In this document: one piece after another, positions 1-64,000 of the stretch
Position numbering within the stretch: the first letter of the stretch is position 1
How the letters are laid out: every line of letters starts with the position of its first letter
DNA from: an uncultured Actinomycetes bacterium
GTDB lineage: Bacteria; Actinomycetota; Coriobacteriia; Anaerosomatales; PHET01
Direction: 5' to 3'
Assembly (NCBI GenBank): GCA_947085035.1
Contig: CAMTUW010000005.1
Coordinates: 22,057 to 86,056 of the forward strand
Length of the DNA: 64,000 bases
The notes under the pieces: generated by a model
Seen by the model: the letters and a program-made list of their open reading frames with translations, nothing else
Told to the model about the DNA's origin: nothing
Databases searched by the model: none
Made by a program: the position numbers and the translations under genes

Positions 1-961
1 GGGCGGTCTCTATGCCCTGATCGCGTTGGGTTATACGCTGGTCTACGGCATCTTGCTCATGATCAACTTCGCGCACAGCGAGATGTTCATGTCAGGTGCG
101 TACTTCGGACTCCTTTGGTTGAACATTCTCAGCGAGTTGAGCTTCTTCACTCAAACGGCCTTCGGGCTCGTCTTGCTGTATATGGCTTCGATACTGCTCG
201 CGATGGTGATGACAGGGCTTCTCGGTGTGTTGATCGAACGATTCGCGTACCGACCCTTGAGACACGCACCGCGACTCGCGCCGTTGATCTCAGCGATCGG
301 CGTGTCGCTGTTCCTTCAGAATGCGGTGCTTCTCTGGGTCTCGTCTCGCTCGATTCCGTTCCCGGTGAAGTTCCCCGTGCTGCAGTACACGGTGGCGCGT
401 GACGCCGCCGGCTCCCTGCACCTCCTCGTGGTGGGCGCCCAGGAGCATCTCACGGATCGGTTGGGTGAGGGTGCCAACGCGATTCTTCAGGTCTCCACGC
501 TGCAGGTGATGATCGTCATGACGACGATCTCGCTGCTCATCGTGCTTGACACCTTCGTGTCGAAGACGCGAATGGGCAGGGCGATGCGTGCCACGTCGCA
601 GGATCGTGACGCTGCCGGGCTCATGGGCGTCGACATCAACAAGGTCATCGCGCTCACCTTCTTCATCGGCCCGGCGCTGGGTGCCGTTGCCGGTATCTTC
701 TCCGGCATGTACTACGGCAACATCAAGTACAACATGGGATTCATCCCGGGGATCAAATCCTTCACTGCAGCGGTTATCGGAGGTATCGGTAACCTGCGTG
801 GGGCGATGCTTGGTGGGTTCACGCTTGGAATGATCGAGGCTCTGGCCGCCGGATTCATATCGACCGGCTACAAAGACGTCATCGCCTTCATGATCCTCAT
901 CCTGGTTCTGATATTCCGTCCGGGCGGCCTGCTCGGCGAGTCCGTGGTAGAGAAGGTGTAG
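1..961 (+). CDS. livH: Branched-chain amino acid ABC permease (5'-truncated by window edge)
   Basis: Frame open from nt 2 (GGLYALIALGYTLVYGIL..INFAH); GRAMRATSQD and FTAAVIGGIG motifs; first of a livHMGF run. Confidence 0.93.
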   Translation, partial: GGLYALIALGYTLVYGILLMINFAHSEMFMSGAYFGLLWLNILSELSFFTQTAFGLVLLYMASILLAMVMTGLLGVLIERFAYRPLRHAPRLAPLISAIGVSLFLQNAVLLWVSSRSIPFPVKFPVLQYTVARDAAGSLHLLVVGAQEHLTDRLGEGANAILQVSTLQVMIVMTTISLLIVLDTFVSKTRMGRAMRATSQDRDAAGLMGVDINKVIALTFFIGPALGAVAGIFSGMYYGNIKYNMGFIPGIKSFTAAVIGGIGNLRGAMLGGFTLGMIEALAAGFISTGYKDVIAFMILILVLIFRPGGLLGESVVEKV

Positions 962-964
962 AGC

Positions 965-2167
965 ATGGGTGGCAGCAAGATCGAACTGAGAACCAACGTC
1001 CAAGGCAGCAAGCTCACGCCGAAACTGATCGCGATATACGCGGCCATTGCGGTGCTTGTCGTAGGCTTGCCGATCTACTTCCAGTCGACCGGGAACGTGT
1101 TCATGGTGCGTATCTTCGCACTGGTGGGCATCTACGTGATTCTCGCTTTGGGCCTCAACATCGTCGTTGGATACGCCGGGTTGCTCGACTTGGGGTATGT
1201 GGCGTTCTACGGCATGGGGGCCTACGCCGGAGTCCTGTTCGGATTCGTCTTCCAAAAGCTCGTCGGTGGCGCCGCATCCCCGCTGGCGGAGTACTCGTAC
1301 TGGGCGCTGATCATTCCTGCGACTCTGGCTGGCGCGGCGACAGGGGTCATGCTGGGGACCCCGGTGTTGCGTCTGCGTGGAGACTATCTCGCCATCGTCA
1401 CGCTCGGTTTCGGCGAGATCGTGCGCATCGCTCTGACCAACAACATCCTCGAGTTGACCAATGGCGCTGCGGGCCTTCCCGCCGTGGGCCAGGCCATCGT
1501 TCCCGCGATCGGCCAGCAATGGGTTCGCGATACCTTCAGTACCGACACATTCGTCTTCTCGAAAGACCTGTTCTGGTACTTCATCATCGTCATGTTGTGC
1601 CTGTTCACCATCTTCATCATCCGGCGCCTCGACAACTCCCGCCTGGGGCGCGCCTGGGTCGCCATGCGCGAAGACGAGGTGGCCGCAGCCTCGGTGGGCA
1701 TCAACATCATGACCACGAAGCTGTGGGCGTTCTCGCTGGGAGCGGTCTGGGGAGGAATCGCCGGCATCACATACGCGTACTGGGTGGGCTTCATCAGCCC
1801 CGAGTCGTTCAACTTCATGGAGTCGGTACTCATCGTCTGCATGGTCGTACTGGGCGGCATGGGGTCGATCCCGGGCGCGATCATCGGTGCGGTCATCATC
1901 GCCGGTCTCCCGGAGGCGATTCGCGGTATGGCTCAGTCCGAGGTCCTCTCGGGTATTCTGACGCCGGAGCAGGCCTCGCTCGTGGGTGACTACCGGTTCC
2001 TCATCTTCGGCGGTCTGATGGTGATCATGATGGCGGTCAGACCTCAAGGCATCTTCCCCTCTACGCGGCGTGCGCGAGAACTGACCTCCGACGATGTGAT
2101 CATCGCCGAGTCCAACACCGACCTGTGGGAAGTCGAGCACAAAACCGACACCCCGCACTCCCTCTAG
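965..2167 (+). CDS. livM: Branched-chain amino acid ABC permease
   Basis: ALGLNIVVGYAGLLDLGYVAFY, LRLRGDYLAIVTLGFGEI, GRAWVAMREDE motifs. Confidence 0.93.
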   Translation: MGGSKIELRTNVQGSKLTPKLIAIYAAIAVLVVGLPIYFQSTGNVFMVRIFALVGIYVILALGLNIVVGYAGLLDLGYVAFYGMGAYAGVLFGFVFQKLVGGAASPLAEYSYWALIIPATLAGAATGVMLGTPVLRLRGDYLAIVTLGFGEIVRIALTNNILELTNGAAGLPAVGQAIVPAIGQQWVRDTFSTDTFVFSKDLFWYFIIVMLCLFTIFIIRRLDNSRLGRAWVAMREDEVAAASVGINIMTTKLWAFSLGAVWGGIAGITYAYWVGFISPESFNFMESVLIVCMVVLGGMGSIPGAIIGAVIIAGLPEAIRGMAQSEVLSGILTPEQASLVGDYRFLIFGGLMVIMMAVRPQGIFPSTRRARELTSDDVIIAESNTDLWEVEHKTDTPHSL

Positions 2168-2191
2168 ATGATGAAAGGAGAGGTCGAACAG

Positions 2192-2980
2192 ATGACACGA
2201 CTCATCGACGCCAGTAACGTCACCATGCAGTTCGGCGGCCTCAAGGCGTTGAGTGATATCGACTTTCACGTCGATCAGGGAGAGATCGTTGCTTTGATCG
2301 GCCCCAACGGGGCGGGCAAGACCACGTTCTTCAACCTGCTCACGGGCATCTACAAGCCCACGTCGGGCACCCTCACCTTCAAGGGTCAGTCCGTGGGCGG
2401 TAAGCGCCCGCACAAGATCTGCCGTATGGGAATCGCTCGGACGTTTCAAAACATCCGACTCTTCCAGAACATGACGACGCTCGAAAACGTCATGGTCGGG
2501 CGCCACACGCGCACCAAGGCGGGCCCCTTCCGCGCCATGCTGCGCACTCCGAGCTTCTACCGCGAGGAGAAGAACACCGTCCAGGAGGCGCTGCGTTGGC
2601 TCACCTTCGTGGGGCTTGTCGATTACGCGAATGAGCTCGCAAAGAACCTACCCTATGGCGCTCAGCGACGACTTGAGATCGCGCGCGCACTTGCCACCGA
2701 GCCCGCGATGCTTCTGCTGGACGAGCCCGCCGCAGGCATGAACCCCCAGGAAAGCGTCGAGCTGACGGCTCTGGTGGGACGGGTTCGAGACGCCGGTATC
2801 ACCGTCTTGCTCATCGAGCATGACATGAAGGTCGTTATGGACATCGCCGACCGTATCGTGGTCCTCGACTTCGGCGAGAAGATCGCAGAGGGACTGCCTG
2901 CAGAGATCCAGCGCAATCCGAAAGTCATCGAAGCCTACCTCGGTAAAGGCGCCGAGGCGCTGATGGCCGCACACGGCTAG
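2192..2980 (+). CDS. livG: Branched-chain amino acid ABC ATP-binding protein
   Basis: Walker A GPNGAGKT, LPYGAQRRLEIARAL, LLLDEPAAG; start moved to ATG 2192 after AAAGGAG RBS. Confidence 0.93.
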   Translation: MTRLIDASNVTMQFGGLKALSDIDFHVDQGEIVALIGPNGAGKTTFFNLLTGIYKPTSGTLTFKGQSVGGKRPHKICRMGIARTFQNIRLFQNMTTLENVMVGRHTRTKAGPFRAMLRTPSFYREEKNTVQEALRWLTFVGLVDYANELAKNLPYGAQRRLEIARALATEPAMLLLDEPAAGMNPQESVELTALVGRVRDAGITVLLIEHDMKVVMDIADRIVVLDFGEKIAEGLPAEIQRNPKVIEAYLGKGAEALMAAHG

Positions 2981-2988
2981 GAGTAACC

Positions 2989-3696
2989 GTGCTCAAGGTT
3001 GACAATCTACACACGTTCTACGGCAAGATCGAGGCGCTCAAGGGCATCTCGATTCATGTCGAAGAGGGAGAGATCGTCACGTTGATCGGTGCCAACGGCG
3101 CCGGTAAATCGACCACGCTCAAGACTCTCTCCGGCCAGATATCACCCGCAGCCGGCACCATCGAGTTCGATGGGCATCGGCTTGGGGGCATGCCCGCGCA
3201 CAAGGTCACCGCGCTTGGAGTGATCCAGGTGCCGGAGGGTCGGCGGATCTTCCCCCGCATGACCGTGTACGAGAACCTGGAAATGGGCGCGTTCCTTCGC
3301 AGGGACAAGGCTGCGATCGAGGCTGACATCCAGCATGTCTTCGAGTTGTTCCCCCGTCTGAAGGAGCGCATCGCCCAGCGAGGCGGTACGCTTTCCGGAG
3401 GCGAGCAGCAGATGCTCGCCATGGGACGCGCACTCATGGCTCGACCTAAACTGCTCATGCTCGACGAGCCATCCATGGGGCTTGCGCCGGTCGTCGTTGA
3501 GACGATCTTCGAGATCATCCAGAAACTCAACGAGGACGGCATCACCATCTTGCTGGTGGAGCAGAACGCGAACCTCGCTCTTTCCCTCGCTCACCGTGGC
3601 TACGTGCTCGAGACCGGGCATATCAAGCTGACCGGGACCGGCAAGGAGCTGCTCGCCAACGACGAGGTGAGAAAGGCGTATCTCGGCGAGGGTTAG
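2989..3696 (+). CDS. livF: Branched-chain amino acid ABC ATP-binding protein
   Basis: GANGAGKST, VPEGRRIF, LSGGEQQMLAMGRAL. Confidence 0.93.
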   Translation: MLKVDNLHTFYGKIEALKGISIHVEEGEIVTLIGANGAGKSTTLKTLSGQISPAAGTIEFDGHRLGGMPAHKVTALGVIQVPEGRRIFPRMTVYENLEMGAFLRRDKAAIEADIQHVFELFPRLKERIAQRGGTLSGGEQQMLAMGRALMARPKLLMLDEPSMGLAPVVVETIFEIIQKLNEDGITILLVEQNANLALSLAHRGYVLETGHIKLTGTGKELLANDEVRKAYLGEG

Positions 3697-3709
3697 CGGT
3701 GCTGGTGCG

Positions 3710-5017
3710 TCAGAACCGCTCAAGCTCGTGCTCGGCGCGGACCCGAGCGGCGCGCGCGGCGATCTCGACCGGTTCGACCGGATCTTCGAGGCGACCCTCG
3801 AGCACCTTCCACGCTCCTGCGGCCAGTACCGCTGACACGGTGCTGGCGCCGGCGAATCGCACGAAGTCGCTCTCGGGGTCGCTCGTCTCGCCGATGCGGA
3901 AGATGGCGAGGTCGGCCTGCATCCCACGTTCGAGGATCCCGAAACGGTCCTCGAGGCCCAGCGTGATCGCACCCATCGCCGTCACCATCTCGATCAGCGT
4001 GCGCGGAGAAATGGATGGGTCGAGGTCGTGGAGGGCGCGGACATCCTCCATCAGGTCAAGGTCGTGGTTGCTGGCGGCCGAGTCGGTCCCCAGACCGACC
4101 GGCACACCGGCTTTCAACAGGCGAGCCACGGGAGCGACCGGGTTGGACAGATAGATGTTCGAGCGCGGGCACGCGACGACACCCCGCGCGGATGATGCGA
4201 GGCGGGCGATGTCATTCGGTCCGATGTGGCCCGCGTGAACAACGGTGGCTCCGTCGAGGACTCCGAGGCGATCGAGATATGTGACTGGACTGCAACCAGG
4301 CGCCTCGAATCCGTCTGCATTGCGTTCGGCCACATCGGCGAGTGGCCCGCATCCGTCACGAAGCAGCTCCACTTCCGCTGCGGATTCCGCAGCGTGCACG
4401 CAGTAGGGCACGTGCCACTCGAGGGCGGCTTCGTGCAACGCCTGAATCAGTCTGGGACCCGCTGTGTAGGGTGAGTGGGGAGACAGACCGCAGCGGACTC
4501 GGGGGCCACATCCTCCGTCAATGTTTGCGGGGAACTCCATCTTCTCCAATCGTGCGTACAGGGCGGGCGAGGGAATGCCGAGTACCTCCCAGAAGAACGT
4601 GCCCCCCACTCCGGCTTCGAGTGAGGTCAGGCGGGCTTCGGGACAGGTCGTGATGTCCCCGACGACGGTCACCCCGGCCTGCAAGCAGCGATGAGCGCCG
4701 AGTGCGGCCGAGGCGCGATGATCGCCCGGTTCCCACGACCCGATCGCACCCATCAATCGGGAGAGCCAGTGCTCGAACGCCTGGGGCTCGATCAGTCCCC
4801 CGATCGCTGTGAGCGACAGGTGGGTGTGGGCGTTGACGAGGCCCGGCACGATGACGCAGCCGGGGTGGTCATGACGCGGGACGCTCGAATGAAGGTTCGC
4901 GAGATCATCCGCGCGTCCGACCTCGACGATCACGTCGTCGATGACCAGTACAGCACCGTGGCTGATCGGCGGTCGCGAGACGGGCAGTACCCAATCAGCG
5001 GTGATGAGCACTCGCAC
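3710..5017 (-). CDS. Amidohydrolase family metal-dependent deaminase (MtaD / aminodeoxyfutalosine deaminase-like)
   Basis: PGLVNAHTHL, SPHSPY, HAAES, LGTDS motifs; close to mqn genes. Confidence 0.8.
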   Translation of the reverse strand: MRVLITADWVLPVSRPPISHGAVLVIDDVIVEVGRADDLANLHSSVPRHDHPGCVIVPGLVNAHTHLSLTAIGGLIEPQAFEHWLSRLMGAIGSWEPGDHRASAALGAHRCLQAGVTVVGDITTCPEARLTSLEAGVGGTFFWEVLGIPSPALYARLEKMEFPANIDGGCGPRVRCGLSPHSPYTAGPRLIQALHEAALEWHVPYCVHAAESAAEVELLRDGCGPLADVAERNADGFEAPGCSPVTYLDRLGVLDGATVVHAGHIGPNDIARLASSARGVVACPRSNIYLSNPVAPVARLLKAGVPVGLGTDSAASNHDLDLMEDVRALHDLDPSISPRTLIEMVTAMGAITLGLEDRFGILERGMQADLAIFRIGETSDPESDFVRFAGASTVSAVLAAGAWKVLEGRLEDPVEPVEIAARAARVRAEHELERF

Positions 5018-5869
5018 TCAGTCCTTTCTGACGTCCGGAATGGACAACAGGCTGGGCTTGCGGAACTCTTCGCACCCGCAGGTGCTGTCAAGCGGCGCGT
5101 CGGCCACGGTGTCGATGACGATTCGGGCGATGGTCTCCGACTCCTCGAAGAAGACGGCCTTCAGCTCGTCGTGCTCCCACTCGCGCACCACGCCCTCGCC
5201 GTAGTTGACGACGATGTAGATGCCGGCGTAGCACGCGCCGATGTCTCGAGCGAGGAAGACCTCGGGCGCGAGCGATTGGCCGATGACGTCGCCACCAAGG
5301 CGTCGCAAGTAGTCGACCTCGGCGACCGACTCGAAACGCGGGCCGTCAGTGACGAGGTAGGTGCCACGCTTGAAGACGCGTTGGAATTCGACTGACGCCC
5401 CGGCGTGGAGATGATCGGCCAAGACGGGGCAGATGGGACGGCGCATTATCAACAGGTGATCGCCGCGCACGTAGATGTCTTGTTTGATGGTGGTGTCGAT
5501 GAAGTCGTTCGGAATCATGATGTCGCGCGGGTCGAGCAGGTGATTCAGCGAGCCGACACCACCGTCTGCAACGACCTTGGACACCCCCGCTTCGTGAAAC
5601 ACCCAGAAGACCTGGAGCGAGGCGTCGGCTCGCTTCACTCCTCGACGCCAGCCGTGCATCTTCACAGCCAGAGCCTCTCGGGCGCCATGGAGGCCCGTGA
5701 CCCGGAAGTGAGTGAACGCGGGCGAGGTGCCGAACGGGGTCTCGAACACGAGATCCTCAGCGAGAACCTCGACGCGCTCGTCGTTCAGTGCGGCCGGGAA
5801 GTGGAACGAGAGCGATCCCGAGCCACCGCAGACGCCGAACTGTGCGGTTGGTACGTGTTGTCCGGGCAT
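5018..5869 (-). CDS. MTAP-family purine nucleoside phosphorylase
   Basis: GGSG, TPFG, DGPRFESVAE, PEVFLARDIGACYA; start at ATG 5869 after AGGAGG RBS. Confidence 0.85.
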   Translation of the reverse strand: MPGQHVPTAQFGVCGGSGSLSFHFPAALNDERVEVLAEDLVFETPFGTSPAFTHFRVTGLHGAREALAVKMHGWRRGVKRADASLQVFWVFHEAGVSKVVADGGVGSLNHLLDPRDIMIPNDFIDTTIKQDIYVRGDHLLIMRRPICPVLADHLHAGASVEFQRVFKRGTYLVTDGPRFESVAEVDYLRRLGGDVIGQSLAPEVFLARDIGACYAGIYIVVNYGEGVVREWEHDELKAVFFEESETIARIVIDTVADAPLDSTCGCEEFRKPSLLSIPDVRKD

Positions 5870-6071
5870 GTCTTCCTCCTCGTGGCAATGGTACCCGAGC
5901 TGGGCGAACGGCGGTGACAAAAAATAGTTCGACGTTTGGTAGCGGACGTGCTACAGTGCTGGCACAGGTCCATTCGGGGCCTGCGGTTTGCGACGTGGCT
6001 TGCCCTTCGTAGACGGAGGAACAAGTACGTCGTTTGTTTTATGCCCTGCGGGGCAGGAGAGCGAGATCAGC

Positions 6072-6275
6072 ATGGCACAGGGTACAGTCAAGTGGTTCAA
6101 TCCGGACAAGGGCTATGGCTTCATCGAGCGTGAGGGTGGCGACGATCTGTTCGTTCACTTCAGCGAGATCCAGGGCGAGGGCTTCAAGACCCTCGACGAG
6201 GGCCAGGCCGTTTCCTTCGAAGAGGCCACCGGTCAGAACGGCAAGCAGCAGGCCGTGAAGGTCACCAGGCTCTAA
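6072..6275 (+). CDS. cspA: Cold-shock protein
   Basis: [18 protein letters not shown]...LFVHFS (RNP1/RNP2), 67 aa; AGGAG RBS; long 5' UTR. Confidence 0.95.
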
Positions 6276-6314
6276 GTTCGAACCTGGCCGCCTCGAAACG
6301 GGGCGGTTGCATGC

Positions 6315-6349
6315 GAGAGGCGGTCCCAATAGGGGCCGCCTCTTTCTTT
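6315..6349 (+). terminator. Intrinsic terminator between convergent cspA and mqnC
   Basis: GAGAGGCGGTCCC-AATA-GGGGCCGCCTCT stem with a T-rich tail; second hairpin at about 6287-6308. Confidence 0.8.
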
Positions 6350-6372
6350 GCCGGATGGCGGCGCGGGCGAGC

Positions 6373-7491
6373 TCAGAAACGCCGGACCTCGCGGTAGAGC
6401 GTGTCGCGCTGCACCGGGGTGTAGCCGGCGTCTGCCACGAGGCGCACGAGCTCCTCGCGGGCGAGCATGAAGCGCGTGCCGGCCGCAGCGACCACGTTCT
6501 CCTCGATCATCGTCGAGCCCATGTCGTTCGCGCCGAACGCGAGAGCGACCTGTCCGATCTTGGCGCCTTGTGTCACCCAGCTCGCTTGGACGTTTCGCAC
6601 GTTGTCCAGGTAGAGGCGCGATACCGCGAGAGTGCGCAGGTAATCCCAGCCGCTGGTAGCCGCGAGCGTCACGCCGCGCGCGGTGAGCTCGTCTTCGGCG
6701 AGCGCGGTGTTGCCGGGCTGAAAGCTCCACGGGATGAACGCGCGAAAACCGACGCGTTGGGCCGCGACGGCTTCGTCTTGGACGTCGCGGATACGTCGCA
6801 GGTGCTCGACGCGCTCTTCAGGGGTCTCGATGCCGCCGAACATCATCGTCGCGGTGGTGGAGATGTCCAGCGTATGGGCTTCTCGCATGACGTCGAGCCA
6901 CTGGTCGGAGGTCGCCTTCTTCGGCGATACGTGTCCGCGGACTCGGTCCACGAGGATCTCGGCGCCACCGCCCGGCAGTGAGTCCAGGCCGGCGGCGCGC
7001 AGCCGGGCCAAGACCTCGCGGGTCGAGACCCCCGAGAGCTTCGAGAGGTGAAAGACCTCCGGCGGGCCGAAACCGTGCACGTGGATCGACGGGTGATCGG
7101 CCTTGATGGCGGCGAGCATCTCCTCGTACCACGCGAGCCCGAGATCCGGGTGCATGCCGCCTTGGAGCAGGATGGCGGTGCCATCGAGCTCGAGCGTCTC
7201 GGCGACCTTTTCGGCGAGCTCCTCGCGCGTGAGCACGTAGGCGTCCGCGGAGTCGGGGGTCGCGAAGAACGCGCAGAAGCGGCACTCGCTCACGCAGACG
7301 TTCGTGTAGTTGACGTTGCGGTCCACGATGAAGGTGACTTCGTCGGTGGGTACGAGGCGGCGGCGCACGACGTTAGCGGCGGCGGCGAGCTCGAGCAGGT
7401 CGCCGTGTGCGAGGAGCCGGATCGCCTGCGCATCGGTGAGACGCGCCGCACCGCTGACAACGGCCTCGAGGTCAATGCCACTGACGGGCAT
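6373..7491 (-). CDS. mqnC: Cyclic dehypoxanthinyl futalosine synthase (radical SAM)
   Basis: DRNVNYTNVCVSECRFCAF, LLQGGMHP, PGGGAEIL, GANDMGSTMIEENVV; start overlaps mqnA stop. Confidence 0.9.
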   Translation of the reverse strand: MPVSGIDLEAVVSGAARLTDAQAIRLLAHGDLLELAAAANVVRRRLVPTDEVTFIVDRNVNYTNVCVSECRFCAFFATPDSADAYVLTREELAEKVAETLELDGTAILLQGGMHPDLGLAWYEEMLAAIKADHPSIHVHGFGPPEVFHLSKLSGVSTREVLARLRAAGLDSLPGGGAEILVDRVRGHVSPKKATSDQWLDVMREAHTLDISTTATMMFGGIETPEERVEHLRRIRDVQDEAVAAQRVGFRAFIPWSFQPGNTALAEDELTARGVTLAATSGWDYLRTLAVSRLYLDNVRNVQASWVTQGAKIGQVALAFGANDMGSTMIEENVVAAAGTRFMLAREELVRLVADAGYTPVQRDTLYREVRRF

Positions 7492-8324
7492 CAGTCTTCC
7501 CCGAAGACGCGCAGCGTCGGCATACGGTCGAGCTGCCCGATCTGTAACGCCTCGGCGAGAAAGCGGGAGAACCCTTCGCGGTATCGGGGTTCGTAGCGAA
7601 ACTCCAGCGCATCGAAGTAGCTGCGGAACTGTTCGGCCGCGAACGGCTCCCATCGGGCCGCATGTTTGGAGATCTCATCCAGGTGATCGCGACAGTAGGA
7701 GAGCGAGCCGGAAAGGGCGTCACTGATCTGGCGCACCGTCTCCGGGTGCTTCTCGGCGAACGAGCGACGCACCGCCCACACGGCATACACCATCGGCAGC
7801 CCGGTGAACTCCTTCCACGCCACTCCGAGATCGTAGTCGGTAAGACCCGGCGTGGGCTCCCAGTGCTCGCGCAGCGCCTCGTCGCCTATCAGGAGCGCGG
7901 CATCCGCATCGCGCATCATCCCGGGCAGATCCGGCGGCATCGTGATGTAGTTCGGGGAGACGCCCCAGTGCTTCTCGAGCAGGATGCGTGCGAGCACCTG
8001 CGAGGTCCGGGAGTTGGAGGCCAAGGCGACGGTCCGCCCCGAGAGGTCTTGTACGGCGCCGTTCGAGACGAGGAGTATCGACTGGACCTCGCCGTCGCTT
8101 GAGATCGCGATGTCGGGTAGGAGCACGAGATCGTCGGCGTTGCGAGCGTATTCGATCGCGGGAATCGGTGCGATTTCCAGCTCGCCGGAGACGAGCATCT
8201 CGGCAAGGTCGGCGGGATTCGCCCGAATCAGGTCGACGTCGAGCAGCACGTCTTGCTTGACCATGCCGTAGTACAACGGCAGACAGTTGATGAACTGGAT
8301 GTGGCCGAGGCGGGGGCGGGGCAT
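7491..8324 (-). CDS. mqnA: Chorismate dehydratase
   Basis: LGHIQFINCLPL, AALLIGDEAL, DLGVAWKEFTGLPMVYAVW. Confidence 0.9.
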   Translation of the reverse strand: MPRPRLGHIQFINCLPLYYGMVKQDVLLDVDLIRANPADLAEMLVSGELEIAPIPAIEYARNADDLVLLPDIAISSDGEVQSILLVSNGAVQDLSGRTVALASNSRTSQVLARILLEKHWGVSPNYITMPPDLPGMMRDADAALLIGDEALREHWEPTPGLTDYDLGVAWKEFTGLPMVYAVWAVRRSFAEKHPETVRQISDALSGSLSYCRDHLDEISKHAARWEPFAAEQFRSYFDALEFRYEPRYREGFSRFLAEALQIGQLDRMPTLRVFGED

Positions 8325-8459
8325 AGAGGCTTCGATTCTCGTCGTTGCCGGGAAAAACGGATTCACTGTAGCAGAGGCGCTGTTCGGTGACGATTCGGGT
8401 GTGTTGGGGATGCTGAGATCCTACGACTTTCGCGGTGCTGGAGGCAGCAGCCAGTTAGC

Positions 8460-8481
8460 TGGCGGAGAGGGAGGGTTCGAA
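8460..8481 (-). other. Isolated tRNA-Ser-like 3'-end fragment (possible att remnant)
   Basis: Minus strand reads TTCGAACCCTCCCTCTCCGCCA (T-loop one nt short, T-stem, acceptor strand, G discriminator, CCA); no 5' tRNA half present. Confidence 0.55.
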
Positions 8482-8578
8482 GTAGTGCCTGCTTTCGGGG
8501 AGCGTAGGCTGTATGGCTACTCCCGTCACACGATTCTCGGCGGGCGCCACCACACTGAAGCCCTGGCTGTGCGCCCCA

Positions 8579-9541
8579 TTACAAGCCGCCAAGCCGCCTT
8601 CCGCTTGTGCGACGCTTGTGCTCTTCGTATGTGTCATCAACGAATTCGACGAGCCACTCGAGCGCGCCCTGGGTCACGTGCCATGCATCGTGAAGCAGGA
8701 ACGCCGCGTAGACGGCCTCCTCCTCGCTTCCCGACGAGTAGCTCTGTGGTAGCTCCGCTGGAGGTTTGCGGATGCCGAGGAGATACATCGCGACGGCCGG
8801 ATTCGTGATCATGGCGGTATCGAGCGCTTCGTCGGCACCCTTCGTCCGGGCGAACGCCTGAAACGCTTGAAGCGCCCGCGCCCAGGCCATCGCAGCAGAA
8901 TCGTCGGTGTCGAACTGACGAAGCAGCCTCGCGGCAGCGCCGGTCTGTGCGTTGAAGAGCAGCCAGCCAGCGAGCACATCTCGCACGCCTTGGTTGTCAT
9001 TCGGGTTGAGATTCAACAGCGCTTGCGCGTGCGCGATCGCATCGTCGTCTTCGCCGGTGTCCCACAGTAGCTGAGCGAGAGCGAACCGTGCACGCATGTA
9101 TGGTCGCGTACTGAATTCGCCCCAGAAGTGGCCGTCGTTCTCCTCGAAGAACCCGGGGCCGAGCCGCTTTTCGGCGGCACTCGTCGCCTTTTCGAGCAGG
9201 CGAAGAGCTACGTCGATGTCTTCGGTCAGCCCTGCCAACACAACGAGCGCGTCCGCACATTCGGGATCGAGATCGAGGGCGGCCTCCGCCAAAGCTCGGG
9301 CCCGCTTGTCGGTGGGCGCCTCCCATGCGGCGTAGACGAGGTCTTGGGCCTGTTTCTCAGGCGTGTCGAGATCCGGCACGCGCCTCAAAGGTCCATTGAA
9401 GTTCTTGGCGAGGAACGCGTTGACTTCCTCTGAGTCCTTGAACTCGTGGCCCGCCATCAGTTCGTGCATGTCGCGCAAGATGCGCTCGGTGGGTCGCCCG
9501 CCCATGGCGCGCTCGTTCGCAGGTTCCTTGGCTGTCATCAT
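8579..9541 (-). CDS. Uncharacterised TPR-like helical protein
   Basis: 320 aa, good RBS; FWGEFSTRPYMRAR...LLNLNPNDNQGVR pattern of a TPR-like family; sits between mqnE and mqnA. Confidence 0.75.
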   Translation of the reverse strand: MMTAKEPANERAMGGRPTERILRDMHELMAGHEFKDSEEVNAFLAKNFNGPLRRVPDLDTPEKQAQDLVYAAWEAPTDKRARALAEAALDLDPECADALVVLAGLTEDIDVALRLLEKATSAAEKRLGPGFFEENDGHFWGEFSTRPYMRARFALAQLLWDTGEDDDAIAHAQALLNLNPNDNQGVRDVLAGWLLFNAQTGAAARLLRQFDTDDSAAMAWARALQAFQAFARTKGADEALDTAMITNPAVAMYLLGIRKPPAELPQSYSSGSEEEAVYAAFLLHDAWHVTQGALEWLVEFVDDTYEEHKRRTSGRRLGGL

Positions 9542-9595
9542 TCACTCCCTGTCACGATCTTCCGTCGCCGGGGCCGGACGCGTCGCCGACGGGCT

Positions 9596-10789
9596 CTAAG
9601 ATCCCGTCGCCACCGTGCCGCTTGCCACGCCCGCAAGCGGCGGTGCCCCGATCGGGCCAGCACTCCACGCGGCTGTCGCGGTCTCCTCGCCGTACGTGCG
9701 CACCACACGGTAGAGGGTATCGCGTTCCACGGCCACGTGCCCGGTCTCGGCGATCATGCGCACGAGGTCGTCTTTCGTGAGCGCCTCTGGAGTCGTCGCA
9801 CCGGCCATGTGCGTGATCTTCTCCTCGACCACGGTGCCGTCGATGTCGTCGACGCCGAAGGCCGTGGAGAGCTGTGCGATCTTGAGGCCCACCATGATCC
9901 AGAACGCCTTGACGTGCGGGATGTTGTCGAGCATGAGCCGCGCGATCGCGAGCGTCTTCAGGTCATCGAAACCGGTGGTCGCGGGCAGGTCGGAAAGCTC
10001 GGTGTTGGCGGGGTGGAACGCAAGCGGGATGAAGGCGAGGAAGCCGCCGGACCGATCCTGCTGCTCGCGAAGGCGGATCAGGTGGTCGACGCGTTCCTCA
10101 AGCGTTTCGATGTGGCCGTAGAGCATCGTGCAGTTGGTGGCGATGCCCAAGTCATGCGCTTCGCCGTGGATGCGCAGCCATACGTCGCTTGCGGTCTTCT
10201 TGTCCCATGCGGCGGCGCGTGTGCGGTCGCTGAAGATCTCGGCACCGCCGCCGGGTAGCGCGTCGAGACCGGCGGCTTTGAGGTCCTCGAGCACCTCGCG
10301 CGTGCTTTTGTCGCTGATGATCGCCATGTGCTCGATCTCGACCGCCGTGAACGCCTGCACGATCACGTGGTCGGGGACAGCGGCGCGGGTGCGCGCGACC
10401 ATGTCGATGTAGAACTCGTAGCTCCAGTCGGGATGCAGGCCGCTTACGATATGGATCTCGTAGGAGCCGTCAGCGGCACCCTCGGCGGCGGCCTCGGCCA
10501 CAGCGTCGAGCGTCATCTCGTACGCGCCCTCTTCGCCGGCGCTCCGAGCGAATGCGCAGAACTTGCAGCGGTTGCGACAGATGTTGGTGGGGTTGATGTG
10601 GCGGTTGACCATGAAGTAGACGCGGTCGCCGTTGATGCGTCGCCGGGCGAAGTCCGCCATCTGCCCGATTCCTACGAGGTCGTTTGACGCGAACAGCGCG
10701 ATACCGTCTTCGCGGCTCAGGCGTTGCCCGCTCGCGACCTTCTCGGCGATTCCCGAAAGTGTCGCGTCTGCGAGGTTGAACGTGGTCAT
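9596..10789 (-). CDS. mqnE: Aminofutalosine synthase (radical SAM)
   Basis: NRHINPTNICRNRCKFCAF, EIHIVSGLHP, HVKAFWIM, DDIDGTVVEEKITHMAGA. Confidence 0.9.
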   Translation of the reverse strand: MTTFNLADATLSGIAEKVASGQRLSREDGIALFASNDLVGIGQMADFARRRINGDRVYFMVNRHINPTNICRNRCKFCAFARSAGEEGAYEMTLDAVAEAAAEGAADGSYEIHIVSGLHPDWSYEFYIDMVARTRAAVPDHVIVQAFTAVEIEHMAIISDKSTREVLEDLKAAGLDALPGGGAEIFSDRTRAAAWDKKTASDVWLRIHGEAHDLGIATNCTMLYGHIETLEERVDHLIRLREQQDRSGGFLAFIPLAFHPANTELSDLPATTGFDDLKTLAIARLMLDNIPHVKAFWIMVGLKIAQLSTAFGVDDIDGTVVEEKITHMAGATTPEALTKDDLVRMIAETGHVAVERDTLYRVVRTYGEETATAAWSAGPIGAPPLAGVASGTVATGS

Positions 10790-10863
10790 GGGTGGGCTCC
10801 CAAGGTCGGAGGATACCGCCGTAGTCTATGCCTTGCCGGGCGGTGCTGCCACCGCCGCATCAC

Positions 10864-11619
10864 TCAGGCTTCGGCCGCAGCCGTCGCACCCGCATTCGGC
10901 GAGCTCAACAGCCTGTCGAAAAGCAGTGCGAGTGCCATCGCCGGAAGCGCTCCTTGGAGGATGAAGGCGTTGTTGTAGCGGTGAAAACCGGCCAGTATCG
11001 GCATCCCCAAGCCGCCTGCGGCGACGACAGCGCCGAGGGTTGCGGCGCTCACGTTGATGATGAGCATGTTCTTGATGCCGCCCATGATCACGGGCATCGC
11101 GAGGGGGAGCTGCACCCAGATGAGCCTTTGGGCGGGCGACATTCCCACGCCATGGGCCGCATCGCTGACGTCGGGCGGTACGCCGTCGATGCCAGCGATG
11201 ACGTTCAGCATGATGGGCAGGATGCTGTAGAGGACCAGCGCGACGATCACCGGTCGTGCGCCGTATCCGGTGGCGGGGATGATGAGCGCCATGATCGCGA
11301 CCGTGGGAACGGTCTGGGCTAGGCTCCCTGCGCTCACGATGAGGTCACGAAATGGCAGTCCCACCCGCGAAAGGGCCACCGCGCCGAGAGCCGACCCGAT
11401 GACGAGCGCGATGCCACTGGCGCTGGCGGTCAAGAAGAGCTGTTCGGCCATCAGCAGAGGGAGCGCTTTTGTCGGGTAGGTGACCACGTCTTGTCCTGGC
11501 ACGAGAAGGCGCAGAAGGCGCTCGAAGCCCGCCACGTCAAACGTCATCCAGACAACAGCCGCGAACAGCGCGGTGATGCTCGCCCAGTGAATCGTCACGC
11601 TGGCGCGAGCGTCACGCAT
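10864..11619 (-). CDS. Osmoprotectant ABC permease (YehW-like)
   Basis: QTVPTVAI, DAAHGVGMS..VQLPLAMP EAA loop. Confidence 0.85.
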   Translation of the reverse strand: MRDARASVTIHWASITALFAAVVWMTFDVAGFERLLRLLVPGQDVVTYPTKALPLLMAEQLFLTASASGIALVIGSALGAVALSRVGLPFRDLIVSAGSLAQTVPTVAIMALIIPATGYGARPVIVALVLYSILPIMLNVIAGIDGVPPDVSDAAHGVGMSPAQRLIWVQLPLAMPVIMGGIKNMLIINVSAATLGAVVAAGGLGMPILAGFHRYNNAFILQGALPAMALALLFDRLLSSPNAGATAAAEA

Positions 11620-12577
11620 CGGTACTCCCCAGGTCGTCTCCCATCGCAGCGACGAGCGAGTCGAAGTCGACCGTGCCCAAGGGGATGCCGTTCTCGCATA
11701 CGACGAGACGGTTCGCCCGGGCGCCCACGAGTTCGGCGAGGGCCTCTTTGAGGGTTGCTCGCGCGTCGATGTGGGGAGCGTCGCGGCATGCGGCGCCCTC
11801 GTCGAGCGGAGCGAGTGCGACCGCGCTCAATCGGTGGCGCGCCATGATTCGCAGCCCCAGGTTCTCGCCGAAGAAGCTTCGCACGAACGGGTTCGCGGGG
11901 TGTCGCCACAACATTTCCGGCGAGTCGTACTGCTCGATGCGCCCGTTTCGCAGCAGCGCGACGCGGTCGGCGAGCAAGACCGCCTCGTCGATGTCGTGGG
12001 TCACGAACAGGATCGTCTTCCTGAGCTTGGCCTGCAGGCGTCGCATCTCGGCCTGGAGATGCTCGCGCGCGAGGGGGTCGACCGCACCGAACGGCTCGTC
12101 CATGAGCAGGATCGGCGGGTCGGCGGCGAGCGCTCGGGCCACTCCCACGCGCTGCGCCTCGCCACCCGAGAGCTGCGAGGGCCACTTGGCGGCATAGACG
12201 TCGGGATCGAGTCCCACGAGGTCGAGCATCTCGTCGACACGGGCGTCGATGCGTCGGCGATCCCAGCCCATGAGCCTGGGCACGGTGCCCACATTCCGGC
12301 GGATCGTCATGTTCGGGAACAGCCCGGTGCTTTGGATCACGTAGCCCATCTCGCGTCGCAGTTCCTCGGGGCGACGCTCGAAGATATCGACGCCGTTCAC
12401 ATGCACGGAACCGCTCGTGGGATCGATCATGCGGTTGACCATGCGCAGCACGGTCGTCTTGCCGGAGCCGGACGGGCCGAGAAGCACCGTGAGCTGGCCT
12501 TCGGGTACCGAAAGGTCGATGTCGTCAACTGCGGTGAACGCCCCGTAGCGTTTCGTGAGCCCGGTGATCTCGATCAT
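11612..12577 (-). CDS. Osmoprotectant ABC ATP-binding protein (YehX/OpuCA-like)
   Basis: GPSGSGKTT, LSGGEAQRVGVARALAADP, LLMDEPFGA. Confidence 0.88.
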   Translation of the reverse strand: MIEITGLTKRYGAFTAVDDIDLSVPEGQLTVLLGPSGSGKTTVLRMVNRMIDPTSGSVHVNGVDIFERRPEELRREMGYVIQSTGLFPNMTIRRNVGTVPRLMGWDRRRIDARVDEMLDLVGLDPDVYAAKWPSQLSGGEAQRVGVARALAADPPILLMDEPFGAVDPLAREHLQAEMRRLQAKLRKTILFVTHDIDEAVLLADRVALLRNGRIEQYDSPEMLWRHPANPFVRSFFGENLGLRIMARHRLSAVALAPLDEGAACRDAPHIDARATLKEALAELVGARANRLVVCENGIPLGTVDFDSLVAAMGDDLGSTDA

Positions 12578-13758
12578 GCGGTCGCTCCCCATGAGCCCAA
12601 GGCCCGCTGCAGCACGAGCACGATGCGATCGAAGAAGAGGGCCAGAGCGACGATGGGCAGCACTCCCAGCAAGATGAGATCGCTGGCGGTCTGAGCGGCA
12701 CCGAGGAACACGAACCTACCGAGACCGCCGCCACCCACGAGGCCGGCGATGATCGCCCCGGCGGTGCTTTGCACGAGAGCGATCCGCACGCCTGCGATGA
12801 AGACGGGCAGCGCCAGCGGGAGCTCGACCTCGGCGAACATGCGCGGTCGGCTCATGCCGACGCCGCGGGCCGCGTCGATGACGCCCGGATCCAAACTGAC
12901 GATCGCGGTGTAGGTGTTGCGCGCGATCGGGTAGACGGCGTACGCCGAGAGCACCACGATGACCGGGGCCCAGCCAACACCGCGCACGCCGAGTTGCTCA
13001 AGCAAGGGAATCCTGTCCGAGAGCCCTGTGAGAATCGGATTCATCAGGCCGATGAAGGCCAGTGTCGGCAGGACCTGCAAGACGTTGAGAACCCCGAACA
13101 CGGCCGGTTCCAGGGTTCGTTTGCGTGCCGCGAGGAGCCCGAGAGACATGCCGGCCACGATTCCCGTTCCAACGGCACCGGCGACGTAGCTCAAGTGCAA
13201 ACGGAGTTCGCGCCAGAACCCATCGGCGCTGTTGGCGTACTCACGGGCGATGGCCGCTTCGGACAGGGCGCCGGACGCGGCGAGCGCGATGATGCCCACC
13301 ACAGGTAGATACGTGAGCACGGCGCGCCACGGGCCGGGGTCGAGCCATGCGGTCGAAGCGAAGATCACAGCGTAGGCGGCGAACAGCGCAAGCCACGCGG
13401 CCCAGCCAAGCGACGTGCGGGCGATCGAGCCGGTGAGCTCGACATACCGCAACGCTTCTGCGCCGTAGCGCCACACCAGCACGAGTGAGGTGAGGCCACC
13501 AAGCACAGTGACGATGTTTCCGCGGACGGCCCAAGGCAGTGGGACGAACGACAACGCGGCAGCGGACAGCCAGAGTCCCAGGAGCACCCAGCCCCAGCCG
13601 CCGAGCGCCTCGAGCAGCGGGAGCGCCTCCCCGCGCACGATGCGGTTCTCGCGAAAGACCAGCCCATGCGGCGCGAGGGTCGCCGCGACTCCGAGAAGTG
13701 CCCCGGATGTCGCAACGACCCTCGCGCGTTGCCGTATGAGGTCGGAGACGAAGGACAC
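12574..13758 (-). CDS. Osmoprotectant ABC permease (YehY-like)
   Basis: Long N-terminal membrane region, REYANS motif, DAARGVGMS..VELPLALP. Confidence 0.82.
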   Translation of the reverse strand: MSFVSDLIRQRARVVATSGALLGVAATLAPHGLVFRENRIVRGEALPLLEALGGWGWVLLGLWLSAAALSFVPLPWAVRGNIVTVLGGLTSLVLVWRYGAEALRYVELTGSIARTSLGWAAWLALFAAYAVIFASTAWLDPGPWRAVLTYLPVVGIIALAASGALSEAAIAREYANSADGFWRELRLHLSYVAGAVGTGIVAGMSLGLLAARKRTLEPAVFGVLNVLQVLPTLAFIGLMNPILTGLSDRIPLLEQLGVRGVGWAPVIVVLSAYAVYPIARNTYTAIVSLDPGVIDAARGVGMSRPRMFAEVELPLALPVFIAGVRIALVQSTAGAIIAGLVGGGGLGRFVFLGAAQTASDLILLGVLPIVALALFFDRIVLVLQRALGSWGATA

Positions 13759-13769
13759 GCCCCTGCCTT

Positions 13770-14732
13770 CTACTTGAGGAACCCGTTCCCCTTCAGGTAG
13801 TCCTCGGCCACTTTCGTGGCGCTCTCGCCGCCGAATGCGATCAGCCGATTGAGCTCCTGGAGTCTTTCCATGGTAAGCGACTGGAACAGCGGAGCAAGGA
13901 TTTCAGGGATCTCGGGGTACGCCGCGATGATCTCAGCGCGAAAAACAGGCGTGGGCGCGTAGACAGGTGGGACGCCCTTGGTGTCCTCGATGACGATGAT
14001 GCCCTGTTCGGCCAGACCCCCATCGGTGCCGTACACCTCGGCGACGTTGACGCCGTCGGTTCCGTTGACGAGCGCCTTGATGAACTCGGCCGTCACGCCG
14101 GTCGAGAGTCCGATCCGCTGGTCGTTCTTCAGTGTGAATCCGTAGGCCTTCTCATAGCCCTTGAGGCCCGCCGGGCTATCCATCCACGCCTGGGCCCCGA
14201 TGAGCTTGACCTTGCCGCCCTTGTTCACGAACGCGGCGAAATCCTCCATCGTGGCGATGTTGTTCGCCTCGGCGAACTCCTTCTTCATACCGAGGAACTC
14301 GCTGTTGTTCGCGGGAGCCGGGGCGAGCCAAGCCAGACCGTTTTCGAGATCCTTGTCCCGGACGGTCTCATAGCCTCTCGTCGCGTCACTCCACAGCGGG
14401 TCGCCCTCTGGTCCCACGTAGAACTGGCCACTTCCGGTGTAGTCGATCGTCGCGTCCAGGTCTCCTGCCACCAGCGCCTTGCGCACCACGTCCGGTGTGC
14501 CGAACTTCGTCTTGTCGACGGTCTTGATGCCGTTGGCCTCGAGCATCTGAATGACCATGGAGCCCAAGACGGTGCCTTCGGAGTCGAGAAGCGAGCCCAC
14601 CCTGACGGTCGGGCCCTCCTTGGTCGTTGGCGACTGCGGTGCGGCCGTGTCGGCGGGCTTGGAGCAGCCGACTGCTCCGACCGCGAACATCATGAGTGCC
14701 GCAAGGACGAGTCGCGTGAGTCTCGCGCGCAT
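13770..14732 (-). CDS. Osmoprotectant ABC substrate-binding lipoprotein (OsmF/YehZ-like)
   Basis: Lipobox AVGC; VRVGSLLDSEG, DYTGSG, APANN, YGTDG, PVYAPTPV. Confidence 0.85.
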   Translation of the reverse strand: MRARLTRLVLAALMMFAVGAVGCSKPADTAAPQSPTTKEGPTVRVGSLLDSEGTVLGSMVIQMLEANGIKTVDKTKFGTPDVVRKALVAGDLDATIDYTGSGQFYVGPEGDPLWSDATRGYETVRDKDLENGLAWLAPAPANNSEFLGMKKEFAEANNIATMEDFAAFVNKGGKVKLIGAQAWMDSPAGLKGYEKAYGFTLKNDQRIGLSTGVTAEFIKALVNGTDGVNVAEVYGTDGGLAEQGIIVIEDTKGVPPVYAPTPVFRAEIIAAYPEIPEILAPLFQSLTMERLQELNRLIAFGGESATKVAEDYLKGNGFLK

Positions 14733-14838
14733 GTATACCCCTCTCATAATCACAACTGCTGACATATCGAATCACAATGAGTTATGATAGTCGAAGCACG
14801 GTAGTGTTGCTATTCCCCAATCTCGACCGGGAGGATTC

Positions 14839-15336
14839 GTGACGATGGCAGGATGCGCGACATCGAGGGCCCCGCGCTCGCTTGTCGAGCCTCCGGTTTT
14901 CTCGCGCGCGGAAGAGGCCGAGGTCGCCGCAGCTTCCTACTACGAGCAGGGCTACTGGTGTGGCGAGTCGGTCCTCAAGGCCGTCAACGACGTCTTGGGA
15001 CACCCCATGCCGCCCGAGGTGTTCAAGCTGGCTTCGGGATTCTGCGAGGGGCTCGGCGGCTCGCGCTGCATCTGCGGGGCCCTGGCCGGCGGCGTGATGG
15101 CGTCCGGGCTCCTGACCGGCCGGGTCGGCCCCGAAGACGCGTGGGAGTCGAGCTACGACGCCGCGTCCGAGCTTCGCAGGCGCTGGATCGAAGACCAGGA
15201 TGCCGAGACCTGCGATGAGGTCGTGAAGCGCATCGGTGGCATGCATCTCCCCGAACGATGGGCGCATTGCACGATGCTCGTAGGTCGAACGGCCCGCTGG
15301 GTCGTCGAAGTCGCCTCTCCCGTGGACTCGGAGTAG
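14839..15336 (+). CDS. C-GCAxxG-C-C family putative redox protein
   Basis: GYWCGESV, GLGGSRCICGALAGG, later TC and HC cysteines. Confidence 0.8.
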   Translation: MTMAGCATSRAPRSLVEPPVFSRAEEAEVAAASYYEQGYWCGESVLKAVNDVLGHPMPPEVFKLASGFCEGLGGSRCICGALAGGVMASGLLTGRVGPEDAWESSYDAASELRRRWIEDQDAETCDEVVKRIGGMHLPERWAHCTMLVGRTARWVVEVASPVDSE

Positions 15337-15363
15337 CGGCGCGCTTTCGGGTACCCTTCGTGC

Positions 15364-16782
15364 ATGGATGTTCTCGCAGACTGCGCACGCGCCACGGTTG
15401 CTCGTCACGGGTTGTTGCCTGTTGGCGCGCCGGTGCTCGTGATGCTGTCCGGCGGCGGTGACTCGATCGCGCTGCTCCACCTCTTCTCCGCAGGCGCCTT
15501 CGGCGAGCGGCCGTTGCGCGCCCTGCATGTGAACCACCTGTTGCGAGGTGACGAATCCGAGGCCGACGAGACGTTCGCGACTCAGACGTGCGAGCGGCTG
15601 GGCGTGGAGGTCCGGGTCGTTCGCTACGACGTCTCGGCCTTTGCCGACCAAGGCGGGCTGAACCTCGAAGACGCGGGCCGGATCGTGCGCTACCGCTTCG
15701 CCGACGAGGAGCTTGATTCCTGGTGCGCGGAGCTGGGCTGTCGCCCTGCCGAGGGCCGCATCGCTGTGGCGCACACGCTCGACGATCGCGTCGAGACGTT
15801 TTTCATGCGCGCCGTCTCGGGGGCGGGCGCCGGTGCGCTCTCCTCGATCGCGCACTCTCGCGGGCGCATCGTTCGCCCGCTCATCGAGTGCGAGCGCAAG
15901 GCGGTGCGAGAAGCGCTCGCCGCGGAGGGACTCGCGTGGCGAGAGGACCCCTCGAACGAGGACACCGCGCGGATGCGTGCTCACGTGCGCGCCCGGATGG
16001 TGCCGGTCGCCGAGCGCCTCAACCCCGGCTTTCGGGCAGCGCTCGCACGTACGATGGACCTCCTCGCAGACGAAGACGCCCTGCTCTCGCGTATGGCCTC
16101 GGGGTTCGCTCGCGATTTCGCGGACGTGACCGCCGGCGAGGTGCGCTTCAATCGCGAGCTGATGCGAACCCTCGACCGCGCCATGGCCAGGCGCGCCGTG
16201 CGCACCGCCGTGCTCGATGTGTTCCCGGCGGCCTCGCGCCTCGAATCGGCCCACGTCGAGGCGCTCGTTGACGGCCTTGCCGACGACTCCTTCTCGCGAG
16301 ACCTGCCCGGCGGGCTCAGAGCGTTCACCGAGTACGCTACACTGGTCGTCTCGCATTCGGATGCTGAACTCGCGCGCGTGGCACCTTGCTTGCTCACTCT
16401 ACCCGGACACGCTCGCCTCGGAGCCGCAGGCGGGATCGTCGCTTCGGTGGCCGACTCCGCCGACACGTCCGGGGAGCCGGACTCGGTCGTCATCGACGCC
16501 GGGGCGGTCGGAAGCGAGCTCACCGTGGATGCGGTGCGCCCGGGCGATCGCATGCGGCCGTTGGGCATGACGGGGAGCAGGAAGCTCTCCGACCTGCTCG
16601 CCGACGCGAAGATTCCTCGCCGAGCGAGAGGCGCGGTTCCGGTCGTGCGCGACGGCGAGCGTATCGTGTGGTTGGCCGGTGTGAGGTTGAGCGACGAGTA
16701 CCGCGTGACCCGGGACACGACCCGGGCCGTTCGGCTCACGTGGCAGCGTGTCACAGAAGACGACAGCGAAGAATGGGAGTAA
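15364..16782 (+). CDS. tilS: tRNA(Ile)-lysidine synthase
   Basis: SGGGDS PP-loop, [19 protein letters not shown]; precedes hpt-ftsH. Confidence 0.93.
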
Positions 16783-16790
16783 GCGGGCAT

Positions 16791-17339
16791 ATGCGACCCA
16801 GTCACCCTGACATCTTGAAGGTGATCGTCACCGAGAATGAGATTCGCGAGCGCGTCGCCGAGCTCGGCGCGCAGATTAGCGAGGACTACGGAACCGAGTC
16901 GGTCCTGCTCGTGACCGTCTTGCGTGGCGCGGCGTTGTTCGTCGCAGACCTCGCGCGCGAGATCAGCTCGCCGGTCGAGATCGACTTCATGGCGGTGTCG
17001 AGTTACGGCACGTCGACCAAGTCATCCGGCGTCGTTCGCATCCTCAAAGACCTCGACGAGAGCATCGAGGGACGCCACGTGCTCGTGGTGGAAGACATCC
17101 TCGACACGGGGCTCACCCTGAAATACCTGCTGCGAAACCTCGCATCCCGCAAGCCCCAGTCACTCGAGGTCGTCACTTTGTTGAGCAAGCAGGGTAAGCA
17201 GAGGGTACCTATCGACTGTAAGTACGTCGGCTTCGACATCCCCGATGAGTTCGTGGTCGGGTACGGCTTGGACTACGCTGAGATCTACAGGAATCTGCCG
17301 TTCATCGGCGTGTTGAGGCCCGAGATCTACACCGACTGA
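16791..17339 (+). CDS. hpt: Hypoxanthine phosphoribosyltransferase
   Basis: [28 protein letters not shown]. Confidence 0.95.
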
Positions 17340-17377
17340 GCAGTTCTGTCATGCGTCACGATTAGGAGAAGTCCCAC

Positions 17378-19357
17378 GTGAACAAGAATTTTCGCACCGT
17401 CATCATCTATCTGATACTGCTCGGAGTGCTCGTCGCCTTGGTCGTGAGTTCGATGTCCGGCGACCGGACCACGCCGACCAAGCTGGAGACGAGCGCGTTC
17501 ATCGCAGCCGCAGGAGACCAGTTGATCGAAAGCGCCGTGTTCGTCTCGCGCGACGGCAGCATCTCCGGGAAGTACTGGGCTGACGAGAAAGCCAAGAGGG
17601 CGAAGTCCGAAACGAAGGCGTTCACCTCGACGTGGGCCGGCAACGACTCCTTCACCGAGTTCGCGTCGAAGAGCAAGGTGCCCTACACCGTCGACAACTC
17701 CGGCCCCAGCCTGTTCATCACCATCATCACGTCGTTGCTGCCGATCCTGCTGCTCGTGGGCATCATGATCTTCTTCTTGAACCAGATGCAGGGCGGCAAC
17801 TCGAAGATCATGAGCTTCGGGAAGGCGCGGGTGAAGCGGGTGACGCGCGATCAGCCGCGTATCACCTTCAAGGAGGTCGCCGGAGCCGACGAGGCCATCG
17901 AGGAGCTCCAGGAGATCAAGGAGTTCCTCGCAAGTCCCGGGAAGTTCCAAGCGCTTGGCGCGAAGATCCCGAAGGGAGTCTTGCTGGTGGGACCTCCGGG
18001 CACCGGCAAGACGCTGTTGGCGCGTGCCGTTGCGGGTGAAGCCGCGGTGCCGTTCTTCGGCATCAGTGGCTCCGACTTCGTCGAGATGTTCGTGGGCGTG
18101 GGCGCGAGTCGTGTCCGCGATCTCTTCGAGCAGGCGAAGGCCGCCAGCCCGTGCATCATCTTCATGGACGAGATCGACGCCGTCGGGCGCCAGCGAGGGG
18201 CCGGGCTTGGCGGAGGTCACGACGAGCGCGAGCAGACCCTGAATCAGCTTCTTGTCGAGATGGACGGTTTCGACTTCAAGGACAACGTCATCCTCATTGC
18301 CGCGACGAACCGCCCTGACATCCTCGACCCCGCGCTGCTTCGCCCGGGCCGCTTCGACCGGCAGGTCGTCGTCGATCGTCCGGACCGGAAAGGCCGCCAC
18401 GGCATCCTCAAGATCCATGCGCGAGGCAAGCCTCTGGCCGATGACGTCGATCTCGAGGTTCTCGCTCGCCGCACGCCGGGCTTCACCGGTGCCGATCTCG
18501 CGAACCTCGTCAATGAGGCCGCGCTGCTCGCCGCGCGTCACGAGAAGAAGAAGATCGACATGATCGAGATGGAGGAGGGCATCGACCGGGTGGTCGCCGG
18601 CCCCGAGCGCAAGAGCCGCCTCATGTCGGACCAAGAGCGACGCAACACGGCCTTCCACGAGGCCGGACATGCCATCGTCGGCCACAAGCTTCCCAACACC
18701 GACCCCATCCACAAGGTGACGATCATCCCGCGCGGACGCGCGCTCGGGCTCACGATGTCGCTTCCCACGGAGGACAAGTACAGCGCCACCAAGAGCGAGA
18801 TGCTCGACCAGATCGCCATGATGCTCGGCGGACGTGCCGCCGAAGAGATCGTCTTCAACGACGTCACGACCGGTGCCAGCAACGACATCGAGCGCGCGAC
18901 GAAGCTCTCCAAGGCGATGGTGACACGGTATGGCATGAGCGAGAAGCTCGGGCCGCAGACGTTCGGGGATGCGAATCACGAGGTCTTCCTCGGCCGCGAT
19001 TTCTCGGCGAACGCTGACTACAGTCCGGAGATCGCCTACGAGATCGACAAGGAGATCGCACGCCTCATCGACGAGGGCTACGAGAAGGCCAGAGACATCC
19101 TCATGGAGCACAGGGAGCAGCTCGACTTCATGGCCGACGTGCTTCTTGAGCGCGAGACGATCGGCAAGGACGAGATCGTGGCGCTGCTCGATGGTCACTG
19201 GGACGAGTTCCTCGCGGCGGAAGCCGAAGCGGCTGCGTTGATGCCGACGGACGTGGACGACGAGCCGAAGACGCTGTCAGCTGAGCCGGAGGAGTCCGTT
19301 GAGGATGACGATGCCGCACCCATAGGTCCGCCGATCCTCGACACAGAATCGAAGTGA
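17378..19357 (+). CDS. ftsH: ATP-dependent zinc metalloprotease
   Basis: Two TM helices, [31 protein letters not shown]. Confidence 0.97.
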
Positions 19358-19788
19358 ACCGGGAGGTCCACTACGATCTGACGCGGATATGGGCCGTGCG
19401 GGAGGGTTTCTCGCCCGAAGACGCCGAGGTCATCGCGGCCGCCAACTGGGCGTGTGACGCGCTCTACGTCGACTTGCAGGGAAAACGCTATCACTGGGGA
19501 CTACTCGGAGCACCGCTGGTCTCGCGGCGCCGGTTTCTCAAAGCGGTTCGTGAGGGGGATCGTGTCGCGTTGGGCGAATCGCTGCACGCGCTGCAAGACA
19601 CGATCGGTCACGGACTCCTCGGGCACGTGTACCACTGGCGCGGCATCGACCGAATGGAGCACAGGAGCCCTCGTCTTCGGCTTCGTCTGGAGCGGTGGAC
19701 GCGGCGGGTGCTTGCCGCGTATCTGCGAAGACACTCCAGCATCGGGTACGCTTCACCAATCAATGCCGATGCAGCTCGGGGAGCGCAC
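19354..19788 (+). CDS. Uncharacterised His/Asp metal-site domain reading in frame into folE
   Basis: HYDLT...[14 protein letters not shown] resembles Zn phospholipase C / P1-nuclease ligand motifs; no stop before folE. Confidence 0.55.
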
Positions 19789-20352
19789 ATGGATCGCGAG
19801 AAGATCGAGAGCGGGGTACGACTCATCCTACAAGGGATCGGCGACGACCCCGAACGCGAAGGACTGCTGGACACCCCTCGACGCGTCGCGGACATGTATG
19901 CGGAGATCTTCGCGGGAATCGACGAGGACGCTGGCGAGCACTTCCGCGTGACATTCAACGAAGGCCATCAGGAGATGGTGCTCGTGCGCGATATCCCGCT
20001 GTACTCGGTGTGCGAGCATCACCTGCTGCCGTTCTTGGGGCGCGCACACGTCGCCTACGTCCCGGGCAAGCACGGCAGGATCTGCGGCCTGTCGAAACTC
20101 GCGCGCGTCGTGGACGCATTCTCGAGGCGACCGCAGGTCCAGGAGCGGCTCACCTCGCAGATCGCCGACACCATCGTGACGCGACTCGATCCGGCCGGAG
20201 TCATCGTCGTCATCGAGGCCGAACACCTCTGCATGTCGATGCGCGGGGTGCGAAAGCCCGGTGCGCAGACGGTGACGAGCGCGGTGCGCGGCATCTTCGA
20301 GCGCAAGGCCGCGACGCGCGCCGAAGCGATGTCGCTGATCATGGGCAGGTAA
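19789..20352 (+). CDS. folE: GTP cyclohydrolase I
   Basis: [42 protein letters not shown]; own GGGGAG RBS. Confidence 0.95.
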
Positions 20353-20360
20353 CCGCACGC

Positions 20361-21194
20361 ATGAGCGCCTCGATCTGGAGATGCGGCCGCTTCGCGCTTC
20401 GAACTGACGCGCCACTCGTCATGGGTGTCCTCAACACGACGCCCGACTCGTTTTCCGATGGCGGCGAGTTCGAAGACCCGGTGAGCGCCATCGTCCACGG
20501 TGAGCGTCTCGTCGCGCAGGGCGCGGCGATCCTCGACGTGGGCGGCGAGTCGACCCGGCCGGGTGCCGAGGCCATCGCGGACGCCCAGGAGCTCGCACGC
20601 GTTCGCCCCGTCGTGCTGCGCCTCTCGGCCGAAGGGGTGCCCGTGTCGGTCGACACGCGAAGTGCGCGGGTGGCCGCGGCCTGCCTCGAGGCCGGAGCGA
20701 GCATCATCAACGACGTCTCGGGCTTTCGCGACCCCGACATGGTGCGCGTCGCCGTCGACTCCGAGTGCGGTGTCGTCGTCATGCACATGGTTGGCCAGCC
20801 GGCGACGATGCAAGACGCACCCCGCTACGATGACGTTGTCGCCGAGGTGGGCGGGTTCCTGCTCGCGCAGGCCGCCACGCTCGAGGATGGGGGCGTGGCG
20901 CGCGAGCGGATCGCGATCGATCCGGGCATCGGCTTCGGCAAGAGTCTCGAGCACAATCTCGCACTTCTGCGCGGGTTGCCGGTGCTCGCTTCGCATGGGT
21001 ATCCGGTACTCGTGGGGGCGTCTCGCAAGCGATTCATCGGCGAGTTGACCGGCGAGGACGAGCCAAAGCAACGATTGGGCGGGTCGCTTGCTGCCGCGCT
21101 TGAGGCCGTGCGGCTCGGTGCTTCGATCGTGCGTGTGCATGACGTCGCGGCGACGGTGCAGGCACTCGCCGTGGCCCGCGCGATCGCCCGATGA
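20361..21194 (+). CDS. folP: Dihydropteroate synthase
   Basis: GVLNTTPDSFSDGG, DVGGESTRPG, DPGIGFGK, SRKRF, IVRVHDV. Confidence 0.95.
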   Translation: MSASIWRCGRFALRTDAPLVMGVLNTTPDSFSDGGEFEDPVSAIVHGERLVAQGAAILDVGGESTRPGAEAIADAQELARVRPVVLRLSAEGVPVSVDTRSARVAAACLEAGASIINDVSGFRDPDMVRVAVDSECGVVVMHMVGQPATMQDAPRYDDVVAEVGGFLLAQAATLEDGGVARERIAIDPGIGFGKSLEHNLALLRGLPVLASHGYPVLVGASRKRFIGELTGEDEPKQRLGGSLAAALEAVRLGASIVRVHDVAATVQALAVARAIAR

Positions 21195-21262
21195 GTCCGG
21201 TTCGCTCCTGCGGGGAATATCTGACGTGGAGAGTGCCGCCGCGAGCGAAGGAGTGACCTCCT

Positions 21263-22075
21263 GTGACCACGGCCTACATCGGAATGGGAAGCAATCTGGG
21301 CGACCGCATGGTGAATCTCACGCGTGCGCTCGCGGCGTTGGCGGGCATCCCGTCGACTCACGTCGAGAACGTCTCCAACGCCTACGAGTCAGCTCCTGCG
21401 TACGTTCATGACCAGCCGCGCTTCTTGAACGCGGTCGTCGCGGTGTCCACGGCGCTTGCCGCCGACGCGCTCCTCGAGCATCTGCTCGAACTCGAGATGA
21501 CGATGGGGCGCATGTCCAGACATGACAAGGGCCCGCGCATCATCGACCTCGACCTGTTGCTCTTCGGCGACGAGGAGTGGGACTCGCCGGACCTCGTCAT
21601 TCCCCATCCGGGCATCACCGAACGCGATTTCGTGCTGACACCGCTTCTCGAGATCGCGCCGCGCATGGTGCTTCCCGACGGTACGCACCTGAAGCGCTCG
21701 GCAGCGCGGGTTGGTGACGTGATCGCCGACGCGGGCCCGATTCCGGACCACGGACCCGGTGAGAGAGTCCCGATCGAGCCCACCAGCTGGGTCGAAGTGG
21801 CCGCAAGCGAGACGACGGCCGACCGTGTACTCGGCTTCGACGCCGCCTTGCAGCTCGCGAGCAGCGTGTTTCAGCAGGAGGACATCCCGTTTTCGTGGGC
21901 ACCGCACGAGCCGGGTGTCGACATGGATCCATTCGGTCTTCCGATTGTCTTTCGGCTGCTCGTGCCGGTCGACTACGAGGAGCGGGCGCGTGAGCTGATC
22001 GACGAGATCAAAGCCGCACCGCTGATCATGCTCGACGGTTCTGAGTTCCCGCTTCCAACAGATCAGGAGAAGTGA
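21263..22075 (+). CDS. folK: HPPK with about 100-aa C-terminal extra domain
   Basis: AYIGMGSNLGD, FLNAV, GPRIIDLDLL, IPHP..RDFVLTPL. Confidence 0.9.
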   Translation: MTTAYIGMGSNLGDRMVNLTRALAALAGIPSTHVENVSNAYESAPAYVHDQPRFLNAVVAVSTALAADALLEHLLELEMTMGRMSRHDKGPRIIDLDLLLFGDEEWDSPDLVIPHPGITERDFVLTPLLEIAPRMVLPDGTHLKRSAARVGDVIADAGPIPDHGPGERVPIEPTSWVEVAASETTADRVLGFDAALQLASSVFQQEDIPFSWAPHEPGVDMDPFGLPIVFRLLVPVDYEERARELIDEIKAAPLIMLDGSEFPLPTDQEK

Positions 22076-22211
22076 TCGCCGGGGTGATCGCCGGGGGCTC
22101 GAGGACGCGGTCGACCTCGTGGAACCGGTGATATACTCGCACTCCCTTGTCGGAGGGTCGCGTGGACCCGCATCCTGTGGGCTGCGACGACGGACCGTGA
22201 AAGGAGGCGCC

Positions 22212-23105
22212 ATGAGCGCCCAGATTCCCCCCCAGCGCGGTCCCCGCGTGACCGCGAAGTCGCTGTGTGCGCTGAAGGCGTCGAGCAGGCCGATCGTCAT
22301 GATCACGGCCTACGATTTCGCGAGCGCCCGATTGGTCGAGCACGCTGGCATCGATGCGATCCTCGTGGGCGACTCGTTGGGGATGACCGTACTCGGTCAC
22401 GAAAGCACGCTCCCCGTCACACTCGACGACATGCTTCGGGCGACCACGGCGGTCTCGCGCGCATGCGAGCGCGTCTTGGTCGTGGCCGACATGCCGTTCA
22501 TGAGCTACCAGGTCTCATACGAGGAGGGCATGCGCAACGCCGGTCGCATGATCGCCGCAGGCGGCGCACACGCGGTCAAGCTCGAGGGTGCGACGTCGTT
22601 GACGCTCGCGCTGGTACGCGGCCTGTCCGAGGCCGGCGTTCCGGTGATGGGCCACGTGGGGCTCACGCCCCAGTCCGTGCACGCCTTGGGCGGCTACCGA
22701 CTGCAGGCCACCGACGAGACCGCTGCGGCGAAGCTCCTCTCGGACTGCTTGGCGCTTGAGGCCGCCGGTGCGTTCGCCGTCGTACTCGAGTGCATCCCCG
22801 CCGAGCTCGCCGAGCGCGTGACAGCGCTCCTTTCGGTGCCCACGATCGGCATCGGCGCGGGCGTGGGCTGCGACGGCCAGGTGCAGGTCTTCCACGACCT
22901 TCTGGGTCTTTCCGAGCGTCAACCGCGCCACGCCGCGCGCTACGTCGACCTTTCGGCCGCGATCGTCAATGCCGTCGAAACATACGCCGCCGACGTGCGC
23001 GCAGGTGCGTTTCCCACCGAACAGCAGACCACCCACGCAGACGTCGCGATGGTGACGGCCGCCCTCGAAGCGGTTGGCCGCAGCGATTCGGGAGCGCACA
23101 CGTGA
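22212..23105 (+). CDS. panB: 3-methyl-2-oxobutanoate hydroxymethyltransferase
   Basis: TAYD, LVGDSLGM, ADMPF, VKLEG, GHVGLTPQ; AAGGAGG RBS. Confidence 0.95.
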   Translation: MSAQIPPQRGPRVTAKSLCALKASSRPIVMITAYDFASARLVEHAGIDAILVGDSLGMTVLGHESTLPVTLDDMLRATTAVSRACERVLVVADMPFMSYQVSYEEGMRNAGRMIAAGGAHAVKLEGATSLTLALVRGLSEAGVPVMGHVGLTPQSVHALGGYRLQATDETAAAKLLSDCLALEAAGAFAVVLECIPAELAERVTALLSVPTIGIGAGVGCDGQVQVFHDLLGLSERQPRHAARYVDLSAAIVNAVETYAADVRAGAFPTEQQTTHADVAMVTAALEAVGRSDSGAHT

Positions 23106-23962
23106 TCGAGCGCATCGCGAGTAAGCTCGAGGTGCGTGCGGCGCTTGCCGAGGCGCGCCGCGAGGGGAAGAGCATCGGCTTCGTGCCCACGATGGGAGCC
23201 TTGCACAGGGGGCACCTCTCGCTCGTCGAGGCCGCGCGCGCCCGAACCGACATCGTGGTGGCCTCGATCTTCGTGAACCCCACGCAGTTCGCCCCCGGCG
23301 AGGATTTCGATACCTACCCGCGCCGAATCGATGAGGATATCGTGGTTCTCGGCGCAGAGGGCGTGCACCTGGTCTTCACTCCGAGCGATGCCGAGATGTA
23401 CGGCGACGGGCCGCTCGTCACCGTCGACCCCGGTCCGTTCGCGAATCGGTGGGAGGGGATGGTGCGTCCCGGCCATTTCCGAGGGGTGGCCACGGTCGTC
23501 GCCAAGCTTCTCGGCATCATCGCACCCGATATCGCCTTCTTCGGCGAGAAGGACTACCAGCAGCTCCAGATCGTGAAGCGGCTCGCGTCCGACCTCGACA
23601 TGGGCTGCTCGGTCGTGGGTTGTCCGACCGTGCGCGACGCAGACGATCTCGCGCTTTCGAGTCGCAACGCTTGCTTGGATCGTGGTCAGCGCGAGGTCGC
23701 GCTGGCGCTGCCTGCCGCGCTCGCCGCAGCCGAGGAGCGACTCGCGTGGGGCGAGCGTGATGGTGCCGCGCTCGAGGATGCGATGCGCACCGCCGTCGTA
23801 CGGGTGGCCGGAGATGCCGTGGCGCTCGATTACGCCGCGGTCGTCGATGCCGTGACGCTCGAGCCGCTGGCGCACGTCTCGCACGAGGCCCGCGCCATCA
23901 TCGCCGGACGGGTGGGCTCGACTCGCCTGATCGATAACTGCGCCCTCGTGGTGAAGGAGTAG
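23102..23962 (+). CDS. panC: Pantoate-beta-alanine ligase
   Basis: FVPTMGALHRGH, SIFVNPTQF, RPGHF, FGEKDYQQ, RLIDN. Confidence 0.95.
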   Translation: MIERIASKLEVRAALAEARREGKSIGFVPTMGALHRGHLSLVEAARARTDIVVASIFVNPTQFAPGEDFDTYPRRIDEDIVVLGAEGVHLVFTPSDAEMYGDGPLVTVDPGPFANRWEGMVRPGHFRGVATVVAKLLGIIAPDIAFFGEKDYQQLQIVKRLASDLDMGCSVVGCPTVRDADDLALSSRNACLDRGQREVALALPAALAAAEERLAWGERDGAALEDAMRTAVVRVAGDAVALDYAAVVDAVTLEPLAHVSHEARAIIAGRVGSTRLIDNCALVVKE

Positions 23963-23969
23963 CCCGAAG

Positions 23970-24893
23970 ATGCCCGACGCAGCGACGATCGCCGCCCTCA
24001 CTTCCGAGATCCGCACGCTCGCGGCTCAGCGCGACGCGGTGGTGATCGCCCACAACTACCAGCGCGCCGAGGTCCAAGACGCCGCAGACTTCACTGGGGA
24101 CTCGTTGGGGCTCTCGCGAGAAGCCGCCGCCACGGACGCCTCGACGATCGTCTTCGCGGGCGTGCACTTCATGGCCGAGACCGCGAAGATTCTCGCCCCG
24201 GACAAGCGCGTGCTGCTGCCTGAGCCGCGCGCGGGATGCCCCATGGCCGACATGATCACCGGAGAGGGGCTGCGCGCGTGGAAGGCGGAGCACCCCGGCG
24301 TGCCGGTCGTGACGTATGTGAACTCCTCGGCAGAGGTCAAGGCCGAAAGCGACGTCTGCGTCACGAGCGCGAACGCCGTCGCGGTCGTCCGTGCGCTGGG
24401 CGCCGCGCGCATCCTCTTCGCCCCGGACCGCAATCTGGGCTCGTGGGTCGCGCGGTCGCTTCCCGGCGTCGAGGTGCTGCTGTGGGAGGGCTGGTGCCCC
24501 ACGCACGACGACGTCACGCCCGCGCAGGTCCTGGCCGCTCGCGAGGCGCACCCTGAGGCACGGGTGATGGCGCACCCCGAGTGTCGGCCCGAGGTCGTCG
24601 ACCTGGCCGACGCGGTGCTCTCGACCTCGCAGATGCTCGCGTTCGCCGCGAACGACCCGGCGTCGTCGTTCGTCGTCGTCACCGAGACGGGACTCATCCA
24701 CGCGCTGGCCAAAGCTGCTCCCGGCAAGGAGTTCTTCGAACTCTCGCCCACGATGCTTTGCCCCAACATGAAGGTCACGACGCTTGCGAAGGTCCGCGAC
24801 GCGCTGCTGCACGATCAGCATGAGGTCGTGGTCCCTGAATCGGTCGCGCTCAGAGCGCGTGCCGCCGTCGAGCGGATGGTTGCGATTGGCTGA
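23970..24893 (+). CDS. nadA: Quinolinate synthase
   Basis: AHNYQ, GVHFMAE, AGCPMA, YVNS, AHPEC, CPNMK. Confidence 0.95.
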   Translation: MPDAATIAALTSEIRTLAAQRDAVVIAHNYQRAEVQDAADFTGDSLGLSREAAATDASTIVFAGVHFMAETAKILAPDKRVLLPEPRAGCPMADMITGEGLRAWKAEHPGVPVVTYVNSSAEVKAESDVCVTSANAVAVVRALGAARILFAPDRNLGSWVARSLPGVEVLLWEGWCPTHDDVTPAQVLAAREAHPEARVMAHPECRPEVVDLADAVLSTSQMLAFAANDPASSFVVVTETGLIHALAKAAPGKEFFELSPTMLCPNMKVTTLAKVRDALLHDQHEVVVPESVALRARAAVERMVAIG

Positions 24894-26520
24894 CGCGCTC
24901 ACTTTCGGCTCGCGGTTTCTGTTGCCCGAGGCGCGCGAGGCCCGGGTGTCGCACTCGGACGTGCTGGTGGTCGGCTCGGGAATCGCGGGGCTCACGGCCG
25001 CGCTTCACTGCTCCCGGGAGCACTCGGTCACACTCGTCACAAAGGCCGGCGTCAGCGAGTCGAATACCTGGTACGCCCAGGGCGGCATAGCGGGCGCGGT
25101 CGGCGAGACGGACTCCATCGAGCTTCACGTTGCCGACACGCTGCTCGTTGGTCAGGGGCTGTGCGACGAGGCGGTGGTCCGCGCGGTCGTTGGCGAGGCG
25201 CCCGAGGCGCTCGAGTCGCTCCTGGGATTCGGGGTGCGCTTCGATGTCGCCGAGCGAGGAGGCGTGGCGCTCGCGCTGGAAGGCGGCCACTCGCTGCCGC
25301 GCGTGCTGCATTTCGGTGATCGCACCGGTGCTGCGATCCAGCAGGCGCTGACCGACACGCTGCTCACGCGCTCGCGCGTGCCGGTGGTCGAGCACAGCTT
25401 CCTCGTCGATCTGCTCACCGACGAGTCGGGCCGATGCACGGGAGCGTTGTTCGTGAACGCCAAGACCGGTGAGGCCGAAACACGACTGGCCGACGCGGTC
25501 GTGCTGGCCACCGGCGGCGCGGGTCAGGTGTTCAGGGTGACGACGAACCCGGACATCGCCACCGGTGACGGTATCGCCGCCGGATGGCGTGCCGGTGCGC
25601 GCGTCACCGATCTCGAGTTCGTGCAGTTTCACCCGACGGCGCTCGATCACGATGCGGCGCCGCGCTTCCTCGTGAGCGAGGCGCTTCGGGGCGAGGGCGC
25701 GTACCTGCTCGACTGCGACGGGGAGCGCTTCATGCTTCAGGCCCACCCGCTCGCGGAACTCGCCCCGCGCGATGTCGTGAGCCGCGAGATCGAGCGGGTG
25801 ATGGCCCGCTGTGGGCGCGCCAACGTGTCACTCGACGCTCGTCACCTGGGTGAGCCCACGCTGCGCGCGCGGTTCCCGAACATCTGGCGCGCATGCGTTG
25901 AGGCCGGTTATGACCTGGCACGCGACCTCGTTCCCGTGGCTCCTGCCGCCCACTACTTCGTGGGCGGGCTTGTCGTCGACGTGGACGGCCGCACCAGTGT
26001 GCCGGGGCTCTTCGCGACCGGCGAGGTCGCGGCGAGCGGCCTTCACGGCGCGAACCGTCTGGCGTCGAACTCGCTTCTCGAGGGGCTCGTCTTCTCGCGC
26101 AGGATCGCGCGGGTGCTTCGCGCGGGTGCACCCGCAAGAGTCGGCGAGGGCGCTCCCGCACAGGGTGGTCCGGCACCGGGTGACTCCACGATCGACGTCG
26201 GCACCGCTCGTGGGCAGCTGCAAGACATCGCAGCCGAGGGGCTCGGCATGAGCCGGACCCGAGAAGGTCTCGACCGGGCGGCGGAGCGTATCGCGAGGCT
26301 GGCGGCGTGCGCGCCACCACCCGGCGCCATCGCAGAGTGCGAGCTCAGAAACCTGCTCACCGTGGCCGGACTCATCGCCGCCGCCGCGACGCTGCGGACC
26401 GAGTCGCGGGGCTGTCACGCGCGCCTCGATCACCCCCAGCGAGACGATACGGCGTGGCTCGGACATACTGTGTTCCGGCGTGGCGACGAGCCCCGCTTCG
26501 AGCCGAGTCCCAACCGGTAG
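24886..26520 (+). CDS. nadB: L-aspartate oxidase
   Basis: GSGIAG, AQGGIA, QFHPT, LAPRDVV, GLHGANRLASNSLLEG; TTG start inferred. Confidence 0.92.
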   Translation: MADALTFGSRFLLPEAREARVSHSDVLVVGSGIAGLTAALHCSREHSVTLVTKAGVSESNTWYAQGGIAGAVGETDSIELHVADTLLVGQGLCDEAVVRAVVGEAPEALESLLGFGVRFDVAERGGVALALEGGHSLPRVLHFGDRTGAAIQQALTDTLLTRSRVPVVEHSFLVDLLTDESGRCTGALFVNAKTGEAETRLADAVVLATGGAGQVFRVTTNPDIATGDGIAAGWRAGARVTDLEFVQFHPTALDHDAAPRFLVSEALRGEGAYLLDCDGERFMLQAHPLAELAPRDVVSREIERVMARCGRANVSLDARHLGEPTLRARFPNIWRACVEAGYDLARDLVPVAPAAHYFVGGLVVDVDGRTSVPGLFATGEVAASGLHGANRLASNSLLEGLVFSRRIARVLRAGAPARVGEGAPAQGGPAPGDSTIDVGTARGQLQDIAAEGLGMSRTREGLDRAAERIARLAACAPPPGAIAECELRNLLTVAGLIAAAATLRTESRGCHARLDHPQRDDTAWLGHTVFRRGDEPRFEPSPNR

Positions 26521-26531
26521 GAGGAGTGGCC

Positions 26532-27443
26532 GTGTACGTGCTTCCCGACATCACCCGCATCGTCGCGGCCGCGCTCGCCGAGGACCTGGGCGTCGATCCG
26601 GGACGTCTGCTCGGTGAGCAGCCGGGTTCGGTCGATATCCTCACCCGCGATGTGACCACGTCGTCGGTCGTCGGGCCCGATTCCGTCTTTCGCGGCTCCC
26701 TGGTGGCGAGAGAGCGCTGCGTCGTGGCTGGTCTGCCGGTCGCGGCCGCGGTCTTCGAGATGCTCTCAGTGGCGGCCGGGCTCTTCGAGCCCGTGGACGT
26801 GTTCCCGCTCGTCGCCGAGGGCTCTTGCGTGGAGCCCGGTACCGCGGTCGCCGAGGTCGAGGGTCTCTCGTCGGTGGTGCTCGGCGCCGAACGCACCGCA
26901 CTCGACTTCCTGATGGTGCTTTCCGGGATCGCAACGCGGACCGCGACGTGGGTCGAGGCCGCAGGCGACACGCTCGTGGTCTGCGATACGCGAAAGACCA
27001 TGCCGGGCCTGCGCGAGCTGGCGAAATACGCCGTGCGCGTCGGAGGCGGCACGAACCATCGAGCCGGGCTCTGGGACATGGTGCTCGTCAAGGACAACCA
27101 CCTGCGCCACGCATCGGTCACCGAAGCGGTGTCACGGGCACGTGATGCCCACCCGGGCCTGATCATCCAGGCCGAAGCCGACACGCTCGAGGCCGCGCTT
27201 GAAGCGGTCGAGGCGGGCGCTGACATGGTGCTGCTCGACAACATGGACGACGCGACGCTCACGCGAGTGGTCTCAGCATGCCGCGAGACGGCGACCCGTC
27301 GCGGGCGCCCCGTGGTCATCGAGGCGTCGGGAAACATCACGCTGAGGCGCCTGCCCGGTCTGCGCGCCACAGGCGTGAACAGGGTATCCTCCTCTGCATT
27401 GACGTTCGCTCCACCGGTTGATTTCGCGTTGGACGAGGCGTAG
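26532..27443 (+). CDS. nadC: Quinolinate phosphoribosyltransferase
   Basis: DTRKTMPGLR, NHRAGL, KDNH, LLDNM, EASG. Confidence 0.93.
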   Translation: MYVLPDITRIVAAALAEDLGVDPGRLLGEQPGSVDILTRDVTTSSVVGPDSVFRGSLVARERCVVAGLPVAAAVFEMLSVAAGLFEPVDVFPLVAEGSCVEPGTAVAEVEGLSSVVLGAERTALDFLMVLSGIATRTATWVEAAGDTLVVCDTRKTMPGLRELAKYAVRVGGGTNHRAGLWDMVLVKDNHLRHASVTEAVSRARDAHPGLIIQAEADTLEAALEAVEAGADMVLLDNMDDATLTRVVSACRETATRRGRPVVIEASGNITLRRLPGLRATGVNRVSSSALTFAPPVDFALDEA

Positions 27444-27478
27444 GACCGTTCATTCTCGATGACTCGGAGGTTTCATAC

Positions 27479-28168
27479 GTGGTACCGCAGATCGGCGTAC
27501 CGGCCGTTGACTGGTTCTTGAATCTCCTCGATGCGTGGGGTTATCTGATCGTCCTCGGCTTCACCATCCTCGAGAACCTCTTCATCATCGGTTCGTTCAC
27601 GCCCGGCGAGACGTTCGTGATCGCTGCGGCGTTCGTCTCGAACAGCGGTAGCCTCAGCCTGCCGCTCGTCTGGGTGTCCTCGTTCATCGGTACGATGATC
27701 GGCAGCAACGCCACCTATCTTCTGGGCCGACGTGCTGGCCTGCCCCGGGTTCACCGGCTCGTTGAGCGGCTGGCCGCAACGCGCATCGGGCGCCTGCTCA
27801 AGATCGACCCCGCAGTGCTCGACGAGGTGGAGGAGCACTTCGCCACGGACGGCTCGAAGGCCGTCTTCTTCTCGCGGTTCGCGGTCGGTGCGAAGAACTT
27901 CGTGCCGGCGGTGGCCGGAGCGGTGCGCATGCCGGTGTTCTGGTTCGAGTTCCACACGATCTTCAGCGCTATCGTCTACGGCAGCCTCATGTGTTTCATC
28001 GGCTGGCTTCTCGGCGAGAACATCGAGCTTGCGCTGCGAGTCGCTGGAAGCATCGGCTGGGTGGGACTCTTCGTGATGCTCGCCGTTGGCACATTCCTCG
28101 TGGTGGGGCGCAGGCGCTACAAAGCGCGCAAGGCGGCGCTCGGCGAGAATGACGAGGGCATGCGGTGA
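27479..28168 (+). CDS. DedA family membrane protein
   Basis: LENLFIIGSFTPGE, IGSNATYLLGR, FFSRF. Confidence 0.85.
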   Translation: MVPQIGVPAVDWFLNLLDAWGYLIVLGFTILENLFIIGSFTPGETFVIAAAFVSNSGSLSLPLVWVSSFIGTMIGSNATYLLGRRAGLPRVHRLVERLAATRIGRLLKIDPAVLDEVEEHFATDGSKAVFFSRFAVGAKNFVPAVAGAVRMPVFWFEFHTIFSAIVYGSLMCFIGWLLGENIELALRVAGSIGWVGLFVMLAVGTFLVVGRRRYKARKAALGENDEGMR

Positions 28169-29124
28169 GCACGCGCGAGCGGGTCTTGCGCGCATTGCTC
28201 GATTCGGGCGCTGCGGGCTTGAGCGGGGAGACGCTCGCTCGTGAGCTCGGCGTCAGTCGTGTCGCGGTGGGCAAGCACGTCGCCGCGCTGCGAGAGCAGG
28301 GCTACGTCATCGAGGCTTCACCGGCCGTCGGCTATCGCCTCGTTGAGATCCCTGACCTCGCGTTGCCGCTTGAGATCGCGCGACGCGTGAGCGATCCGTT
28401 CTGGAGCCGCTTCGAGGGCGGGATGGTCACCGTTTCGACGAACGAGGACGCGCGAGGACTCGCGCGCGCAGGTGCCGCCGAGGGCACAGTCGTCGTGGCT
28501 GCTCGGCAGACCGGCGGGCGTGGGCGGCTCGGTCGCACGTGGGTGTCTCCCGAGGGAGGTGCGTACGTCTCGGTGGTTCTCAGGCCCTGCGTGGCTCCCG
28601 CCGAGCTGGGTGCGCTCGCGCTGGTGGTCGGGCTGGGCATCGCGCGCGGGCTTGAGTCGCTGGGAGTTCGCCCCCGGCTGAAGTGGCCGAACGACCTGTC
28701 GATGGGCGGCGGCAAACTCGCGGGGGTGCTCCTCGAGATGGCGGCCGAGGGCGATCGGGTCGAGTGGGTCGTGGCCGGCTTCGGCGTGAACGTTCGCCGT
28801 TCGCCTGATGCGCCGTCCGGCGCCGCCTACGTGGACGACATGGTTCCCGGCGTGGGCGTGGCACGCGTTGCCGCCGCCGCGCTCGACGGAGTCGCCAGCT
28901 CCTATCTCGAGTGGCGCACGACCGGCTTCGCCGCGCTGCTCGACGCCTACGAGGAGCGCTCGGCTCTTAACGGCGAGCGGGTCGTCGTGCGAGACGCCAC
29001 CGGGGTGACCCGCGCCGAGGGCACCGTCGAGGGTGTCGATCGTGAGGGCCGGCTGCTCGTGCGGTCGGGCGAGAGCATCGTGCCCGTGGCATCCGGCGAG
29101 GTCACGCTGCGCGAATCTTCTTGA
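28165..29124 (+). CDS. birA: Bifunctional biotin ligase/repressor
   Basis: N-terminal HTH (SGETLARELGVSRVAV), QTGGRGRLGRTW, KWPND, KLAGVL. Confidence 0.93.
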   Translation: MSTRERVLRALLDSGAAGLSGETLARELGVSRVAVGKHVAALREQGYVIEASPAVGYRLVEIPDLALPLEIARRVSDPFWSRFEGGMVTVSTNEDARGLARAGAAEGTVVVAARQTGGRGRLGRTWVSPEGGAYVSVVLRPCVAPAELGALALVVGLGIARGLESLGVRPRLKWPNDLSMGGGKLAGVLLEMAAEGDRVEWVVAGFGVNVRRSPDAPSGAAYVDDMVPGVGVARVAAAALDGVASSYLEWRTTGFAALLDAYEERSALNGERVVVRDATGVTRAEGTVEGVDREGRLLVRSGESIVPVASGEVTLRESS

Positions 29125-29176
29125 CGCACGTGGGGGACTCCCTTATTGTAAACCGCTCCATAACGAGTGGTTAACG
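29121..29176 (+). promoter_or_regulatory. bioY promoter overlapped by BirA operator
   Basis: TTGACG(29121)-17 bp-TATTGT(29144); TGTAAACC-N14-GGTTAACG (29147-29176) fits the Gram-positive BirA box. Confidence 0.8.
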
Positions 29177-29188
29177 AAGGGAACTCCC

Positions 29189-29755
29189 ATGCAGGAGATG
29201 TTTACGTCGAGGTCACGTGTACGTGACATGGTGACAGCCGCTCTGCTGGCCGCGATGATCGCGGGTACGGCATGGATCAACATCCAGATCGGGCCGGTTC
29301 CGTTCACGCTGCAGACGACGTTCGTGCTGCTTGCGGGGCTCTTGCTCCGTCCGGGCTGGGCGGCCGCTTCCATGGGGATCTACCTGCTGCTCGGAGCCGT
29401 CGGGCTGCCCGTGTTCGCGGGCGGGCAGGGCGGGTTCCAGGCGCTTCTCGGACCGACCGGAGGTTTCCTGCTCGCCTTTCCGGTTGCGGCGTGGGTGCTC
29501 TCGATGGTCAGAAGCCTCGCCGATCGCGCCGCATGGTCGGGCCGTGTCCGGCTCGCCGCTGACATCGCCGGCGTGATCGCGGCCGAGGTGGTCATCTACG
29601 CCGTGGGCGTGCCGTGGCTCATGGCCTCGTTGGGCATGGACATCTCCAAAGCGCTCGCCGTAGCGATGCTGCCGTTCCTGATCCCGGACGCCGTCAAGGC
29701 GATCATCGCGCTTGTCGTGGTCAGCGCGGTGCGACGCGTGCGGATCCAGGGGTAG
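29189..29755 (+). CDS. bioY: Biotin ECF S-component
   Basis: PVPFTLQT, GAVGLPVFAGG, GPTGGFL, PFLIPD. Confidence 0.93.
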   Translation: MQEMFTSRSRVRDMVTAALLAAMIAGTAWINIQIGPVPFTLQTTFVLLAGLLLRPGWAAASMGIYLLLGAVGLPVFAGGQGGFQALLGPTGGFLLAFPVAAWVLSMVRSLADRAAWSGRVRLAADIAGVIAAEVVIYAVGVPWLMASLGMDISKALAVAMLPFLIPDAVKAIIALVVVSAVRRVRIQG

Positions 29756-29762
29756 TAAGGCT

Positions 29763-30830
29763 TCAGTCGGGTAGCGACGGAAGACGCACGGTGAACCGCG
29801 AGCCACCTTGGGCGCGGTTCTCCGCATGAATGGTGCCGCCATGTGCGGTCACGATCGCGCGCACTATCGACAGACCGAGCCCCGCACCGCCCCTGGTGCG
29901 AGCACGGCTCCCGTCGGCGCGATAGAAGCGGTCGAAGAGGTTCGGCAGGTCCTCTTCGGGGATGCCCGGCCCGTCATCTTCGACCGCGAGTACCGACATT
30001 CCCGGCTCAACCGATAGAAGCATGTGCACGCAACCGCCTTCTCCGACGATGCGCGTCGCGTTGTCGACGAGGTTCGCGACCACCTGTTGCAGCCGATCGA
30101 TGTCACCGAGGACCAGCGGCGCCGACCCTGTCACCGCGAGTGACACGCCGCGGTGTTCGACCAACGGCTCGAGCATCGCGGCCGCTCGATCCGCAGCGAG
30201 GCGCAGATCGACGTGTCGAAGTGGCAGCTCGCCGGTCGCACCCTCGATGCGCTGGAGCGTGAGCAGATCGTTCGCGAGCCGCGTCAGTCGCTCCGCTTCG
30301 GTGGCGATCGTCGAGAGGAAGCGCTCCTGGTGCTCCGGGTCCACGTCTCCGTCGAGCAGCGTCTCGGCGGCTCCGCGAATCGCGGTGAGCGGGGTGCGCA
30401 ACTCGTGACTCACATCGCTCACGAACTGCGACTTGCGACGCTCCTCGCTTGTGAGCTGTTCGATCGCGGTCGAGGCCCCCTCGGCCATCCGGTTGAACGC
30501 CTCAGCGATGATGCGCACCTCACGGGGGCCGTTCGTGCCGCTCGCGCGTACGTCGAGGTTTCCCGCTGCGAGCGAGGTCGCGGCGCCTGCCAGGCGCTCG
30601 AGAGGCCGCGCGGCGCGTCCGGCGACCACCATGCCCGCGAGCCACGCGACGACAGCGCACGCGACGCCGGCCCCGATGATGATCGCGAGCACCTGCAGCG
30701 TGGTCGCCTGGCGCTCACTTGAGTCCGAAAGGAGCATCAGCAGCGCGACGACCGTGCCGCCCGCAAGAGCGCCTGATGCCGCCGCGAGAACGGCGATGCG
30801 CCGGATCGTGGAGCGCAGCGTGCCCTTCAT
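29763..30830 (-). CDS. Sensor histidine kinase (HAMP-HisKA-HATPase)
   Basis: DVSHELRTPL, NLVDNA, DDGPG, GAGLGLSI; two TM helices with almost no external loop. Confidence 0.9.
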   Translation of the reverse strand: MKGTLRSTIRRIAVLAAASGALAGGTVVALLMLLSDSSERQATTLQVLAIIIGAGVACAVVAWLAGMVVAGRAARPLERLAGAATSLAAGNLDVRASGTNGPREVRIIAEAFNRMAEGASTAIEQLTSEERRKSQFVSDVSHELRTPLTAIRGAAETLLDGDVDPEHQERFLSTIATEAERLTRLANDLLTLQRIEGATGELPLRHVDLRLAADRAAAMLEPLVEHRGVSLAVTGSAPLVLGDIDRLQQVVANLVDNATRIVGEGGCVHMLLSVEPGMSVLAVEDDGPGIPEEDLPNLFDRFYRADGSRARTRGGAGLGLSIVRAIVTAHGGTIHAENRAQGGSRFTVRLPSLPD

Positions 30831-30843
30831 CGTCCAGGGCTCG

Positions 30844-31548
30844 TCACAGTGCGCGGAGGCGGTAGCCGTAGCCGCGAACCGTCTCGACCAGTGTCGGGTC
30901 GACGCCCGCCGATTCGAGCTTGTCGCGCAGTCGCTTCACGTGGGTGTCGACGGTCTTGGTCTCGACGAGGTACTCCCAGTCCCATGCGTCGCGCAAGAGC
31001 TGCTCGCGCGAGAGTACCTTGCCCGAGTGGCGCATGAGGCAGGCGAGAAGCTCGAACTCTCGCGGCGTGAGGTCGATCGCTCCGCCGGTCGCGGTCGCGC
31101 TGTGAGCCGCCTCGTCGAGCACGACGCCCCCGATCTCGAAACGTTCGCCCGAGACGCCTGAGTCGCGCGTCTCGGTGCTCGCTCGTCTGAGCAGCGCTTT
31201 CACGCGCGCCGAGAGTTCGCGGACTCCGAAGGGTTTGGCCAGGTAGTCGTCGCCACCGATCTCAAGACCCACGACCTTGTCGAGCTCGGTGTCGCGGGCC
31301 GAGAGGAACAACACCGGCACGCTGGATGTCGCCCTCAGTCGGCGACATACCTCGTAGCCGTCCATACCGGGTAGCATGACGTCGAGCACGATGAGATCGA
31401 ACTGGGTGGTCGCCGCGAGCGCGAGGGCGGTGTCTCCATCTGGTGCGACGGACACCTCGTAGCCGTCCTTCTTGAGGTTGTAGCTGACGAATTCGGTGAT
31501 CGACGGTTCGTCGTCGACGACGAGGACGCGGGCGTTCGTCTCGCTCAT
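30844..31548 (-). CDS. OmpR/PhoB family response regulator
   Basis: VVDDE, LDVMLP, KPF, TVRGYGY. Confidence 0.92.
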   Translation of the reverse strand: MSETNARVLVVDDEPSITEFVSYNLKKDGYEVSVAPDGDTALALAATTQFDLIVLDVMLPGMDGYEVCRRLRATSSVPVLFLSARDTELDKVVGLEIGGDDYLAKPFGVRELSARVKALLRRASTETRDSGVSGERFEIGGVVLDEAAHSATATGGAIDLTPREFELLACLMRHSGKVLSREQLLRDAWDWEYLVETKTVDTHVKRLRDKLESAGVDPTLVETVRGYGYRLRAL

Positions 31549-31729
31549 TGACGAGCCTCCAAGGTGGATTCGGCGTATCATGGCAGGTCAGAGGCTCTTG
31601 AAATCAGTCGCCGTTTACCGCGACGCGCCTCGTGGCCGATGATAGCACCGGCATCATGGCGCGGTGACCCTCGCGTAACCGTGCCGTCACCGGGGCGACA
31701 CCGTGCGTATGCTTGGAAGGATGACGAAC

Positions 31730-32500
31730 ATGCTGCTCGCCGTCGACGTTGGTAACACACAGACCGTGCTCGGCCTGTTCGATGGCGAGCGGCTGGACGG
31801 ACACTGGCGGATATCGAGCGATGCCGACACGACCGGCGATGAGTTGCGCGTGAAGGTGGGCGGACTGCTCGGGCTCAAGTGTCGCTCGTGGAGTGACGTG
31901 AGCGATGTCGTTCTCGCGAGCGTCGTGCCCAGACTCACTTCCGCGTGGGAGGAGGCCTCGCTCGAAGCGTGCGGATGCGCGGCGACGGTCGTCGGTCCCG
32001 GCCTCAAGACCGGCATGACCATACGTTACGATAACCCGCACGAGGTCGGCGCTGATCGCATCGTCAACGCCATCGCGGCCGTCGAGGCGTTCGGGGCGCC
32101 GCTCGTCGTCGTCGATTTCGGGACCGCCACGACGATCGACGTGGTCGATCGGGACGGCGCGTATCTGGGCGGCGCGATCGCTCCCGGAGTCGAGGCCAGT
32201 GCCGAGGCGCTCTTCTCGAAAGCGGCGCGACTCTCGAAAGTCGACCTCGAGGCGCCTGAGAAGACGATCGGCACGAACACGCGCGCCAGCGTGCAGTCCG
32301 GGCTCATGTTCGGTGAGGCCGCGATGGTCGACGGTCTCGTGCGGCGCGTCTGGGCCGAGCTGGGGTGTGAGACCACCGTGGTCGCTACCGGCGGCTTCGC
32401 GCCACGAATGGCGCCGCTGTGCGAGACGGTCGGTCACGTCGACATCGATCTCACGCTCACCGGGTTGCGCATAGTGCATGACCGCAACATGGAGCGGTAG
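31730..32500 (+). CDS. coaX: Type III pantothenate kinase
   Basis: DVGNT, SVVP, VGADRIVN, VDFGTATT, GGAIAPG. Confidence 0.95.
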   Translation: MLLAVDVGNTQTVLGLFDGERLDGHWRISSDADTTGDELRVKVGGLLGLKCRSWSDVSDVVLASVVPRLTSAWEEASLEACGCAATVVGPGLKTGMTIRYDNPHEVGADRIVNAIAAVEAFGAPLVVVDFGTATTIDVVDRDGAYLGGAIAPGVEASAEALFSKAARLSKVDLEAPEKTIGTNTRASVQSGLMFGEAAMVDGLVRRVWAELGCETTVVATGGFAPRMAPLCETVGHVDIDLTLTGLRIVHDRNMER

Positions 32501-32562
32501 GCGTCTGTCAGAGCACGACCGTATACTGAGCTGAATGCGGGTGCCGTCTCGGCGGGGGAGGT

Positions 32563-33192
32563 GTGCGAGGGGTGCGGTTCTATCGAATCGGCGACAAGGT
32601 CGTCAGTCGCGATAAGCTGATCGAAGCGGTCGAGGGGATGCTCGAGAACCGTGAGGCCGGCGCGACTCAGGAGGAAGCCGCTCGTGCGGTCGGCCTGACC
32701 CGCAGCGTCGTCTCGTTTCTGGAGACTCTGGGCGAGGTGCGTCGCGGGCCACGGGTGGCGCTCGTGGGCTTTCCGGTCGCCAACTGCGATGAGGTGCGCG
32801 CGGTCGCCGAGCGTCACGCGGTCGACTTCGTGCTCGTGGTCAGTCAGTCCGAGCGCGAGACCATCGAATCCGGCTCGCCTGCGAACGTGTTCAACCGTCT
32901 GCTCGAGACACTCGCCATCCTGCGTGACTACGACACGGTGGTACTCATGGCCAGTGACTGGCGAATCTCAACGATCGCTCGCATCCTGGGCTCTGAGGTC
33001 GTCGGGATGCCTCTGGGCACGTCACCGCTTCGCGAGGACAGGATCGTTGATATCGAACAGCTCGAGGGGTTGCTCTCGGGTGTGATGGCACAGACCGCCC
33101 GACCCCGCGGGCGCACAGCCGGTGTCCACGCCGCGTTCAAGGACGCGGCGAGCGAGATGGCCGGGAGGTGGCAGCAATCAAGGAGGTCGTGA
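32563..33192 (+). CDS. Uncharacterised HTH-containing protein
   Basis: GATQEEAARAVGLTRSVVSFLE HTH followed by an alpha/beta domain. Confidence 0.7.
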   Translation: MRGVRFYRIGDKVVSRDKLIEAVEGMLENREAGATQEEAARAVGLTRSVVSFLETLGEVRRGPRVALVGFPVANCDEVRAVAERHAVDFVLVVSQSERETIESGSPANVFNRLLETLAILRDYDTVVLMASDWRISTIARILGSEVVGMPLGTSPLREDRIVDIEQLEGLLSGVMAQTARPRGRTAGVHAAFKDAASEMAGRWQQSRRS

Positions 33193-34091
33193 GCGTCTCG
33201 ATAGGCTCCCCCCGGCGGGACCACGTGGTGGAGATCGAACTGCTCGGCGAGGCGTTTCGCATCGAGCGAAGGGGCACCGGCGGCGATATGAACCGGGCCG
33301 AGGCGCTGTTGCGGGAACTCGACGGTACCGTCGCGGCGCTGGGGCTGGGGGGTATCGACCTGTACCTGACGGCTGCCGGGAGGGACTACCACTTCCGGGA
33401 CGGCAAGCGATTCGGCCGAGCAGTGAGCAAGACCCCGCTACTCGATGGAAGCGGGCTCAAGGGGGCCGTCGAAGCCGATGTGGTCAGGTTCATGTCCGAG
33501 GACCTGGGATTGCGCCTCGAGGGCAAGCGCGTACTCGTCACCTCGGCGGTCGACCGCTGGGGCATGACGGAGGGCTTCTACCGCGCGGGGTGTGAGGTCG
33601 TCGCGGCCGACCTTCTGTACGCGCTGGGAGTCCCCGTCGTACTCAGAACCCGTCGCATGCTCGAAGTCACGATTCGCTGCGTGGCGCCCATTGCTGTGCA
33701 GATGCCCTTCGCGTGGCTCTACGAGACCGAGGCCGACGACGCAACGCAGGTGCGCGCTGAGTCCAGACACGCGGCGCTCTACCGCGAAGCCGACATCATC
33801 GCGGGGGACTACAAGTACGTGCGTAAGTACATGCCCGCGGACATGCGTGGCACATGGGTGGTCACGAACACCACGACCGCCGCCGACGTCGAGTTCCTGC
33901 GTTCGCGGGGGGTCGATCTGCTCGTCACGTCGACTCCGCGGCTCGAGGGACGCTCGTTCGGGACGAACGTCATCGAAGCGACGATGGTCGCGCTCGATGG
34001 GGCGAAAGCTCGTCTTGCGCCGGCGCGCTACGCGGAGCTCTTGAGCAAGAGCGGCTTCGTGCCGGACGCGCAGTGGCTTCAGCGAGGATGA
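33168..34091 (+). CDS. Uncharacterised enzyme-like protein (family often auto-annotated quinate 5-dehydrogenase)
   Basis: VVSVSIGS..RDH, RRGTGGD, GLGGIDLY, DGSGLK, GRSFGTNVIEA; overlaps upstream HTH gene; family recognised from memory. Confidence 0.7.
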   Translation: MAAIKEVVSVSIGSPRRDHVVEIELLGEAFRIERRGTGGDMNRAEALLRELDGTVAALGLGGIDLYLTAAGRDYHFRDGKRFGRAVSKTPLLDGSGLKGAVEADVVRFMSEDLGLRLEGKRVLVTSAVDRWGMTEGFYRAGCEVVAADLLYALGVPVVLRTRRMLEVTIRCVAPIAVQMPFAWLYETEADDATQVRAESRHAALYREADIIAGDYKYVRKYMPADMRGTWVVTNTTTAADVEFLRSRGVDLLVTSTPRLEGRSFGTNVIEATMVALDGAKARLAPARYAELLSKSGFVPDAQWLQRG

Positions 34092-34179
34092 TCTCGTAGG
34101 GTCGCAAGAGTCGTTTAGGTATGACTGTTGCTCTGGTGTGACTGCAAGGCGGGCGTCTATGGCGCGGCGCTGGGCCGGG

Positions 34180-34309
34180 TGGTAACATCCGAGTGTTCAG
34201 GCAGGCAGGTGGGCGAGCGTGTGCGGTGCCCGAATTCGCGCACGGGTGCGACCCCACCCTCCGTTGTTCGAGTGCGGCTCCATGCCGCCTTGTGAAGGAG
34301 TGGATGTAG
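34180..34309 (+). promoter_or_regulatory. ccm operon promoter and structured 5' leader
   Basis: Extended -10 TGGTAACAT, then GTGTTCAGGC; nested stems reaching to the AAGGAG RBS. Confidence 0.55.
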
Positions 34310-34999
34310 GTGAACAAGCGGGCTCGCAGTAGGTTGATCGGTGTGACGGCGATCGTGATTCTCGCGATAGCGGCCATCTTCTTCAGTCTAGGGTCTCTTG
34401 GCGGCACGGCGTACTACCGATCGGTCGAGGAGCTCGCGACGGATAACAGTCTCGCGGGTGAGCGCGTGAAGGTCGGCGGCACCGTCGTACCCGGCTCTTG
34501 GGACAAGAAGGCGAACCCCATGAACTTTGAGATCAGGGACGAGACCGATGACAAGGGCGTTGGGCCCACGGTCCGGGTGGTCTACACCGAGGGAGTTCCG
34601 GCGACATTCGGGGACGGAGTCACCGCGATCATCACAGGAGTGCTGGGTACTGATGGCGTCATCACCTCGGCTGAGATGATCACGAAGTGTCCGTCGAAGT
34701 ACGAGTCCGCCGTTGGGGCGATGTCGATCGATGACCTCCTCGCAGGCGGTGAGACCTATGTCGGCAAGACCGTCAAGGCGACCGGCTACGTCAAGACCGG
34801 CACGATCGTCGCGCCGGGTGGCGAATCCCGCTTCGTCGTCACCAACGAGAAAGGCGCGGGGGCCGAGGTCAGGGTCGCGTGGGAAGGCGCTCTGCCACAG
34901 GGTATGGCCGATGGGTCCAACGTCGTTCTCACAGGAGCGATCGGACAAAACGGTGACTTCGTGGCGACCAACGTGGCGCTCGAGGGGACCGACAAGTAG
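34310..34999 (+). CDS. ccmE: Heme chaperone CcmE, CxxxY type, with second OB-fold-like domain
   Basis: N-terminal TM, VKVGGTVVPGS, YTEGVPATF, TKCPSKY; second similar domain without the heme motif. Confidence 0.88.
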   Translation: MNKRARSRLIGVTAIVILAIAAIFFSLGSLGGTAYYRSVEELATDNSLAGERVKVGGTVVPGSWDKKANPMNFEIRDETDDKGVGPTVRVVYTEGVPATFGDGVTAIITGVLGTDGVITSAEMITKCPSKYESAVGAMSIDDLLAGGETYVGKTVKATGYVKTGTIVAPGGESRFVVTNEKGAGAEVRVAWEGALPQGMADGSNVVLTGAIGQNGDFVATNVALEGTDK

Positions 35000-35009
35000 A
35001 GCTTGATGC

Positions 35010-35042
35010 ACGCCCCGCACCTTGTCCGGTGCGGGGCGTTTT
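35010..35042 (+). terminator. Intra-operon hairpin/terminator between ccmE and ccmF
   Basis: ACGCCCCGCACC-6 nt-GGTGCGGGGCGT 12-bp stem followed by TTT. Confidence 0.7.
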
Positions 35043-35072
35043 CGTGACCGAACCGGAACAAGGGAGAAGTTC

Positions 35073-37220
35073 ATGATCGTTTTCGGGCAGTTGGCCCTCG
35101 GCCTCGCACTGCTGTGCTCGATCGTCGCGATCGGCGCTCTTTTCTGGGGCAGGAGTCTGGGCCCCAGGGACGGAGAGTCGATCACGAACGCCGGCTACTA
35201 CGCGACGTTCGCCGCGATGGGCGCCTACACCGTTACCATCCTCGTCATGGTCACGGCGTTCTTCGCCAAGGACTACTCCTTCTACTACGTCGCGCAGAAC
35301 CACTCGACTGACGCGTCGAGCCTCGCGTGGCTCTATTCGATCTCGGCCGTGTGGGCCGGTCGCGAGGGATCGCTCCTGTTCTGGGGGTGGCTGATCGCGC
35401 TGTTCGCGGGATGGGTCGCCTACCAGCGCATGGACAAGACCGATGATCTCTCGAACATGGGCATCGCGGTCACCAACATCGTGTTGGCCCTGTTCGGTGC
35501 GGCGATGCTGTTCAGCGAGCCGAACGACCCCTTCAAGCTCACCCCGCCCGAGTTCCTCTCGAACGGCCAGCTCATCGGTCAGGCTGCTGAGTGGGGCATG
35601 AACCCGTTGCTGCAGCACTGGGCGATGATCCTTCATCCACCCACACTCTTCATCGGATACGCTGGTCTGACGATCGCGTTCGCGTTCGCCATGGCCGCGC
35701 TCATCACGAACGACGCGTCGAAACTCTGGATCGACATCGTCGATCGCATCACCGTTTTCGCGTGGCTGTTCCTTGGTGCTGGAAACGGCCTCGGCGCGAT
35801 CTGGGCGTACGTGGTGCTGGGCTGGGGCGGTTACTGGGCCTGGGACCCGGTCGAGAACGCCTCGCTCCTGCCTTGGCTCACCGGTGTCGGACTGATTCAC
35901 AGCTTCACGATCTACAAGCGTCGCGATGGCTTCAAGCGTTGGACGATTCTGTTGGCAGCGGTGACATTCGCACTCGTCATCCTCGGTACGTTCATCGTGC
36001 GTTCCGGAATCGTCCAGTCGGTCCACGCGTTCACCGAGGACCCCGTCTCGTTGTGGCTGTTCCTCAGCATGATCATCGGCTCGGTCGCAGCTGCGGTGAT
36101 CGGCCTGTGGCTACGCTGGGAAACGTTCGCTGGCAACGACGAGTTCGAGTCGTTGACCAGCAAGGAAGCGGCGTATTACTTCAACAACGTGATCATGCTC
36201 GTCTCGAGCGTGCTGGTCGCCTACATGACGATGACGTCCGCGTTCCCCGCGTGGATGCCGTTCGGCGGTCAGTCGATCAGCGCGACCTCGTTCGATCTTC
36301 TCGCCCGGCCGATCGGTCTGGTGTATGCGTTCCTGCTCGCGCTGTGTCCGATCCTGCTGTGGAAGAAGACCGACGGGACGACGTTGTGGAAGCGCATCAA
36401 GTGGCCGCTCGCCGGTACGGCGGTGCTGTTCCCCTTGCTCATGTGGGAATGGTTCGCGAACCTGCGCCCCATCTACGTGTTCATGATCGCCCAGGGCGGC
36501 GAAGGCGCTCGCAAGCTTCTCGCCTTCGGTCCGGAGATCGTCTACGACGTCATCTCCATCCTCGCCTTCCTCGCCGCAGCCCTCATGTTCTCTACGACGG
36601 TGTGGCTCTTCGTCGACGGATCACGTAAGCGGGCCGCCGCGCGGGGAGAGAGTGTCTGGGCTTCGCTTGTCCACATCATCTTCAGGGCGCGCACCCAGTC
36701 GGGTGGCTACATCGCACACATCGGAATGGCGATCATCCTCGTCGGTCTCGTCGGCTCGTCGATGTATGTCCGTGATGTTCGTCTGAACGTTCCCGAGCAG
36801 GCCGGTGCGACCTTCCAAGTTGACGATTACACGTTCACTTTCCAGGGCATCTCGGAAGACCAGCTGAAGAACGGCGACATCGTCGCCAAGGCCACCTTCG
36901 CTGTCCAGCGCGACGGCGTGTCCCTGGGCACCGTGGATCCGGGGCTCACGAAGTTCGCGAGGCAGGGGCAGACCCGCCTCGACGCGCGAGTGCTCATCGA
37001 GCCGCTTCGTGACATCTTCGTGGTGTGGGAGGGCTCTGAAGAGGGCCAGATGTCGGTCAACGTGAAGATCAACCCGCTCATCTCGTTCGCATGGGGCGGT
37101 TTCGGGGTCCTGATGTTGGGCGCCGCGCTGGCCGCATGGCCGAAGAGGGCACCCGCCGCCATCGTTCCTGCCGCTCCCGTGCGCAAGAGCGCCTCGAGCA
37201 AGCGCAAAGTGGCGAAGTAG
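35073..37220 (+). CDS. ccmF: Cytochrome c heme lyase
   Basis: WAGREGSLLFW, GMNPLLQH, HPP, WGGYWAWDPVENASLLPW, SVHAF. Confidence 0.95.
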   Translation: MIVFGQLALGLALLCSIVAIGALFWGRSLGPRDGESITNAGYYATFAAMGAYTVTILVMVTAFFAKDYSFYYVAQNHSTDASSLAWLYSISAVWAGREGSLLFWGWLIALFAGWVAYQRMDKTDDLSNMGIAVTNIVLALFGAAMLFSEPNDPFKLTPPEFLSNGQLIGQAAEWGMNPLLQHWAMILHPPTLFIGYAGLTIAFAFAMAALITNDASKLWIDIVDRITVFAWLFLGAGNGLGAIWAYVVLGWGGYWAWDPVENASLLPWLTGVGLIHSFTIYKRRDGFKRWTILLAAVTFALVILGTFIVRSGIVQSVHAFTEDPVSLWLFLSMIIGSVAAAVIGLWLRWETFAGNDEFESLTSKEAAYYFNNVIMLVSSVLVAYMTMTSAFPAWMPFGGQSISATSFDLLARPIGLVYAFLLALCPILLWKKTDGTTLWKRIKWPLAGTAVLFPLLMWEWFANLRPIYVFMIAQGGEGARKLLAFGPEIVYDVISILAFLAAALMFSTTVWLFVDGSRKRAAARGESVWASLVHIIFRARTQSGGYIAHIGMAIILVGLVGSSMYVRDVRLNVPEQAGATFQVDDYTFTFQGISEDQLKNGDIVAKATFAVQRDGVSLGTVDPGLTKFARQGQTRLDARVLIEPLRDIFVVWEGSEEGQMSVNVKINPLISFAWGGFGVLMLGAALAAWPKRAPAAIVPAAPVRKSASSKRKVAK

Positions 37221-37228
37221 CCGCCCTC

Positions 37229-37960
37229 GTGAGTGACGCTACCGCGACAGATCTCGCTTTGGAGGTCCGGGCATTGTCCCGGACCTTCGGCGCGCGCAAG
37301 GCCCTCGACGACGTCACCTTCGATTTGGAGCTGGGCGCGTTCCTGTCGATCTTCGGACCGAACGGTGCGGGGAAGTCGACGCTGCTCAAGGTGCTGTCCA
37401 CACTCACCACTCCGTCCAAGGGCACGGCCAGAGTGCTGGGCCTCGACGTGGTCCAAGACGCAGTCGAGTTGCGGGAGCGCATCGGCTTCATCAGTCACAA
37501 CCCGCTGCTCTACCCGGATCTCACCGCCGAGGAGAACCTCGAGTTCTTCGCCGAGGTCTACTGCATCGATTCGCCCAAGGACCGCATCCGAGAGCTACTC
37601 GATGCGGTCGAGCTCGATCACCGTCGCCTCGATCTCGTGCGGACCTTCTCGCGCGGCATGCTCCAGAGGCTCTCGATCGCTCGCGCGTTGCTACACGACC
37701 CCGCGCTCATCTTCCTCGATGAGCCGTACTCGGGCCTCGATCCGCATGCGATGGACATCCTCGACGGGCTGATCGCCAAGATTCGTGACGGGCATACGTT
37801 CGTCATGGTGAGCCACGATCTGAGCAAGGGGCTCGAGCTGTGCACGCACGCGCTGATCCTCTCGAAGGGCAGGATCGTGTTGCACCAGGACAAGGAGTTC
37901 ATCGACGAGGACGAGTTCGCTCAGACCTACCGCACGACCGTTGGCATGGGGGTGAGCTAG
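37229..37960 (+). CDS. ccmA: Heme export ABC ATPase
   Basis: GPNGAGKST, FSRGMLQRL, LDEPYSGLD; position in ccm operon. Confidence 0.88.
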   Translation: MSDATATDLALEVRALSRTFGARKALDDVTFDLELGAFLSIFGPNGAGKSTLLKVLSTLTTPSKGTARVLGLDVVQDAVELRERIGFISHNPLLYPDLTAEENLEFFAEVYCIDSPKDRIRELLDAVELDHRRLDLVRTFSRGMLQRLSIARALLHDPALIFLDEPYSGLDPHAMDILDGLIAKIRDGHTFVMVSHDLSKGLELCTHALILSKGRIVLHQDKEFIDEDEFAQTYRTTVGMGVS

Positions 37961-38695
37961 GTGGCTGACGCCGCACCGGTCACCACATCGCGAATGTCAG
38001 GGTGGCGCCAGTTCAAGGCGATCCTGCGCAAAGACATCGTGATGGAGCTCCGCACCAAAGAGATGCTCACCTCGATGGGTCTCTACGCCCTTCTCGTGCT
38101 CGTGGTCTACTACATCACGCTGTCGCAGGCGGGCCAGGACTTCGAAGTGCGTCGCATCGCCGCCGGACTGCTGTGGCTCGCGTTCATCTTCACGTCACTT
38201 CTGGGTCTGAACCGCTCGCTCGTGCATGAGAAGGACCAGGGGTGCCTCGACGCCCTGCTGATCTCGCCCATCGATCGTCCGATCATCTTCTTCGGCAAGG
38301 CCGTGGGCAATCTCATCTTCCTGCTCATCGTAGAGGCGTTCATCGTCCCGTTGTTCTTCTTCATCTTCCTCGCATCAGCCGATGCACAGGTGATGGGTCC
38401 CGTGTGGATGATCGCGCTCGCTCTGTTGCTCGGGTCCATCGGGATCGCCGGAGTGGGAACCCTGCTCGCGACGATGTCGGTGAACACGAAGGGCAAGGAT
38501 TTCATTCTCGCCGTGCTGTTCATCCCGCTCATGTTTCCGCTGCTGCTCGCCGTCGTCGCCGGCACCTCGGTCGTGATTCAGGCCGAGATCGGATACGTCA
38601 CGACCTTCTGGCAGATGATGGCCCTGGCCGCAGGGTACGATACGATCATGTTGTTGGCGGCGTTCGCGCTCTATGAATTCGTACTCGGGGCCTGA
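37961..38695 (+). CDS. ccmB: Heme exporter protein B
   Basis: KDIVMELR, EKDQGCLDAL, six TM helices. Confidence 0.88.
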   Translation: MADAAPVTTSRMSGWRQFKAILRKDIVMELRTKEMLTSMGLYALLVLVVYYITLSQAGQDFEVRRIAAGLLWLAFIFTSLLGLNRSLVHEKDQGCLDALLISPIDRPIIFFGKAVGNLIFLLIVEAFIVPLFFFIFLASADAQVMGPVWMIALALLLGSIGIAGVGTLLATMSVNTKGKDFILAVLFIPLMFPLLLAVVAGTSVVIQAEIGYVTTFWQMMALAAGYDTIMLLAAFALYEFVLGA

Positions 38696-38727
38696 CGGGT
38701 GCGCCAGATGGATTGGAGGAGGATTCG

Positions 38728-39489
38728 GTGAGACAACTCAAGATCGCGATCGCCCTGGTGCTGGTGGGAGGGCTGCTCACCACAGCCGCGTTCCTCATGG
38801 CGTTCTTCACCGCCGAAGTCCAGCTGTTCAGCACGGTCACTTTCGACGCGCCCATCGAGACCGCGTTCTCGCTTGCGCCGCCCGAGTTCCAGCCCACCGA
38901 CGGCGGTGTCGCCTACGGAAGGCCGTGGTTCAGTCAGAAGATATTCTACTTCCACGTGCCCGTCGCGCTCGCGTCCTTCCTCATCCTGCTCATCTCGGCT
39001 GTCTACTCTGTGCGCTTCCTCATGAGCAAACGCGCCGAGTTCGACACGAAGGCGCGGATCGCGATGGAGACGTCGCTCATCTTCGTGGTGCTGACGATGA
39101 TCACCGGGGTGCTGTGGACGAGGGCGTCATGGCAGGTGTGGTGGGAGTGGGAACCGCGCCTGACCACCTACTTCATCATGATGCTGATGATGATCGCCTA
39201 CTTCGTGCTGCGAAACTCGGTGGAGGAGGAGGAGCGCCGGGCGACCTACGCGGCGGTGTTCGGCATCCTCGCGGCCATCAACGCGCCGATCTCGTTCATG
39301 ATCACGCGGGTCATCCCATCGAATCATCCCGTCGTGCTGCAACCCGGGATGGCGCCCTCGAATCTGACTCCCTTCATCTTGGGGCAGATAGGGATGCTCA
39401 TGATCGGGTATGGCATCTTCGTCGCGCGCATGAGCGAGGAGCGGCTCAGAGAACGTATCGAGATCACGAAAGAAGCCCTCGAGGGCTGA
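38728..39489 (+). CDS. ccmC: Heme exporter protein C
   Basis: KIFYFHVP, WTRASWQVWWEWEPRLT (WWD domain), SNHP. Confidence 0.9.
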   Translation: MRQLKIAIALVLVGGLLTTAAFLMAFFTAEVQLFSTVTFDAPIETAFSLAPPEFQPTDGGVAYGRPWFSQKIFYFHVPVALASFLILLISAVYSVRFLMSKRAEFDTKARIAMETSLIFVVLTMITGVLWTRASWQVWWEWEPRLTTYFIMMLMMIAYFVLRNSVEEEERRATYAAVFGILAAINAPISFMITRVIPSNHPVVLQPGMAPSNLTPFILGQIGMLMIGYGIFVARMSEERLRERIEITKEALEG

Positions 39490-39522
39490 GAGAACTCCCG
39501 AATCGAACCCGGAGGTGTCATC

Positions 39523-39708
39523 GTGGATCCTACGAACGCCGAGCTCTACCGACTGGCCCTGTACGACGCTCCATACGTGATCGGCGCCTACGCCGTCTTG
39601 TGGGTCGCCTTCGTGGGCTACCTCACGATGGTGCTGCGCCGTATCATGGGCTTGGAGAGAGAAGTCGAGGTCATCGAAGACGCTGTTGCCAAACGCCGCG
39701 GCGAGTAA
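39523..39708 (+). CDS. ccmD: CcmD-like small membrane protein
   Basis: 61 aa, YVIGAYAVLW TM then charged tail, directly after ccmC. Confidence 0.75.
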   Translation: MDPTNAELYRLALYDAPYVIGAYAVLWVAFVGYLTMVLRRIMGLEREVEVIEDAVAKRRGE

Positions 39709-39733
39709 GGTCGCAGAAGGGATCGGCATCACA

Positions 39734-40585
39734 GTGGAGCAGGCCTCGGTAGTCATGTTCTGGTTCGCTTTCGCACTCTATATCTGCGCGTCGGTGCTCT
39801 ATGCGTATCAGTTCGGACTCAAGCACCACAAGGTCGGTTGGTGGGCCCGATTCGCCACCGGCGCCGGCTTCATCATGCAGACGCTGTCGATCGGCATGAA
39901 CTCGATGGTGAACGATGGCACGCCGCTCACGGGGTCGAACCAGCTCGTCTTGGCGTCTTGGGCGCTCGTCTTGCTCTACTTCGTCATGGAGCACGTGATG
40001 CGCATACGTGCGTACGGGGCGTTTCTGGTGCCCGTCGCGGCCTTGGCGATGGCCGTCGCTCAGCTCATGGGTGGGGGCGGTTCAGGATCTCTCGTCCCGC
40101 CGGATCCCAACATCGCGACCCAGCTTGACAGTTGGGGCGTGGGTATTCATGTCGCACTCATCGTCTTCGCGAACGCGGGCTTCGCCGTTGGCGCCGTCTC
40201 CTCAGCGCTCTACCTCTTCCAGGAGTCTCAACTGAAGAGGCACCGCACCAGCCGGGTGGGTCGCAGGCTCCCGTCGCTTGCCCTGCTCCAAGTCGTCGCG
40301 CGTCGCGCGATCGCGCTTGCGTTTCCGGTGTATTCGGCCGGTCTGGGTCTCGGGATCATCCGGGCGATGCAGGTCGACGTGGGCGGCTGGTGGCTCGATC
40401 CGCGCATCATGATGTCGGGTATCGTCTTGCTCACCTTCGCGGTCTACCTCAGATTCGTCTACCGTCCCGACATCTCGAGCCGTACCAGCGCGTGGCTGGC
40501 GGTCACGGGATTCGTCTTCGTGGTGCTTCTCGCGATCATCGCTCGTACACTGCCGATGGGATTCCACATCTTCGGTCAGCTGTAG
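39734..40585 (+). CDS. CcsA/HemX-like membrane protein (cytochrome c assembly family)
   Basis: About 8 TM, GIHV, LYLFQESQLK..RLPSL, WWLDPR; precedes sirC-like gene. Confidence 0.8.
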   Translation: MEQASVVMFWFAFALYICASVLYAYQFGLKHHKVGWWARFATGAGFIMQTLSIGMNSMVNDGTPLTGSNQLVLASWALVLLYFVMEHVMRIRAYGAFLVPVAALAMAVAQLMGGGGSGSLVPPDPNIATQLDSWGVGIHVALIVFANAGFAVGAVSSALYLFQESQLKRHRTSRVGRRLPSLALLQVVARRAIALAFPVYSAGLGLGIIRAMQVDVGGWWLDPRIMMSGIVLLTFAVYLRFVYRPDISSRTSAWLAVTGFVFVVLLAIIARTLPMGFHIFGQL

Positions 40586-40595
40586 GACGGTATCA

Positions 40596-41258
40596 GTGGC
40601 CGAACAGACCAAGCGTTTCTACCCGGCCTTCCTCGATCTGGAGGGTCGTTCGGTCGTCGTCATCGGACCGGGCCGTCGTGCTGAGCGCAAGGCTCGCCAG
40701 CTTGCGGGGTACGGCGCCAGCGTCGTGCTGATCACGCCCGAGCCCTCGATCTCGATTCTCCAGTCACAGGTCGAAGGGCTCCTCGACGTCGAGTCGCGCG
40801 CTTATGTACGCGGTGATCTCGAGGGCGCGACGCTGGTTTTTTGCGACGACACCGACGCCGAGACGCGCGGGGCGGTCGCGGCCGAGGCGCGTGGCGTGGG
40901 GTGCTTGACCAACATCACCGGCGATGCATCGCTCACGAGCTTCCTCGCGCCCAGCATCATCCACCGCGAGCCGCTTCAGATCGCTGTCTCGACCGGCGGC
41001 GTGGTTCCGCAGCTCGCCAAGCACCTGAGGCGGACGCTCGCCGAGCAGTTCGGCGAGGAGTGGGCGGCGTATTCGCGGCTTCTCGCCGAGGTCAGGGGGG
41101 TCGCGATCGAGCGTCTCACCTCGACTGCGGCTATCGACGATGTGTTAGAGGCGGTCATCGTCTCGGATCTGCTCGAGCGTGTGCGCCTCGGCGACGCGCC
41201 TTCGGCGACACGGGTCTTCGAGGAGTTCGCACCTGCCGAGGAGGGGGTCATCTCATGA
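40596..41258 (+). CDS. Precorrin-2 dehydrogenase / sirohydrochlorin ferrochelatase (SirC, CysG N-terminal type)
   Basis: YPAFLDLEGRSVVVIG, AERKA, LQIAVSTGG..P.LAKHLR. Confidence 0.85.
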   Translation: MAEQTKRFYPAFLDLEGRSVVVIGPGRRAERKARQLAGYGASVVLITPEPSISILQSQVEGLLDVESRAYVRGDLEGATLVFCDDTDAETRGAVAAEARGVGCLTNITGDASLTSFLAPSIIHREPLQIAVSTGGVVPQLAKHLRRTLAEQFGEEWAAYSRLLAEVRGVAIERLTSTAAIDDVLEAVIVSDLLERVRLGDAPSATRVFEEFAPAEEGVIS

Positions 41259-42073
41259 GTGCTCGACAAACCGCGATCGTCACGGGGGGGAGCTCGGGCA
41301 TCGGTCTCGCGATCGCCAAGGCTCTCGCCGCCCACGGCTACGACGTCGCCCTCATCGCGCGCGATGTCGTCCGGCTCGAGGCCGCCGCCGAGGCGGTGCG
41401 CCATGGCGCCGCACGCGCCGACGTCCGCGTCGCCTGGCGAAGCGCCTGTCTGTCGTCGTGGGAGGATACGCAGACCGCGTTCGAGCAGCTCTTCGCCGAG
41501 GGTTTCTCGCCGGACGTGCTGGTGTGCTCCGCCGGCGTCATCATCCCCGGCGAGTTCATCACGATGGCGCCCGAGGACTTCGAGGCGAACCTGACCGCCG
41601 GTTTCTGGGGTGTGGTCCATGCTTGTCGGGCAGCGGCTCCCGGGATGGTGAAGCGGGGGCGGGGCCACATCGTCAACGTCTCCTCCGTCGCCGGATTCCT
41701 GGGTATCTACGGCTACACCGGCTACTCGGCAGCCAAGTACGCGGTCATGGGATTCTCCGAGGCCCTGCGCTTCGAGATGCGGCCTCACGGGGTCCGAGTC
41801 TCGGTTGTCTGCCCGCCCGACACCGACACGCCCGGCCTTGCGTACGAGCGTTCCCTGCGACCGGTCGAGACCGAGGTCATCGCCGGAGCGATCAAGCCCA
41901 TTCCCGCCGAGAAGGTCGCCCACGCTGTCATGCGAGCGATCGAGGCCGGCCGTTACTTGGTCATCCCAGATGCGCTCTCGGCGTTCTACTTCCGGCTCAA
42001 GGGCATCGCGCCCGAGTTGTTCCACGCCATCGTTGACAGCGACATCGCGAAGGCGCGAAAGGGCAAGCGGTAG
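41255..42073 (+). CDS. Short-chain dehydrogenase, KDSR-like
   Basis: TGGSSGIG, YSAAK catalytic motif, PPDTDTPG. Confidence 0.85.
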   Translation: MSARQTAIVTGGSSGIGLAIAKALAAHGYDVALIARDVVRLEAAAEAVRHGAARADVRVAWRSACLSSWEDTQTAFEQLFAEGFSPDVLVCSAGVIIPGEFITMAPEDFEANLTAGFWGVVHACRAAAPGMVKRGRGHIVNVSSVAGFLGIYGYTGYSAAKYAVMGFSEALRFEMRPHGVRVSVVCPPDTDTPGLAYERSLRPVETEVIAGAIKPIPAEKVAHAVMRAIEAGRYLVIPDALSAFYFRLKGIAPELFHAIVDSDIAKARKGKR

Positions 42074-42239
42074 TCCAGTGCGGCGGTGCTCCTGAGAGTC
42101 ACCCGGGATCGCGCGTGCTCTTCACAAGAGGTCGAGCGGCGTGAACACATCAGACACCCGAAAGGCGGACTATTGATGTCGGACCGGGTGACGCCCCTCC
42201 ATCTGCCTGACACGTCCGCACTGGCAGGGAAGTAGCCGC

Positions 42240-42295
42240 GTTCACGAACTCCGCTTGCGGCGTTCACATCCGGTTCAAACCCGGGGCGTAGATTC
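42240..42295 (+). promoter_or_regulatory. OmpR-type direct repeats and promoter
   Basis: TTCAC at 42241 and 42263, TTCAA at 42274 (22- and 11-bp spacing), -10-like TAGATT at 42289. Confidence 0.55.
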
Positions 42296-42336
42296 AACTT
42301 GTACGATCGGTCCCGCAGTATCGAGAGGAGAGCACG

Positions 42337-42903
42337 ATGAAGATGAGAAGGGTAGCGGCGCTCATGGCCGCAGCGCTCGTGGTCGGCGTGGTAGCCGGCA
42401 ACGTGGCGACCGGAACGGCAGCGCCAACCGCCGACACCACGGCCGGAACCGTCACGGGACTCGGCCTGCGCCTCGGCGCGGTCGTGCGTGACGCGGGTGG
42501 TCGCTTGGGCGACGTGGTCGCTGGTCTCACTGGCCTCACGGCCGACGAGGTTCACGCACAGCGCGAAGCAGGCACTTCGTTCTCGGCTATCGCAAAGAGC
42601 AAGGGCGTCGCCTCAACGGCGGTCGTCGCGGAGGCACTGAAGATCCGCTCCGAGGTTCTCGAGAAGAAGGTCGCCGACGGCACCATCACTCAGGATCAGG
42701 CCGATGCGGCTCTTGCTCGCATGAAGACGCGCGTCACCGAGCGTGTCGAGGCGACCGGCGAACCAGTGCGCGGCGGTATGGGTCGGGGAATGGGCGGCAA
42801 GGGCCGGGGCATGCGTGACGGCTCCGGCGGCGGTCAGGGTTGCGGCATGGGCACAGGCTGCAGTGGAGGCACGTGCGCTCAGGCCCCGGCGACCACGCAG
42901 TAG
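42337..42903 (+). CDS. Secreted helical protein with Gly/Met/Cys-rich tail
   Basis: Signal peptide; VADGTITQDQAD motif; GMGRGMGG..GCGMGTGCSGGTC tail. Confidence 0.75.
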   Translation: MKMRRVAALMAAALVVGVVAGNVATGTAAPTADTTAGTVTGLGLRLGAVVRDAGGRLGDVVAGLTGLTADEVHAQREAGTSFSAIAKSKGVASTAVVAEALKIRSEVLEKKVADGTITQDQADAALARMKTRVTERVEATGEPVRGGMGRGMGGKGRGMRDGSGGGQGCGMGTGCSGGTCAQAPATTQ

Positions 42904-42921
42904 GGCTCTCGCGGTCAACGG

Positions 42922-42962
42922 GTTCGAGGGGCGGGGCCGAACCACGGCTCTGCCCCTCGAAC
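42922..42962. terminator. Long GC hairpin
   Basis: GTTCGAGGGGCGGGGCCG-5 nt-CGGCTCTGCCCCTCGAAC; no T tail. Confidence 0.55.
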
Positions 42963-43034
42963 GTCTCGAGCCCGACGGCGAACGCGCCTGTCGTGGGATA
43001 CTCCCATGGAGATGACGCTTTGAGCGGAGTGGAG

Positions 43035-43709
43035 ATGCCGACTGTCCTCGTCGTAGATGACAACGAGAAGATCGTGGAGGTGCTCGCCGAGTATTTGGCG
43101 GATGCGGGCTACGCGACGCTGACGGCGTACGACGGCCCGGCGGCGCTCGCGCAGTTCGCCGCGAATCGGCCCGATCTCGCCTTGCTCGACATCATGTTGC
43201 CCGGTGTCGACGGCATCGAGCTCACGAAGCGCTTCCAGGCCGAAGGCGTCCCTGTGATCCTCGTGACGGCGAAGGGTGACGAGGTCGATCGGCTCGTCGG
43301 TCTCGAGATCGGGGCCGACGACTACATCGTCAAGCCGTTCTCGCCACGGGAAGTGGTTGCGCGGGTGAAGGCCGTGCTGCGGCGCTGTACACGCACTGCC
43401 GACTCCATGGCGCCCGTGGCAGTCGGTGACCTGTCCATCGACCCTGACCGGCGAGCGGTGCACGTCGCAGGCGAGTCGGTTCATCTGACGCGAACGGAGT
43501 TCGACATCCTGCTCACGTTGGCGTCTCATCCTGGGCGCGTCTACACCCGGCTGCAGTTGCTCGACGCTGCCAGCGGGGACGCGTTCGAAGGTTACGAGCG
43601 CACGATGGACGCCCACGTGAAGAACATCCGCAAGAAGCTCGGTGACGATTCCAAGCATCCGCGCTACATCCGCACCGTTTTCGGTGTCGGCTACAAGCTG
43701 GAAGCGTGA
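43035..43709 (+). CDS. OmpR family response regulator (BaeR-like)
   Basis: VVDD, LDIMLP, KPFSPRE, RTVFGVGY. Confidence 0.92.
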   Translation: MPTVLVVDDNEKIVEVLAEYLADAGYATLTAYDGPAALAQFAANRPDLALLDIMLPGVDGIELTKRFQAEGVPVILVTAKGDEVDRLVGLEIGADDYIVKPFSPREVVARVKAVLRRCTRTADSMAPVAVGDLSIDPDRRAVHVAGESVHLTRTEFDILLTLASHPGRVYTRLQLLDAASGDAFEGYERTMDAHVKNIRKKLGDDSKHPRYIRTVFGVGYKLEA

Positions 43710-43713
43710 GCCG

Positions 43714-44838
43714 ATGCGTCGGCTCAGTCTCAGAGCGCAGGTCTTCGTCTCTATCCTGAGTGTCTCGCTCGTGTCCGCGGGTATCGTGGGACTTGCTGCT
43801 CGCACCACGCTCACGAGGGCGTTCGAGAACTACCTGGCGTCCTTGCCCACGCCGTCGAGAATGGGCGGCGGGCGGCGCATGGGTCGCATGATTCTGTCCG
43901 GCGCCGAGCAGGCTTTCGTCTCTGGGGTCGACCGCAGCGTGCTGATGGCATCGCTCGTCGCGATCGGCGTCGCGGCCGTGGTGGCGTTGGTGCTTGCCGC
44001 ATACCTCGCTCGGCCGATCATGCGGCTCGAAGAGGCGGCGCACGGGCTGGCCGAGGGTGACTTGAACCACCGTGTCGACGTGGATGGGCCCGCCGAAGTA
44101 GCGGCGCTCGGTGAGGCTTTCAACGCAATGGCCGACTCGCTTGCGCAAGCCGAAGAACTGCGACGACGAATGACCGCCGATGTGGCCCACGAACTGCGCA
44201 ACCCGCTCGCTGCGGCCCGGGCCCAAGCCGAAGGCATGGTCGACGGGGTTCTGCAGCGCGACGACACGCGCCTCGCCTCGCTCGTCGAGGATCTCGCACA
44301 CCTCTCGGCCCTCATCGACGATCTACAGGAACTGGCCATGGCCGAAGCGGGCCGCCTCAGCTACGACATCCGCGAGGTCGACCTGTCCGAGCTGGCGCGT
44401 CGCGAGGCGGAGCGCGCCGTGGCGCTGCTGAACAGCGGCGTTACCTTGGCGCCCTACGACGGACCGACGGGGCCCGTGCTCGTCTCGGGAGATGAGCGAC
44501 GGCTCGCGCAAGTCCTGCGGAATCTGCTGTCGAACGCTGCACGGCACACCGAGGCGGGCACCGTTGGGGTGAGCGTGGCGGTCGAGGATGGCGGGGTGAG
44601 AGTGAGTGTGGTCGACACAGGGCGGGGCATTGATGTCGACGATCTCACGCATGTCTTCGAGCGGTTCTACCGTGCCGACAAGGCACGCGCATCCCACACG
44701 GGCGGAGCGGGACTGGGGCTTGCCATCTCGCGCACGATCATCGTCGACCACGGCGGCGAGGTCTTTGCGCAAAGTACGCCGGGCGAAGGCACGACAGTGG
44801 GCTTCATGCTGCCGCCGCTTGCTGCCACCGATGCCTGA
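43714..44838 (+). CDS. Sensor histidine kinase (BaeS-like)
   Basis: ADVAHELRNPL, NLLSNA, DTGRG, GAGLGLAI; RMGGGRRMGRM external loop. Confidence 0.9.
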   Translation: MRRLSLRAQVFVSILSVSLVSAGIVGLAARTTLTRAFENYLASLPTPSRMGGGRRMGRMILSGAEQAFVSGVDRSVLMASLVAIGVAAVVALVLAAYLARPIMRLEEAAHGLAEGDLNHRVDVDGPAEVAALGEAFNAMADSLAQAEELRRRMTADVAHELRNPLAAARAQAEGMVDGVLQRDDTRLASLVEDLAHLSALIDDLQELAMAEAGRLSYDIREVDLSELARREAERAVALLNSGVTLAPYDGPTGPVLVSGDERRLAQVLRNLLSNAARHTEAGTVGVSVAVEDGGVRVSVVDTGRGIDVDDLTHVFERFYRADKARASHTGGAGLGLAISRTIIVDHGGEVFAQSTPGEGTTVGFMLPPLAATDA

Positions 44839-44910
44839 CTATGCGCAGCGCCGCCCCCGCCACGGTAGGACCGGGACCACGGCGACTGAGACCCCGACCA
44901 TCACCTATAG

Positions 44911-45336
44911 GTGCAGTAGGGTACCAGCTGGCTCGCCGCGACTCTCGTCGTCATGTTGGTGCTCGGACTCGCGGCCAACGCATACGGGGAAGAGCCCGAC
45001 TACGAGGGCACGTACGTCGGGATGGTCACCACCAACACGGGGCGCAAGGTTCCCATCATCGTGTACGCGCGCGGACAAGGGGATCAAGCCGTACTGACAC
45101 TGGGTGTCGAAGGCTACACGGTCAGAGTCGCCGACGCGGCGCTTCACCTTGGACACCGGCTATCCGAGGATCTCGATTTGTTCAGCGAGTGTTCGTGGTT
45201 CTGGACTCAATCGGCTCCGGCTCTCTCTGCGTGCGGTGCGCCCATCGTCGATCTTCAGGAGGAGGTCCGGCGCGATGTCGTCGGCCAGATGCTCGACTAC
45301 GCGGCCAACGGGTTGCGGTACTGGCCGATCTCCTAG
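44911..45336 (+). pseudogene. Mosaic remnant of several unrelated genes
   Basis: GTG-CAG-TAG stop before a signal-peptide-like run; AbiEii-like ALHLGHRLSEDLDLFSE piece; RRDVVGQMLDYAAN piece. Confidence 0.6.
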
Positions 45337-45438
45337 TCGGCCGCAGCCGCGTCCTGGATCTCCTCGATCAGCCGCCTCGACCGATGCAGTTGGTAGTGAT
45401 ACGCTGAAGCAGTAGTTTAATACTGATTGGGAGCCGTC

Positions 45439-46245
45439 ATGCCAACCAAGTCCTCGATGACGTCACGGTATCTCGAGGAGCACGCCGTGTTCACGCTCGA
45501 TGAGTTCCTGTCGGATGTGGACAACAGCGTCAGCGAGTCCACGCGCTACACGAACCTGCGCAACGCCGTGGAGCGCGAGCAGGCGCGCCGACTCACGCGT
45601 GGACTGTACGCGTCGAATATGGGTCCGTACCGCGACCGAACTCCACGTGCCGCGCTGGTAGCCGCCAAGAGCGCCCCTGACGCCGTTCTCGCGTACCACA
45701 CCGCCCTCGAGGCGCACGGCGTGGCGCACTCCGTCTCGCGCCGAGTGCTGTTCGTGTCAGGGCGGCGTGTCAGCATGTTCACCGTCGATGGCTACCGCTT
45801 CGAGCGGGTTGCTCCTCCGAAGCGTCTTGCCGACCCTACCGCGGAGCGGCCATATGTGCAGCTCGTGCGCTCGGGCGACGATCTCGTCACTGTGACAACG
45901 CCAGAGCGCACACTGGTCGACTGCCTGATGAGGCTCGACCTGGCCGGAGGCTTGGAGGAGACACTGCGAAGCGCGGGGGGCTTCCCGAACATGGATTCCG
46001 GGCGAGTTGCGGAGTACGTGAGCGCCCTGGGGTCACCGACCGCAGCGGCCAGGGCCGGATGGCTCCTCGACCTCGGGCGCCGGATGTGGCACGTCTCAGA
46101 ATCGGATCTCGATCGGCTCCGCACGATGGTCGGGCGTGGGCCCCACCGGCTGACTCCCGGATCGACGTTCTCCGCGGAGTTGATCGCAGCATGGCGGCTG
46201 TACGCGCCCTCAGGACTGCCGTATGAGGAGTGGATCCGATCGTGA
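45439..46245 (+). CDS. Type IV TA antitoxin, AbiEi family
   Basis: N-terminal wHTH (VFTLDEF..RLTRGLY), AYHTALEAHG, VTTPERTLVDC. Confidence 0.85.
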   Translation: MPTKSSMTSRYLEEHAVFTLDEFLSDVDNSVSESTRYTNLRNAVEREQARRLTRGLYASNMGPYRDRTPRAALVAAKSAPDAVLAYHTALEAHGVAHSVSRRVLFVSGRRVSMFTVDGYRFERVAPPKRLADPTAERPYVQLVRSGDDLVTVTTPERTLVDCLMRLDLAGGLEETLRSAGGFPNMDSGRVAEYVSALGSPTAAARAGWLLDLGRRMWHVSESDLDRLRTMVGRGPHRLTPGSTFSAELIAAWRLYAPSGLPYEEWIRS

Positions 46246-47177
46246 CCCGGCCGATCCTCGCGGTGCCCAAGGGATTCGACCCGCCCGTCATCGAGAAGGT
46301 CGAACGCCTTCTCGAGATGCTTGACGCCATCGCGAACAACCCCTACCTCGAGTCCCGGTTGATCCTGCACGGCGGCACCGCCCTGAACGTGTTCCACGCG
46401 GACATGCCCAGGCTCTCCGTGGACATCGACCTCGCATACGCGGGCTCTCAGACGGTGGAGGGCATGCTCGAGGAGCGGCCCAAGGTCGATGGAGAGATCA
46501 GAGCGCTTGCAGCCAAACTCGGCTACGCCGCAAGGTCGCTTCAAAACGAGCACAGCGGGCAGTCATACCGTCTGCGGTACGGCACCGATTCCATCAAGGT
46601 GGACGTGAGTTACCTCGCGCGAGTGCCGCTCCTCGAACCGGTCATGGTCACGTGTTCGCGTTGTCGGCCGGCCGTCGCCTTCGCAACGCTCCAGCTGCCC
46701 GAGCTCGTCGCCGGCAAGGTGTCGGCTCTGGTGGATCGCACCGCGCCTCGCGACCTGTATGACATCGCGAGACTGGCGAGCGCAGTGGAGGCTCCCCGTC
46801 TGGACAGTGGCTTGGCACGGTCGGTGATCCTCCATGCCGTGTCGCTGACCGACCGCTTCCCCTTCGAACGCGATCCCGCTGGTGCCGCCGACAAGTTCGC
46901 GGAGCCGACCGAGGCGCAGGTGCAGGAGCTTCGCGGTGTGCTGACCGCTGCAGATCCGGCTGGCTTCGACGACATGCGTGCGTGTGTCGCTGCGTACCTC
47001 AGCCCACTGTCGATACTGACGCCGGCTGAGGCTGAGTACATGGAACTCCTGGGTACCACCGGACAACACGCTCCCGAGTTGCTGTTCGGCGGATGGCCGG
47101 ATATCGCCGAGCGCGCCCGCGTCAGCCCCGTGGTCGCTTGGAAGGTGCAGAACCTGCGCAGGATGCTCGGTCGCTGA
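46230..47177 (+). CDS. Type IV TA toxin, AbiEii nucleotidyltransferase
   Basis: LHGGTALN, RLSVDIDL, KVSALVDR..RDLYD; overlaps antitoxin. Confidence 0.88.
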   Translation: MDPIVTRPILAVPKGFDPPVIEKVERLLEMLDAIANNPYLESRLILHGGTALNVFHADMPRLSVDIDLAYAGSQTVEGMLEERPKVDGEIRALAAKLGYAARSLQNEHSGQSYRLRYGTDSIKVDVSYLARVPLLEPVMVTCSRCRPAVAFATLQLPELVAGKVSALVDRTAPRDLYDIARLASAVEAPRLDSGLARSVILHAVSLTDRFPFERDPAGAADKFAEPTEAQVQELRGVLTAADPAGFDDMRACVAAYLSPLSILTPAEAEYMELLGTTGQHAPELLFGGWPDIAERARVSPVVAWKVQNLRRMLGR

Positions 47178-47240
47178 CAACGGCGCCGATCGCACGGTAC
47201 GCGTGGAGGATCCGAGAACCATGAGGATGGAGGATGGAAG

Positions 47241-48956
47241 ATGTCGTCTGACCTGAGCTTCCGTGAGTTCATCGAGCGCGTCGAGAGTCGAGTTGACGGC
47301 TACTCGATCGAGACCCTGCGGGAGATAATGCTCGACTGGGCCAAGAACACGCCTCCCAAGAAGCGTCATGACTTCTTGGACAAGCTCGTCCCTCCCGCGC
47401 CATCACCACATCCGGTGTCCGCCGCGGAGTTGCTGGATGAGATCGATGCCCTCGCCACGCGAGTGCGCAACGGTGACTACTGCACCGGTTGGGGTTGGGA
47501 CGATGCGATTCGGGAGGAAAGAGACTGGGGCGACGAGAGCTGGACGTACGAGATGGACCCTCTCTTCGCCGAAGCGCGTGAGGCTCTCATGAACGAGCGC
47601 CCCGGATTGGCCGAAGAAGCGTACACGGCGTTGTTCGACATTCTCGAGATGGGCGACGAGCCCGGGCACCTGCCCGGAAGCCGCGACCCTCGCGACATCC
47701 TGGACACCGACCTCGAAGAGGCGCGCCGACTCTACCTGCAGGCGGTCTATCGGTCAGCAGAGCCCGACGCGCGACCTTTCGCGCTGATGCAGGCCATCGA
47801 CAGATTCGGCTATTCGGTCGGAGCCGACCTCGATCTGCGGCGCGTTGCCGATGCGGCACCTGGACCTCTGCCGGACCTCTCGGGCTTCCTTCCGAACTGG
47901 ATCGATCTGCTGCGAAGCAGGAACGACCGCGTCGGCCGCTATCTGCGGCGCGAGGCGGTCACCCTCTCCGGTGGGACTTCGGCTGTTGCCGCATTGGCGC
48001 GCGAAGAAGGAGACGATCATCCCGAGGCCTATGTCGACTGGATCGGACGCCTGGAAGAGGAGTCGGACTTCGAGGCGATGGCCGAGGCGGCGACCGAGGG
48101 ACTCGCGCGAGTCCACGAGGACCTCGTCGTGCGCGCGGATATCGCCGAAGGCCTTATGCGGGCAGGCGAGCGACTCGGCGATGCGTCGATGCAGTTGACG
48201 GGATGTCGTGAGGCTTTCCGCTCGAGACCGTCGCTATCCGATCTCCTGCGTCTTCTCTCGCTTGCCGGACTCCAGGGCCGCCACGCGGATGAGAGTGCGC
48301 AAGCGATAGCAAGAGTACGCTCGCTCTCGGAGAAGCAGGAACGCTCCAGGCGGGGCTTCCTTCGCGAGGATTACGAGACGCCGCGAAGTCAGGCACCCGA
48401 GGGCCTGTTACCGCAGGCGTATCTGCTCTCCGGGCGGTATGAAGACGCATTCGAGCTCTGCGACGACGACAGCCCTCTTGGTTGGAGCTACGGTGGCAAC
48501 CCGAAGGGTCTAGTGGTCCCGTTCTTCCTCATGCTCCTCTCCTGCGAGCCTGACTTGCGCGTCCCGGTTGGCTTGGAGCGGCTCTGGGAACCGGCGATGC
48601 GGACGACGTGGCAGCGCTCTGTCGGCGAGGACGTCGCGTCGAGGTTCCGGCTAGCCGCCATGGAGATCATCCGGTCTATTCAGTTGTCGGAGGGCGAGGC
48701 GACGAAGTACCTGCGTTGGTGTGTCGAGCAGACCGGCAAACGAGTGGACGCCATCGTCGGAGAGAAGCACCGCGGCAGCTACGGCAAGGCGGCGGACCTG
48801 CTGGTGGCGACCGCCGAAGTGCTTGCAAAGAAGAAAGCGAGATCCGACGGCGACGCGCTGATCACCACGTACCGCCAGCGATACAGCCGCCACTCGGCAT
48901 TCCAGAGCGAGCTGCGCCGCGCTCTCCAAGGGTCCACGCTACTTGCCGTGGGATAG
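47241..48956 (+). CDS. Uncharacterised 571-aa helical protein
   Basis: Long ORF with GGAGG RBS; GWGWDD..DWGDESW and HRGSYGKAA..YSRHSAF segments; no function recognised. Confidence 0.75.
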   Translation: MSSDLSFREFIERVESRVDGYSIETLREIMLDWAKNTPPKKRHDFLDKLVPPAPSPHPVSAAELLDEIDALATRVRNGDYCTGWGWDDAIREERDWGDESWTYEMDPLFAEAREALMNERPGLAEEAYTALFDILEMGDEPGHLPGSRDPRDILDTDLEEARRLYLQAVYRSAEPDARPFALMQAIDRFGYSVGADLDLRRVADAAPGPLPDLSGFLPNWIDLLRSRNDRVGRYLRREAVTLSGGTSAVAALAREEGDDHPEAYVDWIGRLEEESDFEAMAEAATEGLARVHEDLVVRADIAEGLMRAGERLGDASMQLTGCREAFRSRPSLSDLLRLLSLAGLQGRHADESAQAIARVRSLSEKQERSRRGFLREDYETPRSQAPEGLLPQAYLLSGRYEDAFELCDDDSPLGWSYGGNPKGLVVPFFLMLLSCEPDLRVPVGLERLWEPAMRTTWQRSVGEDVASRFRLAAMEIIRSIQLSEGEATKYLRWCVEQTGKRVDAIVGEKHRGSYGKAADLLVATAEVLAKKKARSDGDALITTYRQRYSRHSAFQSELRRALQGSTLLAVG

Positions 48957-48970
48957 CCGCAGCCGCTCAG

Positions 48971-48990
48971 GCGGACAGCGGACAGCGGAC
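48971..48990 (+). repeat. Heptamer tandem repeat (GCGGACA), about 3 copies
   Basis: gcggacagcggacagcggac read directly. Confidence 0.7.
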
Positions 48991-49033
48991 GCGCCCCGAG
49001 TGGTAGCCTCGCGTGACAGTGGACTCAAGCCGA

Positions 49034-49212
49034 TGATAGAATTGCAGTGTTCAGGCGTGAAGCAGTGGTGCGTTCCAGAGTTGACACAGATCGCCCTCGT
49101 CGGGCCTGCTTGCCTGAACAACACGCACCGCATTCGACGAGGGCGTACCTGTGCCCGCAGGCCAGCTTCGTGGCTGTGGGCTGCTGCGACACGATGAGGC
49201 GAGACTGACCAC
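49034..49212 (+). promoter_or_regulatory. hemA promoter and structured 5' leader
   Basis: Extended -10 TGATAGAAT, then GTGTTCAGGC; two long interleaved helices and a further hairpin. Confidence 0.6.
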
Positions 49213-50580
49213 ATGCATCTGACGCTCGTCGGGTTGAGCCACAAGACCGCTCCGGTCGAGATCCGTGAGAAGCTCACGTTCCCTGAGCGTACTCAAGAGG
49301 ATGCTCTGAGGCGACTCACGTCTTCAGACATCGTGACCGAAGCGGTGATCATATCGACGTGCAACCGGACCGAGATCTACGCGGTCACCGCCGAGGGTTT
49401 CGATGGTCCGGCGGCCGTCATCGACTTCATCGCGGACTACCACGAGCTCGATCGGCACGACCTCGTGCGCTACCTCTACATCTCCGAAGGCGAAGCGGTC
49501 GTGCATCACCTTTTCCGTGTGGTGGCCTCGCTCGATTCGATGGTGGTCGGCGAAGCGCAGATCCTCGGCCAGGTGAAGGACGCCTACGACTGTGCCTTCA
49601 CGGCTCAGGGCACGGGTCGCGTGTTCAACAAGCTGTTCCGGCAGAGTTTCGAGGTGGGCAAGCGCGTCCGCACCGAGACTGACATCGGCGAGAACGCCGT
49701 GTCGATCAGTTACGTCGCGGTCGAACTCGCCAAGCGCGTGTTCGACTCGCTTGCGGGACGAACCGTGCTCATTCTCGGCGCGGGGAAGATGAGCGAGCTC
49801 ACCGCGAAGAACCTCCTCGGCGCAGGCGTGTCCAAGACGATGGTCGTCAACCGCACGTTCGCGCGGGCCGAAGAGCTCGCCGCACGCTTCGCCGGTGAGG
49901 CGGTTCCCTACGAAGACCTCTTCGTGCGCATGGCCGAGGCCGACATCGTCATCTCGTCGACCGCCGCGACCGGGTATGTGATCACTCGCGAGCAGTTGGC
50001 GGAGGTGCTGCACCGCCGCCGCGACCCACTTTTCCTCATCGATATCGCGCTACCCCGAGACATCGATCCCGCATGCGGCAGCCTGGCCGACGCGTTCCTC
50101 TACAACATCGACGACCTGAGCAGCGTGGTCTCGGCGAACCTCGAAGAACGCATGCGCGAGGCAGAGCGCGCCGAAGTCATCATCGCCGAGGAGATCGGGG
50201 TGTTCGCTCGCTGGCTCGACTCGATGGAGGTCGTCCCCACGGTCGCGGCTATCCGCTCGAAGGCCGAGAACATGCGAAGCGAGGAGTTCGACAAGGCGCT
50301 CAGACGGCTGGGCGGCCTGTCTGAGAAGGAGATCCAGACGGTCGAGGCGCTCACGCAGGCGATCGTGAACAAGATGCTCCACGGGCCCACCGCGCGTCTC
50401 AAGCAGGTCTCAAGTGAGCGCTACGGCGTCGGATACATCGAGGCGGCACGGTACCTCTATGGACTCGACAGCAATCCCGAGGGCAAGAACCCGCACCTCG
50501 GCAGACTCAAGATGATTCTTGGCAGGGGAGAGAAGAGCTCCTCGACGAAGAAGGAGATTGGAGACGGACTTGGCTGTTAG
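49213..50580 (+). CDS. hemA: Glutamyl-tRNA reductase
   Basis: GLSHKTAPVEIRE, STCNRTE, SLDSMVVGEAQILGQ, GAGKM, DIALPRD. Confidence 0.96.
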   Translation: MHLTLVGLSHKTAPVEIREKLTFPERTQEDALRRLTSSDIVTEAVIISTCNRTEIYAVTAEGFDGPAAVIDFIADYHELDRHDLVRYLYISEGEAVVHHLFRVVASLDSMVVGEAQILGQVKDAYDCAFTAQGTGRVFNKLFRQSFEVGKRVRTETDIGENAVSISYVAVELAKRVFDSLAGRTVLILGAGKMSELTAKNLLGAGVSKTMVVNRTFARAEELAARFAGEAVPYEDLFVRMAEADIVISSTAATGYVITREQLAEVLHRRRDPLFLIDIALPRDIDPACGSLADAFLYNIDDLSSVVSANLEERMREAERAEVIIAEEIGVFARWLDSMEVVPTVAAIRSKAENMRSEEFDKALRRLGGLSEKEIQTVEALTQAIVNKMLHGPTARLKQVSSERYGVGYIEAARYLYGLDSNPEGKNPHLGRLKMILGRGEKSSSTKKEIGDGLGC

Positions 50581-51526
50581 CCGCGAGAGACTCGTCATCG
50601 GTACACGGGGGAGCAAGCTGGCCTTGTGGCAGTCGAACCACATCAAAGGGCTGCTCACAGAGATCACCGGCCTGCCCGTGGAGCTGATGATCATCAAGAC
50701 GACCGGGGACAAGATCCTCGACGTCCCGCTCGCCAAGGTCGGCGGCAAGGGCCTGTTCACCAAGGAGCTCGAGGTCGAGCTCGCAGCTGGCACGGTGGAC
50801 CTGTGCGTTCACTCGATGAAGGATGTCCCCACCGAGCTTCCCGAAGGCATGTACATCGCGGCGACGCCGTCGCGCGTGGATCCGCGTGATGCGCTCGTGT
50901 CCGGCGAAGGCTACACGCTCGACACGCTCCCGCAGGGCGCGCGCGTGGGCACGTCGAGCCTGCGCCGCGTCTCTCAAGTGCGGCATCTGCGCCCCGATGT
51001 CGAGATCGTCGACGTGCGAGGCAACCTCGACACTCGCATGCGCAAAGCCGAGAACGGCGAGGTCGACGTGGTCATCCTGGCATCGGCCGGCATCACCCGC
51101 ATGGGCTGGGCGGACCGCATCTCGAGCTACATCTCCACCGAGCAGATGGTCTCGGCCGTGGGTCAAGGCGCCATAGGCATCGAGATCCGCGACGATGACG
51201 AGTTCATGGCCGGAGTCATGGCGCGGATCAACGACCCCGAGACGTTCGCGTGCGTCACCGCTGAGCGCATAGTCATGCGGCGACTCGAGGGCGGCTGTCA
51301 GGTTCCGATCGGCGCCTACGCACGTATCGAGGGCGGCGTCATGGTCATGGACGGCCTCGTGGGCTCCGTTGACGGAACCAGCATCGTGCGCGATCGGCTC
51401 TCGGGCGATGCGGGCGACCCGATCGCGCTTGGCGAGGCGATGGTCCTTCGTCTGCGCGAACTGGGGGCCGACGAGATCCTCGCGTGTGTCCGCGACGCGG
51501 ACGTGAACGGTCTGCTCAAGACCTGA
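50570..51526 (+). CDS. hemC: Hydroxymethylbilane synthase
   Basis: GTRGSKLALWQ, GKGLFTKE, HSMKD, GTSSLRR, GGCQVP; TTG start inferred. Confidence 0.95.
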   Translation: MAVSRERLVIGTRGSKLALWQSNHIKGLLTEITGLPVELMIIKTTGDKILDVPLAKVGGKGLFTKELEVELAAGTVDLCVHSMKDVPTELPEGMYIAATPSRVDPRDALVSGEGYTLDTLPQGARVGTSSLRRVSQVRHLRPDVEIVDVRGNLDTRMRKAENGEVDVVILASAGITRMGWADRISSYISTEQMVSAVGQGAIGIEIRDDDEFMAGVMARINDPETFACVTAERIVMRRLEGGCQVPIGAYARIEGGVMVMDGLVGSVDGTSIVRDRLSGDAGDPIALGEAMVLRLRELGADEILACVRDADVNGLLKT

Positions 51527-51546
51527 GGCGCGACGACGGAGGTCGA

Positions 51547-52377
51547 ATGACCGCTGGCGCGACCACATCGACGACGGCGTCTGAAGCGCCCCTCGCAGGG
51601 CGCTTCATCGTCGTGACCCGTACGCTCGAGCAGTCCCGGGGGCTCGCGCGTCCGCTTGAGGCCCTGGGTGCTCAGGTGATCGCGTGCCCGGTGATCGCGC
51701 TGGTCGATCCGCCCGAGCCGGCGCTTGTCGGCGAGGCGATCCAGCGACTGTCGACGTACGATTGGGTGGTACTCACGTCGGCCAACGCGGTGGACCGCTT
51801 CTTCGCAGACGCTCGCTTCGCAGGTGATCCGGTTTCGGCACTGGGTCACGTGAAGGTGGCTGCGGTCGGCGACGCGACCGCTTCGCGCATGGCGAGGTGG
51901 GACGTCACGCCTCACCTCATCCCTGATGACTTTCGCGCTGAAGGTCTCGTGCAGGCGCTTGTGGCGCGTGGGGTGGGGCGTGGGCAGCGCGTGCTCCTTC
52001 CGCGTGCCCTTGAGGCCCGAGAGGTTCTCCGGGATGCGCTCGAGCCCATGGGAGTGACCGTTGACGTCGTGCCCGTCTACCAGACGGTCGCGGCTGCCCC
52101 GAACCCCGTGGTCATCGAGCGGCTTGGCGCCGGAAGCGTCGACGCGGTGACGTTCACCAGCCCCTCGACCGTACGTCACTTCGTTGCCATGCTCGGAGGT
52201 GCCGGGCTCGACGCCGAGAAACTGATGGAACGGGTGGTGCGAGCGAGCATCGGGCCGGTTACGACCGCCGCACTGCTCGAAGTCGGCTCCAGCGCGACCA
52301 TCGAGGCCAAGCCGTCCACGGTGCCCGCTCTTGTCGAGGCGATCACACGCGCTCTTTCCGGCGGTGGGCAGCAGTAG
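51547..52377 (+). CDS. hemD: Uroporphyrinogen-III synthase (stand-alone)
   Basis: VVTR, LTSANAV, AVGDAT, PVYQT, FTSPSTV, SIGPVT. Confidence 0.9.
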   Translation: MTAGATTSTTASEAPLAGRFIVVTRTLEQSRGLARPLEALGAQVIACPVIALVDPPEPALVGEAIQRLSTYDWVVLTSANAVDRFFADARFAGDPVSALGHVKVAAVGDATASRMARWDVTPHLIPDDFRAEGLVQALVARGVGRGQRVLLPRALEAREVLRDALEPMGVTVDVVPVYQTVAAAPNPVVIERLGAGSVDAVTFTSPSTVRHFVAMLGGAGLDAEKLMERVVRASIGPVTTAALLEVGSSATIEAKPSTVPALVEAITRALSGGGQQ

Positions 52378-52455
52378 GCTCGTTGACACAGGCAGCGTCG
52401 CTTGTCATCATATCGTCTGCTCTGTGAGCCCTCGCGGCTCTACGGGCGAATCAGT

Positions 52456-52531
52456 GGGGACGTGGCTCAGCTGGGAGAGCGCTGCCTTCGCAAGGCAGAG
52501 GTCGGCGGTTCGAATCCGCTCGTCTCCACCA
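52456..52531 (+). tRNA. tRNA-Ala(CGC)
   Basis: 76-nt cloverleaf, acceptor GGGGACG/CGTCTCC with G3:U70, anticodon arm CTGCC-TTCGCAA-GGCAG, encoded CCA; TTGACA at 52383. Confidence 0.97.
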
Positions 52532-52542
52532 AAGGGTAGAAT

Positions 52543-52580
52543 GTCGGGGCGGCCGTGTGTGATGCACGAGCCGCCCCGAC
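52543..52580. terminator. Hairpin after tRNA-Ala
   Basis: GTCGGGGCGGC/GCCGCCCCGAC 11-bp stem with inner extension. Confidence 0.55.
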
Positions 52581-52611
52581 TTCAGATGAGTACGACCGAG
52601 AGGAGCTCTTC

Positions 52612-52866
52612 ATGGGTGGTATCCCCGCAGAACAGCCGACCGGCCTCATAGGCTGGGTGCTGGAGAACGGGCAGATCGTGGCCTTCTTCGCGCAGATCGC
52701 CTACTGGCTGCTCTTGGTCGTCTTGCTGGCCTACGCGGTCTGGCAGTACAAGCGCTGGGTGAACTTCCAGCTTGGGACCGGCCGGAGCGGCCAGCTGCGC
52801 GCGGACGGCGATGACGTCGCGACGGACTCCAAGCGTGCGGTGTCGGTCGAGGAGTTCATCGAGTAG
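52612..52866 (+). CDS. Small single-pass membrane protein, 84 aa
   Basis: GAGGAG RBS, one TM helix, directly upstream of hemB. Confidence 0.7.
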
Positions 52867-52879
52867 GAGGCGTCTGCCG

Positions 52880-53860
52880 ATGCATTTTCCCAGCTATCGC
52901 CCTCGCCGCCTGCGCGCCAACGCGACGATTCGCTCGATGGTGCGCGAGACGTCCGTCTCGCCGGCTGACCTGATCTACCCGTTGTTCGTGAAGCCCGGTC
53001 GCGGCAAGCGAGACGAGGTCTCGTCGATGCCTGGCGTGTTCCAGCTCAGCGTCGATCAGCTGCCGACCGAGATCGATGAGCTCAAGGAGCTGGGTATTCC
53101 GGCGGTCATCCTGTTCGGGCTCCCCAGCTCAAAGGATCCAGTGGGCAGCGAGGCCTACGATTCGGATGGAATCGTCGCGCAGGCCATCCGCGCCATCAAG
53201 GCGCACGACCCGGAGTACTACGTCATCACCGACGTCTGTCTGTGCGAGTACACCGATCACGGCCACTGCGGCATCCTCGACGACAGCGGGTGCGTCATCA
53301 ACGACGTCACGCTCGAGCTGCTCGCCAAAGAGGCCGTCATACACGCTGAGGCCGGCGCTGACATGGTCGCACCGAGCGACATGATGGATGGCCGTGTGGC
53401 CGCGATTCGGGCGGCCTTGGATGCCGAGGGCTTCGACGGCGTGCCCATCATGGCCTACTCGGTGAAGTACGCGAGCGGCTACTACGGCCCGTTTCGCGAC
53501 GCTGCGGACTCCGCGCCCACCTTCGGCGACCGCCAGCAGTATCAGATGGACCCCGCCAACGCCGAAGAGGGCCTGCGTGAAGCGGCACTCGACATCGACG
53601 AGGGCGCTGACATCGTGATGGTCAAGCCCGCGCTCGCCTACATGGACATGATCCGGCGGGTCAAAGATGAGTTCGGATACCCGACGGCCGCATACAACGT
53701 GTCCGGTGAGTACGCGATGGTCAAGGCGGCTGCGGCGAACGGCTGGATCGACGAGAAGCGCGTCGTGCTCGAGACGCTCGTCGGTTTCAAGCGGGCTGGC
53801 GCGGATCTGATCCTGACGTATCACGCGAAAGACGCGGCGAGGTGGCTGCGCAAGGCGTAG
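52880..53860 (+). CDS. hemB: Porphobilinogen synthase
   Basis: [44 protein letters not shown]. Confidence 0.96.
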
Positions 53861-53955
53861 GGACACTGAACGACATAGGTGGTTGACATCTATGTGATTG
53901 GCGTTCCAGGGCTGCAGACTGGTGCACACGCACCGAATTGAAGGAGACCCCTGCC

Positions 53956-55392
53956 ATGGCAGACAACGTTGGTAACTCAGATGCCCGTCCGGACCTCGAG
54001 CTCGAGGTAGAGTTCGGCGAGGACGAGGGCACGATAACTGAGCAGGAGATGGCTGAGGCCGAGGCGGGTTGCGGTCAGGCTGCGATCGGGATCCCCTTGG
54101 GCACGCCTGCTGGGCGCCCTGCGGCAACGTCCTCGGGTGCTTCGCACCCTGCGGGGGTTGCCTTCGGGCACCCCGCAGGCGTTCCGGGTGGTCCGGGCGA
54201 GCGGCAGCGGCATGGTGGGGCTCGTAGTGTGGGGTTTCGGCCGGGGGGCGGGGCTGAGGCGATCGCCTACCAGGAGCGGACCGGTATCAAGGCGCCGCGC
54301 ATCATCGCGTGGGAGATCACTCGTAGCTGTAACCTCTCGTGCGTGCACTGTCGCGCTGCGGCTGAGTTCGGTCACTACCACGGTGAGTTGAGCCTCGACG
54401 ACATCAAGGCCACTATCGACGACATCGTCACGATCTCGAACCCGATCATCATCCTCACGGGCGGTGAGCCGCTGATGCGGCCCGACATCTGGGAGATCGT
54501 CGACTACTGCCACGAGCAGGGCGCCATGCCGGTCATCGGCACCAATGCGACGCTCATCACCGAGGAGATCGCGGCCCAGATGGCCGCGCACAAGATTCCG
54601 CGCATCAGCGTGTCCATCGACTTCCCGACAGCCGACGGCCACGACGAGTTCCGCGCGCAGCCCGGGTGCTTCGACCAGACGATCGCCGGTATCAAGATGG
54701 CGAAGGCAGCGGGGGTCGGCGTCCAGATCAACACCACCGTCACCACGCGAAACGCCCATCTCATCGAAGAGATTCACGACCTCGCGCTGAGCCTTGGCGT
54801 GGATGCGTTCCACATCTTCATGCTTGTGCCCACCGGCCGCGGCTCCGAGATCCTTGCCGAGGAGCTTCCGCCCGACGAGTACGAGAAGGTCCTCACATGG
54901 GCGTATCACCGCCAGAAGACGAGCCCGCTCCACTTCAAGCCAACGGACGCGCCGCACTACTACCGCATCATCCGCCAGCTGGCGAAGGCCGAGGGCAAGA
55001 AGGTCACCCGCGAGGAGTACGGACTCGACGCCATGACCCGCGGGTGCCTCGGCGGCATCACCTTCTGCTTCATCAGCCACGTGGGTGACATCCAGCCGTG
55101 CGGCTACTTCGATATGCAGTTGGGCAACGTGAAGGAGCGGCCGTTCTCGCAGATCTGGACGGAGTCCAAGGTATTCAACGACCTGCGCGACTACTCACTG
55201 CTCAAAGGCAAGTGCGGAGCGTGTGAGTACAAGGCCGTATGCGGCGGCTGTCGCGCCCGCGCGCTCGAAATCACCGGCGACTACCTCGAAGCCGAGCCGT
55301 ATTGTGCCTACGAGCCGCCCGCGTGGAAGGGCGAGTGTTCGCTCGATGAGGCTGCGGCCGACGTGGGCGTCTCGGTCACGAGCCACGACTGA
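53956..55392 (+). CDS. ahbD: AdoMet-dependent heme b synthase (radical SAM/SPASM) with long N-terminal extension
   Basis: AWEITRSCNLSCVHCRA, KPTDAPHYYRI, TRGCLGG..FISHVG.IQPCGY, CGACEYKAVCGGCRAR. Confidence 0.85.
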   Translation: MADNVGNSDARPDLELEVEFGEDEGTITEQEMAEAEAGCGQAAIGIPLGTPAGRPAATSSGASHPAGVAFGHPAGVPGGPGERQRHGGARSVGFRPGGGAEAIAYQERTGIKAPRIIAWEITRSCNLSCVHCRAAAEFGHYHGELSLDDIKATIDDIVTISNPIIILTGGEPLMRPDIWEIVDYCHEQGAMPVIGTNATLITEEIAAQMAAHKIPRISVSIDFPTADGHDEFRAQPGCFDQTIAGIKMAKAAGVGVQINTTVTTRNAHLIEEIHDLALSLGVDAFHIFMLVPTGRGSEILAEELPPDEYEKVLTWAYHRQKTSPLHFKPTDAPHYYRIIRQLAKAEGKKVTREEYGLDAMTRGCLGGITFCFISHVGDIQPCGYFDMQLGNVKERPFSQIWTESKVFNDLRDYSLLKGKCGACEYKAVCGGCRARALEITGDYLEAEPYCAYEPPAWKGECSLDEAAADVGVSVTSHD

Positions 55393-55410
55393 GGCTCGGG
55401 CTCTCTCGGG

Positions 55411-56367
55411 TCACTCGCCGCGCATGAGCGCCGCGAGCGTCCGAGGCCGCAACGCGAAGGTGAGCCAGCCCAGGGCCACGCCGAACCATAGCGTGATGAC
55501 GCGGATGAGCAGCGTTGCGGCTGCAGCGTCTGCTGTGCTCATGCCAAGTGCGACGAGCAGGCCGGCCAGCGATGCCTCAGTCACGCCGATGCCGCCTGGC
55601 GCGAAGGTGAGCGCTCCTGCGATGGCCGCGATCGCGTAGACGCCGATCACGGTCGTGGCGGGCAGCGCGTCGAAACCGATGCTTTGCAGGCAAAGCGCGA
55701 ACGCGAACCCTTCGAGGCTCCATGCGGCAGCCGAGAACCCCATCGAGACGACCAAGGGAACGGGTCCCAGTGTTGTGCGAAGCGTCTCAGAGACGCTGCT
55801 CGCCGACACGTGATGCTCCTTCATCCAGCGCTGCTTCGTGACGTAACCGAGCGCGAGCCGATGGAATCGCGGCGACACGAGAGTGGCGAGCGCGACGACG
55901 AGAGCCGCGGCCACTGCAGCCAGAACGGGGACGGTGTCGGCGAACACCCCTGCCGCGCCAACTGACAGGGCCATGACGCCCACCAGGTCGGCGAGACGCT
56001 CTGAGAACACCAGCGTCGCTCCCCGCGCGACAGGCAGTCCGGTCAGGTCGCGTGCGAGGAACGCCTTGAGGACCTCGCCGACCTTGCCGGGGGTCACCGC
56101 CATCGTCATGCCCGAGAACTGCACGTAGAAGGCGTCTCGCATGCCGATCCGACCTCCCGCTATGCGGATGAGATAGCGCCAGCGCACCGCTCTGATCGCG
56201 TACCCGGCAAGTGTCAGTGCGATCATCGCCGCGATGGTTGCGCCGGGCATTCGGCCGAGGCTCGCACTTACCGCGCGCGCATCGCCAAGGGCCGCGAGGC
56301 CTGCGTAGACGAGCGCACTCAACAGCGCTGAAACGATGAGTCCGCGAAAGACGCGGGAGGAGTTCAT
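55411..56367 (-). CDS. Lysylphosphatidylglycerol synthase TM-domain / flippase-like protein
   Basis: RAVRW, TPGKVGEVLK, ERLAD, PGGIGVTE, LLIR. Confidence 0.82.
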   Translation of the reverse strand: MNSSRVFRGLIVSALLSALVYAGLAALGDARAVSASLGRMPGATIAAMIALTLAGYAIRAVRWRYLIRIAGGRIGMRDAFYVQFSGMTMAVTPGKVGEVLKAFLARDLTGLPVARGATLVFSERLADLVGVMALSVGAAGVFADTVPVLAAVAAALVVALATLVSPRFHRLALGYVTKQRWMKEHHVSASSVSETLRTTLGPVPLVVSMGFSAAAWSLEGFAFALCLQSIGFDALPATTVIGVYAIAAIAGALTFAPGGIGVTEASLAGLLVALGMSTADAAAATLLIRVITLWFGVALGWLTFALRPRTLAALMRGE

Positions 56368-56542
56368 GGGCGGGCTCCGGAGGTTCGTGGCGGCGACGGT
56401 GATCGACGAGGTGTCGTGGACGAGGATACCGCTTCCCGGTGGTCGAGTGCGCTAAGATGAGAGGTGCCGCGCATCCGGGCATTATCGTGTTCCCACGTGG
56501 CTCAAGAACCCTGCAGGTCGCGAAAGAGAGGCCATTCTCATC

Positions 56543-57826
56543 ATGACTCAGACAACGTCACACGACTCCTTCGTCGCCGCGTGCGGCGTCATCCCCGGCG
56601 GCGTCAACTCGCCCGTGCGCGCCTACAAGAGTGTCGGCACCGAACCGCGCTTCGTTGCACGGGCTAAGGGCAGCCACCTGTGGGACGTGGACGGACGCGA
56701 GTACGTCGACTTCGTGGGTTCGTGGGGTCCGATGATCCTCGGACATGCCAACGACTCCGTGCTCGACGCCGTCCGTGAGCAGCTTGAGCTGGGCACGAGC
56801 TACGGTGCGCCCACATGCGTCGAGGTCACCGCCGCCGAGGCGATCATCGCAACCGTACCCAGCGTCGAGATGGTGCGCTTCGTCTCAAGCGGCACTGAGG
56901 CGACCATGAGTGCGATTCGTCTCGCTCGCGGTTACACGGGACGCGAGAAGTTCATCAAGTTCGATGGCAACTACCACGGCCACAGCGACGCGCTACTGGT
57001 GGCCGCCGGCTCCGGTCTGCTCACGCTGTCGATTCCGGGAACGCCCGGGGTCACGAAGGGCGCCGCGCAAGACACGCTCGTGTTGCCGTACAACGACCTC
57101 GACGCCGTCAAGGAGGCCCTCGAGGCCAACGCCGAACAGGTCGCGGCGATCATCGTCGAGCCGATCGCCGGCAACATGGGCGTGGTGGTGCCGAAGCCCG
57201 GCTTCCTGCAGGGGCTGCGCGACCTGTGCGACGAGCATGGCACGGTGCTCATCTTCGACGAGGTCATCAGCGGATTCCGCGTGGCGCTGGGCGGTGCGCA
57301 GCAGCTGTATGGAGTCATGCCGGACCTGACCACGCTGGGCAAGATAATCGGCGGCGGGTTCCCCGTGGGCGCGTTCGGCGGAAAAGCGGAGATCATGCGC
57401 CATCTCGCCCCCGAAGGCCCTGTCTACCAGGCGGGCACGCTCTCGGGCAACCCGGTGGCGATGGTCGCGGGTCTCGCCACGATCGCGGCGCTTTCGCAGC
57501 CGGGCGTCTACGAGGAGCTCGACCGCAAGGGCAAGCGCCTCTCGGACGGGCTTTGTCGTGCCGCCGGAAGCGCGGCGATCCACACCCAGTGCAACCGGGT
57601 CGGCTCGATGTCGACGATGTTCTTCACGCATCTCGAGGTCAGCAACTGGGCGAGCGCCTCGACCTGCGACACGGCGCGCTACGGCGCCTACTTCCGAGGA
57701 ATGCTCGACCGGGGCTACTGGCTCGCGCCCAGTCAGTTCGAGGCGTGCTTCGTCTCGCTTGCGCATACAGATGCCGAGATCGACGCGTTCGCCGCGGCTG
57801 CCGGCGAGGTTCTCGCGGAGCTATAA
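56543..57826 (+). CDS. hemL: Glutamate-1-semialdehyde 2,1-aminomutase
   Basis: PGGVNSPVRA, SGTEATMSAIRLAR, FDEVISGFR, GKIIGGG, YQAGTLSGNP, PSQFE. Confidence 0.96.
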   Translation: MTQTTSHDSFVAACGVIPGGVNSPVRAYKSVGTEPRFVARAKGSHLWDVDGREYVDFVGSWGPMILGHANDSVLDAVREQLELGTSYGAPTCVEVTAAEAIIATVPSVEMVRFVSSGTEATMSAIRLARGYTGREKFIKFDGNYHGHSDALLVAAGSGLLTLSIPGTPGVTKGAAQDTLVLPYNDLDAVKEALEANAEQVAAIIVEPIAGNMGVVVPKPGFLQGLRDLCDEHGTVLIFDEVISGFRVALGGAQQLYGVMPDLTTLGKIIGGGFPVGAFGGKAEIMRHLAPEGPVYQAGTLSGNPVAMVAGLATIAALSQPGVYEELDRKGKRLSDGLCRAAGSAAIHTQCNRVGSMSTMFFTHLEVSNWASASTCDTARYGAYFRGMLDRGYWLAPSQFEACFVSLAHTDAEIDAFAAAAGEVLAEL

Positions 57827-57881
57827 GGAATCATCCGACGCTCGATGCGGGTAGGTCCGGACCACTTGGAGGACTCGTCAC

Positions 57882-58760
57882 ATGAAAGCCATCATCCCGG
57901 CAGCAGGCCTGGGTACGCGATTCCTGCCCGCTACGAAGTCACAGCCAAAAGAGATGCTGCCGGTCGTTGACAAGCCGGTCATCCAGTACGTGGTCGAGGA
58001 GGCCGTCGCCGCCGGGGCAAGCGACATCCTCATGATCACCGGGCGCGGCAAGCGTGCCATCGAGGACCACTTCGACCGCTCGATCGAACTCGAGGAGCTG
58101 CTCGAGTCGACCGGTAACGCCGCCCGCCTGCGTCAGGTGCGAGCGATCTCTGACTTGGCCGAGGTGTTCTACGTCCGACAGAAGAAGCCGCGCGGCCTGG
58201 GTCATGCGGTGCTCTGCGGCAAGCCGTTCACCAGTGACGAGCCGTTCTACGTGCTTCTGGGCGACATGCTCGTGCCGAAGAAGTGCGTCTTGCCGCGGCT
58301 GCGCGAGGTCCACGACCGCACCGGCGCGAGCGTCATCGCCGTCATGCCGGTACCGGACGACATGGTGAGCCGCTACGGCGTCATCGAGGGTCACGAGGTC
58401 GAAGACGGCGCCTGGCGCGTGACCGGTCTTGTCGAAAAGCCCCCGGCGAACGAGGCCCCGAGCAACCTCGCGATCTTCGGTCGCTACCTGCTGACGCCCG
58501 CGATCATGGAGATCCTTCCGGACATCAGGCCCGGTCGTGGCGAGGAGATCCAGCTCACTGACGCGCTGGTCAAGCTGCTCGAGACCGAGGAGATCTACGC
58601 GGTCGTCGTGGACCCCTCTGAAGGCTACGACACCGGCAACGTGCTCTCGTGGCTGGGGGCCAACGTCGCGCTCGCGCTCGAGACCGACCAGTACGGCTCC
58701 GACCTGCGCGTCGGGCTCGAGCGGTTGCTGGGCGTAGATACGGCCGGGTCACTAGAGTGA
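57882..58760 (+). CDS. galU: UTP-glucose-1-phosphate uridylyltransferase
   Basis: PAAGLGTRFLPATK..PKEMLP, GLGHAV, VEKP, EIQLTDA. Confidence 0.95.
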   Translation: MKAIIPAAGLGTRFLPATKSQPKEMLPVVDKPVIQYVVEEAVAAGASDILMITGRGKRAIEDHFDRSIELEELLESTGNAARLRQVRAISDLAEVFYVRQKKPRGLGHAVLCGKPFTSDEPFYVLLGDMLVPKKCVLPRLREVHDRTGASVIAVMPVPDDMVSRYGVIEGHEVEDGAWRVTGLVEKPPANEAPSNLAIFGRYLLTPAIMEILPDIRPGRGEEIQLTDALVKLLETEEIYAVVVDPSEGYDTGNVLSWLGANVALALETDQYGSDLRVGLERLLGVDTAGSLE

Positions 58761-60223
58761 GCGCACCGGATCCACACGTCTACGCGGTGATACTGGCCGG
58801 CGGTAGCGGTCAGCGCTTCTGGCCGCTGTCGCGCGAGCTCAACCCCAAGCAGCTGCTCTCGATGTTCGGGACCGAGTCGCTCATCGCACAGGCCGTCCAT
58901 CGGATCCTGCCATTCACCAGGGGCGGCTCGTCCATCGCGATCGCGACCAACGAACGCCTCTTCGACGAGCTCAGGAATCACCTCAAGGCGCACGCGGATA
59001 CCGCGTTGCATTCGGTGCGCTACATCCAAGAGCCGCTGCCCAAGAACACGGCTCCAGCGATCGCTTTGGCCGCCGCCACGTTCTTCGCCGAGGACCCTGA
59101 CGCTGTCATGGTCGTCTTGCCTAGCGATCATCTGCTCGAAGACGGTCAGATGTGGGAGGACTGCGTGACCGCGGCGATCTCTGCGGCGCGCGACGGTTAC
59201 CTGGTCACGATCGGCATCGCGCCCACACGTCCCGAGACGGGATACGGCTACATCCGCGCGGGCGAGCCGCTGTCTGCCCATGAGACGGGTGCGGCCCTTC
59301 CGCACATCGCCGCCGAGTTCATCGAGAAGCCCGACCCGGCCCGTGCGCAGAAGCTGGTCGACTCAGGTCACTACTACTGGAACGCCGGCATCTTCGTCAT
59401 GAAGGCCGCGCGCGTGCTCGAGGAGCTCGATGCCGCGGACGCCGAAGGGGCGCGGATGGCTGATGCCGCGCGGTGGATAGCAGCGCAGGCGCCCGAGGAT
59501 CGCAACGGCGAGGAGGCGCGTGAGCGCTTCTCGGCGCTTCCGGGTGTCTCGATCGACAAGGCGGTGATGGAGCGAAGCGAGCGCGTGGCGGTCATTCCCG
59601 CAGTGCTCGCCTGGAACGACGTGGGCTCGTTGCTCGCGCTTGAAGAGGTGGCCGAGCCGGATGCGTCGGGTAACGTTCGCGTGGGCCGCGGGGTCGACAT
59701 CGACAGCACGAACACGGTCGTCTACTCGAGCGATCGGCTGGTCGCGACGCTGGGGCTGAGCGACATGGTGGTGGTGGACACCGCCGATGCGACCCTGGTG
59801 CTACCGAAGGACCGGGCGCAAGACGTGCGTCACGTGTTCGACGCGCTCAAGGCGCTGGATGCCCCAGAGGTCACGAAGCCGAAGGTCAGCCTCAGGCCAT
59901 GGGGCAGCTGGATGAGTCTGCTTGAGAGTCCCGAGTATCAGATCAAGCTCATCGAGGTGAAGCCCGGGGCTCGGATCAGCCTGCAGAAGCACCGTCATCG
60001 TTCCGAGCACTGGATCGTGGTGAGCGGCTCGGCCGTGATCACCCGCGATGACGAGAACATGGAAGTGCATCAGAATGAGGGGATCTTCCTGCCCGTGGGC
60101 TGCGTGCACCGCATGGAGAACGTGGGTAAGGTGCCGCTCGTGGTCATAGAGGTGCAGGTGGGCGAGTACCTGGGCGAGGACGATATCGTCAGGCTGCAGG
60201 ATGACTGGCAGAGGGAAGGGTAG
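58757..60223 (+). CDS. manC: Mannose-1-phosphate guanylyltransferase / mannose-6-phosphate isomerase
   Basis: ILAGGSGQRFWPLSR, PETGYGYI, WNAGIF, RPWG, SLQKHRHRSEHW, LGEDDIVR. Confidence 0.93.
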   Translation: MSAPDPHVYAVILAGGSGQRFWPLSRELNPKQLLSMFGTESLIAQAVHRILPFTRGGSSIAIATNERLFDELRNHLKAHADTALHSVRYIQEPLPKNTAPAIALAAATFFAEDPDAVMVVLPSDHLLEDGQMWEDCVTAAISAARDGYLVTIGIAPTRPETGYGYIRAGEPLSAHETGAALPHIAAEFIEKPDPARAQKLVDSGHYYWNAGIFVMKAARVLEELDAADAEGARMADAARWIAAQAPEDRNGEEARERFSALPGVSIDKAVMERSERVAVIPAVLAWNDVGSLLALEEVAEPDASGNVRVGRGVDIDSTNTVVYSSDRLVATLGLSDMVVVDTADATLVLPKDRAQDVRHVFDALKALDAPEVTKPKVSLRPWGSWMSLLESPEYQIKLIEVKPGARISLQKHRHRSEHWIVVSGSAVITRDDENMEVHQNEGIFLPVGCVHRMENVGKVPLVVIEVQVGEYLGEDDIVRLQDDWQREG

Positions 60224-60229
60224 GGGCGC

Positions 60230-60397
60230 ATGAAGGTCGTCATTCTCGCCGGAGGGCTGGGCACGCGTCTGGCCGAGGAAACCGTGCTGCGTCCCAAACC
60301 CATGACGGAGATAGGCGAGAAGCCGGTTCTCTGGCACATCATGAAGACCTACAGCCACTACGGATTCAACGACTTCGTGATCTGTGCGGGCTGGTGA
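60230..60397 (+). pseudogene. rfbF: Truncated glucose-1-phosphate cytidylyltransferase (55 codons then stop)
   Basis: MKVVILAGGLGTRLAEET..HYGFNDFVICAGW-stop; paralogue of the gene at 63337. Confidence 0.85.
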
Positions 60398-60454
60398 TGT
60401 GTGACGCGGGGGTGCTGCTCGCCGATAGCTTCGCGAGAGCCGGGTTACCTGCCC

Positions 60455-60641
60455 GTACCCCTACTGGACCTGAAGGCCCAGTACATCGATCTCGAAGATG
60501 GCCGCGCTCGCAGAGGCGGGCGTCGGTACCGCGAAGTACCACCCCCTTGCACTGCACGAGCAGCCCGCGATGTCGAAGGTGGTCGGCTGGGTGAAGCCGT
60601 CGCTTCCCGTTGCCGAGTCGTGGGCTTCCCTGGTGTGGTAG
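60455..60641 (+). pseudogene. Internally deleted DegT/DnrJ/EryC1/StrS aminotransferase remnant
   Basis: N-terminal VPLLDLKAQY next to C-terminal LAEAGVGTAKYHPLALHEQPA..SLPVAE in another frame. Confidence 0.7.
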
Positions 60642-60654
60642 GATTCCTACCACA
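60634..60654. repeat. Perfect 10-bp inverted repeat upstream of fic
   Basis: TGTGGTAGGA-T-TCCTACCACA. Confidence 0.75.
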
Positions 60655-60675
60655 AGCATTCGATAAAGTGTTTTA

Positions 60676-61944
60676 GTGATTAATCGCCAAGCGCCCGAGG
60701 CTGCCGTGTACACCTATCGCATCACCCCAGAGATCAGCGCCCAGGTCGAGCGCATCGAGCAGCTGCGGACCCAGATCGACCGACAGGGGCCAATTCCGCG
60801 CATCTGGGCGGGTAGAACGCGCAGCGATCTGGAGGCGGAAGCGACGGCCGCCTCGGTGCGGCTGGAAGGCATCAATGTCACCGCCGATGAAGCGCGGCGC
60901 ATCCTGGTGGGGGATCGTCCCCTTGCAGTGAGCGAAGAAGACGCGGCCGAAGTGCTCGGTTACCGAGACGCGATGACGCTCGTGCTTAGCCGTGCCGACG
61001 ATCCCGGCTTCCTCTGGCAGCGAGAGCTGCTCCTGGCGATTCATCGCAGCGTGCTGGGAGCGTCGTTCGCTGCCGAGGCGGGCCGCATCAGGCGCATCCA
61101 GGACTGGCTCACTGATCGGCAGACCGGGAGGCAGGTGTACCTGCCTCCGCCCGCCGACGAAGTGCCCGAACTCGTGGACGAACTGTGTGCATGGCTCACG
61201 TCGATGCCGGATGCCCCGGCGCCTATCCTCAGCGCGCTCGCCCATATCCGGCTCGCGGGAATCCATCCCTTCCGAGACGGCAACGGACGAGCGGCACGTA
61301 TCGTCGCCTCGCTCACGATGTTTCGTGGCGGATTCCGGGCTCCGCAGTTCACGAGCCTCGAGGAATGGTGGGGGCGCCACCCCTCGGACTACTATGCGGC
61401 GTTCGAGTGCTTGGGAGATGCGTTCGAGGAAGCCCGAGACGTGACACCGTTCGTGGCCGCCCATGTGGGGGCGCAAGCCACTCAGGCGGAGGCGCTTTCT
61501 CTTCGCAACTCGATCGAGCGAGCTCTCTGGGTCGTGCTCGAAGACCTCGTGGTGCGCGATCTGCACCTGCATGAGCGCGCGACTCATGCGCTCTACGACG
61601 CGATTTTCGGTCGACAGCTCACGAATCGCTACTACCGAGGAATCGCCGACGTATCCGATGTCACTGCGATGCAGGATCTGCGACGCCTTGTTGCTGCTGG
61701 GCTGATCGAGCCTCGCGGCGGCGGCCGGACCTCGCGCTATATCGGCACCGACCGTCTGATCGAGACGGTTGCGCGCGAGGCGGGGCTGGACGTCAACCGA
61801 CTGCCAGCGACGGGCTACTGCGACCGTAGCAACGCGCTCATCGCGGCGCTGGCCGACCTGCTTCAAGGCGGCCAGGTGCGCGAGGACTCGGTGCCCTACT
61901 GTACGCGGAGTGGCCGGGACTGGCCGCGGCAAGGCGCAAGGTGA
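60676..61944 (+). CDS. Fic family protein with C-terminal wHTH
   Basis: HPFRDGNGRAAR catalytic motif, SVRLEG inhibitory motif, TNRYYRGIADVSDVTAMQDLRRLV HTH. Confidence 0.9.
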   Translation: MINRQAPEAAVYTYRITPEISAQVERIEQLRTQIDRQGPIPRIWAGRTRSDLEAEATAASVRLEGINVTADEARRILVGDRPLAVSEEDAAEVLGYRDAMTLVLSRADDPGFLWQRELLLAIHRSVLGASFAAEAGRIRRIQDWLTDRQTGRQVYLPPPADEVPELVDELCAWLTSMPDAPAPILSALAHIRLAGIHPFRDGNGRAARIVASLTMFRGGFRAPQFTSLEEWWGRHPSDYYAAFECLGDAFEEARDVTPFVAAHVGAQATQAEALSLRNSIERALWVVLEDLVVRDLHLHERATHALYDAIFGRQLTNRYYRGIADVSDVTAMQDLRRLVAAGLIEPRGGGRTSRYIGTDRLIETVAREAGLDVNRLPATGYCDRSNALIAALADLLQGGQVREDSVPYCTRSGRDWPRQGAR

Positions 61945-62010
61945 GCCGCGAATGATTACCTTGTTCGAGAAATAAGCGAAATCACGCAGCAAGACGGGTA
62001 TAATCACATC

Positions 62011-62457
62011 ATGAACGCGTCCGCCAAGATACCCACCCCCCATGCTCTCATGACGCCTGCTGAAGCTGCGAAGGCGCTGCGCGTCACGCCACGGACCGTG
62101 TACCTGTGGATCCGGTCCGGCAAGCTTCGAGCAATCCATGTGTCCCAGCGAGTCACGCGCATCCCGGCAGCGGAGATCGAGCGGATGCTCGGTGTCCGTA
62201 GCAGCAGCGCATACCACCCGGACCTCTCGAGCATCCTGTGGGACCTCGACCCAGCGGCGATCGACTTCGACGTGCACGCGCGGCTCATCATCGAGCGCAT
62301 CCTCGAGGCCGGCCGTCCCGCCCAGGTCCGTTGGATGTTCCAGCAATACACCCTCGAACATATCCTGAATGTCGCCGAGCGCTCTCGCAGCCTGAGCCAC
62401 CGCGCTGCCGTGGCGTGGTCGACACTGATCCGAGACAGGCTCGATCGTGCCGCATGA
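62011..62457 (+). CDS. Excisionase-like HTH plus DUF6922-like putative antitoxin
   Basis: LMTPAEAAKALRVTPRTVYLWIRSGKL; ILWDLD..LIIERILE.G; TATAAT 6 nt before ATG. Confidence 0.8.
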   Translation: MNASAKIPTPHALMTPAEAAKALRVTPRTVYLWIRSGKLRAIHVSQRVTRIPAAEIERMLGVRSSSAYHPDLSSILWDLDPAAIDFDVHARLIIERILEAGRPAQVRWMFQQYTLEHILNVAERSRSLSHRAAVAWSTLIRDRLDRAA

Positions 62458-63118
62458 TCCTTCGCCCATCCACGAGGAGGTGCTCGATACCGCTGCCCTT
62501 GAGGTGTTCGCCCGCATGGGCGAGCAGCCCGAGCTGGCCTCGTGCTACTTGGCTGGCGGGACCGCTGTCGCGCTGCAGCTGGGTCACCGACGGTCCATTG
62601 ATCTCGATCTGTTCACGGAGCGGCCCTGGTCTTTCGACCGTGTCCAGCCCGCGCTTTGGGCGTCAGGCGAGCTTGTCGTGGACCGGGCCGAACCCGGGAC
62701 CTTCGTGGGATCCGTCGGTGGCGTGAGGGTGAGCCTGTTTCAGTACGCTGCCCCCTTGCTTGAAGAGCCGCTGTCCACGCGGTTCGGGATTCCGCTAGCA
62801 TCGCTTATCGATCTGGCATGCATGAAGCTCATCGCCATCTCCCAGCGAGGCAGCAAGAAGGACTTCGTGGACCTTTACTACTTGGGCGAAGCCGGCATCG
62901 CTGTGCGAGACATCGTGAAGGTGTTGGCGCGCAAGTATCCGGGCACTCAGTACAATCGCATTCACCTGCTGCGTTCGCTCGCCTTCTTCGAAGATGCCGA
63001 GGAGGAAGCAGATCCCGTGATGCTGGTTCCGTACTCGTGGGATCGCGTGCGCCGGTACGTCTTGTCGCAGTCGCAGGGACTGCTCGATGAGGTCGCGTTC
63101 GATTCCGAAACCACGTAG
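62447..63118 (+). CDS. AbiEii-family nucleotidyltransferase
   Basis: YLAGGTAVALQLGHRRSIDLDLF, MKLIAISQRGSKKDFVDLY. Confidence 0.88.
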   Translation: MPHDPSPIHEEVLDTAALEVFARMGEQPELASCYLAGGTAVALQLGHRRSIDLDLFTERPWSFDRVQPALWASGELVVDRAEPGTFVGSVGGVRVSLFQYAAPLLEEPLSTRFGIPLASLIDLACMKLIAISQRGSKKDFVDLYYLGEAGIAVRDIVKVLARKYPGTQYNRIHLLRSLAFFEDAEEEADPVMLVPYSWDRVRRYVLSQSQGLLDEVAFDSETT

Positions 63119-63336
63119 CGACAGTCTTCACCGCCGCACCGCCGTACTATGTCAATCCGCCCCCAGCCGCTAAGATAACTCGAGCGTTGACGTCACGCCC
63201 CTCCCGCCGGGTCGCTCAAGCGAGCGCCCGCCCGTCTACGGCGATGGTCATGCTGCCGAGAAGTGCGTTGCGGCACTGGAGTTGATGGCTGTGGGGATTG
63301 CGGAGCGAACAACCGAAGACAACAAGGAGGGGTGAG

Positions 63337-64000
63337 ATGAAGGTCGTCATTCTTGCCGGGGGCCTCGGAACTCGCATATCTGAGGAAACCGTGACTCGAC
63401 CGAAACCGATGGCAGAGATTGGCGACAAGCCCATTCTTTGGCACATCATGAAGACGTACAGTCACTACGGTTTCAACGATTTTGTGATCTGTGCAGGATA
63501 CAAGGGCTATCAGATCAAGGAGTATTTTCACAACTACTGGCTACACAATGCCGATGTGACGTTTGATATGCGATCTCACGCGTGTGAGGTCCATGAGGAT
63601 GCGAATGAGCCGTGGCGCGTGACTGTCGTAGACACCGGAGCCGACACCATGACTGGTGGGCGAGTGAAGCGCATTGAACCCTATGTCCAGGGTGAGACCT
63701 TCATGCTCACCTACGGTGATGGTGTAGCCGATGTGAACATCCCAGCCCTGCTGGACTTTCACCGTCGCTCGGGTCGAATTGCCACGATTACGGCCGTGCA
63801 ACCATCCGGTCGTTTTGGCGTCCTCGAGCTCGGCGAGGGCGACAGCGTCGATAGTTTCCGCGAGAAACCTCACGGAGACGGCGATTGGATCAACGGCGGC
63901 TACTTTGTCATGGGACCCGAGGTCTTCAGTCGCATTGCGGGAGACGATACGTTCCTCGAGCGCGAGCCGCTTGAGTCGCTGGCTGACGATCGGCAGCTCG
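63337..64000 (+). CDS. rfbF: Glucose-1-phosphate cytidylyltransferase (3'-truncated by window edge)
   Basis: MKVVILAGGLGTRISEET, GYKG, TMTGGR, LTYGDG, WINGG; AAGGAGG RBS; absent from the ORF track. Confidence 0.93.
   Translation, partial: MKVVILAGGLGTRISEETVTRPKPMAEIGDKPILWHIMKTYSHYGFNDFVICAGYKGYQIKEYFHNYWLHNADVTFDMRSHACEVHEDANEPWRVTVVDTGADTMTGGRVKRIEPYVQGETFMLTYGDGVADVNIPALLDFHRRSGRIATITAVQPSGRFGVLELGEGDSVDSFREKPHGDGDWINGGYFVMGPEVFSRIAGDDTFLEREPLESLADDRQL

Follow-up and report, generated by a model that had tools for sequence, protein, structure and literature searches.

A shared 5′ sequence and a complementary hemA loop point to RNA control of haem supply in an order of Coriobacteriia

Promoters and shared 5′ modules of the ccm and hemA operons

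The window, that is, the whole stretch of 64,000 nt analysed here, carries on its + strand the ccm and hemA operons, whose ccmE (GTG at 34310) and hemA (ATG at 49213) genes were confirmed by Pfam. Upstream of hemA, the promoter consensus predicts GTGACA, an 18-nt spacer and a TG-extended TAGAAT (49013-49042, + strand), with 10 of 12 consensus matches where shuffled sequences were expected to yield 0.0; the extended −10, TGATAGAAT, covers 49034-49042. The predicted ccm promoter was read in the sequence from its extended −10, TGGTAACAT (34180-34188, + strand), a position at which relatives carry TGNTANNAT; the consensus promoter scan missed it because no −35 was found. In agreement with the preliminary description, exactly 4 nt separate the extended −10 from the decamer GTGTTCAGGC at both operons (34193-34202 in ccm and 49047-49056 in hemA). 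As for transcription, one metatranscriptome run (0.05 share of words) was uninformative, giving short contigs of other organisms on conserved parts of the hemA coding sequence and none on the leader.

Within a single genome the decamer is not enriched. Three exact copies were found in the 2.05 Mb of this genome compared to two for a reversed-pattern control, and therefore the argument against chance stands on conservation. The third exact copy (C10:193456) lies outside any promoter context, probably by chance. When up to one mismatch was allowed, the window contained 10 matches versus 4.49 expected, and in 41 genomes GTTCAGGCARGY was found about 4 times per genome versus about 0.8 for the control. 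Further GTTCAGGCARGY matches lying in coding DNA corresponded to the P-loop GSGKS codons and to the antisense strand of a ThiF-like gene.

We then turned to the upstream regions of ccmE and hemA gathered through protein homology from 40 relatives. In both leaders, the extended −10 is followed by a module M (GTTCAGGC), then GCAG, and then a module N (GGTGCG). Results showed that this shared 5′ module is kept across 22 families of one order: the M-GCAG-N layout was present upstream of hemA in 29 out of 30 cases and upstream of ccmE in 29 out of 30, counts that are not phylogenetically independent, and GTTCAGG stood at the same place in equal numbers (29/30 and 29/30). In every case M is on the sense strand, 3′ of a −10. 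We conclude that the similarity between the ccm and hemA leaders is real and far from chance.

The preliminary description did not recognise a known riboswitch, and indeed no Rfam family matches either leader. Scanning the whole window with Rfam 15 at the gathering threshold revealed nothing but one tRNA. A permissive scan of both leaders, up to E = 10, returned unrelated eukaryotic families as best matches (E 0.95-8.1), all of them far below the family gathering threshold that a score must reach for membership. A description of such a leader was likewise absent from the literature searched (open-access PubMed Central and bioRxiv).

Parts and predicted fold of the hemA leader

The hemA element comprises about 105 nt on the + strand. 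Its 5′ module (49049-49073) consists of M, GTTCAGGC(G), at 49049-49057, GCAG at 49062-49065 and N, GGTGCG(T), at 49067-49073. Downstream, the strands CGCCCTCGTCGG (49092-49103) and TCGACGAGGGCG (49134-49145) form a 12-bp hairpin that we named P3. The loop of P3, about 30 nt long and near-invariant, contains M′ (CCTGCTTGCCTGAAC, 49105-49119), complementary to M and present as a sole copy in this genome, and N′ (ACGCACCGC, 49123-49131), complementary to N, both joined by AAC(A). Thus, complementarity to M and N covers the entire loop except for the linker. From P3 to the ATG the leader is variable, with the exception of ACCTRTG and of the conserved GAGGCGAG, the putative Shine-Dalgarno (SD) region, which together with the hemA ATG occupies 49196-49215.

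The distribution of the element follows the order closely. The M′-N′ block was found once per genome in 63 of the order's 68 genomes, whereas none of the 83 genomes from the other orders of the class had it. Three of the five negative genomes carry variants of the pattern and the other two (G025 and G153) truly lack the element, which brings its overall occurrence to 66/68. The same two genomes also lack M on ccm.

Covariation is clear in P3. In an alignment of 75 sequences, each of the 12 pairs was paired in 100% of the cells and four pairs had changed on both sides (UA/CG in 54 and 21 sequences, CG to UA and CG to AU/UA at two more pairs, and one GC to AU); one of these two-sided changes is borne by the genome under study (GTCG/CGAC). 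Fifteen cells were G-U, which would read A-C on the opposite strand, and RNAalifold recovered the hairpin as well. N:N′ also covaries: pair 35-99 is GC in 55 sequences, GU in 12 and AU in 5, pair 23-104 is GC in 53, GU in 3 and AU in 2, and in G170 an N′ reading CGCAUC faces an N reading AUGCGU. M:M′ showed no two-sided change in the same 75-row alignment (A1), where the invariance of the M′ strand is partly by construction for the 47 rows collected by pattern scan; a matching change was seen in G170 only. Taking the hemA structure as a whole, 94.2% of the cells were paired, compared to 35-44% when the partners were slid. Two genomes (G129 and G157) have a hemA 5′ module without a clear N; they retain N′, which still pairs with the N of ccm.

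The alignments show, at the level of predicted base pairs, that the hemA 5′ module can pair in cis with M′ and N′ of its own P3 loop. The preliminary description had proposed a long closing helix between the 5′ strand and CTGCTTGCCTGAAC. CTGCTTGCCTGAACA does lie at 49106-49120 and the pairing is conserved; however, the complement of M sits in the P3 loop, and therefore a pseudoknot or three-way junction around P3, not one simple long helix, is the structure to be expected. P3 itself, the covarying 12-bp hairpin that is decisive for the hemA structure, had been missed. That a real conserved RNA element exists here is highly likely, and P3, M:M′ and N:N′ together probably build a pseudoknotted, three-way-junction-like domain.

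No terminator on the + strand and no clear alternative sequestering the SD were found in the hemA leader. A role of the P3 5′ strand as anti-SD was rejected because in G033 P3 is changed and the SD region is not, and a leader peptide was rejected because of 1-nt indels in the invariant block and a variable leader length. Similarly, neither a gene for a separate sRNA nor a terminator or a processing site was found.

The ccm leader, other carriers of M and complementarity to the hemA loop

In the ccm leader, M (GTTCAGGCAGGCAGG, 34195-34209, + strand) lies where the mRNA is predicted to begin and is complementary to hemA M′ with two G-U pairs. Positions 1 to 12 can pair with M′ in all 29 ccm leaders having M. 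The variation in ccm M is limited to C8U, A10G, C12U and A13G, all of them wobble-compatible, but with four variable sites this evidence is marginal. The core of module N, GCGGTGC, follows at 34223-34229 (+ strand); its consensus, GCGGTGCGT, is the reverse complement of hemA N′ (ACGCACCGC). The SD of ccmE, GAAGGAG, and its GTG start are located at 34294-34312 (+ strand).

The folds proposed for this leader in the preliminary description fared less well. RNAalifold on 28 ccm leaders did not recover the long helix running into the ribosome-binding site (5′ strand with TGCCGCCttgTGAA, 34283-34296). The local hairpins (34208-34258, + strand), in which GGTGGG at 34208-34213 pairs with CCCACC at 34253-34258 and encloses CGTGTGCG (34218-34225) paired with CGCGCACG (34237-34244), are part of the minimum free energy fold of this genome, but comparable pairing was clear in only about 7 of 29 relatives and was not significant overall. 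Likewise, a switch between spacer, anti-SD and SD stood out in about 7 genomes but did not reach significance over the 29 taken together (mean z −0.13). M was neither consistently free nor consistently paired in the predicted ccm folds (unpaired probability 0.40 versus 0.33). Finally, UGAAC of the ccmE GUGAAC can pair with GUUCA of M through five invariant pairs that show no covariation.

M is not restricted to these two operons. In many relatives, two unannotated membrane-protein operons also have it at the head of their leaders, and one of the two is found at another place in this genome; none of these additional members has a known haem function. M directly follows the −10 (4-8 nt) in three leader classes. 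The class-4 leaders have a gap of 22-25 nt between the −10 and M, which follows a maintained 5′ GC hairpin and precedes the SD by a fixed 8-10 nt. The ccm, class-3 and class-4 leaders have no M′, N′ or P3. In one genome, G006, M precedes a response-regulator/kinase operon; the window's two-component system lacks M and carries GCGTTCAC repeats of its own. Hence, of the shared cis element postulated in the preliminary description, conservation and a start close to the predicted transcriptional start site stand, while the element is not confined to haem genes, and the interpretation as a whole is partly supported.

Complementarity to the hemA loop is stronger outside hemA than within it. Hybridization predictions indicated that hemA M′ binds ccm M more strongly than its own M in 35 out of 35 genomes, with mean predicted energies of −29.6 kcal/mol for ccm M, −22.7 for hemA M and −9.7 for shuffled sequences. 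Extended complementarity between the loop and mRNAs, the mark of an antisense seed, is thus kept across species (29/29 for ccm M, 35/35 genomes in the comparison above, and classes 3 and 4). M′ never varies. Six genomes have the N′ variant ACGCACUGC; among them, ccm N reads GCAGUGCGU in G023 and G042 and begins with GCAG in G044, and GCAGUG was found in the ccm N of none of the other 29 genomes. Therefore, ccm N follows hemA N′ in three of the six genomes with U104, a change seen in 0/29 of the others, and these three cover both P3 types. This covariation may be indirect, since ccm N also has partners in cis (ACGCACACUGC downstream in G042, and CGUGUGCGG with UCGCGCACG in G000). At positions 8-9, ccm N does not track hemA N′ (G001, G012, G030 and G020).

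Possible modes of action and relation to known systems

Our preferred explanation, which we put forward tentatively as slightly less than an even bet, is an undescribed, order-specific RNA control system in which the hemA 5′ leader is the hub and several mRNAs pair with it in trans. The hemA loop would engage in cis the weaker 5′ module of the same transcript, or in trans the stronger modules of ccm and other mRNAs, so that the amounts of hemA and ccm transcripts would set one another's translation or stability. Once M and N of ccm were captured, a hairpin holding a C/U-rich anti-Shine-Dalgarno stretch would be remodelled. Direct pairing between the transcripts, taken by itself, is plausible and yet falls somewhat short of probable. 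A more elaborate version, which we consider doubtful, would make the hemA leader dual-functional: its loop would pair with the 5′ ends of ccm and other mRNAs against the weaker 5′ decoy, titration between mRNAs would balance haem synthesis and attachment, and a tetrapyrrole bound at the three-way junction might gate the process.

The contacts between transcripts could be dispensed with if M-N or the folded domain were recognised in cis by an RNA-binding protein or by a small molecule such as a tetrapyrrole, hemA carrying the full domain and ccm and the others the binding module alone for the same factor. An aptamer-like layout, with a near-invariant core beside covarying stems, would fit this, as would the hemA and ccm context for a haem-related ligand, the cis partners of ccm N and the co-loss in G025 and G153, which loss of a shared factor explains equally well; furthermore, haem riboswitches are described in a 2022 review as "conspicuously absent" (PMC9971707). 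Such an arrangement would leave unexplained why hemA M′ and N′ fit ccm better than their own leader in 35/35 genomes and why complementarity to M and N takes up the full P3 loop, and the lack of M′, N′ and P3 in the ccm, class-3 and class-4 leaders makes the same pocket impossible there. We regard it as possible but rather unlikely. A constitutive 5′ element without a switch, acting on mRNA stability or promoter escape while the hemA pseudoknot merely shields the 5′ end, would agree with M at the predicted 5′ terminus, with a hemA 5′ end buried in a helix and with the lack of a terminator or a clear SD-sequestering alternative in hemA. It accounts neither for a 30-nt near-invariant loop in 66/68 genomes of the order nor for N in ccm and the co-loss at both operons, and seems quite improbable.

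M could instead be a DNA operator placed over +1 for a repressor or an activator, with M′ as a second, inverted copy about 55 bp downstream in hemA and P3 as a separate feature. Three classes have M immediately downstream of the −10, where repressors classically bind; its strong conservation without compensatory change and the response-regulator/kinase operon behind M in G006 also speak in favour. Nevertheless, M is neither a palindrome nor a direct repeat; its distance from the −10 changes from 4-8 to 22-25 nt in class 4, where the spacing to the SD is what stays fixed; the hemA 5′ copy differs in internal spacing (GGCA-NNNN-GCAG) and is therefore not the same site as DNA; the adjoining N:N′ covaries as RNA; and substitutions in M preserve RNA pairing via G-U. 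An operator is thus improbable. Still further from likely is tRNA sensing similar to that of T-box leaders, in which tRNA-Leu(CAG) would be bound at its anticodon loop by M′ (CCUGAA) and at its 3′ end by N (UGGUGCG). The anticodon-loop region of tRNA-Leu(CAG) in this genome matches GUUCAGG exactly, the 3′-terminal CGCACCA of this tRNA is complementary to UGGUGCG, and codon-like and acceptor-end-like complementarity can accordingly be read in the motif as in a T-box. T-box leaders are defined by a stem I with specifier loop ahead of the conserved T-box sequence, which is placed in an antiterminator or anti-sequestrator. Against such an assignment, the Rfam scans of the window and the leaders gave no RF00230-type match; the order of elements is reversed, the codon-like block lying 3′ of the acceptor-complementary one; the complementarity is to the leader's own 5′ module over 15 and 9 nt, well beyond an anticodon for M/M′, and ccm N (GCGGUGCGU) complements N′ (ACGCACCGC) over 9 nt rather than a CCA end; neither aminoacyl-tRNA synthetase nor amino-acid genes are involved; and nothing evident connects leucine with these genes, the tRNA of the hem operon being tRNA-Ala. 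We judged the tRNA mimicry to be coincidental.

Regulation by transcripts pairing in trans has precedents among those base-pairing regulatory RNAs that expose their seed in the loop of a hairpin, 5′-UTR-derived sRNAs and RNA sponges included. As in those, an invariant, single-copy loop sequence is complementary to 5′ regions in several mRNAs; its conservation exceeds that of each single target, and in one target class the site adjoins the SD. Unlike them, the seed is placed within the leader of a protein-coding mRNA that also has its own weaker cis target, and the two complementary blocks (M′, N′) have exchanged places, so that a junction is implied instead of a single duplex. Riboswitches in general have a structured 5′-leader core with covariation, and here P3 and N:N′ covary and the core is near-invariant. 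The pseudoknotted riboswitch classes, preQ1 and SAM-II among them, offer the closest comparison in that respect: the hemA element shares with them its place in the 5′ leader of a biosynthetic operon, the near-invariant core with covarying stems and a hairpin loop that forms a pseudoknot with a strand further upstream, but differs in having no Rfam match and no evident expression platform, in that ligand binding is hypothetical, and in that other mRNAs carry one half of the motif by itself. Haem-related operons are also co-ordinated by HrrSA and ChrSA of Corynebacterium, haem-responsive two-component systems with DNA-binding response regulators, whereas the features conserved here covary as RNA.

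Taken together, the 5′ sequence shared by hemA and ccm and the complementary loop in the hemA leader point to an undescribed RNA control of haem supply. To our knowledge, haem synthesis has no known natural RNA sensor and no known regulator acting at the RNA level. The system is compact (about 105 nt), with clear covariation and defined partner leaders, and the element cleanly marks a single environmental order within the Coriobacteriia (66/68 genomes versus 0/83 in other orders). If pairing in trans is true, two operon mRNAs would here regulate one another via their leaders, which is unusual; if the dual-function reading with a tetrapyrrole is true, it would represent the first natural haem-linked riboswitch. 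The element bears on how anaerobes rich in multihaem cytochromes match the supply of haem to the machinery that attaches it.

The 5′ module shared by the hemA and ccm operons

The ccm operon comprises ccmE (34310), ccmF, a ccmA-like ATPase gene (37091), ccmB, an unknown ORF, ccmC and a cysG-N-terminal-like gene (40596), and the hem operon consists of hemA (49213), hemC, hemD, a tRNA-Ala gene and hemB. A preliminary description had proposed that the two leaders share an element, and its strings are present at the positions it gave, that is, TGGTAACAT or TGATAGAAT followed after 4 nt by GTGTTCAGGC. The hemA promoter shows 10 of 12 consensus matches plus a TG extension and the ccm promoter an extended -10 only. 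With a spacing of 7 nt from the -10, transcription of both operons is predicted to start at the G of GTTCAGG.

Judged by the window's genome alone, the decamer is unremarkable (three copies vs two for the reversed control). Comparative data settle the question of chance. Protein homology was used to retrieve the hemA and ccmE loci of 40 relatives, 19 from the same family and one apiece from 21 other families of the order. GTTCAGG was found at the equivalent place in 29/30 hemA and 29/30 ccmE upstream regions, the sole exception in both sets being the same genome (G025). The proposed element is kept across orthologous leaders, and the alignments defined a common 5′ module composed of the -10, 4-5 nt, M (GTTCAGGCA), GCAG and N (GGTGCG(T)).

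The cysG N-terminal-type gene ending the ccm operon (precorrin-2 dehydrogenase/ferrochelatase; 40596-41258) hints at a link to the sirohaem branch. The 359-aa ORF between ccmB and ccmC (38673-39752) had no match in Pfam or NCBIfam and could be a lineage-specific ccm component. A tRNA-Ala(CGC) gene (52456-52531) is flanked by hemD and hemB. The region between the operons (40841-48956), which encodes an SDR, a DUF2680 protein, a response regulator and kinase, unknown ORFs and an AbiEii toxin-type gene, looks like an insertion; ccmE and hemA lie 14.9 kb apart in the window vs about 7-10 kb in relatives with both genes on the same contig. Two direct repeats of GCGTTCAC, ~32 nt apart (42228-42270) and upstream of the DUF2680, response-regulator and kinase genes, are a likely operator of that two-component system, unrelated to M.

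Structure of the hemA leader

In the hemA leader, a variable stretch of ~25 nt precedes a near-invariant block, CGCCCTCGCCGG-G-CCTGCTTGCCTGAAC-AAC(A)-ACGCACCGC-T-CCGGCGAGGGCG. This block's terminal 12-mers pair as a hairpin (P3), and the loop contains M′ and N′, the reverse complements of GTTCAGGCAAGCAGG and GCGGTGCGT, respectively. An M′-N′ scan of 185,579 species genomes retrieved at least 80 loci. Among the 80 listed, 68 were leaders of the hemA type, the MAGs concerned mostly bearing the label Coriobacteriia, and 12 were chance matches in unrelated taxa, which were discarded. A single contig of one relative has two hemA leaders of identical sequence, inverted with respect to each other and separated by ~14 kb (L147/L164; G165:C2:14006 and 27995); they may stem from an inverted duplication or from misassembly.

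Of the 75 distinct leaders that we aligned, 28 were protein-anchored and 47 came from the scan; G033 (element present, missed by the search pattern) and G025 (without the element) were left out. P3 was paired in 100% of cells, with both-sided changes at 4 pairs, and its 15 G-U cells indicate that the sense strand is the folding strand. Compensatory changes occurred at 2 pairs of N:N′. M:M′ was 92.8% paired with one-sided (G-U) changes only, the invariance of M′ being imposed by the search pattern in the 47 scan rows and not in the 28 protein-anchored rows. Overall, 94.2% of the structure was paired vs 35-44% with the partners slid. In G170, M′ (CCACGCUUGCCUGAAC) and N′ (CGCAUC) are matched by its own M (GUUCAGGCGAGCG) and N (AUGCGU). 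The comparisons show a conserved, covarying RNA domain in the hemA leader, with the loop of P3 paired to the 5′ module. RNAfold placed P3 in the minimum free energy structure of the window genome's leader (-74.9 kcal/mol; nested M:M′ alternative, -65.4). The P3, M:M′ and N:N′ helices cross one another; the 5′ strand and the loop may be modelled as two U-shaped strands forming two helices atop P3, the AAC(A) linker closing the resulting three-way junction.

The ccm leader and further leaders carrying M

The ccm leader carries all 15 nt of M, with N (GCGGTGCGT) 8-10 nt further on. The long ccm helix of the preliminary description was not conserved: RNAalifold recovered no conserved long helix on the ccm leaders, returning only a pairing of GUUCA with UGAAC at the start codon, whose invariance makes it uninformative. 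Positions 1-12 of ccm M can pair with hemA M′ in 29/29 leaders carrying M. M varies only by C8U (1), A10G (12), C12U (3) and A13G (13), each pair being kept by G-U, and hemA M′ pairs better with ccm M than with hemA's own M in 35/35 genomes. Six genomes carry U instead of C in hemA N′ (ACGCACUGC); among them, ccm N is GCAGUGCGU in G023 and G042 and GCAG... in G044, still has G (wobble pair) in G043 and G045, and has no clear reading in G041. GCAGUG occurs in ccm N of 0/29 other genomes (hypergeometric by hand ~0.003, uncorrected for phylogeny), and the three genomes with a changed N represent both P3 types. Two observations weigh against ccm N tracking hemA N′: it also has a cis partner, a downstream N′-like strand (G042 and the window's genome), and its positions 8-9 do not follow hemA N′.

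GTTCAGGCARGY was ~5-fold over control in 41 genomes, and inspection of the additional sites gave two extra leader classes. Class 3 precedes genes for a 146-aa membrane protein starting SDQDFFFDEDE and a TPR membrane protein with only a sub-threshold match to the CcmH/CycH TPR family; in the window's genome (contig C8:14857) it reads TATACT, 7 nt, GTTCAGGCAAGC. Protein-anchored retrieval found M in 13/29 class 3 loci, mostly from the window's own family, and a shortened form in two more. Class 4, ordered -10, GC hairpin, M, 8-10 nt and SD, precedes a membrane-anchored protein of ~185 aa with no CXXCH motifs and no annotation, and carries M in at least 17/30 loci (two unreadable). The class 4 leader of the window's genome (contig C6:51284-51423) keeps the hairpin and SD, with M decayed to a degenerate GACGCCAAGC, which indicates that regulon membership turns over among close relatives. 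In single cases M also precedes other genes, among them those of a response-regulator/kinase operon (G006); with classes 3 and 4, this indicates a controlled gene set wider than haem.

Distribution and possible mechanism

The M′-N′ block was present in 63/68 sampled genomes of the window's order, in one copy except in G165 (two), and in 0/83 genomes from elsewhere in the class (controls, 0). Three of the five negative genomes have sequence variants, and G025 and G153 lack both the hemA element and M on ccm. The hemA element and the 5′ module of other leaders co-occur and are lost together. The order probably corresponds to the environmental OPB41/Anaerosomatales lineage; isolates of that lineage have many multihaem cytochromes (PMC9686372).

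We infer that the P3 loop would also pair in trans with modules of the ccm type, which are the stronger partners, and that the weaker cis module would compete with them. In ccm, the trans pairing would reshape the hairpin surrounding N and a C/U-rich stretch able to pair with the SD. The foremost alternative is that the leaders respond independently of one another to a common ligand or protein, followed by M being a DNA operator and then by a constitutive 5′ element. Sensing of tRNA ranks last: the anticodon-loop region of a tRNA-Leu(CAG) in the window's genome (contig C10:175802-175887), GGTTCAGGT, equals the M heptamer, and hemA N (UGGUGCG) is complementary to the 3′ end of that tRNA (CGCACCA), a likeness that we judge coincidental.

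The leaders matched no Rfam family, we found no description of such a leader in open-access PubMed Central or bioRxiv papers, and haem riboswitches are missing according to a review (PMC9971707). We rate the hemA/ccm element as a new class within a known kind, the structured regulatory leader. Its boldest reading is the possibility that in these bacteria one mRNA regulates others.
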